A stretch of DNA of 64,000 nucleotides from an uncultured Verrucomicrobiae bacterium (GTDB taxonomy: Bacteria; Verrucomicrobiota; Verrucomicrobiia; Chthoniobacterales; JAFAMB01): assembly GCA_963813025.1 (NCBI GenBank), contig CAWEXO010000002.1, forward strand, positions 32,001 to 96,000. Direction: 5' to 3'. The position numbers and the translations under genes are program-made. Under the pieces are notes generated by a model that saw nothing but the letters and a program-made list of their open reading frames with translations, made no database searches and had not been told where the DNA came from. This document shows, piece after piece, positions 1 through 64,000 of the stretch (its first letter is position 1; each line of letters opens with the position of its first letter).

Positions 1-2
1 CG

Positions 3-347
3 GCACGAGTCACGCTTCTTCATTGTTACGCGACTCCGCCGAGTTTCGACGACGCGGTTGGTCCGACCGCTTTGGCGGAGGTAACCAACCACCGAAAGAT
101 GGTAAAGAGACAGTTAATTAGTCTCTCGGTAAAGGTGCAGAAGTCCTTCTCCCAATGCAGTTGGGAATTTAGGACCGGCTCCCCTCTAGCTGAGATCCTG
201 CGCTCGAGTGCATGCTTAGAAGCCGACTTGATTGCGGTTCCATTGCCACTGGACTTCATTGGCCAGTGTTGGACCTCCAAGAGTTTGATGGATGAACTGG
301 TTCGACGGGCGAACTGTCCCGTGCTGGGATTTAAAAAGAGCGCGTAG
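3..347 (+). CDS. universal stress protein (USP), 5' end outside window
   Basis: Frame open from window start: ARVTLLHCY...RTGSPLAEILRSSACLEADLIAV...SLMDELVRRANCPVL, a USP-like pattern. Confidence 0.75.
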   Translation, partial: ARVTLLHCYATPPSFDDAVGPTALAEVTNHRKMVKRQLISLSVKVQKSFSQCSWEFRTGSPLAEILRSSACLEADLIAVPLPLDFIGQCWTSKSLMDELVRRANCPVLGFKKSA

Positions 348-572
348 CTGCCAAGGAAAAGCGCGGCTGCTTTTGAAAGCTCCGCTGGGCAGAAGCGCTC
401 GATGCCCTGGGTGGGATCGCGGCGGAGGACAGGCTTAAGTTCTGGTGGCATAGTGGTGTAACCGGCGATTTGCCACCACTTTCCTGCGGACGCCGAAGCG
501 AAGGGGTTGGGCTTGATTGACCTTCTGGTGCGAACCGCGGTAATTGGGAGCAAGCGGAGTTTCGAGAGTGTT

Positions 573-1934
573 ATGGCACAGCATTATGAGCTAGCGATTA
601 TCGGCTCGGGATCAGGCGGCCGTGAGGCGGCTCTTTTGGGAGCCAGGAAAGGATTGCGTACGGCGATAATTGAGCGAGACCGGCTCGGCGGCACCTGCTT
701 TCATCGCGGATCTTACGCCGTGCGGGCTCTGCAAGCCTGCGCCCGCCAGTTCCGAGACAGTTGGAAGAGTGGCCGATTCGGTAACAAGATCGACTTGATG
801 AACGCGACCTTAAAGGACTGGATCAACGCGCAGCGGCTGCTCGCGTCGCGGCTCACGGACAATTTCCAGGCAGAACTGGGACGGTTACACGTTGATCTCA
901 TCCAAGCGAACGGAGAGCTTCTCGACCATCGGACCATCCGACTGGTTGACCGATCTGGCTCCATGTCGACCGTCACTGCCGAAGACGTCATTGTAGCGAC
1001 TGGTTCACGGCCCGCTTTCTCTGACAGTTCACGCCCTCGAATGGTGAACAGTGACCAACTGCTCGGGATAGTTGGATTACCAGAACGCCTTGCCATTGTT
1101 GGCGCAGGCTATGTCGGATGCGAGTTTGCCTCAATCTATCGCAGCCTGGGTACCGAGGTTACGCTCATCGAGCAAGCGAACCGCATATTGCCGGGGTGGG
1201 AATCGGAGGCAGCCGATCGCGTCGCCGAAAAGCTTGAGATCCGAGGGGTTCCCATTCTGTTGAATTGTAAAGTCGCTTTAGAAAATGTTCGAGAGAGTGA
1301 GACAGATGTTATCATTCCACTCCACGCTCGAGAACCTGTTGTCGCCGATCTTGTACTCATCGCGACCGGCCGGAGACCGAACGCAGAGGGACTCGGACTG
1401 TCCGAGCTAGGAGTCGACGATTCTTCCAGCCTCCGAGTAGATTCATCTATGCGCTTATCTGCTCCGGGCCTCTACGGGGTTGGCGATGTCACTGGGCTCA
1501 GTCTTCTGGACAGCACGGCTTTCTCTCAAGCGACAGTCGCGATCAATTCCGTTTTGGGACTTGAGAGCAACTATGATCCTCGCTGGATTCCACGATGTGT
1601 TCACACGGAGCCGGCGATTGCGGCGGTCGGATGGACGCAAGGAGAAGCAATCAGCCACGGATTCGAGTGTGTCCCTGCTGCCGCTGATCTGCGGTTGACT
1701 TCCGACGATGAACGAAGCGTTATTGATCCAGAGCCGACCTACTTAAAAGTGCTTGTCGATCCTCGTTCCCGGAAGCTGTTGGGATGTTTAGTGGCGGGGG
1801 ATCATGCGGCGGTAATTGCCAATGTGGCTGCAATCGCAATTCACCTGGGTGCGTCAATAGACCAATTGCGTGAAATTCCCTTGGCTCAGCCCAGTGCGGC
1901 CGACGCACTCATGGCGACCTTGCGGACTCTTTGA
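573..1934 (+). CDS. FAD/NAD(P)-dependent pyridine nucleotide-disulfide oxidoreductase (LpdA/SthA-like), catalytically degenerate
   Basis: IIGSGSGG FAD motif, GAGYVG NAD motif, ATGRRPN, GD motif; redox motif GGTCFHRGS lacks second Cys; C-terminal QPSAAD in place of HPxxxE; start at ATG 573 chosen by alignment with the paralog at 14039. Confidence 0.85.
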   Translation: MAQHYELAIIGSGSGGREAALLGARKGLRTAIIERDRLGGTCFHRGSYAVRALQACARQFRDSWKSGRFGNKIDLMNATLKDWINAQRLLASRLTDNFQAELGRLHVDLIQANGELLDHRTIRLVDRSGSMSTVTAEDVIVATGSRPAFSDSSRPRMVNSDQLLGIVGLPERLAIVGAGYVGCEFASIYRSLGTEVTLIEQANRILPGWESEAADRVAEKLEIRGVPILLNCKVALENVRESETDVIIPLHAREPVVADLVLIATGRRPNAEGLGLSELGVDDSSSLRVDSSMRLSAPGLYGVGDVTGLSLLDSTAFSQATVAINSVLGLESNYDPRWIPRCVHTEPAIAAVGWTQGEAISHGFECVPAAADLRLTSDDERSVIDPEPTYLKVLVDPRSRKLLGCLVAGDHAAVIANVAAIAIHLGASIDQLREIPLAQPSAADALMATLRTL

Positions 1935-2177
1935 TTTAGCGATCCTCGCCTCTACCGCGTTAACTCGTCTGCAGATCCATCCTGCCGCCTGAACGCCTGA
2001 ACAACCTGGCGGGTCCTCCGAGTAATTCATTTCATCGATTCCCGCGGCGGCTACCCACGGCCGGATCATGCCATCGGCTTCGCGCCCGGACAGAGGGATC
2101 GCCGATAGGGTAAAATGTCAGTTGGTCGAGCGAATTTCGGAAAGCATCCGTAGCAAGCTTTCTGATGGCATTTCAAG

Positions 2178-2457
2178 CTAGTGCACCGTCTCGCATATAA
2201 TGGTGACGTCGCCGCAGGTCAGTTGGCTGTTTTTCAAGGCGCGAGCGAAGCGCCCATATCTGAATCGATACGGTCGGAGCGAGCAACGCGGAAAAACAGC
2301 CAACTGGCCGCGGCCCAGAGGGTTGCGATGAAAATGGGCCGGCGGCTGCGTTGCTCGTCGGTTACGTATCGATTTAGATATGCGCCCTCCTCGCGCCTTG
2401 CCGGCGGCCCATTTTGATCGCAACGATGGCACCATTATATGCGAGACGGTGCACTAG
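2178..2457. mobile_element. MITE-like element, copy 1
   Basis: Perfect 28-bp terminal inverted repeat CTAGTGCACCGTCTCGCATATAATGGTG / CACCATTATATGCGAGACGGTGCACTAG; no credible ORF; second copy at 32852-33128. Confidence 0.9.
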
Positions 2458-4335
2458 TCCTTAAGGAAGCGTGATTTAAACGCGTGAGGGGACAAAAAAA
2501 CTCGAAATGCGCTTCGATGCTTGGTTTGCTGGGAAGTGCAAAGCTAACCAGACCAAGGAAAAAAGGCATTTCGAGTGAGCAGAAGTTATCCCAAGATCCT
2601 GCGTAATCGCAAGCGCCGAATCGAACGTCGTTTGGATCCTGAGCGTCGATGGAGTGAACAGCCGACACCGATGCTGAGTGCCAGCAACATCCATTTTGAG
2701 ATGGCTGAACGTAACCGGGCGGTAAACTACGGCGGTATTGGCGCGATCCATCTAATGGGGCAGCGGCTAGGATTAGCCGAGGAGATCGATGGGCGGGTGC
2801 AGCTTCTCAAACGGCATTTGCCCTATCACGAAAGCGATCATGTGTTGAACCTGGCCTACAATGCACTGTTGGATGGCCAACGGCTGGAAGATATCGAGTT
2901 GCGTCGCAACGATGAAGCTTTCCTGGAGGGTCTGGGAGCGCAACGTATCCCTGATCCGACTACCAGCGGAGATTTCACCCGGCGCTTTGACCAAGGCTCG
3001 ATTCTGGATTTGCTGGAAGCCATCAACACGACTCGGCAGCGGGTGTGGAAAAAGCAGCCTCGGGCTTTTCTTGCCCAAGCCTTTCTTGATATCGATGGCA
3101 CAATGGCTCCGACTTTAGGGGCGTGCAAAGGCGGAGTAGGGCTTTCCTACAAAGGCATCTGGGGTTATGCGCCCTTGATTGTCTCGTTGGCAAACACCCG
3201 AGAAGTGCTTTATCTGGTTAATCGGCCGGGCAACGTCGTCAGCCATGAAGGATGTGTGCCATGGATCGAGCGGGCCATCGAGTTGGTGCGCCCCCATGCC
3301 GGTGAGATCACGCTGCGCGGGGACAGCGATTTTACGCTCAGCGCCGAGTTAGATCGCTGGGATAGCCAAGGGATCAAATTTCTCTTTGGCATGGATGCTC
3401 ATCAGAAAGTAGTGCAACTGGCCGAAGCCTTGCCGGAAGCAGGCTGGAAGCCGCTGGAACGCTTGGCTCGCTATGAAATTGCCACTGAGCCGCGACGTAA
3501 GCCCCTTCGGGTCAAGGAGGCAATTGTGCGGTTTAAGGGGTACTTGAACAAAAAGTTGGTGGGCGAAAGCGTGGCCGAGTTTAATTATCAGCCACTCAAA
3601 TGCGGACGCAGCTATCGGCTGGTGGTGATGCGCAAAAACATCAGCCTCCAGAAAGGGGAAACGGTGCTCTTGGAAGAGATTAGATACTTCTTCTATCTCA
3701 CCAACCACACCAATTATCGGGCCCAAGAGATCGTGGCGCTGGCCAACCAGCGGTGTGACCAGGAGAATGTGATCGAGCAACTCAAAAATGGGGTTAACGC
3801 CATGCGCATGCCGGTAGACGATCTCCTCAGTAATTGGGCTTACATGGTCATCAGTGCCCTGGCCTGGAATCTCAAATCCTGGTATGGACTGCTTATGCCC
3901 AATCGGCAAAGGGGGCTGGAGCTAGTCCAGATGGAGTTCCGGCGCTTCCTGCATGCCATTGTGTTGTTGCCGGCACAGATCGTGCGCAGCGGTCGGAGGA
4001 TCATTTATCGGATCATGGGTTACAACAGTTGGCTAAAAGACTTCTTCGCTGCCTGGGAAAATCTTCGGCGGATGGCACCTGCCTGAAGCAGGCCTATTGA
4101 CGATACTCTAGGCGGAACGCTCAAATTTCCAAGGCAGAGCTATGCCCTGGCGAGGCATGTATCGGCGCCCAAAATCGCACTAACTCCAAAAACTTTCATT
4201 GTTTTGGCCTGAGAAAAGCAAACCTGGGCCTTCGGTCGCCAGAACCAACCGGATTTGCACCATTTTCTAAGAATTTGCCTGGCCGAACGGGAAGTTCGTC
4301 GCGTCGCATTCGGAACTCGCTTATTTTGAGACTAG
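2454..4335 (+). mobile_element. IS1380-family insertion sequence
   Basis: Transposase inside; imperfect IR CTAGTCCTTAAGGAAGCG vs reverse complement of right end CTAGTCTCAAAATAAGCG; CTAG at both ends. Confidence 0.8.
2575..4086 (+). CDS. IS1380-family DDE transposase
   Basis: LDIDGT, LRGDSDF, RCDQENVIEQLKNG, NWAYMVI motifs; 503 aa. Confidence 0.9.
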   Translation: MSRSYPKILRNRKRRIERRLDPERRWSEQPTPMLSASNIHFEMAERNRAVNYGGIGAIHLMGQRLGLAEEIDGRVQLLKRHLPYHESDHVLNLAYNALLDGQRLEDIELRRNDEAFLEGLGAQRIPDPTTSGDFTRRFDQGSILDLLEAINTTRQRVWKKQPRAFLAQAFLDIDGTMAPTLGACKGGVGLSYKGIWGYAPLIVSLANTREVLYLVNRPGNVVSHEGCVPWIERAIELVRPHAGEITLRGDSDFTLSAELDRWDSQGIKFLFGMDAHQKVVQLAEALPEAGWKPLERLARYEIATEPRRKPLRVKEAIVRFKGYLNKKLVGESVAEFNYQPLKCGRSYRLVVMRKNISLQKGETVLLEEIRYFFYLTNHTNYRAQEIVALANQRCDQENVIEQLKNGVNAMRMPVDDLLSNWAYMVISALAWNLKSWYGLLMPNRQRGLELVQMEFRRFLHAIVLLPAQIVRSGRRIIYRIMGYNSWLKDFFAAWENLRRMAPA

Positions 4336-5461
4336 TGCCTAATTGCGTAAGTTAGTTATATGTATGGCGACTTTCCCCTGATGTACCTGGGATTTGGTCC
4401 ATTCGAAGGGAGCCGCATTGTTATTGTAGTTCTTGATGAAGGTGTCGATGGCGTTGCGCAGCTCTGCCACGCTGGTGAAGTTTGCCCCCTGGAGGGCTTG
4501 GCGGCTCAAGATACTAAACCAGATCTCAATCTGGTTGAGCCAAGAAGCGTGGGTTGGAGTGAAATGAAAATGCACATTGGGGTGAGCCTTCAACCAGCGA
4601 TCTTGCTTTGGCTTATGGGTCGCAAGGTTGTCTAAGACCACATGAATTTCTTTGTCGAGATTTCCGGCAACTACCTGGTTCATAAACTCCAGGAATTCCC
4701 GTCGGCGCTGGCGCCGGTAATGACCAGCCTGCACTTGGCCGCTGGCAATGTTGAGGGCGGCAAAGAGAGTGGAGGTGCCATGGCGCTTGTACTCGTGGCT
4801 AAAACCCGTCAGCGCCCTGCCATTGGGCAAGCGAATCCAACCTTGGGCTCTTTCCAGGGCTTGAATGGCTGGTTTTTCATCAATGGCCAAGATGAGCGCA
4901 TTCTGGGGCGGATTGAGATAAAGACCGACAATGTCAGCGGCCTTGCGCACAAACTCCGGATCGGTGGAAATGCACCAGCTGCGGCGCCGTTCCAATTCAA
5001 TGCCTTGTTGGCGCAAAATGCGCCAGACTTGATCGGAGGAAACATCGGCCAGACTCTGCGCCAGCAGTCGCCCATTCCAGCGCCCGTAGCCCGCCGGTGG
5101 ATCTTCATCCAGCAGCGCCAAGACCCGCTTGACCGTCATTTGATCATACTTGGCCGGCTTTCCACTGCGTGGCGCGTCTTCCAAGCCAGCCAGGCCTTGG
5201 CGCACAAAGCGCCGCCGCCATTTACTCACCGTCACCTCGGGAATGCGCAGGCTCTTGGCAATCGCACGTCCACTCAAGCCCGCTGCCGCCTTCAAGATAA
5301 TCTGACTCCTGACCTTGAGCCGGTGTTCGACCCGTTGCGCTCGACTCCAACCCTCCAAGAGCTTGCGGTTTTCCACAGAAAGTTTGATGCAACCCATTGC
5401 CATCCATCCAACAAATCATAATTTTTCATAAATATAAAGAACTAAAGCAACTAAGTACTAG
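4332..5461 (-). mobile_element. IS630-family insertion sequence
   Basis: Imperfect IR CTAGTGCCTAATTGCGTAAGTT vs reverse complement of right end CTAGTACTTAGTTGCTTTAGTT; TA within CTAG at both ends. Confidence 0.85.
4339..5403 (-). CDS. IS630-family transposase
   Basis: HTH N-terminus, IDEKP, YKRHGT, LDNLATH, PTHASWLNQIE DDE motifs. Confidence 0.93.
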   Translation of the reverse strand: MAMGCIKLSVENRKLLEGWSRAQRVEHRLKVRSQIILKAAAGLSGRAIAKSLRIPEVTVSKWRRRFVRQGLAGLEDAPRSGKPAKYDQMTVKRVLALLDEDPPAGYGRWNGRLLAQSLADVSSDQVWRILRQQGIELERRRSWCISTDPEFVRKAADIVGLYLNPPQNALILAIDEKPAIQALERAQGWIRLPNGRALTGFSHEYKRHGTSTLFAALNIASGQVQAGHYRRQRRREFLEFMNQVVAGNLDKEIHVVLDNLATHKPKQDRWLKAHPNVHFHFTPTHASWLNQIEIWFSILSRQALQGANFTSVAELRNAIDTFIKNYNNNAAPFEWTKSQVHQGKVAIHITNLRN

Positions 5462-6066
5462 TCGTTTACCGTCGGAGGGCGGTGATGCCGCCCGGGCACA
5501 AAATGGAAGACTAGCAGCAACCAATAGGCGCTTAGCGCAATGGAGGGGGCAAAGAATGAAATCGCGATAGACCCGGCGGCAATTACCGCCGGAATCGCGG
5601 TCCGTAGGCGGACAGTAGCGATCCATGGGGGCGTCAGCTGATCGTGAGAAAGCTCGGGATGATGCGCCAGATAGCGCAGGTGCAACAGCGATGTCAACGA
5701 CAGCAGCAAGAGGTTGGTACCGTAAACGGCGACTGGAATATGAAGAGGGCTGTGGCCGGAGAGTAGGTTTGTTGAGAACGGCAGTAGGGTAATGAATAGC
5801 AAGAAAAGCAAATTTAACCAAAGCAGGCTTCGGTTAACTCTGCGCACGAAATGAAACAGCGAATGGTGACCGATCCAGAAAATGCCCAAGACGATGAAGC
5901 TCAGAACGTATATTGAAAAGTGGCTCTTCAGTTCAACGAGTTGCCGCCATGCCTCAGCATCGTCGCTGATTTTGACGCCTTCAGGAAGTTTCAAATCCAA
6001 GACTAAAAGTGTCATCGCAACCGCGAAGACGCCGTCGACCAAAGCCGCGATCCGTGATTTTTCCAT
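5458..6066 (-). CDS. TMEM175-family channel protein
   Basis: RIAALVDGVFAVAMTLLVLDL signature; SFIVLGIFWIGHH; about 6 TM. Confidence 0.9.
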   Translation of the reverse strand: MEKSRIAALVDGVFAVAMTLLVLDLKLPEGVKISDDAEAWRQLVELKSHFSIYVLSFIVLGIFWIGHHSLFHFVRRVNRSLLWLNLLFLLFITLLPFSTNLLSGHSPLHIPVAVYGTNLLLLSLTSLLHLRYLAHHPELSHDQLTPPWIATVRLRTAIPAVIAAGSIAISFFAPSIALSAYWLLLVFHFVPGRHHRPPTVND

Positions 6067-6078
6067 GGCTCAACTTGG

Positions 6079-7158
6079 CTAATGTGTTCGCGTCGGGCAG
6101 GAGATCTTTTGCCGTCTGCACGCAAGACAGAAGCTCCCCAGCTTGAAAAGCATCGCACCGAAGGTAATCAGCCAGGCTAACATGGCGATATAGACACCGA
6201 TACGCGGAATGACCAGCAGAAACGGGATCCCGATGGCATTCGCAAAGATGAATGTTGCGACCGTGTACATACCGAGCGGAAAAACCAGTGACCAGTACTG
6301 CGGGTCGTAGGTGATCGGGACGTGCTCAACCACATGCCTCCAGAAGCCAACAATAACTAACAGCGGAATCCACCAGGTTCCCGTCGACCAGAAAAACAAG
6401 GTGAAGCCGCTGATGAAAGGCTGAAGTTCGTGCAAAAAGTCCCAGCTCTTGCTATTGAGTATCAGCCGGGCCCCGGCCAATGTAGTAATCGCTAGTGCGC
6501 CCATATTGATCCAGTAGGGGGGCGAAAGCTTCGCCGGCTCCATCCGAAGAAAGATCCAGCGATAAACAATCAACGCGATGAACAGAATATAAAACATCGC
6601 ACCCAGCAGATACGCGCAAAGTGCCCCAAATAAAATCGGATGCACGGGGCCAAGCTTCTGGGCAACCAGGGTCCCAAGAACAGTTAACGATTCCGTCGCG
6701 ACCGTCACGAGAAGCCAGGATCCGTTGATCGAATCGTCGATCGACGGCTTAGGCTCGGCCACCGTGACAGCGGCAAAGAACGTGTAGATCAGAACGATCC
6801 AGAGTAAAACTGCGAAAACCCACAGGCCCGCCGCAAGTGTGATGAACGGCGTAAGAATGGCAAACTGTACGCCCAGCACACAGGTTCCTGCGACGGCGGT
6901 CAAGAATGTGACTCCGCGAGCATGATGCGTTAAATCGGCCATCAACGCGGATCTGAACCGGGCAATTCGGTCAACGGTAATGCCCCAGAGGACGACATAG
7001 AAAATCGCATTTAACCAGAGCAACACCTCCGGGAATGCCGGGAAACCCTCGAAATGCATCGCCAGCGACACAATGCCTGTCGCCATGACAAGGGCGAAAT
7101 AACCCGGGGAGAAATCCTGGACAAACGAAGGCTTATCCTCCCGACGCGGCGAAGTCAT
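6079..7158 (-). CDS. TDT/SLAC1-family anion transporter
   Basis: PGYFALVMATGI, PPYWINMGALAI, YWSLVFPLGMY motifs; about 10 TM. Confidence 0.9.
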   Translation of the reverse strand: MTSPRREDKPSFVQDFSPGYFALVMATGIVSLAMHFEGFPAFPEVLLWLNAIFYVVLWGITVDRIARFRSALMADLTHHARGVTFLTAVAGTCVLGVQFAILTPFITLAAGLWVFAVLLWIVLIYTFFAAVTVAEPKPSIDDSINGSWLLVTVATESLTVLGTLVAQKLGPVHPILFGALCAYLLGAMFYILFIALIVYRWIFLRMEPAKLSPPYWINMGALAITTLAGARLILNSKSWDFLHELQPFISGFTLFFWSTGTWWIPLLVIVGFWRHVVEHVPITYDPQYWSLVFPLGMYTVATFIFANAIGIPFLLVIPRIGVYIAMLAWLITFGAMLFKLGSFCLACRRQKISCPTRTH

Positions 7159-7164
7159 TCAGGT

Positions 7165-7383
7165 TCACCTTTCCAGACTCCGCAAATAGAAAAACAGGCC
7201 ACCGTTGAGCGCGCAACAAGCGACACTTGCTAACGCCGCTGGCAAGGCAGTCTCCTGATAGCCCGCGAGAAACGTTTCCATGGTAGTAGTAAAGAGCCAG
7301 AGCTGAAGGAGGACAATGATCATCTGGAAAGCGGAAATACCCGAGATAATCGTCACCCGCTGCTTTCGGGCAAACTGAGTCAT
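7165..7383 (-). CDS. DUF6755-like small membrane protein
   Basis: 72 aa, two TM, LLQLWLF...ALPAALAS pattern; last of the Fe-S genes in the operon. Confidence 0.7.
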   Translation of the reverse strand: MTQFARKQRVTIISGISAFQMIIVLLQLWLFTTTMETFLAGYQETALPAALASVACCALNGGLFFYLRSLER

Positions 7384-7385
7384 TC

Positions 7386-7939
7386 TTATATCACCCCCTC
7401 AACGTAACCGTTCGCGAACACTTTACCCTCCCGCACTTCCAGACCGACTCTTGGCAATGGACGCCGCGGCGGACCAGCCACCGGTTCCCCGTTCCGAATG
7501 TCGAACCAGCCTTCGTGGCAGGGACAGTGCATTCGCCCCAAATCGGGCCTGGGCAGGACAGGGCACGAAAGGTGAGTGCATTTTTGCCCGAACGCGACAA
7601 AGCTCGATCAGAAAGCCGGACAAGGATGCAATGGTTGCCTGGCTTCGGAAATTCAAAAAGCTTTGATTGCCCGACCGCCAATTCGTTCACCGAGGCAATC
7701 TCCTTTACGGGAGGCGTTCCAGCCTCTTTTCTCCAGGCTTGGATCAGCAGGATCCAGCACTGGCCCGCGACAAAGGCTGCACTGGTCAACATGAGAAAGA
7801 GGACGAACTCACGTCGCGATCGATATTCGTCCTCCGGCCAATCAAATGGAAAATCCCTGCGCCAAGTCGGCTGATCTTTTGCCGGCCGGCCATCTGGGGC
7901 GGTTGAGATAACCTCCGAATCTTCGTCAGGTAAAGGCAT
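7386..7939 (-). CDS. membrane-anchored Rieske 2Fe-2S protein (frameshift near 7604)
   Basis: SRREF plus TM helix; after a frame change reads [14 protein letters not shown]...[10 protein letters not shown]...GPPRRPL, stop TAA 7386-7388. Confidence 0.85.
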
Positions 7940-8987
7940 CTTCTGAGTCCATTCCATCCAGCAACAGATCATCCTCGATGACATTCCCGATCGTCGGCTG
8001 GTGCATGGCCGAGAGCACATCAAGCTGTTCTGGAACATTATTCTTGGGCACAAGCATTCGCGTACGGGTGGTAATCGTTTGCGCACCAAACTGAAAGGTA
8101 TTGACCGGAGCAGACTTCGGGCGCAACCGGGTGATTTCTTCTTCCGTGCCGAAGAACAGAGCCTGGCTCGGGCACACAGATGCGCACATCGGCAGTTTTC
8201 CGATCGAAGTACGATCGTAGCATTGGTCGCACTTCATCATTAACTCCATGCGAGTGTTCATCTTTGGAATACCGAAGGGACAGGCCAGAACACAGTTGTT
8301 GCAGGCGATGCAGCGCGGCTTCCTTGCCGATTGCACCACGCCGTCGCCCGTACGCTTGATCGCATGGGCGGGACAGACTTCTGCGCATGTGGGCGAGTCG
8401 CAGTGCATGCAAACGACTGGCACGGTCTGCGTCGAGTTAGCCCGATCGTTCTTGTTTCCGGCACCGGCGCTCACCATACAAAGTCGGCCATTGTAATCAA
8501 TACAAGGTGTTTTCAAACAGATCCGGGCGAACTTGCCCATCAGATAACACTTCTCGGTCGTCAGGCTCGCTCCGCTCAGAGTCGCAAAGGCCTTCGGGCC
8601 GTACGTTGTCTGAACGCGGTCGATCTCTTCCGCAACTTTTCGGATAGCCTCGTCATAGGGTACTGGACTAAACCCATGCGGATTTCTCGAGTCCCGTTTG
8701 TAGGCGTGCAGCAGACGATCCGCATGCGCACCCTGTAAATAGCGTTTTACGCCTTTTGGGCACAGTTTCCCTCTGTTGAACGGGAAGTCGTACCAAGGTT
8801 CATATCCAATCACCTGATTGTCCTTCACCAAGAGTTCGATTCCGCATTGCTGCCCGCAAAAGCAGCAGTGTGTTTCCACTGCTTTATCCGGCACAACACC
8901 GGCATCCAATCGCATTCCAGTCGATCTCGAAAGATGCGGGCCGAATTGTTCTGTAATCGATTCAGGTTCTACAACAACTGTGGCCAT
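7926..8987 (-). pseudogene. in-frame fusion of N-terminal fragment of a molybdopterin oxidoreductase to C-terminal part of a 4Fe-4S dicluster subunit
   Basis: [11 protein letters not shown]...KLCPKG and [16 protein letters not shown] run directly into [26 protein letters not shown]...[12 protein letters not shown]...KCDQC...CASVCP; junction about 8450. Confidence 0.8.
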
Positions 8988-9005
8988 AGATCTCCATTCA
9001 ACTCT

Positions 9006-10154
9006 TTACGAATGGAAATTCTCGCGATCTTCAATGTCAAGGGGGCCTTCGCCTAATCCAGGATTGACCGGTGTCGGCATGGGCGCGGGGAGCACGACTC
9101 TTTCGATCGTCGAAGCACGTGGAAATCGCAGCCTGCCCTGAGCCAACGCTAACAGCGCCCGGCGGCAGCGCGGACAAATCCACTGATAATGCTCGACTTG
9201 GTCATGAGCTGCTTCATATCGATAGCCCAACTCGCGTTGAACTTTGATTAGGTCTTCGACGTGCATGCGAGAAGAGAACGCATGTCCGCATCTTCGGCAT
9301 CTGGCAGCTTCTTCGGCTCGCGCCACATCCTTGTAAAAGCTAACCCCAATCTGCGCGGGTCGCTGAAAGATGTGGAAAAACTTTCCAAACGGAAGCCAAA
9401 GAAGCGTGACGATCACTGTTACTGCGTGCGTGAGCGACAGAAACTCATAGCCACAGCCGCGTAGCCAGGTGTAGCTCACTGTAAGCAGCAGACCCGTGAG
9501 ACTTACGGCAAATAGCAAAACCAACGGCAGGATATCTTCCCGGAAAAACTGAAGCGACGCTGCTCCTTCGTCACGCATTCGGCGATGCATGGCAATCAGC
9601 ACACCGGCAATGACAAGGAACGCCGCCCAGACCAGGCCGTGAAAAAGGACAAAACCGAAAATCGATTCTACTTTAAAGACAGAGGTGGGAAAACCGAACA
9701 CAAAGATCCGGTAGCTGTCCAGATCGCCAGGAACGGATTCGAACATAAGCCAGCCAAAAACCAGCGGAAAAGTGATCAATGCTGCAATGATACAGCCCCA
9801 CATGATTAGCCAATGAGCCAGCCAGCGGTATTTTCCTCGTAGCCAGATAAAATGATTGAATGCGAAATCGGCTGTAACTCGCTTAACCCAATTGATGGCG
9901 TTCTGTTTGCGGTAAGGCCGTTTGAAAAAGGCTTCCCAACCGCGTCGCCAATAGAGGGCCGTCGGTGGCCGTTGAAGCCACATTGCGTAACGATAAGTGA
10001 GCCCGAAAGCGGCAAACAACGATGCGAAAGTGTAGGCAACGAGAGCACTATCGAAGCGCGAGAGATTGCGGGACCCAACAATGATCGCCACACCGAGCAG
10101 CACGGTTACAATGAACGCCCAGACGACCGATTTAACGACTTCGCGTTTCATCAC
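9006..10154 (-). CDS. NarI-like polytopic membrane protein (putative cytochrome b anchor) with C-terminal CxxC...CxxC
   Basis: [25 protein letters not shown]...[17 protein letters not shown]...CPRCRR. Confidence 0.65.
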
Positions 10155-10261
10155 GATCTGTTCCGGGAGAACGTTCCTAACCGGCGGTATTCGTCGGACC
10201 CCCGAAGATACATGTCGATATCTATTTTAGTACGCGTGCAAGATGCAACTGAAATCTACTG

Positions 10262-10807
10262 CTAGAGAATCGACCAAGGCAAAATAGGTTGCTCCTGATG
10301 ATAAAGCACCAGCACAGGAAACTCAGAATAACGCACGATACGCTCGGCGTAGCTGCCCTCTTTCAGTTGCGCGACATTGACCGGCTGGCGCGTCGAGATG
10401 GCAATCAGGTCCACTGCAAGTTCTCTGGCGCCGAGAAGTATCTGGGTAACGACATCACCGGATCGCAGGCAGAACCAATCCTGACCGCAATCCATAGCGA
10501 GGGCGCGGCCTATCTTCTGAAGCGCTCTCGTCGCCTTCTGCCGAGGATCAGGGCGCGGGCCGGGGCCAGGTCGATCGACCGCACGATCTAGATAAGCGGC
10601 GTCTTCCAGTACATGCAGGAGGGTTAGCTTTGCGTTGGCAGACCGGGCAAGATCGACAGCATATCGGGCAACTAAGAGGGCTGCGCTGCTCAAGTCTGTC
10701 GGAACCAGGATATGTTTGACGTTCGAGGGTAGCTCGGCGAGATGCTCGCCTTTCTCACCATGGAAGAGAACAGGCTTAATGCTCCCGGCTTGAAGGAGTG
10801 CTTTCAT
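10262..10807 (-). CDS. universal stress protein
   Basis: KHILVPTDLS, LTLLHV, GDVVTQIL, DLIAIST, GSYAERIVR. Confidence 0.9.
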   Translation of the reverse strand: MKALLQAGSIKPVLFHGEKGEHLAELPSNVKHILVPTDLSSAALLVARYAVDLARSANAKLTLLHVLEDAAYLDRAVDRPGPGPRPDPRQKATRALQKIGRALAMDCGQDWFCLRSGDVVTQILLGARELAVDLIAISTRQPVNVAQLKEGSYAERIVRYSEFPVLVLYHQEQPILPWSIL

Positions 10808-11043
10808 TGAAGTAATCGGGGAGGTTTATTACCAATAATGAGCTTCGCTCGGAACAGGCCATTAAACAATCCATTGGTTGTCCGAAGCTACCCTTCCACT
10901 GTTCCGATTTCTACCGCCCGGTCGCGGTGGATCCAGGCGCTCGCTTGCCAAGCACTCTTTCTGAACGTGGAAACGCCAAACCGCGGCAATCAAGGGACAA
11001 AAGAGGGTGAGACCGGAACTAAGCCATCGGTCAGAGTGCCGGA

Positions 11044-11400
11044 ATGAAGAAGATTGAGGCGGTCATCCATCCCTCCAGGTTGAAAGCTTTGCAGTCAGGG
11101 CTGAGGCAGATGGGCATCCTGTCGAGGCCGATGGTATCGTTGGTCAATCGACTTCCACACGGCTGGGATCCGGTGCAAGCAGAAGAATCAATGCCGACCA
11201 GAGGTCGGCCGAGCAATCCGTTGGCTCGAAAGTCGGCCGAGCTTAAAATTGAACTGATTGTGAGCGATCGGCAGGTCTTCAAAGTGATCGATACAATCCT
11301 TATCCTCGGGCGCCATTCTGGCGCCGACTCCGGTCAGGTCGCGATTTTTAACGTCGACCAGAACATGTCGATTGAAGGCGAGAGTAATCTCATCGATTGA
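11044..11400 (+). CDS. divergent P-II-like protein
   Basis: MKKIEAVIHP N-terminus, KIELIVSD, 118 aa. Confidence 0.7.
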   Translation: MKKIEAVIHPSRLKALQSGLRQMGILSRPMVSLVNRLPHGWDPVQAEESMPTRGRPSNPLARKSAELKIELIVSDRQVFKVIDTILILGRHSGADSGQVAIFNVDQNMSIEGESNLID

Positions 11401-11454
11401 AAGTCGTACGTCACCATTCGAACGGATACGAGAAAGTCCTCGTGCACGACTGAG

Positions 11455-13041
11455 CTATTGATAAGGGCCTGCGGCGTTCACCTCAGAAGGCACTTGCGAC
11501 GCGAATTGCTGGAAATTATCCTTGAAAAGGGCCGCCAATCTTCCGGCCGCACTGAGGTATTGCCCGAGATCTTTCCATGCTTTTCTCGGCACCAGAATCT
11601 CGGGGGGGACTTCCGGGCAAACCGCCACTTGGGCAAGACCGAACGAGGCGTCTAGCTGGGTCGTGGCTTCGGCAAGGCTGCCATTGTGGATGGCGTTAAT
11701 TATTGCCCGGGTGTACGGCAACCTGATTCTTGAGCCAACCCCATATCCGCCGCCTGACCAGCCGGTATTAACGAGCCAGACATTCGCCTGATGCTTCTCC
11801 ATCTTTTGCCGAAGGAGCTCTGCGTACTTGGTCGGATGCCAGACGAGAAATGGCGCACCAAAACAAGCGGAGAAAGTGGCCTGCGGCTCGGTTACACCAA
11901 CTTCGGTGCCGGCTACCTTCGCGGTGTATCCCGACAGGAAGTAGTAGATGGCCTGATCACGTGACAGCTTGGATACCGGCGGCAGAACTCCGAAGGCGTC
12001 GCATGTGAGAAAAATGATGTTGGTCGGGTGTCCGCCAATACACGGTATGCGAGCATTTCCAATGAACTCTATCGGGTAAGCGCCACGCGTATTTTGAGTT
12101 ATCGTAGCGTTCGAATAATCCACGTCGCGCTGTTCTTTACTGAGGACGACGTTCTCCAGGACGGCGCCAAAATGTAATGCTTCAAAAATGTCGGGCTCTG
12201 ACGCCTGTGTGAGATCGATTGCTTTCGCGTAGCACCCACCTTCGATATTAAAAATCCCGCGATCGCTCCAGACGTGTTCGTCGTCACCGATCAATTGCCG
12301 CTTTGGATCGGCCGATAACGTTGTCTTGCCTGTCCCGGATAAGCCGAAAAGCAGCGAGGTGTCCGTGCCTGTCCTGGCCATCGTCGCCGAGCAATGCATC
12401 GGTAGTAAGCCACGCTTTGGCATGAGGTAGTTCATGATCGTGAAAACGCCTTTCTTCATTTCGCCGGCGTATTCCGTTCCCAGGATGACCATTTCCCGGT
12501 CTTCAAAAGATAGGTCTACCGATGTTCGTGAAGTCATGCCGGCCGTGAAACGATTGGCCGGAAATGCACCAGCGTTGAAGATGGTGTAGTCTGGCTCTCC
12601 AAAGCTTACTAAATCCTCGGAACTTGGACGGATCAGCATCGTCCTGATGAACAGCGCGTGGTAGGGACGCGAGCAGATCACCCGAATCTTTAGCCGATTT
12701 TCGCGATCCCAGCCCGCGTACCCATCGACGACATAAACGCGATCTCGGCTGGCCAGATAGTCGCAGGCACGCTCGCGATTGATTTTGAAAGAGAGCTCGT
12801 CCAACGGGAAATTAACGGGTCCCCACCAAATGTCGTTTTCCGAAGTCGGGTGTTTGACAATTCTTTTATCTCTGGGTGAGCGGCCGGTTTTGCTTCCCGA
12901 ATAAGCCACTAAGGCACCCGTGGACGAGAGGCAAGTGCTCCGATCGAAGCGAATCGCTTCTTCATACAGGGCGGCAGGAGATAGATTGGAAAGTATGACG
13001 GGGCCGCTGATTCCGTAATTGTTAAGATCTGTAGTAGTCAT
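11455..13041 (-). CDS. pckA: phosphoenolpyruvate carboxykinase (ATP)
   Basis: TGRSPRDK, YAGEMKK, GLSGTGKTT, IGDDEH, NIEGGCYAK. Confidence 0.97.
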   Translation of the reverse strand: MTTTDLNNYGISGPVILSNLSPAALYEEAIRFDRSTCLSSTGALVAYSGSKTGRSPRDKRIVKHPTSENDIWWGPVNFPLDELSFKINRERACDYLASRDRVYVVDGYAGWDRENRLKIRVICSRPYHALFIRTMLIRPSSEDLVSFGEPDYTIFNAGAFPANRFTAGMTSRTSVDLSFEDREMVILGTEYAGEMKKGVFTIMNYLMPKRGLLPMHCSATMARTGTDTSLLFGLSGTGKTTLSADPKRQLIGDDEHVWSDRGIFNIEGGCYAKAIDLTQASEPDIFEALHFGAVLENVVLSKEQRDVDYSNATITQNTRGAYPIEFIGNARIPCIGGHPTNIIFLTCDAFGVLPPVSKLSRDQAIYYFLSGYTAKVAGTEVGVTEPQATFSACFGAPFLVWHPTKYAELLRQKMEKHQANVWLVNTGWSGGGYGVGSRIRLPYTRAIINAIHNGSLAEATTQLDASFGLAQVAVCPEVPPEILVPRKAWKDLGQYLSAAGRLAALFKDNFQQFASQVPSEVNAAGPYQ

Positions 13042-13444
13042 TTATAGCTGGATGTAGGGAGATCGATGAGTTTGGGAGCAGTTGTTTGTTTGGGATCGGA
13101 TCAAATAAGTTTGTCTGGGGCCAACCAGTTTCGCTCTGGCCAAAAAGAGCTCAACCTTTTCCTGATCGATTGCTTGGCTCGATTCGACGATGAGTTGATT
13201 GCGGGTGCGGCGATAAGCAGTCGGCCAATCGGTCCACATTATGTTTGACGTTTTCTCAGTGTTTTTTCAGATGGCTGGCACACGTCCGAAGCGCTCGGCC
13301 CGCATAGCTACCTCGATGAAAGCTGGTACCGGCCAGAGCGCCTTCTACCAAGAGAGTCCGTATACCGGCTCGAGCTGCGGCGAGGCATGCTTCTTTGCCT
13401 CCAGAACCGGAACCAACCATGATGACCTGATAGTCGTAGCTCAT
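13042..13444 (-). pseudogene. truncated, frameshifted third copy of the LpdA-like oxidoreductase
   Basis: MSYDYQVIMVGSGSGGKEA...GTSFHRGSYA aligns with the N-termini at 573 and 14039; continues in another frame (WTDWPTAYRR...ARAKLVGP), then ends. Confidence 0.85.
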
Positions 13445-14038
13445 AACACTGTTGACCCGCCGACGGTAGCTTCTCGAATGTGGGAATACTCACCACCTGT
13501 TGCTCACGTTTGGCCATCCCTTGGGTGTTTCCGGCCGGAGGTGAACGTCGAAGAATTCAAGGCAACACGATGAACGAAACGCTGTGTTTTTTGCTGCAGC
13601 TTGCAAAAGAGATTGGCGGTCATAGGAGCGCGTACTGAACACAGCTATTTTCATCTTTCGACCAACCTTTCATTCAGAGCGATCCGTTGTCGAACTGCTA
13701 AGCAGAAGCTGCCGAGTTCATTCTTATTTTCGCAAGCGTCCTTTGTTCCTCGTCGTCCAGACACACGCGAACGCTCACCGCAAATTGACGGCTACTTAGC
13801 TGCGATTGCGGTCGATTCTCTATCCGGAAGAGCTTGAAACAAAGCGAGCGGGCAGATCGTCGTGCCATGAGCCGGGGCGCCTTACCGGTGCTTTCGCCCC
13901 GGAGATGGCAATCGATGGTTTGCTCGCAACAAGATCCGTGGAGTCAAACCCGAGCTGGAGCCTCAGAGTCACGCAGAAACGCAGAGCTTGCGACAAAATG
14001 CTTAGTCGGAGACAATTCTCTTAAACGGACATGAAACG

Positions 14039-15433
14039 ATGAGCTATGAATACCAACTGATTGTAATTGGATCGGGATCCGGCGGAAAGGACGCTGCAAT
14101 TCTCGCGGCGCGCTCGGGCCTCCGTGTCTTGATCGTCGAAAGAGAAAGTCTTGGCGGGACCTGCTTTCATCGAGGTTGTTACGCCATCCGAGCTCTCCGC
14201 GCGTGTGCCATGCATTATGGAAAGACCGAAGGAAGTTCCCGTTTCGGGATGTCGATTGACCTCCTGGAAACCGGATGGAGCGACTGGATTGGCACGCAGA
14301 GGCGCGTGAGTGCCAGGCTCACCGAAGACCTTAGTCGAACCTTGGAATCACTCGAGGTGAACATCCGTTTCGGAACCGCAAAGCTCCTCAATCCGAACGA
14401 AGTAGAAATATCCGATCCCTACGGCGCTCGGGAGCGAGTTTCCGGACAGAATATCATCATCGCGACCGGCTCGCGCCCAGCTTTCTCGAGCGGCCAAAAC
14501 TCGAAGATCCTGAACTCCGACCGAATGCTTAAAAACGTCGCAGTTCCGGCGCATCTGCTGATCATTGGCGGAGGCTACATCGGCTGCGAATTCGCCTCTA
14601 TTTATCGAACGCTGGGAGCACGAGTGACTCTGGTCGAGGAGCAGGAACATTTGCTTCCGAGCTGGGACCGGATCGCCGGCGATCAAATCTGGGATTCGTT
14701 AGAAAAACAAGGTGTAACCATTCATCTGAACGCTAAAATCGATCTACCCGATGCAGAAACGTGGACTGCACGTCCGCTCTTCAATCTGCGCGACAGCACG
14801 ATCGTTTCCCCTGAGCTCACGCTGATCGCGACCGGCCGTAAACCAAACATCGAGGAACTAGGACTGGAATCGGTCGGGATCACCGCAAAGGCATTCATTC
14901 CGGTCAACGAAACGATGCAGACGGCGCAGCCAAACGTCTTCGCGATTGGCGACGTGAATGGGCTGGCGATGCTTGACAGTGTGGCTTTCGCCCAAGCCAG
15001 AGTCGCCGTTCAAACTATCCTGGGCAACCCAGCTCGGTTTGATTATCGCTGGATACCACGATGCGTTCATACCGATCCACCGGTCGCCTCTGCCGGATGG
15101 ACGGAAAAAGAGGCTATCGCCGCAGGCCATGAGATCGGAGTGCTGACCGAAACGGCGCGACTGATGACGGAAGACGACCGCAGCGTCGTTGATCCCGAGC
15201 CGATAAAGCTCAAGCTCGTTGTTCTGCCGGAAACCAGAGCCTTACTAGGTTGCCAGGCTGTCGGCGCCGAGGCAGCCGAAATCGTGAATCTGGCGGCCGC
15301 GGCTCTCCATGCTGGATTAACTGTGACCGATCTTGCGGACCTCGCGATGATCCATCCAAGCGCTTCAGAGGCGCTCGTTCGGTGTCTGCAAAGTCGTTTC
15401 GATATGCCCGCAAGATCTACGGTAGCGCGGTGA
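14039..15433 (+). CDS. dihydrolipoamide dehydrogenase-like flavoprotein disulfide reductase
   Basis: GSGSGG, intact GGTCFHRGC, GGGYIG, ATGRKPN, C-terminal HPSASE. Confidence 0.88.
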   Translation: MSYEYQLIVIGSGSGGKDAAILAARSGLRVLIVERESLGGTCFHRGCYAIRALRACAMHYGKTEGSSRFGMSIDLLETGWSDWIGTQRRVSARLTEDLSRTLESLEVNIRFGTAKLLNPNEVEISDPYGARERVSGQNIIIATGSRPAFSSGQNSKILNSDRMLKNVAVPAHLLIIGGGYIGCEFASIYRTLGARVTLVEEQEHLLPSWDRIAGDQIWDSLEKQGVTIHLNAKIDLPDAETWTARPLFNLRDSTIVSPELTLIATGRKPNIEELGLESVGITAKAFIPVNETMQTAQPNVFAIGDVNGLAMLDSVAFAQARVAVQTILGNPARFDYRWIPRCVHTDPPVASAGWTEKEAIAAGHEIGVLTETARLMTEDDRSVVDPEPIKLKLVVLPETRALLGCQAVGAEAAEIVNLAAAALHAGLTVTDLADLAMIHPSASEALVRCLQSRFDMPARSTVAR

Positions 15434-15847
15434 GGCGAAGGAGCCAGTGGGCTTTCAGTCACTAATCCGTGGACCATCGATTCGCCACGCCGCCCGATCC
15501 ATATAGCTCGTTTTCGGGCGAGAGACCGAGCGAAGCGCCGCTTCGCATTCATTACCCAGGTCCAGCTCGATACGGCTGAATCCAGATCATCTTTCTAAGA
15601 AATCGTTTCAGTCCATGCGGCTTGGACTTGATATGCCCATGTTTCCAGTGGCGCGCTGCGAGTATCCGTGTGGCACAAATCCTCAAAGAACTGCCTAAAC
15701 TGACACGGGAAGTCGCCAATTTTTACGTCGCTCCGCTGTTTCGTGCAAGTAACAACGACCTCCTTCAAGGATCGTTTTCCGCAAAAAACATGCCCTGGTC
15801 GTCATCAAGCATCCCCAGCACGGTCGGGAACTTTCTCTTTTCTGTTT

Positions 15848-16500
15848 TCACGCGACATGAACGACCGGTGTGCCGTTCATGACAACCGGTGTGATGTCCA
15901 GCATCCAATTATCGCGGGTAGTCTCGCCGAGGTAGCATTCGACGCGGTAGACCGTGTTTCGCAAAAGTCGCGTTTTATTCCTCGCAAGCCATTCGCGGTG
16001 GGCTTTGAGATAAGCGTGAATCCAAGCCGTTCGTCGCCGCCGTCTTTTGGTCTTTTCTCAGGGATTTTCACCAGCAAAAAGCGAAGCATTGATCCGGAAT
16101 GCAGGAAGGAATCGGCGATGACCAGGAAGGAGAGCGGAAGGGCGAAACCGTACCTCTTCGCCCATTTGACAAGCGGGTCCGAGATAGAGCTCTTCGAAAC
16201 ATTCATTCTGCGCCTTGACCATAGCCGGTTCTTTTCGGCCTCTTTGAGCCCTTTGATGAATTTCGGATCGTTGGCGAGTGTCCGCCCTGAACCCATCGTC
16301 GGCAGGTACGGCGCGAAGGTCAGCGCCAAAGCTCCGCCATTGTCGATGTAGCGCTTAAGGACTTTCTTCAAGTTGCCGCCGCCTTCGGTGAAGCCGATCG
16401 ACAAGGTCACTTGCTTTCGAGGTGGTGTGAAACGGTTGTCGTCGGCGTAATACTGGCTACACCTGCGGACCACCAACCCGATCAAATCGATGTTCGGTAC
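15848..16500 (-). pseudogene. chitosanase/lysozyme-like glycoside hydrolase, multiply frameshifted
   Basis: QVTLSIGFTEGGGNL, LVIADSFLHSG, RPKDGGDE; alternate frames give EPAMVKAQNECFEELYLGPA and AWIHAYLKAHREWL...TVYRVECY...DNW; 5' end approximate. Confidence 0.6.
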
Positions 16501-16784
16501 TGTTCGGCTACGAACCCATCGTACCAAGGGTCATTGCACTTCCTCGTTCCGTTCTTGCTCTTCAGGTATGCCTCAGGAGTTCTAAACCTAGCTTAGCTAG
16601 TGGCTCGTTTGGGCAAGGCGCGCCATTAGGGCTTGCCGTGTATTCGGGCCATTCCGGATCGCAAGAATCGCGGGTGAGGAAGGCGTCCGACCCGGACCAA
16701 CCCATGTTCAGCATTGACCAATTTCTGCACGGCACGCGCAAGCGGCCGGCTCTAGAGATTAGAGCAGATTTCTGGATAACAAAG

Positions 16785-17714
16785 ATGGAGTCCTACCCGA
16801 AATTTTCTCCTTTGGATGCCGTCCGTAAACACGACTTTGTAGAGCAGCTCAGTCGTGCGCGAATATACCAGGATTACGAGCTGGCCTTTGGAAAGACAAC
16901 GAAGTTACCTTTGGAACTCTCCTCGATTCACGCACCGTGGACGGTCCACCGCGGACGAAGCAAGTTCACAAACCCTTTCTGCACCGTCCTCGCACGAACG
17001 AGCAAAAATTGCGGCAGATGCCTAGAGCTCCGGCGAAACCTCACCAGCGCAAATATTTCGGAAACGCAGACAGCGAGATGCTTCGTCGGACTTACAAATA
17101 CCGCCGTGCCAGTGAAGGTGGAAGAGCGCGTCATTGCGTTTTTGCAAACCGGCCAGGTTTTCCTGCGAACACCGAGCGCGCAGCGATTCAAAAAGATTAC
17201 TACCAAGCTCATGAGTTGGGGCATGAAGACTAACTTGGCCCGACTCGAGAATGCGTATTTCCACTCCCGCGTGGTTTTGCCCAGCGGATATCGTGCGATA
17301 GTGCGACTTCTGGAAATTTTCGCGGAACATCTCGGATTGATCGCCAACGAGATCGCGCTGCAGCAAGGTAACGGGGACTCGCTGATGATCAGACGCGCGA
17401 AACATTATGTTGCGAGTCATCAATCTGATCCTATCACACTGGGACAGATCGCTCGTGCCCTTAATATCAGCACGTTCCACTTTTGCAGGATATTTAAGCA
17501 GACAACAGGTCTAACGTTTGTGGAATACTTGAGCCGCGTCCGTATTGAGCGGGCTAAAGTCTTGCTGCATAAAAATGATCTACGCGTCAGCGAGATAGCG
17601 TACGAGGTAGGGTTCCAATCGATCACCCACTTCAACCGGATCTTTCGCAAGCTTGTTGGTCACTCGCCGACAGAATACCGCTCCAGATTGGCCAGAGCCA
17701 ACCCAGAGGGATAG
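16785..17714 (+). CDS. AraC-family regulator with PocR-type ligand-binding domain
   Basis: NPFC...C..C, CFVGLTNTAVPV, LQTGQV; C-terminal double HTH (SEIAYEVGFQSITHFNRIF); start could be upstream (to 16638). Confidence 0.9.
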   Translation: MESYPKFSPLDAVRKHDFVEQLSRARIYQDYELAFGKTTKLPLELSSIHAPWTVHRGRSKFTNPFCTVLARTSKNCGRCLELRRNLTSANISETQTARCFVGLTNTAVPVKVEERVIAFLQTGQVFLRTPSAQRFKKITTKLMSWGMKTNLARLENAYFHSRVVLPSGYRAIVRLLEIFAEHLGLIANEIALQQGNGDSLMIRRAKHYVASHQSDPITLGQIARALNISTFHFCRIFKQTTGLTFVEYLSRVRIERAKVLLHKNDLRVSEIAYEVGFQSITHFNRIFRKLVGHSPTEYRSRLARANPEG

Positions 17715-18054
17715 ACGCCCGGCTAGATGAAGGATTCCTCTGCTTGTTAGGCGGACGCCGTTTCCTTTTCGAGGTGGTGCAAATTCAGTTCAAATCCTTC
17801 TTACATTTTGCCCTATGGTTTTTTTGAAAGCTAAAATGTGGCGGCTGCCGCGTTAAAGGGGAGCAGGTCCAGCAAGTATGCCAGATGCGGTGCCTTCGCG
17901 AAAGCCGCCATTCATTGGAGTAGAGCCCGTTTGGCCCTCGATCAAGCAAGAAAAGTAAAGAAAAAGTCAATTTAGGTGGAGCGTTAATTTTCCAGAACAA
18001 TCACCATGCTTCCCGTTCGGAAACAAGGCATCGAGGTCGCCCAACCTAACCCCT

Positions 18055-18387
18055 ATGAAAATCATGAATCGGCCGGGTTCATTGAAACCGCGACTCCTCG
18101 TTGGGATCGGCCTTGCAGTGATTGCTGCGGTCATTTGCACAGTGTGTGTCCCCTTCGTTTCTGCGGGTCCGCCCACTACACCGGAGAAGCCGGTACAAAC
18201 GAGTACGGCTTCTGGTGCCGCCTTATACGCCATCCACTGCAGCCGCTGCCACGCGGAACGATATGCCACCGAATTCACAGCGGCCCATTGGAAGACCATC
18301 ATGATCCACATGCGTGTGCGGGCAAACCTCCCGGCGGCGCAAGCTCAGGAGATCCTGAAGTATCTTCAGGAAAATAGCGGCCAGTAA
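18055..18387 (+). CDS. small exported monoheme cytochrome c
   Basis: Hydrophobic signal, CSRCH, WKTIMIHMRVRANL. Confidence 0.85.
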   Translation: MKIMNRPGSLKPRLLVGIGLAVIAAVICTVCVPFVSAGPPTTPEKPVQTSTASGAALYAIHCSRCHAERYATEFTAAHWKTIMIHMRVRANLPAAQAQEILKYLQENSGQ

Positions 18388-18406
18388 TGAGCGACTAAAT
18401 ACATCG

Positions 18407-19888
18407 ATGGACATTCGCTCCAGAATCCTCGGAATGATAGCGGCAGGATGTGTGCTCGGAATCACCTCGCCCCGCGCCGTTGCAGAGGTAACTGACGAAG
18501 AGTTCAATGCGTTGAAAGAATCGGTCCGGCAGCTGGGTGATAAAGTGCAGAAACTGGAGGAGACGCACGAGCAAGACCAGCAAACTCACGCGCAGGACCA
18601 ACAGAAAATCCAACAGCTGCAACAGCAGCTGGAGAAAACCCAAGCGACGGCCGCTGAAGCGCAGCAGAAAGCCAAGTCTGCGACCCAGGTCCAGCAAAAG
18701 TTCCACTGGCTCGAAGATCAATTGGGGGAAACGCGCAAGACCGCCGCCGAGGCTGAACAGAAAGCCGAAGCGGCGGCTCAGGTGCAACCGGTTGCCCCGG
18801 TTCCCAGCGGAGCCCTGGCGACGCACAGCTTCACCCTGGCAGGAGACGCGGAGGTCCAATTTGGCAAAGTCCAGGGACAGCACAGCGCATTTATGCTAGC
18901 GGATTTTGCGCCGATCTTCCTGTTTCGGGCGACCGACAAGGCTCTATTTGAAGCGGGTTTTGATGTCACGTTGTCGAACGGCGCAGTGACGTTGGCGAAC
19001 GGACAGACGGGCAATAGCGGTGTTTCGACCGCAGTAGATCTTAGTTTCGCTCAATTGGATTACCTGCTGAATGACTATGCGACGGTTGTGGCCGGGTATA
19101 TGCTGCTTCCGCTGGGCACCTATACCGAGCGATCGGCCGGGTGGCTGAACAAGATACCGGATGACCCGCTCCCCCGCGATATCCTGCCGACCAACGGCGC
19201 AGGTCTCCAGCTGCGGGGGGGCATACCTATCGGGCAATCCGGACAGTCGCTCACCTATTCCGGTTTTGTCGTCAACGGGCCAGGCTCAGCGGACGGGTCT
19301 GGAAACGCAACTTTCGTTGATAGCAGCGGCAACGTATTGCCAAATCTTGACTTTGGTAATGTCGGCACTCAATCCAATGGCAATAGCGGAAATTTGCACG
19401 CTAATCCCTCCGGCGGTGGCCGCATCGGGTGGTTCTTTCCGCTTAAAGCCAATTATGATTTCGAGCTTGGAGTTTCGGGCCAAACAGGTCCATGGAACGA
19501 CGCGGGAAATCGGCTGTGGTCGGCTGCCGTTATCGATGCGGCCCTGCACATTACTCCGTTTTTCGAATTGAAGGGGGAGTATATGTATACTTGGCAACAG
19601 ACCAACAACAGGGGAACTGTTCAGCCGCAGGGTTGGTGGGTCCAGGCAGCCTACAAGCTGGCAGGCTTTAGCCTGAGCCTCCCGCTCATTAACAACGTCG
19701 AGTTGGTCGGCCGCTATGACACGGTGTTGGACGGGCTCGGGACGAGGACTAACCGGGAAACGGTGGGTTACGTATACTACATCACCAATACGCTCTTATT
19801 CGAAGGTGCTTACGAATGGTTGCAAAGCCACGGGCCAAACAAGCTGCCGGAAAACAAGTGGGTGTTTCAGCTCTCCCTCGGATTCTAA
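18407..19888 (+). CDS. outer-membrane beta-barrel (porin-like) with N-terminal coiled coil
   Basis: Signal peptide ending RAVA, Q/E/K-rich helix, alternating beta-strand pattern, terminal VFQLSLGF. Confidence 0.8.
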   Translation: MDIRSRILGMIAAGCVLGITSPRAVAEVTDEEFNALKESVRQLGDKVQKLEETHEQDQQTHAQDQQKIQQLQQQLEKTQATAAEAQQKAKSATQVQQKFHWLEDQLGETRKTAAEAEQKAEAAAQVQPVAPVPSGALATHSFTLAGDAEVQFGKVQGQHSAFMLADFAPIFLFRATDKALFEAGFDVTLSNGAVTLANGQTGNSGVSTAVDLSFAQLDYLLNDYATVVAGYMLLPLGTYTERSAGWLNKIPDDPLPRDILPTNGAGLQLRGGIPIGQSGQSLTYSGFVVNGPGSADGSGNATFVDSSGNVLPNLDFGNVGTQSNGNSGNLHANPSGGGRIGWFFPLKANYDFELGVSGQTGPWNDAGNRLWSAAVIDAALHITPFFELKGEYMYTWQQTNNRGTVQPQGWWVQAAYKLAGFSLSLPLINNVELVGRYDTVLDGLGTRTNRETVGYVYYITNTLLFEGAYEWLQSHGPNKLPENKWVFQLSLGF

Positions 19889-19913
19889 ATCAATGAAATG
19901 GTGATCTATAACA

Positions 19914-20360
19914 ATGAACATCAAGCTATCTACTGTCCTCCTGGGTGCGGCCGCATTCGGCCTGATCGGAGCAGGATTGGCGCTCTCCCAGGCCGTTGAC
20001 ACTCGGATTGAGCAGTTCGACAAAGGCCCGGCGACGATCAATGTCTCCGGGTACCCGCCAGCAATCCAGGGATATTACGCAGTCTTTACCCAGAAGTGCT
20101 CCCAGTGCCACAAGTTGAGCCGCCCGATTAACTCTGATTTTGTGCTGCCCGATGAGTGGTCGCGCTACATCCACCGCATGATGAGCAAGCCCGGTTCGGG
20201 TATAGATAGCGCCTCGGGCGCGCAGATTTACGCATTTCTGGTGTACGACTCCAGCGTCCGCAAGAAGGCGATGCTTGACGCAAGGCTCGCGAAGCTCTCG
20301 CCTGCCGAAAGGGCCGCTGTGGAAGCCAAGATCAAGGCAGTCGTGGCCAAGTATAGGTGA
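19914..20360 (+). CDS. exported monoheme cytochrome c
   Basis: Signal peptide, KCSQCH, WSRYIHRMMSKPGSGI. Confidence 0.85.
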   Translation: MNIKLSTVLLGAAAFGLIGAGLALSQAVDTRIEQFDKGPATINVSGYPPAIQGYYAVFTQKCSQCHKLSRPINSDFVLPDEWSRYIHRMMSKPGSGIDSASGAQIYAFLVYDSSVRKKAMLDARLAKLSPAERAAVEAKIKAVVAKYR

Positions 20361-20381
20361 CGCGCTCCAGGGTTCGCTAGC

Positions 20382-20855
20382 GTGGAAGAACTGGCTTCAT
20401 CCGCGATGGCTCCGCGCTCACGTCGCGATTTCATCGCCAACATCTTTCTGAGCACAGGAACGGTGCTGGGGCTGGGGAGCTTGGCCTATCTGTTCCTCGA
20501 ATACCTTTATCCGGTCGTCCCGCCCATCAAGCTCGTTGAGGTGCCGGCGGGAAAGCCGGACGACATTCCACCCGACGGCGTGCGGCTGGTTCAGTTGCCG
20601 GAAGGACCAGTCATGCTGGAGAAAGGGGAGAACAAAGTTCGCGCCTTCTCCGCCATTTGCACGCACCTGGGTTGCACGATCCAATGGCATCCGGAGAAAA
20701 GACAATTCATCTGCCCGTGTCATCAGGGGATTTATGATTTCAATGGCAATGTCCTGTCCGGTCCGCCCCCGCGCCCGTTGGAGAAACTCCCGGTAAAGCT
20801 GCGTGACGGTCAGGTTTTTGTGCTCGTGAATTCGCTTAAAGAGGAACACCTATGA
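20382..20855 (+). CDS. Rieske subunit of a Rieske/cytb complex
   Basis: Tat-like SRRDF plus TM, CTHLGC, CPCHQG, GPPPRPL. Confidence 0.92.
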   Translation: MEELASSAMAPRSRRDFIANIFLSTGTVLGLGSLAYLFLEYLYPVVPPIKLVEVPAGKPDDIPPDGVRLVQLPEGPVMLEKGENKVRAFSAICTHLGCTIQWHPEKRQFICPCHQGIYDFNGNVLSGPPPRPLEKLPVKLRDGQVFVLVNSLKEEHL

Positions 20856-21886
20856 GGCGTGCGGTCCGCTGGATTGAAGAACGGATTCCGGTGGATCACG
20901 AAATCGTGCGCAAAAAGTTGCGCGAACCGTTGCCGGTTCACATGAAAAGCTGGATTTTCTGCCTGGGCGGAACGCCGGCCATGCTCTTTTGCATCCTGGC
21001 GGTTACCGGAATTCTTCTGACGTTTTACTATGTCCCCTCTCCCGCTCAAGCCTACGCCAGCGTGAGCAATATCAGCTTCAAGGTGCGCATGGGCTGGTTT
21101 GTCCGCGGCATACATCAAGGAGCATCCCAGTTGATGATCGTGACCGTGCTCCTGCACATGATCCGCGTCTTCTTCACCCGTGCCTACCGTAAGCCGCGGG
21201 AGCTCAACTGGATGTGGGGCGTGGCACTTTTCTTCGTCACCCTGACATTCGCGTTCACCGGATACTCGCTCGTTTACGACCAGCTTTCTTATTGGGCCAC
21301 TACTATCGGGACCAACATGATTGCGGCAGTGCCGCTGATCGGCGAGCCGTTGCTCTACCTGCTGCGTGGCGGCCCCAACGTGAATCCAAACACCCTCAGC
21401 CGCTTTTACGACTTTCATATCGGGGTGCTGCCCACGATGATGACGCTGCTCATTGTCGGTCACCTAGCCCTGGTGCGCTTGCACGGCGTGGCCCCGCTGC
21501 GTGGCGATCCGCGCCGCGAAACCTATCCGTTTTTTCCTGATCACATGCTGCGAGAAGCGATTATTGGCCTGCTCCTCCTGGTTTGCCTGGTTAATTACGT
21601 CAATTTTTTTCCTCCCTCGGTCGGGGCGCCGGCAACGCCGGGCAACACCCCGGGACACATCCGTCCGGAATGGTACTTCTTTCCAACCTACCGCTGGCTC
21701 AAGCTGACGTCCCTGCCCGTGGGAATCGGAGGAAGCATCCTCTTCGTCGCCTGCCTTTTTCTGTGGCCATTCATTGACGCCGCGCTGGAAAAAATCGCGC
21801 CTCGGAAGGGTTTGTGGGTGATCGTAGGGAGCGCGTTTTTCCTATTAACCATCGTCTTTATGCTCTGGGAAGCCATTGCTGGTTGA
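20852..21886 (+). CDS. cytochrome b (b6-like, subunit IV fused) of a Rieske/cytb complex
   Basis: WIFCLGG, four heme His (GIHQ...LLHM, DFHI...VGHL), YRKPRELNW, PEWY; ATGA overlap with Rieske gene. Confidence 0.93.
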   Translation: MRRAVRWIEERIPVDHEIVRKKLREPLPVHMKSWIFCLGGTPAMLFCILAVTGILLTFYYVPSPAQAYASVSNISFKVRMGWFVRGIHQGASQLMIVTVLLHMIRVFFTRAYRKPRELNWMWGVALFFVTLTFAFTGYSLVYDQLSYWATTIGTNMIAAVPLIGEPLLYLLRGGPNVNPNTLSRFYDFHIGVLPTMMTLLIVGHLALVRLHGVAPLRGDPRRETYPFFPDHMLREAIIGLLLLVCLVNYVNFFPPSVGAPATPGNTPGHIRPEWYFFPTYRWLKLTSLPVGIGGSILFVACLFLWPFIDAALEKIAPRKGLWVIVGSAFFLLTIVFMLWEAIAG

Positions 21887-21901
21887 ACGGGGACGCGCTC
21901 G

Positions 21902-22384
21902 ATGAGTATCATTACTCAAAAATATCTGGTTGGAATTATGGGGTTAATCCTGGTCGGATCGGTCATCGCCACCGGTTATCTGGATTCTCAACGCCGTAAA
22001 AGAGAGAATGTCCCGGGCGCTTCAGAAGCCTCGCCGCCCGCGGCACCTCTCACTCCCGAGCTGCAGCACGGGTTGAAGATTTATGTGGAATTCGGTTGCG
22101 AGGCCTGCCATGGAGTGGGCGGCAAAGGTGGTGTGCACAATTTCAACGCCCAGAGCGGACAGGCGGTCCCCCCGCTGAACCACGTGGCCGACGGCTATAC
22201 CAAACCCGAACTGATCGCAAAGATCCAAACTGGCGTTCCTGTCGAGCCGAAACTAGATCCGAAGGGCCCGGAGCCGCCATTACACATGCCCGGTTTCAAG
22301 GATATGCTTACTCAGGACCAATTAAACGATCTGGTCGCTTACCTCTTCAGCCTGAAACCCAAGGGAGAAGAATCCGGTTTCTAG
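21902..22384 (+). CDS. membrane-anchored monoheme cytochrome c
   Basis: N-terminal TM, CEACH, LHMPGF distal Met candidate. Confidence 0.88.
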   Translation: MSIITQKYLVGIMGLILVGSVIATGYLDSQRRKRENVPGASEASPPAAPLTPELQHGLKIYVEFGCEACHGVGGKGGVHNFNAQSGQAVPPLNHVADGYTKPELIAKIQTGVPVEPKLDPKGPEPPLHMPGFKDMLTQDQLNDLVAYLFSLKPKGEESGF

Positions 22385-22466
22385 CCCATGTTTCCCAGCC
22401 GAGATGCAGGCGTAGGTTCCCGCGGTCTTTCAGTTAAATATATCTTTGTAAGACGCGACTGATCGC

Positions 22467-24373
22467 ATGAAAAGGTTTTTCCCCTGGGTCATCAGTCTTA
22501 TTTTTTTGCTTTGGGCCATCACCAAGATGATGCCGGTCAAGCAACCGTCCGGTTTCGACCTCGACGGGTTTGGTCGGCTCCCGATATTGGTCAACGGCCG
22601 GGTGATGCCGATGGATACATTGGCTCGCGTCTCGCTGTTTGCCATGAATCACCACGGGACATGTACGGCCTCCGATGGTAAGAGCCAGCCGCAGCGCGAG
22701 TGGTTGCTGGATGTTTTCATGATGCCCGAGCGAGCGGATCTCGCAAAAGTGTTTGAAGTGACCAATCCCGATATTCTCGATCTCTTTGGCTGGCAGGAAG
22801 CGAAAGGCAAATCGAATAACTACTCGCTTAGCGACCTCGAACCATTCTTTGGCGAGATTGAAAAACAGGCGGACTAGCCGCGCGAACAGAAGCTGAAACC
22901 CGTAACGCCTTCCAGAGGGCCATCCTCAGACTGCGGGATGCCTTGGGTCTATACATTGAGTTGAGAAATACAGTTCAGCCCGACGACTCGGCCGATTTTG
23001 GAAAAGAAATTCAAACGTTCAGCTCAGTAATTCAACCCGGCATGCAGGCCATTCGCGACAAGGAGGCGAACAAGGCGTTTAACAGCCAGGATTTGGACCG
23101 CATTCTTTTGTTCACGCAACGCTACCGGAAACTCGGTCAGGTCAAGTACGCCTATGCGATCCCGAATCCGAACGGAACGGCAGGCGGTGACCGGTGGCAG
23201 CACATTTCGTTTGCACTGCTCAGCGCCATCACCTCGGGAAAGCTGCCTTATCCAGCCACGATCTATGGACGTCTCATCTCAGCTTATCGAAGCGGAGATA
23301 CACAGGGATTCAACCAAGCCATTAGGGAATATAATCAGTATCTTGGGCAAACGACCCCCCAGTACCTGACTCGGCCTCATCTCGAGTTCTTCTTTAATCA
23401 AGCCCAGCCATTCCCCCAGACGATGGTTTTGTATATGGTTGTCTTTGTTTTGGCTCTGGCCTCTTGGCTGAAGTGGCCGAAAACTCTGGGGAAGACTGCT
23501 GCTATTCTTCTTCTATTCGCGTTTCTCCTTCACACTGCGGGGCTCGTCACAAGGATGTATTTGCAGGGCCGGCCGCCAGTCACTAACCTGTACAGCTCCG
23601 CAATTTTTGTCGGATGGGGAGCAGTTCTTCTCTGCCTGTTCCTCGAACGCTTCTACAAGAACGGAATTGGCAGCGTGTGCGCTTCTGCAATCGGTTTTGT
23701 GACCTTGTTGATCGCTCAAAACTTGCAAGTCGATGGCGATAGCCTCGAGATGTTGCGCGCTGTGTTGGACACAAACGTCTGGCTTGGGACTCACGTCGTC
23801 ATGGTGACTCTCGGCTATTCTGCGACATTTCTCGCCGGATTTTTGGGAATCATTTACATTTTTCGCGGCCTGCTGACGAAATCCTTCGATGAGATGACTG
23901 CAAGATCGCTCGGACGCATGATGTACGGAATCGTCTGTTTCGCTACTTTGTTCAGCTTCATTGGTACGGTGCTTGGCGGTATCTGGGCTGATCAATCCTG
24001 GGGACGGTTTTGGGGTTGGGATCCAAAGGAAAATGGGGCGCTCCTCATTGTGATTTGGAACGCGATTATTTTGCATGCACGATGGGGTGGCTACGCCCGC
24101 GAACGAGGTGTCGCGGTTCTGGCGGTATTTGGCAATATCATAACCAGCCTATCATGGTTTGGAGTCAACATGCTGGGCGTCGGTTTGCATTCCTACGGCT
24201 TCATAGATGAGGCGTTTGGACCGCTCCTGGTTTTTATCCTTAGCCAACTCGCCATTGTCGGTCTGGGGATACTGCCGCAGAAATACTGGCGCGGGATTCA
24301 GGCGCGCGTAAAGCCCATCGGCATGGGGCAGCCCGACGCGATGTTGGCGGGGAGTGCCGTGCCGAAACACTGA
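22467..24373 (+). CDS. ccsA: system II cytochrome c biogenesis protein CcsA (frameshift near 22873)
   Basis: GRLPILVNGRVMPMDTLAR N-domain; WADQSWGRFWGWDPKE; GVGLHSY; one added base near 22873 joins the two ORFs via LAARTEAETRNAFQRAIL. Confidence 0.88.
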
Positions 24374-24564
24374 CGGAGAGTTCATCCGGCATTTTCGGTC
24401 AGGAGCGCTGCCGCCCTATCCGTTGTGGAATATGAACCGGGCTTCGGGCCTGAGAAACCCGGACGGGCCAAGATCGGAGAAATCGGCACCGCTTCGAAAT
24501 ACGCTGCTGCGGCTCTCCGATCACTTGTCCATATGTGACCTCAGACATACCTGTTCCGGGAAGC

Positions 24565-25053
24565 TCATTTCAGTTCCTCACATCGAACAGTGGCGTCGGT
24601 TCGTATCGGAAAGTTCATCGAATTCGCTAAAAAACATCTGCGATGCGCTTCTTCATGAACTTCAAGGGCCTTGCTTTTGTCGGACGTCGAGGAGATCACG
24701 ACTTCCGGTCTTAGAACGACGCTCTCGAAGTAGCCGCCTCCGGCTTCGACCTCAACCATGATCCCATTCGGGCGATCTTCATAGGCGACCACTCTGATCC
24801 CTCCAGTAGCGCACAAGTGCAAATACCAGAGCATGTGGCACGACGATAACGCCGCAACCAACATCTCCTCGGGGTTATAGCGCTGAGGGTCTCCTCGAAA
24901 AGCGGGATCAGACGAACCGGGCACAACCGGTTTCTGAGCAGACAACACCTCGAAATTTCTCGAATAAGCTGTGTATGAAGAGGATCCCGAGCCGAGGTTT
25001 CCCACCCAACGGATCCCGACTACATAAGAATGGCGTTTCTCAGCGGTTTTCAT
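24565..25053 (-). CDS. OsmC-family protein
   Basis: GSSDPAFRGD, NPEEMLVAALSSCHMLWY, AHRRCFLANS. Confidence 0.92.
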   Translation of the reverse strand: MKTAEKRHSYVVGIRWVGNLGSGSSSYTAYSRNFEVLSAQKPVVPGSSDPAFRGDPQRYNPEEMLVAALSSCHMLWYLHLCATGGIRVVAYEDRPNGIMVEVEAGGGYFESVVLRPEVVISSTSDKSKALEVHEEAHRRCFLANSMNFPIRTDATVRCEELK

Positions 25054-25402
25054 GATGGGAGATGAAGCAGATGTTATTTTGAAGATCCTGCTGAACGTGC
25101 CCCAAATTCCATCGCCCGTCCGTAACGAATCAACAAAAAATACGGTGCGTACGCTCCCGTTTCTTGTTGACAGCCTGAGCAAAAGAGCGACTAAGAGCGA
25201 AGTCCCCCAAAGAATGTTGCACCTCAGTTCCGACCTTTCGCGACTGTCAGGAGGTCGAGGCGAAGAAGCCACCGAGAAAGCAGAATTGCTGACGAGCCTC
25301 GTGTGGCCAAGGAAGGCTACCCGTTCATGCGCTGATCTCGCTGGCGCTGTCGAAAGCGTTGTATTGGGCTACTCGAAGCGAGTGCGGCCCCGGTGACCGG
25401 CT

Positions 25403-26887
25403 ATGAGTGAGATCCTTCGGCTGAGAAATATTTCGAAGACTTTCCCGGGGGTGCTGGCGCTGCAGAACATTTCTTTCGACTTGAACGAAGGCGAGGTGCA
25501 TTGCCTTTGCGGTGAAAACGGAGCAGGCAAGTCAACCCTGATCAAAATTCTCTCGGGCGCATATCAACCGGACGAAGGCGGAGAAATCATCTTCCGCGGC
25601 AAAAAGGTCGCCCTGAATCCGCATTTCGCCATGTCGATTGGCATCCAGACGATCTATCAGGAACACGTCGTTTTCGACAATCTGAGCATCGTGGAGAACA
25701 TCTTCACCGGGTCAGAAATCGTGAGACGGGGTTTTCTGCAGAAAAAAGAAATGCGCCGTCAGACTGCCGAAGTTCTCAAATATCTGAAAGGCAATCTAAG
25801 TCCGGACAGCAAACTAGGCGAACTCAGCAGTGGCGAACAAAAAACGGTCGAGATTGCTAAAGGCCTCGTGTTCAAAAGGCAGGTGATCATCCTGGACGAA
25901 CCGACGGCATCCTTCTCGTCAACTGAGATTGATAACCTCCTGGACATCATTCAGACGGTCAAGAAAACTGGGCTCGGGATCATTTACATTTCGCATCACT
26001 TGGAAGAGGTCTTCAAAATCGCAGACCGGATCACCGTGTTGCGCGACGGACGCAAAGTCAGCGCCTACGACATAACCGGCCTCACGAAGAATACTCTGAT
26101 CAAAGACATGGTCGGCCGCGACCCCTCTACATTCTATCGTCGCGAACGGGTACCGATCGGAGAAGTCGTTTTCGAAGCCCGAAGCGTTTCCGGGAACGGC
26201 GCAAGAAATATCTCATTCGTCCTTCGAAAAGGAGAAATCCTCGGGATCGCCGGAATGGTGGGATCGGGCCGCTCCGAGCTTATGAACGTTCTGTTTGGAA
26301 GTGCTCATCTCGACTCCGGCGAAATCCTGATCCGCGGCAAAGCGATTAAACATTCCAATCCGATGTCGGCCATCAGAAACAAAATGTGTTTCATAACCGA
26401 AGACCGGCAAAACACAGGCCTTTTTCTTCCCCAGACCATCGCGCAGAATGTAACCGTCGCGAACCTGGTGAATACTCGGGCATTCGTGGTCAGGCAGGCC
26501 GACGACTGGAGGACAGGCGATCGATTCGTCAATCAACTCAATATTAAGGCCAGGGACTCCCGGACGCGCGTCGTAAACCTTTCCGGCGGCAACCAGCAGA
26601 AAGTCGTACTCGGAAAATGGTTTAACACGAACGGTGAAATCTTCATATTCGATGAACCGACCCTCGGCATCGATGTCGGCTCCAAACAGGAGATTTACAA
26701 GGTGATGGTTGACCTCCTCAAACATGGAAAAGCCATCATCATGGTGTCCTCCGATATGCCCGAAATCATCTCCATGAGTGACCGGGTGATTGTCATGAAG
26801 CACGGTCAAACAGCAGCCGAACTGACGACGGAACAGATTACGGAGGAAAACATCCTCACCCACTCGATCGGTGACAAAGCAATATGA
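25403..26887 (+). CDS. sugar ABC transporter ATP-binding protein (RbsA/MglA type)
   Basis: GENGAGKST, ILDEPT, LSGGNQQK, two ABC domains. Confidence 0.95.
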   Translation: MSEILRLRNISKTFPGVLALQNISFDLNEGEVHCLCGENGAGKSTLIKILSGAYQPDEGGEIIFRGKKVALNPHFAMSIGIQTIYQEHVVFDNLSIVENIFTGSEIVRRGFLQKKEMRRQTAEVLKYLKGNLSPDSKLGELSSGEQKTVEIAKGLVFKRQVIILDEPTASFSSTEIDNLLDIIQTVKKTGLGIIYISHHLEEVFKIADRITVLRDGRKVSAYDITGLTKNTLIKDMVGRDPSTFYRRERVPIGEVVFEARSVSGNGARNISFVLRKGEILGIAGMVGSGRSELMNVLFGSAHLDSGEILIRGKAIKHSNPMSAIRNKMCFITEDRQNTGLFLPQTIAQNVTVANLVNTRAFVVRQADDWRTGDRFVNQLNIKARDSRTRVVNLSGGNQQKVVLGKWFNTNGEIFIFDEPTLGIDVGSKQEIYKVMVDLLKHGKAIIMVSSDMPEIISMSDRVIVMKHGQTAAELTTEQITEENILTHSIGDKAI

Positions 26888-28029
26888 GTGACGACAACTC
26901 TCCGGCGTTCCCGCAGCAGGCCCGAGCGCAACAGAAGCATCGGCAGGCCGGTTCTATTTTCGAGAGGCACGAGAACTTCACGGTCCTCTCGATCTTTGTC
27001 GGGTTTGTGATGGTTATAACCATTCTGCAGCTGATCATGTGGGGCGGCCAGAAGTTCCCGACGTTCATCACCCCGGTGAACCTTTTAAACATCCTCCAGC
27101 AGGTGGGGGTCCCCGGGATTGTGGCCGTCGGCATGACGATCGTGATGATCTCCGGTGGGATCGATCTTTCGGTGGGAATGCTGGCTTCTCTGGTCTCCAT
27201 CGTAACCGCGCTGGGCATATCGAAATGGCACTTCGGCGTCGGTCCTTCAGTCCTTCTCGGAATCGTATCGGCGGTCGTGCTGGAGACGGTGATGGGTTTC
27301 ATTATTTCCCGTACCAAAGTTGAACCCTTTATCATTACCCTGGGCGGGATGATCACTTTTCAGGGAATCGCGCTTCTTCTCTGCAATTCCCGCGAGGTAA
27401 TCATGAATGGGGAGCTCGATTTTCTGAAGGTTAACCTCATCTACGGAGCAAAAGATCCGATTAGCCATCTCAACCTGATCATCCCCCCATACGCCCTGAT
27501 ATTTTTCGCGATCGCTTTCCTGGCCGGCTTGCTCCTGAATTACACCAAATACGGCCGCAGAATCTACGCTGTCGGGACCAACCCGAACGCAGCCTACCTG
27601 GCGGGCATCAACGTCCAGAACATGAGACTCTCGGTCTACATTATCATGGGGGTCCTGGTCGGGATCGGCGGTGTTCTGCTTCTCGCCCGGGTCAATACTG
27701 GCATCATCACGCTCGGGCAGGGCCTGGAAATCGACAGCATCGCCATGGTCGTCATCGGCGGCACCGCGCTAAGAGGTGGCAAAGGAAACATCGTAGGAAC
27801 GTTGATCGGAGTCTTCTTTCTCGGGTCGATCGGGAACGCGATGAATATGTTGCGGCTGCCATCTGAAGTGCAATTCGTCGCCAAAGGGCTCGTCGTCATT
27901 ATCGCGGTTTCCGCCGGCGACGTCTCCTCCAGAATTTCCGGGTTTTTATCAAGGAGGAGAGAGCTGCGATCGGGCGCGGCGCAGACAACGCTGGGGAAGA
28001 AAGGGATAACAGTGGAATCGACCAAATAA
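26884..28029 (+). CDS. sugar ABC transporter permease
   Basis: GGIDLSVG, GRRIYAVGTN, IAMVVIGGT. Confidence 0.95.
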   Translation: MSDDNSPAFPQQARAQQKHRQAGSIFERHENFTVLSIFVGFVMVITILQLIMWGGQKFPTFITPVNLLNILQQVGVPGIVAVGMTIVMISGGIDLSVGMLASLVSIVTALGISKWHFGVGPSVLLGIVSAVVLETVMGFIISRTKVEPFIITLGGMITFQGIALLLCNSREVIMNGELDFLKVNLIYGAKDPISHLNLIIPPYALIFFAIAFLAGLLLNYTKYGRRIYAVGTNPNAAYLAGINVQNMRLSVYIIMGVLVGIGGVLLLARVNTGIITLGQGLEIDSIAMVVIGGTALRGGKGNIVGTLIGVFFLGSIGNAMNMLRLPSEVQFVAKGLVVIIAVSAGDVSSRISGFLSRRRELRSGAAQTTLGKKGITVESTK

Positions 28030-28093
28030 TAAATCAGTTATTGTAAACAAATCACGTGAGATGCACAAAGACGATCAGAGGAGGAGCAACGTA

Positions 28094-29188
28094 ATGAAGC
28101 GTTTGCATCTAGTATTGACAGCTGGCTTCGCGGTATTGGGAGCCACGAATTTGACGGCCACCACCGCGCACGCCGCAGATGCCGGCAAAGGCAAAGTTGT
28201 CGGATATTACATGGATGCCGCCGATGACTACTACAAAGCGGCATTTCAGGTATTCAAAACGCTCGGTAACAAAGCCGGTTGGCAGGTTTTGGATGTCGTT
28301 GGACAAGGAACTGCTCCGGAACAGGTTGCCGCGGTTGAAAACTTCATTACCCAGAAAGTCGACGCAATCGTTGTCGTTCAGAATTCACCACAGACAACGT
28401 CCGAATGTCTGAAGAAGACTCATGCCGCCGGGATCCCGGAATTTCACACATCTCATAAACCGCCGATTGAACCGGGACTGGCCGGCTTTACCACATTCGA
28501 CTTTGTCGCAGACGGCGAACTCGCCGGACAATCGGCAGCAAAACATGGGGTTAAAAGGGTGATCATGATTGAAGGCAAACTCGGTCAAGGCAGCGCGGCC
28601 GGTCAGACCCAGGGTTTTCTGCAAGGATACAAAAAGGCCGGCAAAGATATCGGCAACCTTCTCGATAGCGTCGGCGTCAGAGGCGCCGGCGGCAAAGATC
28701 TGCAAGTCGTCTTCTGGGGATCCGGCAATTGGTTCGCGGATCCAGCGAAAAAAGTGATGGAAGATGCCATCACAAGCCTCGGACCAGATGGCTTTGACGG
28801 CGCCTACGTGCAGAACGATGAAATGATGACCGGCGCATTGCAGGCCATGGAAGAAGCAGGGCTCGACTCGAGCAAATACTGGCTCGGGTCCAGTAATGGC
28901 AAAGAAAAGTCCTGGGACTGGGTAGAAAAAGGCAAAACCACGATGGACGTCAACCAATGCCCTACCCTCGAAGCGGATATCCTGTTCCAGCAAGTGAGCG
29001 CCTACTTCGACAAAAAGCCCTATAAGAAAGGGGTCTTCGTAAACTTTACCGCGTTTGAGAAAGACACGCTCGACAAGAACAAGATGATCCCCTGGATCCT
29101 CAACGATTACATGCAGAAACGCGCAGCGAACGCATTCAACCACGATATTAACGATCCCGCCTTCCGGGCGGATCCGGAATTTCAATAG
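28094..29188 (+). CDS. sugar ABC substrate-binding protein 1
   Basis: GAGGAG RBS, signal peptide ending AHA, RbsB-like motifs (QVAAVENFITQKVDAIVV, VQNDEM). Confidence 0.9.
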   Translation: MKRLHLVLTAGFAVLGATNLTATTAHAADAGKGKVVGYYMDAADDYYKAAFQVFKTLGNKAGWQVLDVVGQGTAPEQVAAVENFITQKVDAIVVVQNSPQTTSECLKKTHAAGIPEFHTSHKPPIEPGLAGFTTFDFVADGELAGQSAAKHGVKRVIMIEGKLGQGSAAGQTQGFLQGYKKAGKDIGNLLDSVGVRGAGGKDLQVVFWGSGNWFADPAKKVMEDAITSLGPDGFDGAYVQNDEMMTGALQAMEEAGLDSSKYWLGSSNGKEKSWDWVEKGKTTMDVNQCPTLEADILFQQVSAYFDKKPYKKGVFVNFTAFEKDTLDKNKMIPWILNDYMQKRAANAFNHDINDPAFRADPEFQ

Positions 29189-29241
29189 GAGTTATAAAGA
29201 AAGACAAAAAAGTTGCCCTCAAACGGCTAAAGATAAAGCAG

Positions 29242-30330
29242 ATGAAACGTTTGGTATTATTGTTAACAGGTTTGGTTTTTCTGGGAACCGTGAGCTTCCC
29301 AGGCGGGAGCACGCAAGCCGCGACCGGGAGTAAAAAGGTCATCGGCTATTACATGGACGCGTCGGATGACTACTACAAGGCAGGCTTCCAGGTATTCAAG
29401 GCGCTTGCCACGAACGCGGGCTGGGACGTGCTGGATGTTGTGGGACAGGGTACCGCTCCCGAGCAGATCGCGGCTGTCGAAAACTTTATCACCCAGAAGG
29501 TCGACGCAATCGTGGTCGTGCAGAACTCGCCGGCGACCAGCTCCGAGTGCTTGAAAAGGGCTCACGCCGCGGGCATCCCCGTCTTTCACCTCACGCATAA
29601 TCCGCCCAACGAGCCGGGCTTGGCCGGCTTTGCCGGATTTGACTGGGTCTACGACGGAGAGCTTGCCGCCCAATCGGCCATGAAACACAACGTCAAGAAA
29701 CTGATCATGATCGAAGGAAAGCTCGGTCAGGGCACTGCGGCCGGTCAAACCCAAGGCTTCCTTCTGGGCTACAAGAAGGCCGGTAAGGATATCGGTAATC
29801 TTCTTGATAGTGTCGGGGTAAGAGGCGCCGGCGGCAAGGATCTGCAGGTGGTCTTCTGGGGTTCCGGCGGTTGGTTCGCGGATCCAGCCAAAAAGGTCAT
29901 GCAGGACGCGATCACCTCATTAGGCCCAGACGGCTTTGATGGTGCCTACGTCCAGAATGATGAAATGATGACCGGCGCTCTTCAGGCCATGCAGGAAGCC
30001 GGTCTCGATCCGAGCAAATACTGGCTTGGGTCAAGCAACGGTAAGGAGAAATCCTGGGATTGGGTGGCCAAAGGGTTGACAACTATGGACGTTAATCAAT
30101 GCCCAACCCTCGAGGCCGATATTTGCTTTCAACAGATCACCGCCTATTTCGCCGGAAAGCCTTACAAAAAGGCCGTCTTCGTAAACTTCGTTCCGTTTGA
30201 GAAAGATACGCTCAACAAGACTGCAATGATTCCCTGGATCCAGGCGGATTACATGAAAAAGCGGGCCGCCAATGCTTTTAAGTACGACATCAACGATCCC
30301 GTGTTTCGGGCCAATCCAGCCTACCAGTAA
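29242..30330 (+). CDS. sugar ABC substrate-binding protein 2 (paralog of 1)
   Basis: Signal peptide; colinear with protein 1. Confidence 0.9.
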   Translation: MKRLVLLLTGLVFLGTVSFPGGSTQAATGSKKVIGYYMDASDDYYKAGFQVFKALATNAGWDVLDVVGQGTAPEQIAAVENFITQKVDAIVVVQNSPATSSECLKRAHAAGIPVFHLTHNPPNEPGLAGFAGFDWVYDGELAAQSAMKHNVKKLIMIEGKLGQGTAAGQTQGFLLGYKKAGKDIGNLLDSVGVRGAGGKDLQVVFWGSGGWFADPAKKVMQDAITSLGPDGFDGAYVQNDEMMTGALQAMQEAGLDPSKYWLGSSNGKEKSWDWVAKGLTTMDVNQCPTLEADICFQQITAYFAGKPYKKAVFVNFVPFEKDTLNKTAMIPWIQADYMKKRAANAFKYDINDPVFRANPAYQ

Positions 30331-30501
30331 TTCTGTAAAACTTACGTCCCGGCACATACATCGACGAGTTGATCCGTTCGAGCCGCGAAAGTATTCCCAA
30401 CTTTCGCGGCGGCAACGAATCGTCGCTCGCTCTGTGCGCCCAGTTGCTTTTGATCAATTTAGAAAAGATTATGTCATCGATTGTTTTGGAGGTGTTCTAA
30501 C

Positions 30502-31518
30502 GTGAAAATAAGTTCCCCTTGTTACGTCCTGCTGTCTCTCGCGGCTGCTGCCCTTCCGCTCACCGGCTTGGCTGCTCAAAAAAATCTAACCTTCGGTTAT
30601 ATCACTCCTGGTCCGGACACCTGGTATAAAAGAGATGTCGATGGTTTTGTCCGGGCGGCCAATATGCTCGGCATAAAGACCATCGTTCTGAACTCAGACT
30701 ATGATGCGCAAAAAGAGGTTTCGAACATTGAGTCGCTGGTGACCCAAGGCGTCGACGGAATGGCCATTTTTTCTTTTAACCAGCAGGGCGCCATCACGGC
30801 CGCTAAGAAATGCCAGGACGCGCACATTCCCCTGGTGACCGTCGATAATTGTGGTCAGGCTCTGAAAAGCGGCACTGATATCGTCGCCGCGATCGATTTT
30901 GATTGGAAAGCAATGGGTAATAATTATGCCGAATACATCGCCCAAAATTACCCCGGCAAGAAGGTCGCTTTAATTACCGGGCTGCTCGAACACCTGCCCG
31001 TACAGCTGATTACCGGCGCCATGAAGCAGCGGATGAAAGAACTTGGGAAGAATGAAATCGTCGCGGTTCGAGATGGCAAATATAACCCGTCTGTGGCGGT
31101 CAGTCAGGCCCAAGACCTGATCCAATCCGGCGTAAAGTTCGATATCCTCTGGATTATGAACGAGGATATGGCCGCCGCGGTCATTCGCTACCTGAAGAAC
31201 CAAGGCATGTTGGACCAGTATATTGTCATGGCTCAGAACGGATCGCCGGTGGGTATTCCGCTCGTCCAGGACGGTGAGCTCAACTACACCATCAGCAGTT
31301 CACCCGGTTGGGAGGGCATGGTGGCCTTACTGGCTCTTTACCAGCATGTGTCCGGTAATTCGAAAACTACCGGTCAACAAATCATGTTGCCGGTCATCCC
31401 CGTAACCAAAGGAACGATCCTCGACAAAAAACAGGTGGTTCCCTGGGAATATGACCCGGTCTGGATCGAATTAACCAAGCAATACTTCCCTAAACTGGGT
31501 GCTCACTTACCTGGGTAG
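30502..31518 (+). CDS. sugar ABC substrate-binding protein 3
   Basis: GGAGG RBS before GTG 30502, signal peptide, IESLVTQGVDG, IMNEDMA. Confidence 0.88.
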   Translation: MKISSPCYVLLSLAAAALPLTGLAAQKNLTFGYITPGPDTWYKRDVDGFVRAANMLGIKTIVLNSDYDAQKEVSNIESLVTQGVDGMAIFSFNQQGAITAAKKCQDAHIPLVTVDNCGQALKSGTDIVAAIDFDWKAMGNNYAEYIAQNYPGKKVALITGLLEHLPVQLITGAMKQRMKELGKNEIVAVRDGKYNPSVAVSQAQDLIQSGVKFDILWIMNEDMAAAVIRYLKNQGMLDQYIVMAQNGSPVGIPLVQDGELNYTISSSPGWEGMVALLALYQHVSGNSKTTGQQIMLPVIPVTKGTILDKKQVVPWEYDPVWIELTKQYFPKLGAHLPG

Positions 31519-31750
31519 TCTGACTGGAACAGAAAGACATTCGTTGAAAGAGGTCTACAGCAACAACCGTCATCTTCGAACTGCCGCGAATCATTTCGGA
31601 CTCAGGGCATTGGATATTTTGTCCTGAGTTCAATCTGTATCGAGCCACGCCTCTCTGGAAGCGCTATGATCGCGTTTGTTCGGACCAGGAACTGTTGAGT
31701 TCCCTGGCAAAAAGCGCCCAGCCATGCCGGCGCTTGAAGCTTTTTTTGAC

Positions 31751-32059
31751 TTAGTCTTCGGTCGGCGACTCGGCCGCAGCCGCCGGCTGAGCCGCAGAAC
31801 TCGTCGTGGCAATCAGACGGGCCGCCCGGCTCTTTCGCCGGCTGGCCAGATTTCCGTGTACTACCCCGCGCTTCGCTGCCTTGTCCAGGCGTGAGGCAAG
31901 CAGGTCGTATTCAGTGATCGCCTTTTCCTTATTCCCGGCAGCCACCGCAGCTCGCAACTTCTTCTGTTGGGAACGAATGCCCGTTCGCACGCTTTTATTG
32001 CGCATTGTGCGACTCGCGTTCTGTCGGACTCGTTTAGCTGCTGACTTCGTATTTGCCAT
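31751..32059 (-). CDS. rpsT: 30S ribosomal protein S20
   Basis: MANTKSAAKRVRQ...LDKAAKRGVVH.N.ASRRKSR. Confidence 0.96.
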   Translation of the reverse strand: MANTKSAAKRVRQNASRTMRNKSVRTGIRSQQKKLRAAVAAGNKEKAITEYDLLASRLDKAAKRGVVHGNLASRRKSRAARLIATTSSAAQPAAAAESPTED

Positions 32060-32115
32060 AATCCGGGAAAGAGAATTCGGAAAGTACCGCAAGACGGCAG
32101 AGTGTCAACCCGCGG

Positions 32116-32580
32116 CTATGAATCATGTCCGGACTGGGCGCTCTTAGCCGGGCGGTTCAGCAGCGCCTGGAAAACCCGTTTGGGCAAGCTCCGACCGTTC
32201 TCCTCGTTCTGGACTTCCTCCACTGCACTGCGCTTCGCCTCTTCCCAAACCGCGGGAAAGCCAGGCGAACTCGTGACCATCCACCGTTCGGCCCGAGCAA
32301 AGATCTCCAGTTCACGCTGGAGCCGGCGATCAGGCGCCTGATTCAAATTGGCGACTTTGACCCGGAGATTCTCGTTTTGCTGTCGAAGCTCTGACAGGTC
32401 CTGCCGGAGCCGGCCGGTGGCCTCTGATTCGAGTTCAAGCTTTTCCGACAGATGACGTTTCAAGCGCCCGATCTCGCGGCTTGCTTCCCAGAGACGCAGC
32501 AGAACAAAAACAATAATAATCAGACCCAGGATGCCGCCGAGTATCAGCCCCCAGGCAAATTGATGATGCGAAAAATCCAC
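32116..32580 (-). CDS. hypothetical single-TM coiled-coil protein
   Basis: N-terminal hydrophobic helix then heptad-rich segment; co-oriented with rpsT. Confidence 0.6.
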   Translation of the reverse strand: MDFSHHQFAWGLILGGILGLIIIVFVLLRLWEASREIGRLKRHLSEKLELESEATGRLRQDLSELRQQNENLRVKVANLNQAPDRRLQRELEIFARAERWMVTSSPGFPAVWEEAKRSAVEEVQNEENGRSLPKRVFQALLNRPAKSAQSGHDS

Positions 32581-32631
32581 AGAGAGACCTTACAACGAAG
32601 GCCGCTCCGGGGAAAGGCGGAACAGCGCGTC

Positions 32632-32793
32632 TTGGAATGCGTGCGACTTGTCGCCGCTTTGGAGATAGCGCGGAGCGCCCCTCGACCGAGCAGGGCACCA
32701 CGATGTTGCCGAGTTCTCAGGCGCAAAAGACCGGTTTGCTGACCCTAGCGCTCCGCGCAGTCCGAAAGCGACGACAAGTCGCACGCACTCCAA
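32632..32793. repeat. REP-like long palindrome
   Basis: TTGGAATGCGTGCGACTTGTCGCCGCTTT ... AAAGCGACGACAAGTCGCACGCACTCCAA; inner GCGCGGAGCGC/GCGCTCCGCGC. Confidence 0.8.
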
Positions 32794-32851
32794 AATGTTC
32801 CGTCTCGGGGACTTGCAAGCCAGGTCAAGTGTTCTACTATTTTCATCCTTC

Positions 32852-33128
32852 CTAGTGCACCGTCTCTCATATAATGATGCCATCGCCGCAGGTCAGTTGG
32901 CTGTTTTCAAGGCGCGAGCGAAACACCCATATCTGAATCATACGGGTCGAGCGAGCAACGCCGAAAAACAGCCAACTGGCCGCGGCCCAAAGGGTTGCGT
33001 TGAAAATGGGCCGCCGGCTGCGTTGCTCGTCGGTTACGTATCGATTTAGATATGCGCCCTCCTCGTGCCTTTGCCGGCGGCCCATTTTGAACGCAACGAT
33101 GACACCACTATGAGAGACGGTGCACTAG
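32852..33128. mobile_element. MITE-like element, copy 2
   Basis: Colinear with 2178-2457; TIR CTAGTGCACCGTCTCTCATA / TATGAGAGACGGTGCACTAG. Confidence 0.9.
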
Positions 33129-33136
33129 ATCTTCAC

Positions 33137-33208
33137 GCCAGGGTAGCTCAGTGGTAGAGCAGGGGACTCATAAGCCCTTGGTCGGGAGTTCAACTCTCCC
33201 CCCTGGCA
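33137..33208 (+). tRNA. tRNA with CAT anticodon (Ile2-lysidine or elongator Met), CCA not encoded
   Basis: Acceptor GCCAGGG/CCCTGGC, D arm TAGCTCAGTGGTAGAGC, loop CTCATAA, T arm GTTCAAC; paired 1:72 argues against initiator. Confidence 0.9.
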
Positions 33209-33356
33209 CTCTGTAACGCGCCGTCGGGACGCCGAACGAAAATGCTCGCACGGAACAGCTCAACGCAGAGTAGGATTTCGCGATGGGGTTCCCTCGGCAA
33301 CACCGGAACGGCACGAGATCGTTGCACTGATCAAAAAATGCTCACCAGTTCGAAAT

Positions 33357-34574
33357 TTGGAATTTGAATTGAAAACCAAACGTACGGTTGCGCTCCTGCA
33401 TTACACCTCATGGCCTTCGATTGGCGGCGTCGAAACTATTCTGCGGCAACAATCGGAGTTGCTGGCGGCTGACGGGTTCACCGTCCAGTTGCTGGTCGGA
33501 GCGGGCGCAGCTTTTTCCAACTTAATCGAGATGTGCGCTATGGCCGAGTTGAACGGACCCGATCCCGCGGTGGCGGCCGCTCAGCAGGAGGCGTTAAAAG
33601 GCCGGCCAGGACCAGCTTTCCGGGCGGTGAGGGAACTGCTTCGCCGCCGATTGGAACCGATTTTTTCAGAGTGCTCCTCGATCATCGTTCATAATTATTT
33701 CACGATGCCTTTTAACCTGGCGGCGACGCACGTCCTGAGTGACTTCGCGCGCGAGGGTTTTCCGATTGTCGCCTGGACTCATGATCTCGCGGCGCTCAAT
33801 GCGGACTATGTCGTTCCACGCAACCCAGTCTGTGACCTTCTCCGGCAGAAGCTGCCTGGAGTTGTGTATGTCGCGATTTCGGAGCTGCGCGCGCGCGAGT
33901 TTGAAATCCTGACCGGCAAAGCGCCTGATCTGGTTATCCCCAACGGAGTTGACCTTGCCCGGCTTGCCGGTCTACCTCCCGAGCTGGAAAAGCGCTTGGA
34001 TGCGATCTGGGGTGAAACTCTGATCCTGTTCTATCCGACCCGCATCGTACCGCGCAAAAACATCGAACTGGCAATTAAAATCGTGGCGGACTTGATCAAA
34101 CAGGGACAATCAACCCGGCTGATTATCTCGGGAGCCGCTAACATCATCAGTCCGCCGAACCAGCCTTATCTCCGCGAACTCAAGTCCTTGGCGGACGAGT
34201 GCGGTTTGGCGAGACAAGTCATCTGGGCCAACGAATACTGCGTGGTGGACGACCAATGTCTCCGAGCGCTTTACCTCGCGTCCGACGCCCTGCTCTTCAC
34301 CAGCAGACAGGAAGGTTTTGGCTTGCCGCTGACTGAGGCCCCTTTTCTTCGGCTTCCGGTCTTTTGTTCAGACATTGAACCGCTGCGAACAATCGCTGGC
34401 GGCAGCGCGACTGTGTTTGACCTGAACGCTTCGCCCGAAAATATTGCAAAAATGATTCGCGGTACGCTGGACAGAGACGAGCTTTTTACCAAACGAAGAA
34501 AGCTCCTTCGGCAGTACTCAGCGAGACAACTCTATTCGGACCGCCTCAAACCTCTGCTTTACAGTAAACGATGA
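33357..34574 (+). CDS. glycosyltransferase family 4
   Basis: IGGVE, WTHD, PTRIVPRKNIE, SRQEGFGLPLTEA; start uncertain. Confidence 0.88.
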   Translation: MEFELKTKRTVALLHYTSWPSIGGVETILRQQSELLAADGFTVQLLVGAGAAFSNLIEMCAMAELNGPDPAVAAAQQEALKGRPGPAFRAVRELLRRRLEPIFSECSSIIVHNYFTMPFNLAATHVLSDFAREGFPIVAWTHDLAALNADYVVPRNPVCDLLRQKLPGVVYVAISELRAREFEILTGKAPDLVIPNGVDLARLAGLPPELEKRLDAIWGETLILFYPTRIVPRKNIELAIKIVADLIKQGQSTRLIISGAANIISPPNQPYLRELKSLADECGLARQVIWANEYCVVDDQCLRALYLASDALLFTSRQEGFGLPLTEAPFLRLPVFCSDIEPLRTIAGGSATVFDLNASPENIAKMIRGTLDRDELFTKRRKLLRQYSARQLYSDRLKPLLYSKR

Positions 34575-36771
34575 CTATCTACCCCCACGACCTCCACCGG
34601 CTCTTGCAAGCTGAACACGACGATCCTTTTGGCATTCTTGGAATGCATCAGGTCGATCAACACCTCGTCGTCCGCGTGTTCCGACCGGATGCCAAGGCGG
34701 TAACGGTACTGGATCGGCACGGTCCGGAACGCCGGTTTTCCGCCGATCGCGTAGCCGAAGAAGGATTTTTCGAGGCGCAGATCGGTAGCACGCAACGGTT
34801 CGATTACCTGCTGGAAGTAGTTACGTGGTCGGGCGAGACAACCCGGATCAGCGACCCCTATTCTTACGGTCCGATCCTCGGCGAATTGGACATGCACCTG
34901 TATTGTGAAGGCAACCACTTTGAAATTTACGAAAAACTCGGAGCACATCTCTGTGAGATCAACGGCCATCGCGGGGTCTCATTCGCCGTCTGGGCGCCCA
35001 ATGCGCAGCGGGTGAGCGTGGTCAGCGATTTCAATGGCTGGGACGGCCGCGTGCATCCGATGCGCAAACGGCGTCGAATCAGGCATCTGGGAGATCTTCG
35101 TTCCCGGCGTGCAAGAAGGCGCGCACTACAAATTCGAAGTCAGAAACGCCCAAGGCCACGTCGTTCTTAAGAGCGACCCGTTCGCTTTCTTTGGCCAGCA
35201 CGGTCTGGAGACAGCTTCCATGGTCTATGATCTGGAACGGTTCACATGGACGGACTATACCTGGATCGAGGCGCGCAAGCACAAAACCTGGTACAAGGAG
35301 CCGATCAGCATCTATGAGGTACACCTTGGGTCCTGGGCGCGCGTCCCAGAGGAGAACAACCGTTATCTCAGCTACCTCGAATTAGCGGATCGATTGATTC
35401 CCTACGTCAAATCTCTCGGGCTACACTCACATCGAGCTGATGCCGGTGGCCGAGCATCCGTTTGACGGCTCCTGGGGATACCAAGTCACCGGCTATTACG
35501 CTCCGACCAGCCGGTTCGGAAATCCCGGATGAGTTCCGGCATTTCGTGGATCGTTGCCACCAGAATGCGATCGGCGTCATCATGGATTGGGTGCCCGGAC
35601 ATTTCCCGAAAGACGCGCACGGATTGGCGGAATTCGACGGAACCCATCTTTACGAACACGCCGATCCGCGGAAGGGCGAACACCGGGATTGGGGCACCCT
35701 GATCTTCAATTACGGCCGGAACGAAGTGCGTAATTTCCTGATCGCAAACGGGCTGTTCTGGATCGACAAGTACCACATCGACGGGCTGCGCGTCGATGCG
35801 GTGGCATCAATGCTGTACTTCGGATTACTCGCGCCGGCCCGGGGAGTGGATTCCCAATGTGCATGGCGGCCGCGAAAACCTTGAGGCGATCTATTTCATG
35901 AAGCGCTTCAACGAGGTTTGCTACGAGCGTTTTCCGGGAATTATGACCATCGCGGAGGAATCAACCGCCTGGCCGGGCGTATCCCGACCGACCTACCTCG
36001 GCGGCCTCGGGTTCGGTTTCAAGTGGAACATGGGGTGGATGCACGACTTTTTGCGATACATGTCGCTGGACCCGGTTTTCCGCCGATATCATCAAGGTGA
36101 CATCACGTTCTCGCTGCTGTATGCCTTTCAGGAGCATTTTATCCTGGTTCTTAGCCACGACGAAGTTGTTCATGGGAAAGGGTCGTTGATGGGAAAAATG
36201 CCGGGCGACGGCTGGCAGAAGTTCGCGAATCTCCGGATGTTCTTTGGCTGGATGTATGCTCACCCCGGCAAGAAGCTGCTGTTTATGGGCGGCGAGTTTG
36301 GCCAGGGAAAAGAGTGGAACCACGATCAGAGTCTTGACTGGCATTTGCTGCAGGATCCGTTGCACGACGGTCTGCGGCGGCTCGTCCAGCATCTCAATCA
36401 TATTTATCGAAACGAACCCGCGTTTTCCGAACTGGATGACGGCTATGAGGGCTTTGAGTGGATCGATTTCCACGACTGCAGACAACAGCGTGGTCGCCTT
36501 CATGCGCAAGGCTCAGTCTGGACCACCGGTTGTGTTAGTGGTTAACGCGACGCCTGTTCCGCGAGGGGCGTATCGTGTCGGGGTTCCGGGCGAGGGCTGG
36601 TACGAAGAGATCCTCAATACTGACGCCCAGACCTACGGAGGCAGCAACGTCGGCAACTATGGCGGCGTACATGCCGATAGCATAGGGTGGCAAGGACAGA
36701 GCCACTCGATCTGCATCACCTTGCCGCCATTGGCCACTGTGGCGCTGAAGGGGCACGCGTATGATCGGTAG
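34571..36771 (+). CDS. glgB: 1,4-alpha-glucan branching enzyme (about five single-base frameshifts)
   Basis: [50 protein letters not shown] in successive frames. Confidence 0.93.
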
Positions 36772-36790
36772 AAGGAAGGAAGATTAAAAA

Positions 36791-36874
36791 ACCACAGATT
36801 TCACGGATTAGCACGGATCAAAGTAAGCGCCGGAATGCCTGATGAGGTCGAATCGTTGTCTTCCAAAATCTGCG
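36791..36874. repeat. left partial copy of ACCACAGATTTCACGGATTAGC palindromic repeat
   Basis: Matches 39380-39600 apart from an insertion in that copy. Confidence 0.8.
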
Positions 36875-36993
36875 GTCAGAATCCGGACACCCACTGACAC
36901 TCGAATTGACCACTGATCGAAAGGAGGCCGCATAATGTCGTTCCACCGACTGGAGAAGCTATTCAACGATGTCGACTCTCTGGAAGGCGATAA

Positions 36994-37974
36994 ATGGCCG
37001 GGCTGGACCGCAAGCGGGTGGTCGTTCTCGACGGCGGCTACGAATCCTACGACAACGAGCAGCGGGTTCTCGCTCCGCTCGATGTCGATGTCATTGTCGA
37101 TCCGTGTCACGGGGATCCCGCCCGAGTCAAGGTAGCAACCGCCGAAGCAGACGCAGTTCTGGTACGCGAATCGCCGATTGACGCGGAGGCGATTGCCTGT
37201 ATGCGGCGCTGCCGGATAATCGCGCGCTACGGAATTGGGGTGGACAATGTCGATCTCGCCGCCGCGCAGGGGCGAGGCATTTTCGTATCCAATGTCCCCG
37301 ATTACGGCACGGAGGAAGTAAGCGACCACGCCCTCGCTCTACTGATCTCGGTGCTACGGCGGACCGTGACGCGAGACGCCGCGGTGCGCGCCGGTGCTTA
37401 GAACGTGTCTCCTGGCGAAAAGATGTACCGCATCGCCGGCCGTGCGCTGGGGCTCGTCGGTTACGGTCGTATCGCGCAGGCGTTGGAACGTAAAATGCGC
37501 GGATTAGGTGTTGCGCGGGTGCTCGTCTATGACCCGCTACTCGCACCCAGCGCTTTAGCTGGCGTCGAGAGTGTCGACCTCAACTCGCTTTGTCGGCGGA
37601 GTGATTTCATCTCATTGCACGCGCCGCTCACCCGAGACAGCTCGCACATCATTAATTCCACGCGCCTCGCGCTGATGAAGCCTACCGCGATTCTCGTCAA
37701 CACAGCACGCGGGGGGCTCATCGACGAGACGGCCTTAGTCGAGGCGCTGCGCAGCAGACGGATTTTCGGAGCGGGTATCGACGTGTTCGAACACGAGCCG
37801 CCAGGCCAAGATCACCCGTTGTTAGCGTTGGACAACGTGGTCCTGTCCGATCATACGGCGTGGTACTCGGAGGAATCAGCGGCCGAGTTGCAGACCAAGG
37901 CCGCCGAAGAAGTTGCGAGGGTTTTGCAGGGTGAACCGCCCAGGCACTGGGTTAACCGCTGGACCAGAGCCTAG
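36994..37974 (+). pseudogene. D-2-hydroxyacid dehydrogenase (CtBP-like) with in-frame TAG at 37399
   Basis: RYGIGVDNVD, NVPDYG, GYGRIA, LVNTARGG, DVFEHEP, SDHTAWYS; both ORFs share a frame. Confidence 0.85.
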
Positions 37975-38099
37975 CGCTCCAACCCGCTGCGGTTCGGTCG
38001 TTCGGTCATGCCCGCGAGAGTGTCAGATATCCAAGACTCATATTCAAACGCACCAAGGCTACACATTGAGTCGACTGTATCGAGCCCTGACACGATCAG

Positions 38100-39350
38100 T
38101 CAGGCTGCGGAAACAGTCTCCGCTTTCTTGTGCTCGATGTATCCGTAGACCTCGGGCAGGATGAAGTGTGCCGCAAGGAAACCAGCGAGCGAAAACAGAG
38201 AAACCAACGCCGTGGCCAGCGGAATACCAAGATGTTCGAACACCACCGGGAAGAGAAATATTGTGAGAAAGTTCGGCAGCTTGACGAATGTGTAGCCGAA
38301 TCCTGAGGCGGTTGCCTTGTACCGGGAGGGTGCGACCATCGAACAGAGGGTCATCCCGTTTGAGGCAGACCAGTAGTGGAACCACATGAGGGTCGCCGCG
38401 GCCACGGGTACCATGGGCTTCCAGCCCAGGTACAGGAACAATGCCGCGGCGAGCAGCGAAACGAAAGTACCTCCGAAGCCCCATTGGGAGATCCCGCGAT
38501 GGCCCAATCTGGGCGTGATGACCGGGCCGATGAACCCGCTGATCGTGGCGATGATATAGATGCCGGCGGTGAGGAAGTTGGTGCCGGCAATCCCGGTGAC
38601 ACCGGTGAGCAACAAGATGACCGGAAGGTAGAACCCGAACGCGGAGAACTCGACACCCTGCATCGCGTTGGAGATCCAGGCGAAGAGGCTGACCCTCTTG
38701 CGGATCGGATCCTTCCAGATGTCGGCCAGAAGTCGCGGGTGCGTGGCCGATTGATGCGGTAGTCCTCGTCGGGCAGCATGTCCAGCGAGTCGTTCGAACA
38801 TGTCCTTGGCGACCTTCTTGGCCTGCTTAAACTTGCCTGCCTGGATCAGCGAAAGGGCCGTGTCCGGGACATCGAGCCGCATGATCAGGAGAATCAGCGC
38901 GGGAATCGCACCCAAGGCAAGGCCGAGCGCCATAGCAGGCTGTGATCCATGCCGCTCAGGTACATGATCGTGACGGTTATGATGCACGCAACCTCGCCGA
39001 GGCCGAACATGCCCTGCCAGCGGTTGCCCATGACCTCGCGCTTGCCCTTGGGCATCGACTCCATGATGTAAGTGTAGCCAGTGGCGATGTCGCTCCCCAA
39101 TGGGATCCCAAGCAGAAAACGGATGATCACCAGGTCCCACATGTTCCTGGCGAATGCCTGCACGACCGCCAGCACCGCGAACGACGCCATGGTGGTGAGG
39201 AACACCTTGCGCCGTCCCAGGCGGTCGGCCGCCCAGCCGCCGATCATCGCACCGATTAGCGCCCCCAGCTGAACCGAAGCAGAGGTAAGGTCGAGCAATG
39301 CTGCATCGGGCTTGAACTCGTTTTTGACGAAAATCAGCAGGAAGGCCGGT
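38100..39350 (-). pseudogene. MFS sugar-porter-like transporter, 5'-truncated and frameshifted
   Basis: GGWAADRLGRRK motif, RFLLGIPLGSD; frame changes near 38925 and 38770; no recognisable first TM or start. Confidence 0.8.
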
Positions 39351-39379
39351 GAATGATGGCGGACGGTGGTTAACTCGCG

Positions 39380-39624
39380 ACCACAGATTTCACGGATTAG
39401 CAGAGATTAAAAGTGAGCCGAAATGGGTCTGTTGGACTTTGGGTAATCTGTAGCGCGCCATCCAGGGCCAAAGACGCGTTGGGACAAGTCTCTAACCTCG
39501 CTTTTGAACGATACCTCGATTGTGCGCGCTACAAATTACCCAATGTCCGACAGGCCCGGAATGCCTGATGAGCCGAATCGTTGTCTTCCAAAAATCTGCG
39601 CTAATCTGTGAAATCGGTGGTTTT
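39380..39624. repeat. right palindromic repeat copy with nested insertion
   Basis: ACCACAGATTTCACGGATTAGC ... GCTAATCTGTGAAATCGGTGGT. Confidence 0.8.
39426..39556. mobile_element. small MITE nested in the repeat
   Basis: About 33-bp imperfect TIR GGTCTGTTGGACTTTGGGTAATCTGTAGCGCGC / GCGCGCTACAAATTACCCAATGTCCGACAGGCC; flanks CGAAATG / CGGAATG; absent from left copy. Confidence 0.75.
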
Positions 39625-40970
39625 CATTCCTGCTGAATCTGCTTTGCCACCTCAGACTCAACCTTTCCATCCGCCAGTCGCGTGCGAATAAGTTGTCCCG
39701 GGCTCAACGCGGCGGCAGAGGTGATCACCTGATCTCTCTGATCGGTGGTGATGGAATAGCCGCGATCCAGGGTCTGCTGCGGCCCGAGCAATTGGACCAG
39801 CTGCTCGGCCCGTGCCGCTCTCGTCTTCAGCTGTGCCAGGGAGATGTTGGCCGCTTGCCGAAGGCGTGCAGCACAGACAAGAACTTCATGCCGCCGGTCC
39901 TGGACCAGCTTCGACGGCTTGTAGGCGGCCAGCACGGAACGCATTCGCGCCAGGTGCATCCGTACCTCTCCCAGCCTTGCCCCAAGTAGCGCGGCTAACC
40001 GCGTCTCACGTTGATCCACGCTTTGCTGTCGCTCTAAAAAAATCCGCTGCGGTTCGCGCAGAAATTCGTTGACCGTCAGCTGCCGCAAACGCAGCCGCTT
40101 CACCTCGAGGCCTTGTTGAACGCACCGAACCAGCCTCTCACGTCTGGCGGACAGGTGTTGCGCAAGCGCCCGATAGTCAGGGGCGATGAGTTCAGCGGCG
40201 GCACTGGGCGTCGGAGCGCGCAGGTCAGCAACGAAATCGGCGATGGCGAAATCAATCTCGTGACCTACCGCGGAGACAACGGGAATAGCCGAGCCCGCAA
40301 TCGCCCGGGCCAGAACTTCTTCGTTGAATTCCCACAGATCTTCGAGGCTGCCTCCGCCGCGCCCAACGATCATCACATCGATTTGCCGAGCGCGGGCTTG
40401 TTCGTTCACTCGTTGGATCATCAGAGCGATCTCCTGGGCTGCGCCGGCGCCCTGCACCCGCACTGGACAGATCAAGATGCGCAGCCAGGGACTCCGGCGC
40501 TGCAGGATATTCAACATGTCTTGCAGCGCCGCGCCGGAGGGCGAGGTAACGATGGCTATTTTTCGAGGGAATCGGGGCAGGGTTCGTTTCCGGGAGGCTT
40601 CAAAAAGGCCTTCGGCCTCCAGCTTCCGCTTCAACGCTTCAAATTTAGCCTGCAAGGCTCCTTGCCCGCGTTGTTGGACAAGTTGCACCGTCATTTGGTA
40701 TTGGCCGCGAGCCTCGTAGACTGTGATCGGTCCGAACACCTGGACGTGCATACCATCGGCCAACTGGACCTTGGACTGCGCCCCGTAGGATCGGGCAAAC
40801 ATCACACAGGACAATTGAGCGCGTTGATCTTTTAACGTGAAATATTGATGGCCAGAGGACTGCTTGCGGAAATTGGAGACTTCGCCTTCTACCCAGACCG
40901 ATCCAATCCTGGTTTCCAGTATTTCGCGCAAACGGCGAGTCAGTTCAGTGACAGTGAGGACAGAAGTCAC
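39624..40970 (-). CDS. xseA: exodeoxyribonuclease VII large subunit
   Basis: VWVEGEVSN, SGHQYFTLKD, GRGGGSLEDLW, SAVGHEID, RAPTPSAAAE. Confidence 0.96.
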   Translation of the reverse strand: MTSVLTVTELTRRLREILETRIGSVWVEGEVSNFRKQSSGHQYFTLKDQRAQLSCVMFARSYGAQSKVQLADGMHVQVFGPITVYEARGQYQMTVQLVQQRGQGALQAKFEALKRKLEAEGLFEASRKRTLPRFPRKIAIVTSPSGAALQDMLNILQRRSPWLRILICPVRVQGAGAAQEIALMIQRVNEQARARQIDVMIVGRGGGSLEDLWEFNEEVLARAIAGSAIPVVSAVGHEIDFAIADFVADLRAPTPSAAAELIAPDYRALAQHLSARRERLVRCVQQGLEVKRLRLRQLTVNEFLREPQRIFLERQQSVDQRETRLAALLGARLGEVRMHLARMRSVLAAYKPSKLVQDRRHEVLVCAARLRQAANISLAQLKTRAARAEQLVQLLGPQQTLDRGYSITTDQRDQVITSAAALSPGQLIRTRLADGKVESEVAKQIQQE

Positions 40971-40990
40971 GCACTCATCGTAGCATGAAA

Positions 40991-41084
40991 TGACCGATGA
41001 CCAACGACCGATAGCTTTGCAACCGGCGCGGGCGTGGGTCAGGCTATCGGTCATCGGCTATTGGTATTGACTATCGGTCACCGG
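40991..41084. repeat. inverted arrays of degenerate heptamers (GCTATCG/GTCATCG/GCTATTG)
   Basis: TGACCGA TGACCAA CGACCGA TAGC facing GCTATCG GTCATCG GCTATTG. Confidence 0.65.
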
Positions 41085-41155
41085 CTGGCATTTGTCTGCC
41101 CCCTTGTGTAGATTTGTAGATTCCATTTCTCTAGCTAGCCAGGCCTCAAAAAATC

Positions 41156-41374
41156 ATGCAAAAACTAAGTAAGCTTGATTCCGCCGAACCGGTTGATGAG
41201 ATCCCGTTAGCTCATCCTGAAATCGTGCGCCTTTATCAGCGAGACGTTGATGTCACCCTGATCAAAGAAAATCTGAAGCTGACACCAGCGGAGCGCCTGC
41301 AGAAGCTCGAAGAGTTTGTTTCCTTTCTATCCGAACTCCGCGCAAACAGGAAACCCCCGGCGCCCAATGAATAA
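41156..41374 (+). CDS. small hypothetical protein, partner of the nucleotidyltransferase
   Basis: RDVDVTLIKENLKLTPAERLQ; overlaps start of next gene. Confidence 0.7.
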   Translation: MQKLSKLDSAEPVDEIPLAHPEIVRLYQRDVDVTLIKENLKLTPAERLQKLEEFVSFLSELRANRKPPAPNE

Positions 41375-41864
41375 TCGGTTCTTCCGCCTCTTGTCGATTC
41401 TGGTAGCGGGAGAGGTTGAATTTGTCTTGGTGGGCGGCGTCGCCGCGAATCTTTTAGGCTCGGCCAAGGCTACCTTCGACATTGATATTGTATACGCGCG
41501 GAATCCCGATAATTTCCGGCGGCTCGCGGCTGCTCTAGCCAGCAGTCACCCTTACCTTCGCGGAGCGCCTCCAGGTCTGCCCTTTCGACTTGACGAGCAG
41601 ACGCTCCGAAACGGATTGAATTTCACTTTGACCACCGACTTAGGAGATCTCGATCTGCTAGGGTCAGTGCCAGGGATAGACGATTTTGAAGAGCTCCGTG
41701 CGGGATCGGATGCGATTCAATTAGGCGACATTGGATTTCGTTCGGCAAATGTCGAAAGCTTGATCGCTATGAAGAACGCTGCTGGGCGGCCTAAAGATCT
41801 CGAGGCGCTTGCTGAGCTAAAATCGATTCGTGAACAGCGCCATCGCGGCGATCGAGCGAAATGA
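41367..41864 (+). CDS. nucleotidyltransferase-fold protein
   Basis: VLVGGVAA..LGS...TFDIDI, DLDLL, LIAMK.AAGRPKD. Confidence 0.85.
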   Translation: MNNRFFRLLSILVAGEVEFVLVGGVAANLLGSAKATFDIDIVYARNPDNFRRLAAALASSHPYLRGAPPGLPFRLDEQTLRNGLNFTLTTDLGDLDLLGSVPGIDDFEELRAGSDAIQLGDIGFRSANVESLIAMKNAAGRPKDLEALAELKSIREQRHRGDRAK

Positions 41865-41920
41865 CTGGTGCCAAATGGCGTTGCGGTGCCTGTGCCAGTG
41901 CCAGTTTACGGCCAACGTTA

Positions 41921-41948
41921 GTCATCGGCTATTGGCTATCGGTCATCG
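41921..41948. repeat. second heptamer array
   Basis: GTCATCG GCTATTG GCTATCG GTCATCG; first 15 bp identical to 41050-41064. Confidence 0.65.
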
Positions 41949-42019
41949 TCCGCACGTCCCGCATTTCGCACTACCATTCTCGTCCTTCCCTGGGCTAACT
42001 TCCGTGAGCCCTTTCACGT

Positions 42020-42661
42020 ATGAAACAGCTTTGCCGATCGCTTCTCCTCATATTGGGCCTGGCACACTGCCTGACAGCTCACGGACAATTTACAGATGAA
42101 CCAAAGCAGTACAGCTATCAAATGGTAACTAATTTCAAGGACGGCCGCTCCGGGACAATGAGGCTCTACGTCGATGGCGACAAGCGGCGGGTGGAGACAG
42201 AAGTAGGTGCTCGTCCGATGATCCTGATCTACCGCGGTGACCAGGGAAAATCGTACGTCATTCTACCGGAGCAGAAAAGCTATATGGAGACGCCTTTGAA
42301 TCCGCAGGTTCTCCAGCGGTTTAAAAATCCCCGGGAAAGGATCAAACAGCGCGGCGGGTCTTTTCAGAAAGCCGGCGTCGAAGAGGTCAATGGCCAGATT
42401 TGTGACAAGTACGCCTGGAACTATACTCGTCCGTCTTCGGGAGTTGGTCACGCCCCGGCTGTTCCGAAACTCCCCTCTCCCTCCGACGTTCGCACCGCCC
42501 CAATTTCGGGCACAACCTGGATCAGCCAGAGAACCCACCTTCCGGTGAAATCTGAAACAGATCGTTTTACGATGGAAACCAGAAACGTGAAGCTCGGTTC
42601 GCCGGATCCTTCGCTCTTCGAGCCGCCCGCTGACTACAAGAAAGTTGGTGCCCCCGATTGA
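42020..42661 (+). CDS. exported DUF4412-like protein
   Basis: Signal peptide, YVDGDKRRVE, GVEEVNGQICDKY, DPSLFEPPADY. Confidence 0.7.
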   Translation: MKQLCRSLLLILGLAHCLTAHGQFTDEPKQYSYQMVTNFKDGRSGTMRLYVDGDKRRVETEVGARPMILIYRGDQGKSYVILPEQKSYMETPLNPQVLQRFKNPRERIKQRGGSFQKAGVEEVNGQICDKYAWNYTRPSSGVGHAPAVPKLPSPSDVRTAPISGTTWISQRTHLPVKSETDRFTMETRNVKLGSPDPSLFEPPADYKKVGAPD

Positions 42662-42718
42662 GGCTCGGGCACTCCAGGACACGCAGTGAATCGGCTTAGT
42701 TTCCGTATCCGCCGAAGC

Positions 42719-42793
42719 TGGTGCGCGATGCAGGGTTCGAACCTGCGGCCCCTTGCGTGTGAAGCAAGTGCTCTACCACTGAGCTAATCGCGC
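42719..42793 (-). tRNA. tRNA-Val(CAC)
   Basis: GCGCGATTAGCTCAGTGGTAGAGCACTTGCTTCACACGCAAGGGGCCGCAGGTTCGAACCCTGCATCGCGCACCA. Confidence 0.95.
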
Positions 42794-42858
42794 ATCTGCC
42801 GCAAGTAGACTACTGATAGGCAAAGTCGCTCGGTTCGCAATCGAAACGTCGGAGAGAA

Positions 42859-43491
42859 TTAAAAACCACCGGGAGAGCCGGAAAACTCTCTCAAGAGAAA
42901 CTCCGCGAGGGCCTGCTTGGTGGTAAAGACCTCTCTCAGCCCGTCCGCCCGGCAAAACCCAAAACCCTCGCCAAAAGCCCGGCCATTGATCACGCAAGCG
43001 TCCGTGCGGTTTTCGAGAATCTGGCGGCGCGCTTTTTCGGTTAACTGATGCCGGTCGCCGTCCAGCTCATACTTCCAGCCGACAAGAATTGCGGAGGGAA
43101 AGAGCGTCCGCAATCGCCCGATCAACTTCGGTTTTGGTCGAAGCTGCAAAACAATCTGGCCAGAGGCACTAGAGAGCTTTCCCCTTCTCTGCCCCGGCGC
43201 GACCCGCCTCACTTCAAAGTCGGCAAGAGCGGCCACATGGAACACCAAACCCACTTCTGGCCGCCCGGGCAAATCGGTCAGCAATCGTTCGAGGTCTTCG
43301 TTTGTCCGGAAAAATACCGCGGCCTCGGCACGGACGATCGCGCCGCTTCCCAGAAAAAGCTGGACCTGGTGTCCGGCCCCGCGAAAAACACGCGCAAGGA
43401 TTACCGCGAGCTCCCCGGTCGAATGATTCGTAATTATCCGAACCTCATCAATGGGTTCGCTGGCTGGACCACCCGTAATAACCACCTGCAT
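42859..43491 (-). CDS. CoaB-like phosphopantothenate-cysteine ligase domain protein
   Basis: VVITGGPASEPIDEVRIITNHSTG, HVAALADF, LVGWKYE. Confidence 0.8.
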   Translation of the reverse strand: MQVVITGGPASEPIDEVRIITNHSTGELAVILARVFRGAGHQVQLFLGSGAIVRAEAAVFFRTNEDLERLLTDLPGRPEVGLVFHVAALADFEVRRVAPGQRRGKLSSASGQIVLQLRPKPKLIGRLRTLFPSAILVGWKYELDGDRHQLTEKARRQILENRTDACVINGRAFGEGFGFCRADGLREVFTTKQALAEFLLREFSGSPGGF

Positions 43492-43781
43492 CTGCTAAAA
43501 TATGGCGAAGAGGGAAATCAGCAGCCTCCTTTTGAAACGGCGCCCAGGTTCCGCTAAACTAGGAAATGATCTCTGGCGCCGCGTCGCTTGTCCTTTCAAA
43601 CACTTTTTCCGAGAAGGCGGTAATCGCGGCGGCCGCCAGCCTGCGAGACCGGGATCGGCGGCAATGCCGCGCTGGGTTTTCTGTTCGCGACTGAAGAGTG
43701 GCTTCCGCAACTAGAAGATACTTTGGAATTGGTTCGTGGCCTGGCAAGCGCAACCGACGGTGAAGCCGTGCCCTTTCGAGA
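43459..43781 (+). repeat. diverged duplicate of the coaB/FIST divergent promoter with internally deleted FIST 5' fragment
   Basis: Aligns to 49214-49491, then jumps to about 49794-49839. Confidence 0.88.
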
Positions 43782-43787
43782 ATTCTC

Positions 43788-45179
43788 CTAAGAAACTAAA
43801 TCCGTGGCTGGGTCTAGAGGCGTGAGTTGGAGTCCGAATTCTTTGGCTCGTCGGCTGAGATTGTGAAGTAGGCGGTCTTTGTATTTTTTCTCGTAGTAGA
43901 GTTGCCCTTGCTCGACATAGGCAGCTCCGAACTTGAGCATGCGATAGAACAAGCGTGCCAGTTTATGAGCTCCGGCGTTGATGGCGGTGGGTGCCCCCAA
44001 TCGGGCTTTGATGCGGCGGATAAAAGCGCCGATGGCCGTCTTACTTTGCATGGCTCCTTGGGCCGCGAGCCGGAACATGGCCGCCGCGCGATTCTTGGTT
44101 TTTCTGGGGCTGGAACTGAGCAGTTTGCCGCCGCTGATGCGATTGTTCGGACAGAGTTTAAGCCAGGAGCAAAAGTGTTTTTCGCTTTTCCAACAGGTCA
44201 TGTCTAAACCCGTTTCCGAAATGATGACTTCCACCGCCAAGGTGCTCAAGCCAGGCAACTGACTCAGATCGACACCACAAACGCTGGCCAGATGCGCTCG
44301 GCGCTGCAGGGCTAGGCGAACTTGGGCCGACCGTGCTTGGGCCGCCCCGCTTTGCTCGAGGGCTTGCTCCAAATCTAGTTTAGTGTCGAATTGCTCAAGT
44401 TGTTGCTCAATCTTGCTTTCGCAGGCGGTGATCTTGAGCTGGTAGGTGTCATAGAGTTCCAGGGCCGTTTGCAAGGCGAAGAGATGCTCGGCTCGGTAAT
44501 CTCCCTGTAAGGCTTTGACGATCTGATCAGTGGATGCTTTCACTTGGGGGTGTTTCATCTGGGCAAGCTTGAGCGGATTGCGTTCTCCGGCCAAAATCGC
44601 CCGAATCATCGCCATGCCACTATAACCGGTGATGTCGCTCAACACGCGGTGCACTTGGATATTCATTTCGGTTAAGGCCTTCTGCATGCGTAACACATGG
44701 CTGCTGCAGTCCTTAACCAAGGTGTCGCGCAGGCGCAGGAAGCTGCGCAAGACGCAGACCTCGTCCTTGGGTCGGAACGAGCCGTTTAAAAGACCAAAGG
44801 TGTGGAGTTGTTGAAGCCATTGGCAGTCCGAGACGTCGCTTTTGCGTCCAGGCAGATTCTTGACATGAGCTGCGTTGACCAATTTTACCTCCAACCCTCT
44901 CTGCTCCAGAATCTGGAACACCGGTATCCAATAAACCCCCGTTGATTCCATCACTACGGTCTCAATGTGGTGTTCGCTCAGCCAGTCAGCCATCCGCTGC
45001 AGATCGCTCGTAAAAGGGCCAAACTTGCGCACCGTTTCTGAGCCGCGGTCTTCGGAAATGGCCACCAGGTGAAAATTCGCCCCGATATCGATTCCTGCGG
45101 CCTTGAGATTGATCCGTTCCAGAACACTCCGGTGAGTTTTTGATTTGTTCTTTCGCTTGGTCGTGGTTTTCTTTGCCAT
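43788..45179 (-). CDS. IS110-family DEDD recombinase/transposase
   Basis: GIDIG, VMESTGVYW, RKSDVSD, CPNNRISGG, AHKLAR. Confidence 0.93.
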   Translation of the reverse strand: MAKKTTTKRKNKSKTHRSVLERINLKAAGIDIGANFHLVAISEDRGSETVRKFGPFTSDLQRMADWLSEHHIETVVMESTGVYWIPVFQILEQRGLEVKLVNAAHVKNLPGRKSDVSDCQWLQQLHTFGLLNGSFRPKDEVCVLRSFLRLRDTLVKDCSSHVLRMQKALTEMNIQVHRVLSDITGYSGMAMIRAILAGERNPLKLAQMKHPQVKASTDQIVKALQGDYRAEHLFALQTALELYDTYQLKITACESKIEQQLEQFDTKLDLEQALEQSGAAQARSAQVRLALQRRAHLASVCGVDLSQLPGLSTLAVEVIISETGLDMTCWKSEKHFCSWLKLCPNNRISGGKLLSSSPRKTKNRAAAMFRLAAQGAMQSKTAIGAFIRRIKARLGAPTAINAGAHKLARLFYRMLKFGAAYVEQGQLYYEKKYKDRLLHNLSRRAKEFGLQLTPLDPATDLVS

Positions 45180-45409
45180 ACCTCTCTTGGGTTAGATGTT
45201 GTTCTTGCTTTCACACTGCAGCGCATCGGCCCGAGTTGGTAGATAGAGAGAAATCTCCTAAACAGGATAGCTCCAGATCGGCAAACAACCCGATCTGGAG
45301 CTTCGCTAATGCAACAACCAAAACGCTCGGAACCAAACTAGCTATCGGGCATAAAGCTCCAATGCCACACCGGTCTTAACTGCCGACCCACTGCTGCCTA
45401 CTTTCTACG
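45180..45409 (-). ncRNA. candidate IS110 bridge RNA
   Basis: Lies upstream of the transposase; 13-bp stem AGCTCCAGATCGG/CCGATCTGGAGCT; internal 13/14 match to the element end. Confidence 0.55.
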
Positions 45410-45533
45410 TCGAGATGCCCAAGGCAATCAATCCAGTGTTTCTTGCCGCAAAAAGAACGCGCAGAGTTCTGGGGAACTAGCTAGATTATCGAGGCGAAGG
45501 CAGCGCTCCTTTTTTTGCATTCCCAAAAGGAAA

Positions 45534-45561
45534 ACCCGCCTCAGAGCCAACTGAGGCGGGT
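45534..45561 (-). terminator. intrinsic terminator of small lipoprotein gene
   Basis: 11-bp stem ACCCGCCTCAG/CTGAGGCGGGT, then TTTCCTTTT on the minus strand, just after the stop. Confidence 0.75.
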
Positions 45562-45584
45562 ACAATTCTCCTAGGGTCGAAACC

Positions 45585-45716
45585 TTATTTGGAGAGACTT
45601 TCTTTACCGGTCGGTGCGGGTGGGGGCGCCGGCGGCGGAGCCTTTTCACAACAGGCAGAGACCCCAAGTGTTGCGGCGGTGAAAGCCGCTAAAATGAAGT
45701 ATTTAACAAAGTTCAT
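45585..45716 (-). CDS. 43-aa proline-rich lipoprotein, copy 1
   Basis: MNFVKYFILAAFTAATLGVSA-CCEKAPPPAPPPAPTGKESLSK; lipobox VSAC. Confidence 0.8.
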   Translation of the reverse strand: MNFVKYFILAAFTAATLGVSACCEKAPPPAPPPAPTGKESLSK

Positions 45717-46351
45717 AGGGCTTAAAACCAGAAGTGGTCAGTGCCAAACTTGCTACTGACGTAAACTTCAAGCCATTTAGGCGTGGGGGACCAACAGGGT
45801 AATCCATCTCTCGTTTTTTCTTGGTTAAGGGATTAATGAAGGACAAGAGGTGGTTTAGCGGAGACGGAAGGAGCGTGTCCAGAATAAATTGCAAAATTTT
45901 TTTGAACATTTTCACTCCGCCGGGTCGCTTTTAAGTTGGGCAAAGTATTTTGCTACAGCGCGCAGGCGCTTTTGTATGTCAGGATGCACCGTGCATTCCG
46001 GCCAGTTCTTCGATCTTTCGTTTCGGGCCGGCCGCTTCTTCAATCTCCCCATTCTACCCAAGCGGAGCGCGAGCTGCGCGATCCTGTCTTTTGTTGCGCA
46101 ACTTGCTGCTCCCATCTAAACGCGCACTTTTGGCGGCCGTCCAAACCGTCACCATTACCGTCACGGTAAGAAGGTCGCGCCTGGTGCCCGTCTGGCATGG
46201 CTTCAACCGCGACCATGCCCGCGCCGCCGTCCGGCGCATCCGCGATCGCGAGGAGCAGTGCCAACTCGGGCGTCTCGACTGGGCCGAGTGGAAAGCGTAC
46301 CGCTATGAAGGTCGCCCGTGAGTCTTGTCCTTGATAGCTCGGGGCACTTGC

Positions 46352-47518
46352 CTAGTCACATGTCTCTTAAATAATAGTGACATTTATTTCTCCTCAAGAG
46401 CGGCCTGCCAAGCGCGCTGGATCTTGGCCAGAATCTCTTCTCCTTGAGCCCTCCAAACATAACGCTTCGGATGGAGATTATGTTGAGCCAGGTATTGCAT
46501 GATCGCCTCAACCAGTTGGCCGACACTGCCAAAGCTGCCGGGCAGGATCGTCTGCTGGCTCAGATCGCGGAAGAAGCGCTCGACCATATTCATCCAGGAG
46601 GAACTGGTTGGGGTAAAGTGCAGTTCGAAACGCGGATGGCGTTCCAACCAACGCCGGACGCTCGGATGTTTGTGAGTGGCGTAATTGTCCAGAATGATGT
46701 GGATGTGTTGGCTCACGGGGATCTCCCGGTCAATGCGCTTGAGGAATTCGAGCCATTGGCGGTGCGTGTGTTTGTGAGCGGTGTGGGCGATTACTTTTCC
46801 CTGCAGGTAGTCGAGCGCGGCAAAGAGGGTGACCGTGCCATTGCGATAGTAATCGTGGGTTTGGGTACGAATATGCCCTTTGCCCAGCGGCAGACCGGGT
46901 TGGCTGCGTTGCAGCGCTTGGATCTGGCTTTTCTCGTCACAGCAAAGCACCACCGCATTCTGGGGCGGATTGAGGTAGAGCCCGATCACGTCCCAAAACT
47001 TCGCTTCAAAGTCCGGATCGGTCGAAAGCTTAAAGACCCGTGTCAGATGCGGCTTGATTTCATTCTCGCTCCAAACCCGCTGCACGGTTGCCTTGGACAG
47101 TCCCAACTCCCGAGCCATTGCTCGACAAGTCCAGCGCGCTTGACCGTGCGGAGGCCGGGTGGCTTGATCGAGGATCTGCCGCAAGACAGCGGCTGCAATG
47201 CGGCCCTTACGGCCCGAGCGCGGCTGATCCTGCAAAGCGGCCAGCCCGCCTTCGCTGAAGCGCCTTCGCCACTTCCTGACTTGGTTATAGTGCATATCGA
47301 CCTCTCGGCCGATGCTCCGATCCCTTTTGCCTGCTGCCGCCAACTGGATCACTCGCGCCCGTTGGGCCAAGCCATGAGGAGTGCTTTGGGCGCGCAGCAA
47401 TTGCTGCAGTCGCTGCTCTTCAGCCGAACTCAATTCCACTTTTCGCCGCGCCCGCTTAGCCATGCAGCCAGCGAAGCATTTTTCTCTTAGAATGTCACTA
47501 TTATTTAAGAGACACTAG
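46352..47518 (-). mobile_element. IS630-family insertion sequence
   Basis: Perfect 24-bp IR TGTCTCTTAAATAATAGTGACATT (46361-46384 / 47491-47514); CTAG at both ends. Confidence 0.9.
46384..47463 (-). CDS. IS630-family transposase
   Basis: CDEKSQIQ, YYRNGT, LDNYATH, PTSSSWMNMVE. Confidence 0.93.
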   Translation of the reverse strand: MAKRARRKVELSSAEEQRLQQLLRAQSTPHGLAQRARVIQLAAAGKRDRSIGREVDMHYNQVRKWRRRFSEGGLAALQDQPRSGRKGRIAAAVLRQILDQATRPPHGQARWTCRAMARELGLSKATVQRVWSENEIKPHLTRVFKLSTDPDFEAKFWDVIGLYLNPPQNAVVLCCDEKSQIQALQRSQPGLPLGKGHIRTQTHDYYRNGTVTLFAALDYLQGKVIAHTAHKHTHRQWLEFLKRIDREIPVSQHIHIILDNYATHKHPSVRRWLERHPRFELHFTPTSSSWMNMVERFFRDLSQQTILPGSFGSVGQLVEAIMQYLAQHNLHPKRYVWRAQGEEILAKIQRAWQAALEEK

Positions 47519-47765
47519 ACTAGATCTACAGCGACGAAACCATCGATGCGATTCGGCAGTTGTTCGATGCCAGCGCCGACCCGCGGTCGGACTGGCTGGC
47601 GGTCATGCCCGCAGAAGCCCAGCTTTTCGCGCCCGGGTCCGACCAGAAACCACACAAAGCATTCCTGGCGAAGCTGGGCGAGATTATCACGTCGGCAGTG
47701 AGGCCAGCCGCCTGATTCGCTCAAGAACGCGGGAGCGATCATGATAAGTTGACTACACGGCGGGA

Positions 47766-48432
47766 GGAACTCTAAATTATCGAGGTTAAGGCAGCGCTCC
47801 TTTTTTTGCATTCCCAAAAAAGGAGAACCCGCCTCAGAGCCAACTGAGGCGGGTACAATTCTCCTAGGGTCGAAACCTTATTTGGAGAGACTTTCTTTAC
47901 CGGTCGGTGCGGGTGGCGGCGCCGGCGGTGGAGCCTTTTCACAACAGGCAGAGACCCCAAGTGTTGCGGCGGTGAAAGCCGCTAAAATGAAGTATTTAAC
48001 AAAGTTCATAGGGCTTAAAACCAGAAGTGGTCAGTAGCGCCAAACTTGCTACTGACGTAAACTTCAAGCCATTTAGGCGTGGGGGACCAACAGGGTAATC
48101 CATCTCTCGTTTTTTCTTGGTTAAGGGATTAATGAAGGACAACAGGTGGTTTAGCGGAGACGGAAGGAGCGTGTCCAGAATAAATTACAAATTTTTTTGA
48201 ACATTTTCATTCCGCCGTGTCGCTTTTAAGTTGGGCAAAGTATTTTGCTACAGCGCGCAGGCGCTCTTGTATGTCAGGATGCACCGTGCATTCCGGCCAG
48301 TTCTTCGATCTTTCGTTTCGGGCCGGCCGCTTCTTCAATCTCCCCCATTCTACCCAAGCGGAGCGCGAGCTGCGCGATCCTGTCTTTTGTTGCGCAACTT
48401 GCTGCTCCCATCCAAACGCGCACTTTTGGCGG
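47766..48432. repeat. about 660-bp direct repeat, copy 2
   Basis: Near-identical to 45473-46136. Confidence 0.93.
47878..48009 (-). CDS. 43-aa proline-rich lipoprotein, copy 2
   Basis: Same peptide as copy 1; two synonymous Pro-codon changes. Confidence 0.8.
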   Translation of the reverse strand: MNFVKYFILAAFTAATLGVSACCEKAPPPAPPPAPTGKESLSK

Positions 48433-48563
48433 TGCCTCCGCCTCTTCTAGGGAGACAATCTCTTGACGGCCGCTTTTTTCCTTGGAACGCCTACAAATCG
48501 CGACCACTTTATGGTTATCGAAGGCTGCCAATTTGTGATTCAATTTTAGTCGCGTATTAACCG

Positions 48564-49208
48564 ATGAACCTAATAATATTTCTTCTCCTGGCGCTCGCGA
48601 CTCCGGTATTTGGCCAGTTGAAGTGGGAGAATCCTGAACAGACCTTGACCGCAAACCCGCTGGATAAGGTCATCGTCGCCAAGTTTCGATTTACCAATGT
48701 CGGAACTACGTCTGTAAAAATTACCGACATGCAGCCATCGTGCGGGTGTACGACTGCGTTCTTGGAAAAGAAGGAGTACGCTCCCGGGGAAGCCGGGGAG
48801 ATTGAGGCGAGGTTTAAGCCTGGCGGCCGACGCGGCCGCCAGGAGAAGTGGATTGTCGTTAAAACGGACTGGGTTCCACCGCAACCGACAATTCTGCGTT
48901 TCACGATCAACATTCCCGAAGCGATTTCGATCCAGCCGGAGCTCGTTTTGTGGCGCATCGGTGATCAACCGAAACCCAAGACGGTTCGGATTACGATCCC
49001 AGACGGGATCCCGGCAAAGGTTGTTTCAGTGCAAGCAGACAATGCAGCGGTGAAGCTCGAACTTCGTGAGATCCGACCAGGCAAAGAGTTGGAGGTAAAG
49101 GTTACGCCGACGACCACCAGCCAGCCAGAAAGCGCCAACCTGCTGATCCGAACCGATTATCCTCCGGAGAACCCGGCGACCCACTATGCGTATGCGCGAG
49201 TGAAATGA
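48564..49208 (+). CDS. exported DUF1573-domain protein
   Basis: Signal peptide, FRFTNVG, PSCGCTT, YAPGEAGEI. Confidence 0.85.
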   Translation: MNLIIFLLLALATPVFGQLKWENPEQTLTANPLDKVIVAKFRFTNVGTTSVKITDMQPSCGCTTAFLEKKEYAPGEAGEIEARFKPGGRRGRQEKWIVVKTDWVPPQPTILRFTINIPEAISIQPELVLWRIGDQPKPKTVRITIPDGIPAKVVSVQADNAAVKLELREIRPGKELEVKVTPTTTSQPESANLLIRTDYPPENPATHYAYARVK

Positions 49209-49321
49209 GGATTGCTGGCTGGGTCGCCCGTAATAACCACCTGCATCGTGCTAAAATATGGCGAAGAGGGAAATCAGCAGCCTTCTTTTGAAACGGCGCC
49301 CAGGTTCCGCTAAACTGGGAA

Positions 49322-50488
49322 ATGATCGCGCGTGCCGCGTCGCTAGTCCTTTCAAACACCTTTTCCGAAGAGGCGGTAATCTCGGCGGCCGCCAGCCTGC
49401 GCGACCGGATCGGCGGCAATGCCGCGCTGGGTTTTCTGTTCGCCACTGAAGAGTGGCTTCCGCAACTCGAAGATACTTTGGAATTGGTTCGCCTCCACGG
49501 GCATGTGCCACAACTGGTCGGCTGCTCTGGCTGGGGTGTCCTCGGCCGCCGAACCGAGCTGGAAAGAGAGCCCGGACTAAGTTTGCTTTTCCTCGCAATC
49601 CCGGAAAACAGCTTCGAGGTTTTCAGCCTCGACGAAGAACAGCTAACCAATTTCGCCGAGTCATTGGCTGGCTCAGCGGCTCGGGAAAAACCCGGTTTCA
49701 CCGGATGGCTCATCCTCGCCAGCCCTGGTTTCGGTGGCTTGGAAAAGTGGCTGAGAGAGTTCGACAAGGCTTGCCCCGACGTTCCTATTTTGGGTGGCCT
49801 GGCAAGCGCAACCGGCGGTGAAGCCGTGCTCTTTCGAGATGGCCATCCGATGTCCGGCCCGGTTCTGGCGATCGGTTGCAAGCGTCCCCTGCAACTCCAA
49901 TGGCTGATCAGCCAAGGTTGTCGCCCGATCGGCGATCCGCTCCCGATCACAAAGGCCGAAGGCAACCTGATCCTGGAGATCGGCAACATTCCAGCTTACC
50001 AGACGCTGGAATCGGCCTTTCTGAGCATACCAGCCGAGGAACGCGTCTCGGTGAAAAATAATCTCTTTGTCGGCTTGGCGGTGTCCGAATACATCGAGGA
50101 ATATCGGCGGGGGGATTTCCTCATTCGCAATATTCTCGGCGCGGATCCGCAAACGGGCGCCTTGGCCATCGGAGCATACCCGCGAGTCGGTCAGACTATC
50201 CAATTCCAGCTGCGCGACGCGCGGTCCGCTCATGAAGATCTAGTCGAAAACGCCTCCGATCTAGCCCAGCGCGCCTCGCATGTTCTCGGAGCCGTGCTGT
50301 TCTCATGTGCCGGACGCGGCCGCAATCTTTTTGGGACACCGAATCACGACGCCACCGTACTGGCCGAACGGCTTGGCGAGGTGCCTCTCGCCGGCTTCTT
50401 TTGTAACGGAGAAATCGGTCCGGTCGGCGGACGCACCTTCGTGCATGGTTACACCGCTTCCGCCGCGGTTCTCACGTTTCGAGAATAG
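49322..50488 (+). CDS. FIST-domain signal transduction protein
   Basis: LVGCSG, LGGLAS, SQGCRPIG, FSCAGRG, GFFCNGEIGP, HGYTA. Confidence 0.92.
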   Translation: MIARAASLVLSNTFSEEAVISAAASLRDRIGGNAALGFLFATEEWLPQLEDTLELVRLHGHVPQLVGCSGWGVLGRRTELEREPGLSLLFLAIPENSFEVFSLDEEQLTNFAESLAGSAAREKPGFTGWLILASPGFGGLEKWLREFDKACPDVPILGGLASATGGEAVLFRDGHPMSGPVLAIGCKRPLQLQWLISQGCRPIGDPLPITKAEGNLILEIGNIPAYQTLESAFLSIPAEERVSVKNNLFVGLAVSEYIEEYRRGDFLIRNILGADPQTGALAIGAYPRVGQTIQFQLRDARSAHEDLVENASDLAQRASHVLGAVLFSCAGRGRNLFGTPNHDATVLAERLGEVPLAGFFCNGEIGPVGGRTFVHGYTASAAVLTFRE

Positions 50489-50520
50489 TCGCGCACTGCA
50501 ACGTCTCCCCCGTTTACATC

Positions 50521-51078
50521 ATGGAAACACAGCTTGACGCACCGATTCAGACGATCCTTCGGGCATTCCGGTTTGCCGCTTTTAAACATCGGAACCAGAC
50601 TCTCGGAGACGGAGTCACGCCCTATTTTTCGCACGTCGTACGAGTCACCTGGATCCTCCGTGACCTCTTTGCGATCGACGATCAGGACATTATTGTAGCG
50701 ACTATTCTCCACGATTTAATCGAAGACACGGCAACCACGAACGAGGAGATCGCCACTCGTTTCGGACCAACAATCGCCGGATATGTGGACGCGCTCTCCA
50801 AACGCGAAGACCTGCCACGAAAGCCGCGGGATGAAGACTACGAAAACAAACTGCTGGCCGCGCCCGAAATTGTCCGCATCGCAAAGCTCGCGGATATGTT
50901 TGACAATCTTTCCGGACGAGTCGGAACGCCGAAGCAGGCCAGAACAGTGACGAACGCCAAGCGGCTGATGGCGATTTTTCGGGACGCAATCAAAACGTCA
51001 AAGGGGCGCAAGGCATTGGAGCACGTCGAGCAGCTTATACAAGAAATCGAAAATTTGCCGGCGCCAGCGGCATCCTGA
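50521..51078 (+). CDS. HD-domain protein, small alarmone hydrolase (RelA/SpoT hydrolase-like)
   Basis: FAAFKH.NQ...PYFSH, LHDLIEDT, KLADMFDN. Confidence 0.82.
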   Translation: METQLDAPIQTILRAFRFAAFKHRNQTLGDGVTPYFSHVVRVTWILRDLFAIDDQDIIVATILHDLIEDTATTNEEIATRFGPTIAGYVDALSKREDLPRKPRDEDYENKLLAAPEIVRIAKLADMFDNLSGRVGTPKQARTVTNAKRLMAIFRDAIKTSKGRKALEHVEQLIQEIENLPAPAAS

Positions 51079-51296
51079 ATACATCGCACTTCGCTCCCCT
51101 GCATTTTCAGCAGATTCCGGGTGTTCTGGCGGGGGACCGTATTGTCTGAACTTCGAGCCGTTCCTGAAAGCTGACAAAGACCGAAACGTCTTGACCTACT
51201 GGTCAACTCGCGGTATCGCTCAATATTTTCTTTGCTGTGATCTACTCTACTCTCCAGTTGTGAGCACCCATCGCCCGAGTCTCCTAACCGCACCTT

Positions 51297-54200
51297 ATGT
51301 GGATCGTTAATCTCGCCCTCAGGCGCCCTTACACTTTTATCGTGCTGGCCATCTTCATCGCCATCGCCGGCATTCTGTCCATCATTCGCACCCCGAAGGA
51401 CATCTTTCCATCGATCAACATCCCGGTCATCTCGGTGATTTTTAATTACGCCGGGCTTTCCCCCGAAGACCTGGAGCAACATCTCACCTCGGGCTACGAA
51501 CGGGTGCTGACCACCACGGTCGATAACATCGAGCATATCGAGTCTCAATCCTTGTACGGCATCGCCGTGGTCAAAATCTTTCTGCAACCCAATGCGAGCG
51601 TTCCCACCGGAATTGCCCAGGTAACGTCGGTCTCCCAAGCGGTTCTCCGGCAGCTCCCGACCGGGACCACGCCGCCGCTGGTCTTGAGTTACAGCGCGTC
51701 GAACGTGCCCGTCGTGCGTGTTGGCTTAAGCGGCCAGAATATTTCGGAGCAGCAGCTCAACGATTTGGCACTCAATTTTGTGCGGACTCAATTGATCACT
51801 GTGCCCGGGGCGGCAATTCCGTATCCCTATGGAGGCAAACAGCGTTACGTCTCGGTCGATCTGAATTATCAGGCGTTGCAAGCTCGCGGCCTGACTCCTT
51901 TCGATGTGGTCAATGCGATCAATGCCCAGAATCTTACCTTACCGTCCGGTACGGCCAAAATCGGGCAATTTGAATACCAGGTCGGACTCAACTCCAGTCC
52001 TAAAACGATTGAAGCACTTAATAGCATTCCTGTTCGTTCGTTGCCCAACGGGACCACCATCTATGTCCGGGATGTTGCCAATATCCGGAACGGGAATATA
52101 CCGCAGACCAATATTGTTCGGTTCAATGGGACTCGCGCCGCCATGCTTGACGTGCAGAAAACGGGGAGCGCTTCCACCCTCGACATCGTCAACGGAATCA
52201 AGGCCAAGCTTCCCCAGCTCAAAGATACGCTTCCGGAAGGCTTGAATCTGCCATTGTTAACCGATCAATCCATCTTCGTGACCGGAGCGATCGAAGGAGT
52301 CGTGCGGGAAGCCATTATTGCCGGCTGCCTGACTGCCATCATGATTTTGCTGTTTCTGGGTGATTGGAAAAGCACGCTGATTATTGCCATCTCTATTCCC
52401 CTCTCCATCCTGGCTTCGCTCACCGCGTTGGCCGCGCTGGGGGAGACGATTAACATCATGACCCTGGGCGGCTTGGCCCTCGCCGTCGGTATTCTCGTCG
52501 ACGACGCGACGGTGACGATTGAGAATATCGATCGGCACTTGGCCGAAGGTCAGCCTGTTTTGGAAGCGATAAGAGACGGCGCGGCGCAGATCGCCGTTCC
52601 CGCCTTTGTCTCAACGCTTTGCATCTGCATCGTGTTCGTCCCGATTTTCTTTCTTTCCGGAGTTGCTAAATACCTTTTTGCCCCGCTCGCCCTGGCGGTG
52701 ATTTTCGCGATGATGGCCTCTTATATTCTCTCGCGCACCCTGGTTCCTACGCTCGCGATGTACTGGCTGAAGGAACATGCCGACAAGCATGAAGCGCGGA
52801 GGAACAAACGATTTTTTCTGGTTTCCTGGTTCTCAAATTTTCACCAAGGCTTTGAACGCGCGTTTGAACGATTCCGGGAAAGCTATCGTGATTTCTTGAG
52901 TCTGTGTTTGCGACATACCGTGATTCTTTTGGTCCTGGTCCTGGGCTTCACGCTTTTGTCATTCGGATTGTTCCCATTTCTCGGCCAGGATTTCTTCCCG
53001 ACGGTGGACGCTGGCCGGTTTGATATGCACGTCCGGATGAAAGTCGGGCACGCGAATCGAAGAGACTGCTCGCACCGTGGACCAGATCGAGCACTTGATC
53101 CGCCAGATCATTCCAGAGGAACAACTCCAGGGGATCATCGATAACCTGGGAATTCCCTATAGTGGAATTAACCTCACATACAATACCACGGGCACTATGA
53201 GTCCGGCCGACGGTGACATTCTCGTTTCTCTCAAAGCGAAACATGATCCGACCAACAAATTTATCCAAGCGATCCGGATCAGCATGCAACATCGTTTTCC
53301 CGATGTCGCGGTGTGGTACCCACCGGCTAATATCGTCGCGCAGATCCTGAACTTCGGGTTGCCTGCTCCGATCGATGTTCAAATCGTTGGTGCCGACAAA
53401 TCTGGCAACTTCAACTTCGCCAACAACCTGATCGCGCAAATCCGCCGCATTCCGGGCGCGGTTGATTTCCGCATTCAAGAACCTGACGACACGCCTCGGC
53501 TGGACATCGCCGTGGACCGGACCAAAGCGTCAATCCTGGGAATTCAGCAGCAAGCCGTGGCAAACAGTGTTCTCGGCGCACTGGCCGGTTCTCAACAAAC
53601 CGCGCCAAACTTCTGGGTCGATCCAAAAAACGGTGTTAGTTACCAGATCAACGCGCAGGCCCCGCAGTACGACATCAATTCACTCGACGCTCTCCTTAAC
53701 TTGCCAATCCTCGGTGCGTCCAACGGTCAAACGCAGATTTTGGGCAATGTAGCCAACATTTCGCGGAGCCAGACATCGCCGGTGATCGACCATTTCAATA
53801 TCCGTCCGGTCATCAATATCTACGGGAATGTTGACGGCAAGGACTTAGGCTTCGTCGCCGCCCAAACGCAGCATCTGATCGATATTGCGAAAAAGAATTT
53901 ACCAAAGGGCAGCACGATCACGCTCCGGGGTCAGGTGTCGACGATGAATGCGTCCTTTACTGGTCTTTACCTCGGCTTGGCCTTTTCATCGTATTGGTGT
54001 ACCTGCTGATGGTGGTGAATTTCCAATCCTGGACCGAGCCTTTCATTATCATAACCGCCCTGCCTTGCGCTCTGGCCGGGATCATTTGGATGCTGTTCGT
54101 CACCGGCACCACGGAGAGCGTACCCGCACTCATGGGGGCAATCATGTGTATGGGTGTGGCTACTGCCAATAGCGTGCTGGTTGTCACCTTCGCCAACGAA

Positions 54201-54491
54201 AGGCTGGAGGAGTACAAAGACTCCTACCGGGCGGCCCTGGAGGCCGGCTATGTGCGAATCCGTCCCGTCATCATGACCGCTTTGGCCATGATCATCGGTA
54301 TGGTGCCGATGGCGTTGGGTTTCGGCGAGGGTGGCGAACAGAACGCACCTCTTGGTCGCGCCGTCATCGGTGGTCTCCTTTTTGCCACTGGCGCTACCCT
54401 AATATTTGTGCCAGCCGTCTTTATGCTCGTGCGGCGCCGGACAGCTTTGAAACTGCGAGAGAAATCCTCATCAGAACCGGTGCAACTATGA
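51297..54491 (+). CDS. RND efflux permease (frameshifts near 53040 and 53985)
   Basis: DIFPSINIPVI, GILVDDATVTIEN, RIRPVIMTALA across three ORFs. Confidence 0.92.
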
Positions 54492-55711
54492 CATCCGATT
54501 CGACAGAAAAAAGAACGAGCGCTGAAGGAGCAACGGAAGAACCAGAGATGGCCAGCCCGCCGCGAGCCAAGCAACCGCGCCGTCTGCTGCTTCTCTTGAT
54601 TGTGGCCGCCGTCGTGTTTGGGATTCTCGCCTTTTCCGGGATTATGTCCCGGTTAGCGGCGACGAAAGAACTTCAGAAAACGGCCGATGATGCTGCCCAA
54701 GCCACCGTAAACGTCACTCGGCCGGAACGCGCGCCCTCTTCCGTGACCCTTGCTTTACCAGGCCAGACCCAAGCCTATATCCAGGCGCCCATCTTCGCGC
54801 AAACGAACGGCTATTTAAAAACGTGGGAGACCGATATCGGCTCCAAGGTGAAAGCGGGCGATGTCCTTGGGGAAATTGATACGCCCGAGATCGATCAGCA
54901 ATTCGCGCAGGCCCGAGCGACGTTACAGCAAGCGCAAGCCGCTCTTTGGCTGTCCCAACAAACCTACTCGCGCGACGAAAACCTTCTGAAATCGAGGGTC
55001 ATTGCGCAGCAGGACTTTGACAATCAAGCAGGTGACCTCCGGGTCAAACAAGCCACCGCGAATGCTGATGAAGCGGACGTGCACCGCCTCGAAGCCTTGG
55101 AGGCGTTTAAGAAGTTACGCGCGCCTTTCGACGGGATTGTGACAATGCGAAATACGGATATCGGGGCACTGATCAACGCCGGTTCCGGCAACGCTCTTTT
55201 TACCGTGGCAAAAATTTCACCATTACGCGTTTACGTCAGCGTACCCGAGTCGATGGCGAGCTACGTCAAGGAGGGAACGAAGGCCGACCTCACTTTCGAC
55301 CCGTTTCCCGGAAAAAAATTTCCTGCTCAGGTCGTGCGCACGGCCGGCGCGATCGATCCGAGTCAGCATACCATGTTGACCGAGCTGCAGCTGCCGAATG
55401 AGACCGGCGAGCTTCTCCCCGGAGCCTACGCTCAAGTGCACCTGCGCACCGACGGCAATACGCAAGCTCTGCTCCTACCCTCGAACACGCTGCTTTTTCG
55501 CAGCGAAGGCACGGCAGTCGGTGTCGTGAATCCTGAGGGCAAAGTCCAAATCAGAAAGGTCAGGATTGGACGAGATTTAGGGACAAAACTGGAAGTTGTG
55601 GAGGGAGTTACACTGGCCGACCGGGTGATTCTCAATCCTTCGGACGGCTTGGCCGACGGTCAGGAAGTGCACGTGGTTGGGCCGGCTGGCAAGCCCATGG
55701 CGCGGAACTGA
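54488..55711 (+). CDS. RND membrane fusion (periplasmic adaptor) protein
   Basis: N-terminal TM, DIGSKVKAGD, LRAPFDGIVT, LLPGAYA. Confidence 0.92.
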   Translation: MTSDSTEKRTSAEGATEEPEMASPPRAKQPRRLLLLLIVAAVVFGILAFSGIMSRLAATKELQKTADDAAQATVNVTRPERAPSSVTLALPGQTQAYIQAPIFAQTNGYLKTWETDIGSKVKAGDVLGEIDTPEIDQQFAQARATLQQAQAALWLSQQTYSRDENLLKSRVIAQQDFDNQAGDLRVKQATANADEADVHRLEALEAFKKLRAPFDGIVTMRNTDIGALINAGSGNALFTVAKISPLRVYVSVPESMASYVKEGTKADLTFDPFPGKKFPAQVVRTAGAIDPSQHTMLTELQLPNETGELLPGAYAQVHLRTDGNTQALLLPSNTLLFRSEGTAVGVVNPEGKVQIRKVRIGRDLGTKLEVVEGVTLADRVILNPSDGLADGQEVHVVGPAGKPMARN

Positions 55712-55763
55712 AAGGGAGTCTCGGAGGGTCAGATCCTAAGATCTGATCCTCCGACCCACCTTT

Positions 55764-56534
55764 TCACACCAGACTCGCTTCGGCCGAGCGCACGATCTGC
55801 GCGAAACCACGGGGATCAAGGCTGGCCGTGCCGACCAAGGCGCCGTCAATATCCTTTTGCCGCATGAGGATCTCGGCGTTGTCTGATTTGACACTGCCGC
55901 CGTACTGAATGCGAATCCGTTCGGCGACGTGATCGTCCGAGAGTTGGGCGAGCGTGGCCCGAATAAAGGCATGCGCCTCCTGAGCCTGGTCCGGTGTTGC
56001 CGTGATTCCGGTCCCAATCGCCCAAACCGGTTCATAGGCAACAACCGTCTCATGAAAATCTTTGGTCGAAATGTTCCCCAGCGCCTTGACGACCTGACGC
56101 CGCAAAACATCCTCCACGTGCCCGCTCTCTCGCTCGGACAGCGTCTCACCGACGCACAAGATCGGCCGCAGCCCCGTATCCAGAGCGGCTCGCATCTTGC
56201 GGTTGATTAAATCATCGTCCTCATTGAACTGCACCCGTCGCTCGCTGTGCCCGATGATCACATATTTGACATACAAAGCTCGCAGCATTTGCGCGCTGAT
56301 CTCGCCGGTGTAGGCACCGCTCTTCGCCCAATGCACATTCTGCGCGCCCAAGCGCAGGAACTGCATTCGCTCCAGCACTATGGCCAAAGCGGGAATCGCG
56401 GTGAATGGCGGTATGATGACGACTTCAACGTCATTGACCTCCCCGAGCTCGGAAAGAAAGGCTGCCAGAAAGGATTCGGCCTCCACGTGGGTGAAGTTCA
56501 TTTTCCAGTTGGCGGCCAGTATCTTCTTACGCAT
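55764..56534 (-). CDS. tpiA: triosephosphate isomerase
   Basis: AANWKMN, GHSERR, AYEPVWAIGTG, YGGSV. Confidence 0.97.
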   Translation of the reverse strand: MRKKILAANWKMNFTHVEAESFLAAFLSELGEVNDVEVVIIPPFTAIPALAIVLERMQFLRLGAQNVHWAKSGAYTGEISAQMLRALYVKYVIIGHSERRVQFNEDDDLINRKMRAALDTGLRPILCVGETLSERESGHVEDVLRRQVVKALGNISTKDFHETVVAYEPVWAIGTGITATPDQAQEAHAFIRATLAQLSDDHVAERIRIQYGGSVKSDNAEILMRQKDIDGALVGTASLDPRGFAQIVRSAEASLV

Positions 56535-56542
56535 GCGTCAAC

Positions 56543-57751
56543 TTATTGATCGGTGAGCGCAGCCACTCCGGGAAGCTCCTTCCCTTCCAGTAACTCCAGC
56601 GAAGCTCCGCCTCCGGTTGAGAGAAAAGTCATCTTATCAGCCAGACCAAACTGTTTGACTGCCGTCACCGAGTCGCCCCCCCCGATGATCGTTTTTGCCC
56701 CGCTCGAAGCTAATGCCTGGGAGATCGCTCGAGTGCCCGTCGCGAATTCCGGGATTTCAAAGACTCCCATCGGTCCGTTCCATAAGACGGTCTTGGCCTG
56801 CGCGATCTCCCGCGCATAAAGCGCATTTGTCTCAGGGCCGGTATCAAGACCTTCCCAACCATCGGTGATGCCGCGCTCCTCCGATAAGCGACCAGTCGCG
56901 CGATGTCGCGCGCCGGCTTTCATCTCATCGGCTTCGATGTTATCCACCGGCAACAGAAACTTAATCTTTCTCTGTTGCGCGAGCTGGAGCAGCTCCTGGG
57001 CAAGATGAACCTTGTCTTCCTCCACTCGGCTCTTCCCGGTGGGAATTCCGCGGGCCCGATAAAAGGTGTACGCCATTGCTCCGCCGATAAGGAAAGCATC
57101 GGCCTTCTCCATGAGCGCCTTAATCACGCCAATCTTATCCGAGACCTTGGCTCCTCCGAGAATGACCAGAAAAGGTCTTGCCGGGTCGGCGAGTTCGTCC
57201 CGCAAAAACTTCAACTCACGCTCCATCAGCAGGCCCATTGCCGCTTGCGCAACGTGCTTGGCGATACCGGCCGTGCTGGCGTGCGCACGATGCGCCGCCC
57301 CGAAGGCGTCGTTTACATATAAATCGCCCAAGCGCGCGAGCGCCTGGGCAAACTTGTCATCGTTTGCTTCTTCCTCCTTGTGGAACCGAACGTTTTCCAT
57401 GAGCACAACACCGCCGTCCGGAAGTGCCCTCGTCATGGTCTCCGCCGACGGACCGATCAATTCCGGGGAAAATTCTACCGGTGGATCGATTAACCCGGCC
57501 AAATATTCAGCCACCGGCCGGAGGGTGTACTTCGGATTGGGCTGACCCTTCGGTCTCCCGAAATGGGCCAGCAAGATCACCTTCGCCCCTTCACTGCGCA
57601 AAAGATCTATGGTGGGCAGGCTTTCCCGGATACGAGTGTCGTCTGTAATCCGAACCTTGCCGTCCGATTCTTCCGTCGGAACATTAAAGTCCACGCGAAC
57701 GATGACCCGGCGCCCTTGTACCCGCAGATCGCGGACAGACAGCTTGGCCAT
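56543..57751 (-). CDS. pgk: phosphoglycerate kinase
   Basis: [36 protein letters not shown]. Confidence 0.97.
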
Positions 57752-57759
57752 TGCTTGCC

Positions 57760-58830
<1,071 letters not shown>

Positions 58831-58957
58831 TCAGGGCAATAAAGGCGAAGACCCACGAAGGTCAATCCGACAAATTTTGTCCGGCTTGCATCCATGGGAC
58901 ACATCGCACGGTAGGACCGATGGAAGTTGTAGGGGCGCAGCAGATCCGCTGCGCGAG

Positions 58958-60973
58958 CTAGGCCGGCGCTTCGGTTAGTCCGCCAAGACTCTCCTGCGGC
59001 CGCGCCTCTTCCGTGCGTTCTTCACTGGGAGATTGCGGCACGATCGGAGGAGGCGGATTGATCAACTGACCATAGTTGATAAGCTCACGGATCTGGCTGC
59101 CATCGAGCGTTTCGTACTCCAGCAACGCTTTGGCAATTGCGACCAAGGTTTCCTTGCGCTGAGTCAGCACCCGCAGCGCCTTCTGGTACGCATCATCGCA
59201 AAGCCGCTTGACCTCACGATCGATCTCCTGCGCAGTCGCCTCGCTGTAAGCCCGCGATCGAGCGATGTCGCGCCCAAGAAAAACATAGTCCTCGTGCTCC
59301 CCGTACTCGACCATCCCGAGGCGTTCGCTCATGCCCCACTCACAAACCATTTTTCGCGCCGTCCCGGTGGCCATACGGATATCGCCCGAAGCCCCACTGG
59401 TCACATCGCCAAAAGATCAGCTCCTCAGCCACTCGGCCACCCATGATGACGACCAAACGATCAAGCAACTCATTTTTCCGGCTGTTGTACTTATCTTCGG
59501 TGGGAAATACATCGTCGAGCCCAGCGAAGGTCCCCGCGGAATGATCGTCACTTTATGCAGGGGATCGGTATGCTCCAGCACTTCGCAAAGAAGAGCGTGT
59601 CCTGCTTCATGATACGCGGTATTCTCTTTCTCTTTCTCGCTGATAGCCAAGCTGCGGCGTTCCTTGCCCCACCGCACTTTGTCGCGAGCCTCTTCGAGTT
59701 CGGCCTGGGTGATCGCCTTGAGACCACGGCGGGCGGCGAGCAAAGCCGCTTCGTTAATCACGTTCGCCAGTTCAGCTCCAGAATAACCGGGTGTGCCGCG
59801 AGCCGCCACTGCCAAATCGACCCCTTCGGCCAGCTTTACCCGCTTGGCATGCACCCGCAGAATCTCTTCCCGACCTTTGACATCGGGGAGGTTAACAGTG
59901 ATCTGGCGGTCAAATCGTCCCGGACGCAGCAGCGCGGGATCGAGAACATCGGGGCGATTGGTCGCGGCGATGATAATGACGCCCTCCTGGGTATCAAATC
60001 CGTCCATTTCGACGAGCAGCGCGTTTAAGGTCTGCTCCCGCTCGTCATGGCCGCCGCCAAGTCCATGTCCGCGGTGCCGGCCGACCGCGTCGATCTCATC
60101 GATGAAAATAATGCAAGGCGCTGATTTCTTTCCCTGCTCAAACATATCGCGCACCCGGGACGCTCCGACGCCGACAAACATCTCAACAAAGTCCGAGCCG
60201 CTGATGCTAAAGAAAGGCACATCCGCCTCCCCAGCGATCGCTCGAGCCAGCAAGGTCTTGCCGGTTCCAGGAGGCCCAACCATCAGTACTCCCTTCGGAA
60301 TGCGTCCACCGAGTTTCTGAAACTTCTTGGGGTCTTTCAGGAAATCGACGATCTCCTGGACCTCTTCTTTGGCCTCTTCGATTCCGGCCACATCCTTAAA
60401 GGTGACCCGATTGCGATCGCGAGCCAGCATCCGCGCTTTACTCTTGCCAAAGCTCAACGCGCCTTTGCCGGCGTTTCGGATCTGCTGACGAAAGATGAAG
60501 TAAAGAACAATGAAGAAGATCGCGATCGGTGCGAACTGCACAAGAGCTGACGCCATGACGTCGGAGTCTGCCTTGATGTCAACCTGATAACCTTTGCTCT
60601 CCAGAAGGGACTCAAGGTTCTTGTTATAATCGATGAAAACCGTCGTTTTGAAATGATCGGGGGCGCCCGGAGCGGTTGATGGCCGCCGGGTTTTATCGAA
60701 GGCGCCACGCAGGATCTGCGTCGAACGCCCTTCAGTCACAATGAGCTGAAGCGGTTCCTCGCGACTAATTCGGCCCTCATCCAAATACTTCTGGAACTCG
60801 GTAAAGGAGATTTCCTCGACATTGCCGTAGTTGCTACTGCGCGAAAATAGAAAGCCCCCCAACAGAGCGATGGCGCAAACAAACAAGATAATGCCCCGCC
60901 AATTGAAGTTGTTGTCGTTGCCAAAATTCCGAGGATTTTTGTCCTTTGGAGACCTGGGATCTAATTGTGCCAT
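58958..60973 (-). CDS. ftsH: ATP-dependent zinc metalloprotease FtsH (two compensating indels near 59503 and 59412)
   Basis: Two [36 protein letters not shown]. Confidence 0.95.
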
Positions 60974-61066
60974 AGGGTGCTAACAATCCAACGGTAGCAC
61001 AACGCTACCGCAGCGCCAAACGAGCCGCCTTTCCGAAGTCCGCCTAGACTCCTTGAATCCGCGTCG

Positions 61067-61678
61067 CTAGGGAATGCATTTCTCCTGATTTGTCAATAGG
61101 GTCGATAAAATACATTGAGCGGCTTTTCCCACAAGTGGAGATCCATGCGCAAAAGTGACAATCTGGAAGTTCAGACCGTCCAATTGGACGAGCGACTTCC
61201 TTATAGTCTTCGGTTCCCGGCAATATTTTGGAGGTAAGAGCGCCAAACCAGTTTCCGGCAGATTGATCAGGATGTCACCCAACGAGAGAGCAGCCACGTC
61301 GGGACGGTAGACCGCGATCTCTCCTGGACCGGCGCCAGGAAGAGAGAAAGTTCGTACCCCGGGAAAGAGTCTCCTCAGTTCTTCGAGTCCACCATCCGGA
61401 GAGAGCCCGGTCTGCGAGTCTGCGAGTAACGGAATCCGGCACTCGACGCAAAACGATCGGCTGGCGCGTTCATGATTGCCATTGGTGAGCAGAACCGCCG
61501 CCGGCCTACCCTTCCCCAGCAAAAAGTCCCACTGTTCTGGTACCAACCTGATCGGGTCAATCAAGAGAATCTCGGATCCGAAAACGTGGCCACAAGAACA
61601 CACCTGCGTCCGGCATCCGGAATCATATGTCTCCCAAAAGGCGACTTCGGGGGTCAACCAATGGACGTAATCAGCCAT
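61067..61678 (-). CDS. metallo-beta-lactamase-fold protein, degenerate
   Basis: LLIDP, LLTNGNHER, LGDILINL, FAHG. Confidence 0.6.
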   Translation of the reverse strand: MADYVHWLTPEVAFWETYDSGCRTQVCSCGHVFGSEILLIDPIRLVPEQWDFLLGKGRPAAVLLTNGNHERASRSFCVECRIPLLADSQTGLSPDGGLEELRRLFPGVRTFSLPGAGPGEIAVYRPDVAALSLGDILINLPETGLALLPPKYCREPKTIRKSLVQLDGLNFQIVTFAHGSPLVGKAAQCILSTLLTNQEKCIP

Positions 61679-61767
61679 TGGTCGTCGGGATGAACAGGCA
61701 CCTCGCACGATTGATCAGTCCCTGAGTCGGAGACGCGCGATGCGATCTTTGGCTTTTCCTCGCCCCG

Positions 61768-62382
61768 CTAGCGGCCTGCGTATTTTACACTGCAACCATA
61801 CGGCTGCGTAGTAGTGGTCTTCACTGGCTTTCCCGCCATAGCGCTTTCCAATGCCACGCGAACATAATTGGTGGCGGTTTTTACGTCCTCGATATCGGTG
61901 CTCCTTTTGTTGTCGATTGCCCCTTCGTACACGAGAACGCCTTTCGGATCGATAATGTACATGTCGGGAGTCGTCTTCGCGCCAAATTCGCGTCCGACCT
62001 TACCATCAGAATCAAGCAATAAAGCCGTTCGGGCGGCGCCAACCTTCTTAGAAATCTGGTTGAGCTGGTCCGCCTGATAGTTGCCTTGCATTCCGGGTGC
62101 CGACGAGTCGATCGTGAGCCACACAACCCCCTTGGAGGTAAACTCCTTCTGCAAGTTTTGCATATTCCCCGATCCATAATGCTTGCCGACGAACGGACAG
62201 TCCGGATTGTACCATTCCAGAACCACATATTTGCCTTTGAAGTCGGAAAGACGAACAGTCTTGCGGTAGGTGTCGGGCAGAGAGAAATCTGGCGCCTGAT
62301 TTCCGACCGGAACCGCGCAGAAGCCGCTACCAACAAGGGATACCAGCAGGCTAGCACAAAGGAACACGAGTTTAGGTTTCAT
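61768..62382 (-). CDS. exported thioredoxin-like redoxin (AhpC/TSA family)
   Basis: APDFSL, LEWYNPDCPFV, GAKTTP, YGCSVKY. Confidence 0.88.
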   Translation of the reverse strand: MKPKLVFLCASLLVSLVGSGFCAVPVGNQAPDFSLPDTYRKTVRLSDFKGKYVVLEWYNPDCPFVGKHYGSGNMQNLQKEFTSKGVVWLTIDSSAPGMQGNYQADQLNQISKKVGAARTALLLDSDGKVGREFGAKTTPDMYIIDPKGVLVYEGAIDNKRSTDIEDVKTATNYVRVALESAMAGKPVKTTTTQPYGCSVKYAGR

Positions 62383-62405
62383 ATTTATTTCGGGTTCGTT
62401 CCAAT

Positions 62406-64000
62406 TCATCCCCGGTCAGTTCCACCGCCACCCAGCGGGGACGACCTGAGGAATGAAATTGGTTTTTCGTTATCTATCTTCTCTAACGCTTTCAGGACAG
62501 TTTGGGATGTAATCAGCTCGGGCAGCACAACGGGCGCATTTTGATTCCCGCCTGGGTACACCAGGTACATTGGTACGCCCACTCTCCCGTGCTCTTTCAA
62601 AATGGCGGTGATCGCAGGATCGCCGTGGGTCCAATCCGCCCGAAGGGCCAGAACATTCTTCTCGGCGAAAGCAGCGCGCACCGGAGCGGTGTCGATGGCA
62701 AATCGTTCGTTCGATTTGCAGGTAAGACACCAGTCGGCCGTGAAGTCGACAAAAACAGGCCGCCCCGCCGCCAAAGCTTTTTCCAACTTTACCTGGTTAA
62801 ACGGCTGCCACACAACCTGATCCGGCTGGGTCAGGAAAGTGTAGCATCCGACAGCTCCGGCCACTACTAACACCATCGCAAGAGCAGCCGCTCGGCGGGA
62901 GCGAGTCGACGAAACCGGCGTCCAAAATGAACCCTTAATCCAGGCAAGGACGGCAATCACCAGGAGCAGTCCGCCGGCCTTGACGACAGCGTTAACCCCT
63001 TGGAGCTGGCCAAGCACCCAGAGCAGCCAAAGGAGTGTCGCCAACAAGAGAAAGCCGAGGGCCTGCTTCAACCGAATCATCCAGGCGCCGGGCTTCGGCA
63101 GAAAGCGCATCCAGCCTGGTTGAATAGCCAGCGCTACATAGGGAAGGCTCATACCCAGGCCGATGACCAGAAAAACGACGAACGTAATGATGGCCGGCTG
63201 TCCGAACGCAAAGGCAGACGCAGTCCCCAGAAAGGGGGCGGTACACGGCGTCGCCAGAATCGTCGCAAAAACCCCTTGGAAAAAGGCGGCACCCCATCCT
63301 GTTCCGCTCGCCAGCCGGGCCAACCCCTGCGTAGAGCGAGCCGAAACGGTCAATTCGTACACGCCAAACAGGTTCAGCGCGAAGGCGAAAACAAGCGCGC
63401 TAATTGCCAAAACAAAACGCGCATCCTGGAACTGGAAGCCCCAACCGACCCGGACCCCAGCGCTCCGCAGCGCGATCACCACAATCGCCAGCAAGGCAAA
63501 ACAGCTCAGGATTCCGGCCACAAACGCCAAAGCCAGCCGGATAACCTCGCGCCTTTCACCCTTCCCTTCGCTGACGAATCCAAAAATCTTCAGCGAGATC
63601 ACCGGCAGCACGCACGGCATCACATTCAGGATCAAACCTCCGATCAGGGCAAAGAGTAAACCCTGGAGAAGTCCGTTCAGGTTCGTTGGCGGTGAGAGTG
63701 CCACGGTGGGCTGGACCGGTCCGTTGATCCTGCCCTGAGTCGCATAACCACGTCGCTCAGCACCTGTGCCAGCGACAAGCACACCGTCCAATTGTTTCAG
63801 CGGCTGCGGTTCTGCCTCAACCGGCAAAACAACCTTGACCCCAACCGTTCGGGCATGTCCCAGAATAACGCCATCGGCTGGCAAGGGATAAAAATCGAGA
63901 GGCTCGTCTTTCGGCAATCCTGTAACGGAAAGGGCTATATCCTTACCTGCCCGACTGAAGCGTACGATCAAATCGCTGGGCAAACCGGCGGACGGAACCT
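62406..64000 (-). CDS. dsbD: DsbD-family thiol:disulfide interchange protein, 5' end outside window
   Basis: LNVMPCVLPV, LATPCTAP, DFTADWCLTC. Confidence 0.9.
   Translation of the reverse strand, partial: VPSAGLPSDLIVRFSRAGKDIALSVTGLPKDEPLDFYPLPADGVILGHARTVGVKVVLPVEAEPQPLKQLDGVLVAGTGAERRGYATQGRINGPVQPTVALSPPTNLNGLLQGLLFALIGGLILNVMPCVLPVISLKIFGFVSEGKGERREVIRLALAFVAGILSCFALLAIVVIALRSAGVRVGWGFQFQDARFVLAISALVFAFALNLFGVYELTVSARSTQGLARLASGTGWGAAFFQGVFATILATPCTAPFLGTASAFAFGQPAIITFVVFLVIGLGMSLPYVALAIQPGWMRFLPKPGAWMIRLKQALGFLLLATLLWLLWVLGQLQGVNAVVKAGGLLLVIAVLAWIKGSFWTPVSSTRSRRAAALAMVLVVAGAVGCYTFLTQPDQVVWQPFNQVKLEKALAAGRPVFVDFTADWCLTCKSNERFAIDTAPVRAAFAEKNVLALRADWTHGDPAITAILKEHGRVGVPMYLVYPGGNQNAPVVLPELITSQTVLKALEKIDNEKPISFLRSSPLGGGGTDRG

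Follow-up and report, generated by a model that had tools for sequence, protein, structure and literature searches.

We analysed a 64,000-nucleotide window of contig CAWEXO010000002.1 from an uncultured Verrucomicrobiae bacterium (assembly GCA_963813025.1). On its + strand lies a cluster of genes (g1–g7) for a porin, cytochromes c, a Rieske/cytochrome b (Rieske/cytb) complex and a heme lyase, preceded by a regulator gene:

16638..17714, + strand: PocR-sensor/AraC regulator (Pfam PocR, HTH_18; start codon uncertain)
18055..18387, + strand: g1, exported monoheme cytochrome c, 110 aa (CSRCH, invariant HMR, DHC/SorB/PscC-like fold)
18407..19888, + strand: g2, outer-membrane porin, 493 aa (signal peptide, C-terminal LSLGF, no CxxCH)
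19914..20360, + strand: g3, exported monoheme cytochrome c, 148 aa (CSQCH)
20382..20855, + strand: g4, Rieske [2Fe-2S] protein (SRRDFI Tat-like motif; CTHLGC and CPCHQGIY boxes)
20852..21886, + strand: g5, cytochrome b, 344 aa (His88/102/189/204, FCLGG, PEWY at 272)
21902..22384, + strand: g6, membrane-anchored monoheme class I cytochrome c, 160 aa (CEACH, one N-terminal hydrophobic segment)
22467..22877, + strand: g7 5' piece, long CcsA-type heme lyase gene, 136 aa (stops at TAG)
22877..24373, + strand: g7 3' piece, in another frame (CcsA/Cytochrom_C_asm, WADQSWG..WGWD; PF01578 91 bits, cut-off 29.9)

A sequence-only reading had described seven co-oriented genes with gaps below about 85 bp. 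Six are intact and co-oriented, and the gaps from g1 to g7 along the + strand are 19, 25, 21, −4, 15 and 82 bp; the seventh, ccsA, is frameshifted in assembly GCA_963813025.1. The CSRCH, CSQCH and CEACH cytochromes, the barrel ending in Phe, the Tat Rieske protein and the PEWY cytochrome b are present as that reading described them, and its statement that the unit holds no terminal oxidase or catalytic subunit is borne out. The order of the first six genes is the same in five relatives and that of g1–g2–g3 in seven, far above chance. The PocR/AraC gene is likely to control the cluster, and a homologue lies upstream in 29 of the 70 loci that have a 2.6-kb flank. A promoter and terminator scan of the locus stayed at chance level (4 versus 3.6 and 12 versus 8.4) and does not bear on whether the genes are co-transcribed.

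Compared with its relatives, ccsA is one base short near 22871, which breaks the reading frame; it is a single open reading frame of 634–663 aa in the four relatives checked. One DNA read set leaves this site uncovered, and the break may be an assembly error or a real lesion. The WWD-type Cytochrom_C_asm domain of a system II heme lyase is present in g7, with PF01578 above its cut-off. The description of this maturase as dedicated to the cluster was overstated, because ccsA, besides being broken in the assembly, trails the cluster at just 5 of the 49 loci for which 9 kb of downstream sequence is available and an intact 656-aa paralogue lies elsewhere in the genome (on C14).

The porin g2 is predicted to form a 16-strand barrel like those of OprP and OprO. 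We counted 16 long strands in its AF2 model, which also places loop 3 in the lumen and has a long N-terminal helix. A profile search matched OprP (E 5.9e-9), and comparison of the model with 2o4v gave a VIA Z of 26.6 (rmsd 4.8, 308 aligned). Single-sequence searches of the PDB, Pfam and NCBIfam did not name g2, coiled-coil matches (XopZ, SMC and FUSC) were rejected as compositional, and the 50 fold matches listed include no cytochrome-bearing barrel. MtrB-type barrels have about 26 strands, and a heme wire of the Mtr type would not fit into the narrower barrel modelled for g2. Among the conserved residues of its lumen, acidic ones outnumber basic ones by 15 to 6, on an assignment by hydrophobic alternation that is ambiguous for some strands. 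Some of this acidity may only serve binding of the basic g1.

The proposed tie between the barrel and a small monoheme cytochrome is upheld by near-invariant adjacency, natural fusions and a predicted g1–g2 complex. g1 adjoins the porin gene in 73 of the 75 listed genome loci with both flanks, the g1 domain of the remaining two sitting in a downstream diheme protein; in a distant clade represented by metagenome loci, the two genes are adjacent at 73 of 74. A separate search of 43 family genomes placed g1 within 300 bp of the porin at 13 of 14 places, the fourteenth lying at a contig end. The pair also occurs in Alteromonas, Glaciecola and Legionella plasmids. Among 269 homologues, three barrels carry a class I heme domain fused to their N terminus, and a fourth (P0258) is fused to a g1-like domain without a heme motif. 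Looking for longer g1 forms brought up so many ordinary full-length g1 proteins that the search was uninformative on fusions.

Prediction of the g1–g2 complex gave a score of 0.90, as against 0.00 for the best of three controls. The score is a model confidence, and its mark is attained by 116 of 157 solved pairs and 2 of 215 mismatched pairs in a calibration that is rough (own alignments, heme carried along). At least 84% of contacts recur between runs, with partner pLDDT of at least 82. The predicted g1 contacts lie at one mouth of g2, which would be the periplasmic mouth because of porin topology. The g2 interface residues, at the start of the N-terminal strand, in short turns and in the loop-3 segment ERSAGWL, are more conserved than other barrel residues (0.89 versus 0.73). 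CxxCH and HM occur without exception in the 69 g1 rows, these rows having been selected by that motif, and Met86 is the putative axial heme ligand. Considered on its own, the pair is probably a barrel, g2, plugged by monoheme g1.

The putative quinol:cytochrome c oxidoreductase that had been recognized in the unit is indeed encoded there, as a Rieske/cytb complex of predicted menaquinol type. Together g4, g5 and g6 hold the Rieske boxes, the Tat motif, four heme-b histidines, PEWY and a partner cytochrome c. In g5, of b6 type, the b6 part is fused to a subunit IV part, and FCLGG is presumably the heme ci site. These sequence features point to a b6-like, menaquinol-type complex with predicted oxidoreductase activity; a futalosine-type menaquinone gene was found in the host genome. 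g6 would be the c1 equivalent and the partner of g3, its domain following g3 in all architectures and at all 48 loci with g3 and 5.5 kb of downstream sequence. g3, homologous to the heme domain of PscC (cytochrome cz; profile match to 3a9f, E 1.2e-4; Atlas), is a candidate periplasmic shuttle. It is present in at least 59 of 77 loci, a lower bound because the 300-bp interval used for counting missed g3 of L040 and L049.

The inner-membrane half is interchangeable. Porin and Rieske/cytb genes remain linked in other genomes, at 33 of 59 loci, where genes for an NAD(P) oxidoreductase and a hexaheme are often present as well. The link is nevertheless optional: 26 of the 59 lack it, as does every one of the 80 loci in the distant metagenome clade. 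The commonest relatives (type II; 35 of 80 listed loci) have a b6-like Rieske/cytb, an FAD/FeS NAD(P) oxidoreductase and a hexaheme cytochrome; the NAD(P) oxidoreductase and hexa- or octaheme subunit are not in the window's cluster. In the bc-free type III, the relay ends on a homologue of an oxidase-operon cytochrome c (19 of 19 loci). Type II and bc-free copies occur within one assembly (L032 with L053, L044 with L051). In a quick, midpoint-rooted porin tree of 69 of the 80 rows, which gives no order of events, types II and III interleave and the inner-membrane partner switches often.

The porin search, in which 8000 candidates were scored, returned 1674 proteins at E ≤0.001. The genome collection holds 215 confirmed matches, and the 80 listed are nearly all from uncultured Verrucomicrobiota, the non-verrucomicrobial labels of five loci not being trusted. 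Distribution is patchy, with one query finding the porin in 4 of 401 genomes sampled across the phylum, and assembly titles place the hosts largely in soil and peat. Two further searches, aimed at other phyla, brought up no new loci, and we base no statement across phyla on them.

Tentatively, and with somewhat more doubt than conviction, we favour a mechanism in which menaquinol reduces a small dissolved cation at the g1-plugged pore. Electrons would leave menaquinol, the putative donor, pass through Rieske/cytochrome b and run outward along a relay that probably has the order g6, g3 and g1. Their acceptor at the g1 plug would be a dissolved metal, in the form of a small cation or chelate that enters the pore, most likely Fe(III). 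With energy conserved by a Q-cycle, the unit would form an alternative respiratory branch, complete in itself, for soils of fluctuating redox state. A cation is suggested because the lumen is acidic, and a small heme plug in a narrow pore, wired to the respiratory chain, would imply electron trade with a dissolved metal ion in that pore. Several oxidases and two alternative complex III clusters are encoded elsewhere in the genome, so a Rieske/cytb of its own would suit a unit that has to draw its electrons from quinol. Outward flow would also agree with our finding neither RuBisCO nor a type II NAD(P) oxidoreductase homologue in the host genome, although these absences weigh little because the genome is 80% complete.

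Several observations run the other way. The optional Rieske/cytb link, the distant copies near copper-resistance genes and the broken ccsA all speak against the favoured mechanism. Type III relays ending on an oxidase-operon-type cytochrome fit inward flow, and Cyc2, the closest structural analogue, oxidizes Fe(II).

Inward flow is the main rival, though we consider it unlikely. The porin–plug gate would then act in the manner of Cyc2, oxidizing dissolved Fe(II) or Mn(II) and passing electrons through g1, g3 and g6 either to heme-copper oxidases elsewhere or uphill via Rieske/cytb to menaquinone (NAD(P) in type II). The architecture resembles that of Cyc2 in the available text of 10.1101/228056 (16 strands, OprP-like, periplasmic monoheme plug), and the acidic lumen recalls the Asp sites of Cyc2 in that of PMC13741234. 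The oxidase-type end of type III relays lies near ctaA (12 of 19 loci) or cox1 (7 of 19), type II has its FAD/FeS NAD(P) oxidoreductase, some assemblies combine type II with bc-free copies, and the host genome has several oxidases. At the window's locus, however, there is no oxidase link (ctaA or cox1 in 0 of 6 type I loci), the cluster is without an NAD(P) oxidoreductase, RuBisCO was not found in the incomplete genome and a heterotroph would hardly need an uphill branch. Moreover, the Cyc2 motif is found in 0 of 69 g1 rows.

It is improbable that the unit handles metals or oxyanions in the manner proposed for Geobacter ExtI, a solute such as copper, selenite or tellurite being redox-changed at the plug for uptake or detoxification with little energy gained. 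Such a role would agree with the Geobacter ext cluster (OprP-like porin, Rieske, cytochrome b), which affects reduction of selenite and tellurite but not of Fe(III) citrate, as far as the accessible part of PMC5877670 reports. ExtP is the best NCBIfam match of g5 (222.8 bits, under the cut-off of 290), several distant porin copies sit among copper-resistance (copC/copD) or efflux genes, and some relatives' loci adjoin YHS and DUF2231 genes. Against this, ExtI (NF040900) has no match in the genome and one weak match (E 2.9e-5) among 87 porin family members, the acidic lumen disfavours oxyanions, the cluster has neither rhodanese nor a multiheme partner, and no resistance genes recur as neighbours at the 80 close loci listed.

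In another reading, g2 would be an ordinary solute porin with the heme plug as its gate or sensor under redox control, the respiratory genes serving only to set the redox state of the plug. This would account for the heme-less domain of P0258 and for the frequent change of inner-membrane partner along the porin tree; it is very improbable, since an entire Rieske/cytb complex plus as many as six additional hemes would be excessive for gating and CxxCH and HM are invariant in the motif-selected g1 rows. Least credible of all is an Mtr/Pcc-type conduit, in which cytochromes stacked in the barrel reach solid minerals, humic particles or electrodes: cytochrome genes do flank the porin, hosts come largely from soil and peat assemblies and the related loci L089 and L116 adjoin multiheme-barrel clusters, but g2 has 16 predicted strands with loop 3 within the lumen, g1, g3 and g6 have one CxxCH each and no lipobox, predicted g1 contacts lie at one mouth and PF11854 (the MtrB family) has no match in the genome. 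The trans-envelope wire to solid metal or humic particles that had been suggested is therefore unsupported, because one docked heme in a 16-strand barrel is too short to span it.

With the same reserve as for the favoured mechanism, we suggest that such loci may represent another family of Cyc2-like redox gates, of separate evolutionary origin and made of an OprP-type barrel and a separately encoded DHC/SorB-fold plug, in soil and peat Verrucomicrobiota and some Gammaproteobacteria, with interchangeable modules (Rieske/cytb, anammox-like NAD(P)-linked Rieske/cytb or an oxidase-type cytochrome). If so, abundant soil heterotrophs could respire or oxidize iron or manganese in dissolved form, and NAD(P)-linked Rieske/cytb complexes would gain an extracellular partner for their high-potential branch. 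A two-gene monoheme gate would escape detection because screens for extracellular electron transfer seek fused Cyc2 or multiheme cytochromes beside porins; should Fe or Mn be turned over by it, metal redox cycling would include an uncounted contribution from a lineage common in soil and peat. Being separate and soluble, the plug lends itself more readily to expression, titration and mutation, so that the model of a substrate entering the pore becomes testable, and Alteromonas macleodii is a cultivable marine host with the pair on plasmids. We found no description of the cluster in the literature searched, subscription papers and preprint supplements lying outside the search. The claim of an undescribed system holds for the split porin–plug pair but not for a porin with Rieske/cytb genes, a combination known from Geobacter extHIJKLMNOPQS in the accessible text of PMC5877670.

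By that text, the ext cluster likewise unites a phosphate-porin-like barrel, c cytochromes, Rieske and cytochrome b, but with 4-, 5-, 10- and 12-heme cytochromes and a rhodanese, in contrast to three monohemes here. The window's cluster has none of multiheme ExtKL/M/N/S or rhodanese ExtH, g2 is without an ExtI match, and g5, with its subunit IV fused, falls below the ExtP cut-off. MtrAB/MtoAB/PioAB, Pcc and PCC3/PCC4 also set a porin beside exported c cytochromes and an inner-membrane quinone-reactive part (available portion of PMC5566968), and EET3/EET4 of peat Verrucomicrobiota share phylum and habitat (10.64898/2026.05.27.727921, in part). As these sources describe them, such systems rely on multiheme cytochromes (8–13 hemes in EET1–4) and Mtr-like large barrels; the main text of the latter, as available, does not mention Rieske, cytochrome b or monoheme proteins. 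Anammox Kuste4569–4574 and Kustd1480–1485 resemble type II by description (b6-like Rieske/cytb, FAD/FeS NAD(P) oxidoreductase, hexaheme), and the accessible part of PMC12954380 describes no porin-plug for them. Unlike these complexes, the window's form has neither NAD(P) oxidoreductase nor hexaheme.

Cyc2/Cyt572 comes closest. According to the parts of 10.1101/228056 and PMC13741234 available, its barrel is likewise 16-stranded and OprP/OprO-like, with one c heme predicted to plug the periplasmic mouth and acidic pore residues, so that dissolved substrate must enter the pore; the latter source reports no solved Cyc2 structure. In Cyc2 the CxxCH domain is fused N-terminally to the barrel, whereas here the heme is on a separate gene, g1. 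The Cyc2 motifs AXPXFAR[QK][TY] before and PXL after CxxCH occur in 0 of 69 g1 rows, and FAR is also missing from the three fused homologues. Moreover, the g1 plug has a DHC/SorB/PscC-like fold with invariant His-Met, g2 carries a long N-terminal helix on its barrel, and the unit includes a Rieske/cytb complex, while Fe(II) oxidation would here be the rival function. Hence, the g1–g2 barrel is predicted to work like Cyc2 yet is not Cyc2, because it is unfused, lacks the Cyc2 motif and is plugged by a cytochrome of a different fold.

The window lies on contig C2 of a 4.42-Mb genome that is 80% complete. Downstream of a gene for a PocR/AraC regulator, it carries the following cytochrome cluster:

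18055-18387, +, g1: monoheme cytochrome c, 110 aa, CSRCH
18407-19888, +, g2: porin, 493 aa, terminal Phe
19914-20360, +, g3: monoheme cytochrome c, 148 aa, CSQCH
20382-20855, +, g4: Rieske protein, Tat-like motif
20852-21886, +, g5: cytochrome b, 344 aa, four heme His, FCLGG and PEWY
21902-22384, +, g6: cytochrome c, 160 aa, CEACH, one anchor
22467-22877 and 22877-24373, +, g7: ccsA in two frames, one base short near 22871

Successive gaps from g1 to ccsA are 19, 25, 21, -4, 15 and 82 bp. The sequence-only reading had counted seven co-oriented genes; six have the motifs and spacing it described, and the seventh, ccsA, is split by the frameshift. An assembly error is plausible since other genes of the assembly are also fragmented, cox1 on contig C14 being in three pieces. 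Respiratory genes in broken frames (cox1, a cytochrome b, an ACIII subunit) were seen at C14:370452-375967 and C2:125497-126549, and ccsA is likewise broken in a relative (locus L017:7283-8561); both assemblies may be indel-prone. The idea of a dedicated maturase seems overstated: ccsA is present at only 5 of 49 loci, and C14 carries an intact paralogue. A third copy (contig C13:430664-431890), 74% identical and missing its N-terminal part, lies near transposase-like genes.

The PocR/AraC regulator recurs at 29 of 70 loci. Its PocR domain (16638-17714) has several cysteines in an FC..C..C..C pattern, as in relatives, and we would guess at a redox or metal sensor; homologues adjoin NrfD-type genes at L024 and L115. 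An OsmC gene (24565-25041, minus) marks the end of the cluster. Elsewhere in the window, two similar pyridine nucleotide-disulphide oxidoreductase genes (507-1934 and 14039-15433) stand 13 kb apart, with a Rieske-like match (7413-7595, minus), what we take to be a molybdopterin-enzyme-like piece (7926-8987, minus) and, presumably, a PEP carboxykinase-like gene between them. Four transposase-like ORFs (2575-5403, 43788-47463) and a cluster resembling a sugar ABC transporter, its three binding-protein genes in tandem (25403-31518), were recognised by eye.

None of the domain and family libraries searched names g2 directly. A profile built from 87 diverse g2 homologues matched OprP (E 5.9e-9) and OprO (E 2e-7), and 29 of the 87 matched Pfam Porin_O_P. 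In the AF2 model, whose mean pLDDT is 74.7 (mostly >80 in the barrel), a long N-terminal helix precedes 16 long strands (residues 141-492); OprP is the model's best fold match (Z 26.6, r.m.s.d. 4.8, 308 aligned). The loop-3 segment 234-254 is invariant. Whereas OprP has an arginine ladder, the predicted lumen of g2 is mostly acidic: conserved lumen-assigned residues are 15 acidic versus 6 basic (69 rows), the assignment following hydrophobic alternation, which is ambiguous for some strands.

Complex prediction supports binding of g1 to this porin. The barrel with heme and the g1 core scored 0.90 against 0.00 for the best control, a mark that 116 of 157 solved pairs attained and only 2 of 215 mismatched ones, counts only roughly valid for the own alignments used here. 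Runs had at least 84% of contacts in common, with partner pLDDT of at least 82. The predicted contacts on g2 lie where strand 1 begins, on the short turns and in loop 3 (E241, R242, W246, L247), and L247 is touched by His66 of the g1 CxxCH; by standard porin topology this face would be the periplasmic mouth. Conservation at the contact positions (0.89) exceeds that elsewhere in the barrel (0.73). In alignment, Met86 of g1 corresponds to the methionine of the g3/PscC motif, and it is the likely distal heme ligand because His85 packs against the barrel wall in the predicted complex.

The g1 protein, in which CxRCH and HMRxR are invariant, has a DHC/SorB/PscC-like fold with middling scores (2fwt, Z 6.2, r.m.s.d. 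2.2, 56 aligned; SorB, Z 5.8), and g3 is its distant cousin. The g1 gene is the constant neighbour of the porin. Of 75 genome loci flanked on both sides, 73 have it adjacent, and in the remaining two a g1 domain is part of the next gene; it is likewise adjacent in 73 of 74 loci of a distant clade reached via g1 in metagenomes. When each gene was searched separately in 43 genomes of the family, g1 lay within 300 bp of 13 of 14 porin places, the fourteenth being a contig end, and the two g1 matches without a porin were the weakest. The loci behind all these counts are related to one another, hence not independent. The pair also occurs on Alteromonas, Glaciecola and Legionella plasmids, with porin identity of ~24%. 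Among 269 porin homologues, three (P0181, P0250, P0252) have the barrel fused to a single class I heme domain, and in P0258 the fused g1-like domain has lost CxxCH and is without heme; the Cyc2 motif is missing from fused forms where tested. The Legionella anisa plasmid (L107:4675-8861) has three heme domains on the barrel, then a g1-containing diheme and a triheme. On the Glaciecola and Alteromonas plasmids (L105:7929-9649, L106:7917-9625) the porin and a g1-diheme lie between copC/copD and hydrogenase maturation genes.

Beyond the pair, a putative relay would lead to interchangeable inner-membrane modules. The g3 protein is homologous to the PscC heme domain (E 1.2e-4), and its gene stands after that of the porin at no fewer than 59 of 77 loci; a g6-like domain comes next in all 48 loci having g3 and 5.5 kb of flank. 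Among the best 80 of 215 porin matches in the genome collection, the window's layout (type I) accounts for 6 loci. Type II (35 loci) has an FAD/FeS NAD(P) oxidoreductase, another Rieske/cytochrome b pair and a hexaheme ending in a g6 domain. In type III (19 loci), which lacks Rieske/cytochrome b, the g6 domain is fused C-terminally to a homologue of an oxidase-operon cytochrome c; 12 of the 19 loci have ctaA and 7 have cox1. A further 13 loci are otherwise free of the complex and 7 are too short. The sequence-only reading had placed porin and Rieske/cytochrome b in one unit; that link is common, both genes lying within 5 kb of the porin in 33 of 59 loci, but optional, with matches in 0 of 80 loci of the distant clade, many of them short. 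A separation of these genes in other genomes, which the sequence-only reading had named as counting against it, is thus partly observed.

Several arrangements were seen among these loci. In Verrucomicrobiota the porin-plug pair is most often accompanied by the type II layout (for example L020:8208-13275, L113:5289-10380), with a 640-aa oxidoreductase. At many loci of type III, and at some of type II, the cluster lies between the riboflavin-synthesis genes ribBA and ribH (L039:7853-13079, L048:7840-19056), frequently with ctaA, ctaB and cox genes downstream; ribH is present at 13 of the 19 loci of type III. This may be only an insertion site rather than a hint of a flavin link. At L089:3487-9045 and L116:2728-7475, 9-heme and 7-heme proteins and a probable barrel of 667-734 aa adjoin the porin-plug genes, so that two candidate electron-transfer systems are neighbours there. 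Immediately upstream of g1 at L054:7754-9235, L097:7632-9104 and L086, a small cytochrome c and a NapC/NirT-like hexaheme offer a possible alternative route to the quinone pool.

We propose that the pore admits a small dissolved species, which swaps one electron with the g1 heme, that g3 would shuttle between g1 and g6, and that g6 would serve as the cytochrome of a Rieske/cytochrome b complex in contact with the menaquinone pool; a menaquinone gene is present in the genome. The anatomy of the porin-plug system suggests a redox gate, not a wire. For the window's locus we tentatively favour outward electron flow because the Rieske/cytochrome b complex runs downhill from quinol, neither RuBisCO nor a homologue of the type II oxidoreductase was found in this 80% complete genome, and the genome's oxidases have alternative complex III clusters of their own at other places. 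The acidic lumen and the soil hosts would make Fe(III) species the likeliest acceptor. Oxidation with inward flow, as in Cyc2, is a serious if unlikely rival; its chief point is that the type III relay terminates in a cytochrome of oxidase type. A role in metal handling like that of the Geobacter protein ExtI is doubtful; the window's genome has no ExtI match. A redox-gated channel seems very improbable, and an Mtr-type wire is scarcely credible since a 16-strand barrel of the OprP class, as modelled, is too small and cannot house a cytochrome chain the way MtrB does. The cluster could quite possibly represent metal redox gates that form an independent family.

The proposal that the system is undescribed stands in part. 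In the accessible text of PMC5877670, the Geobacter ext cluster already combines a porin with Rieske/cytochrome b; it differs in having multihemes, which the window's cluster is without, and g5 scores under the cut-off for its member ExtP. PCC3/PCC4 (PMC5566968), lake Verrucomicrobia PCCs (PMC6344600) and peat EET3/EET4 (10.64898/2026.05.27.727921) are, in the parts available, multiheme systems. Type II parallels in layout, compared by description, the anammox Rieske/cytochrome b complexes, which include an NAD(P) oxidoreductase and a hexaheme (PMC12954380, available portions). For the split porin-plug pair, which has good predicted support, we found no published description in the openly accessible literature, and the supplements of 10.64898/2026.05.27.727921 might list it. 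The closest likeness is to Cyc2, for which the available text of 10.1101/228056 reaches by analogous reasoning a pore of ~3.5 Å with a plug at the periplasmic opening. The Cyc2 motif occurs in 0 of 69 g1 rows, and the window's system is outside that family. The cluster is real and conserved, and it varies the cytochrome-porin theme in a way that is apparently undescribed: it would work like Cyc2 but is not fused and has a different cytochrome fold.
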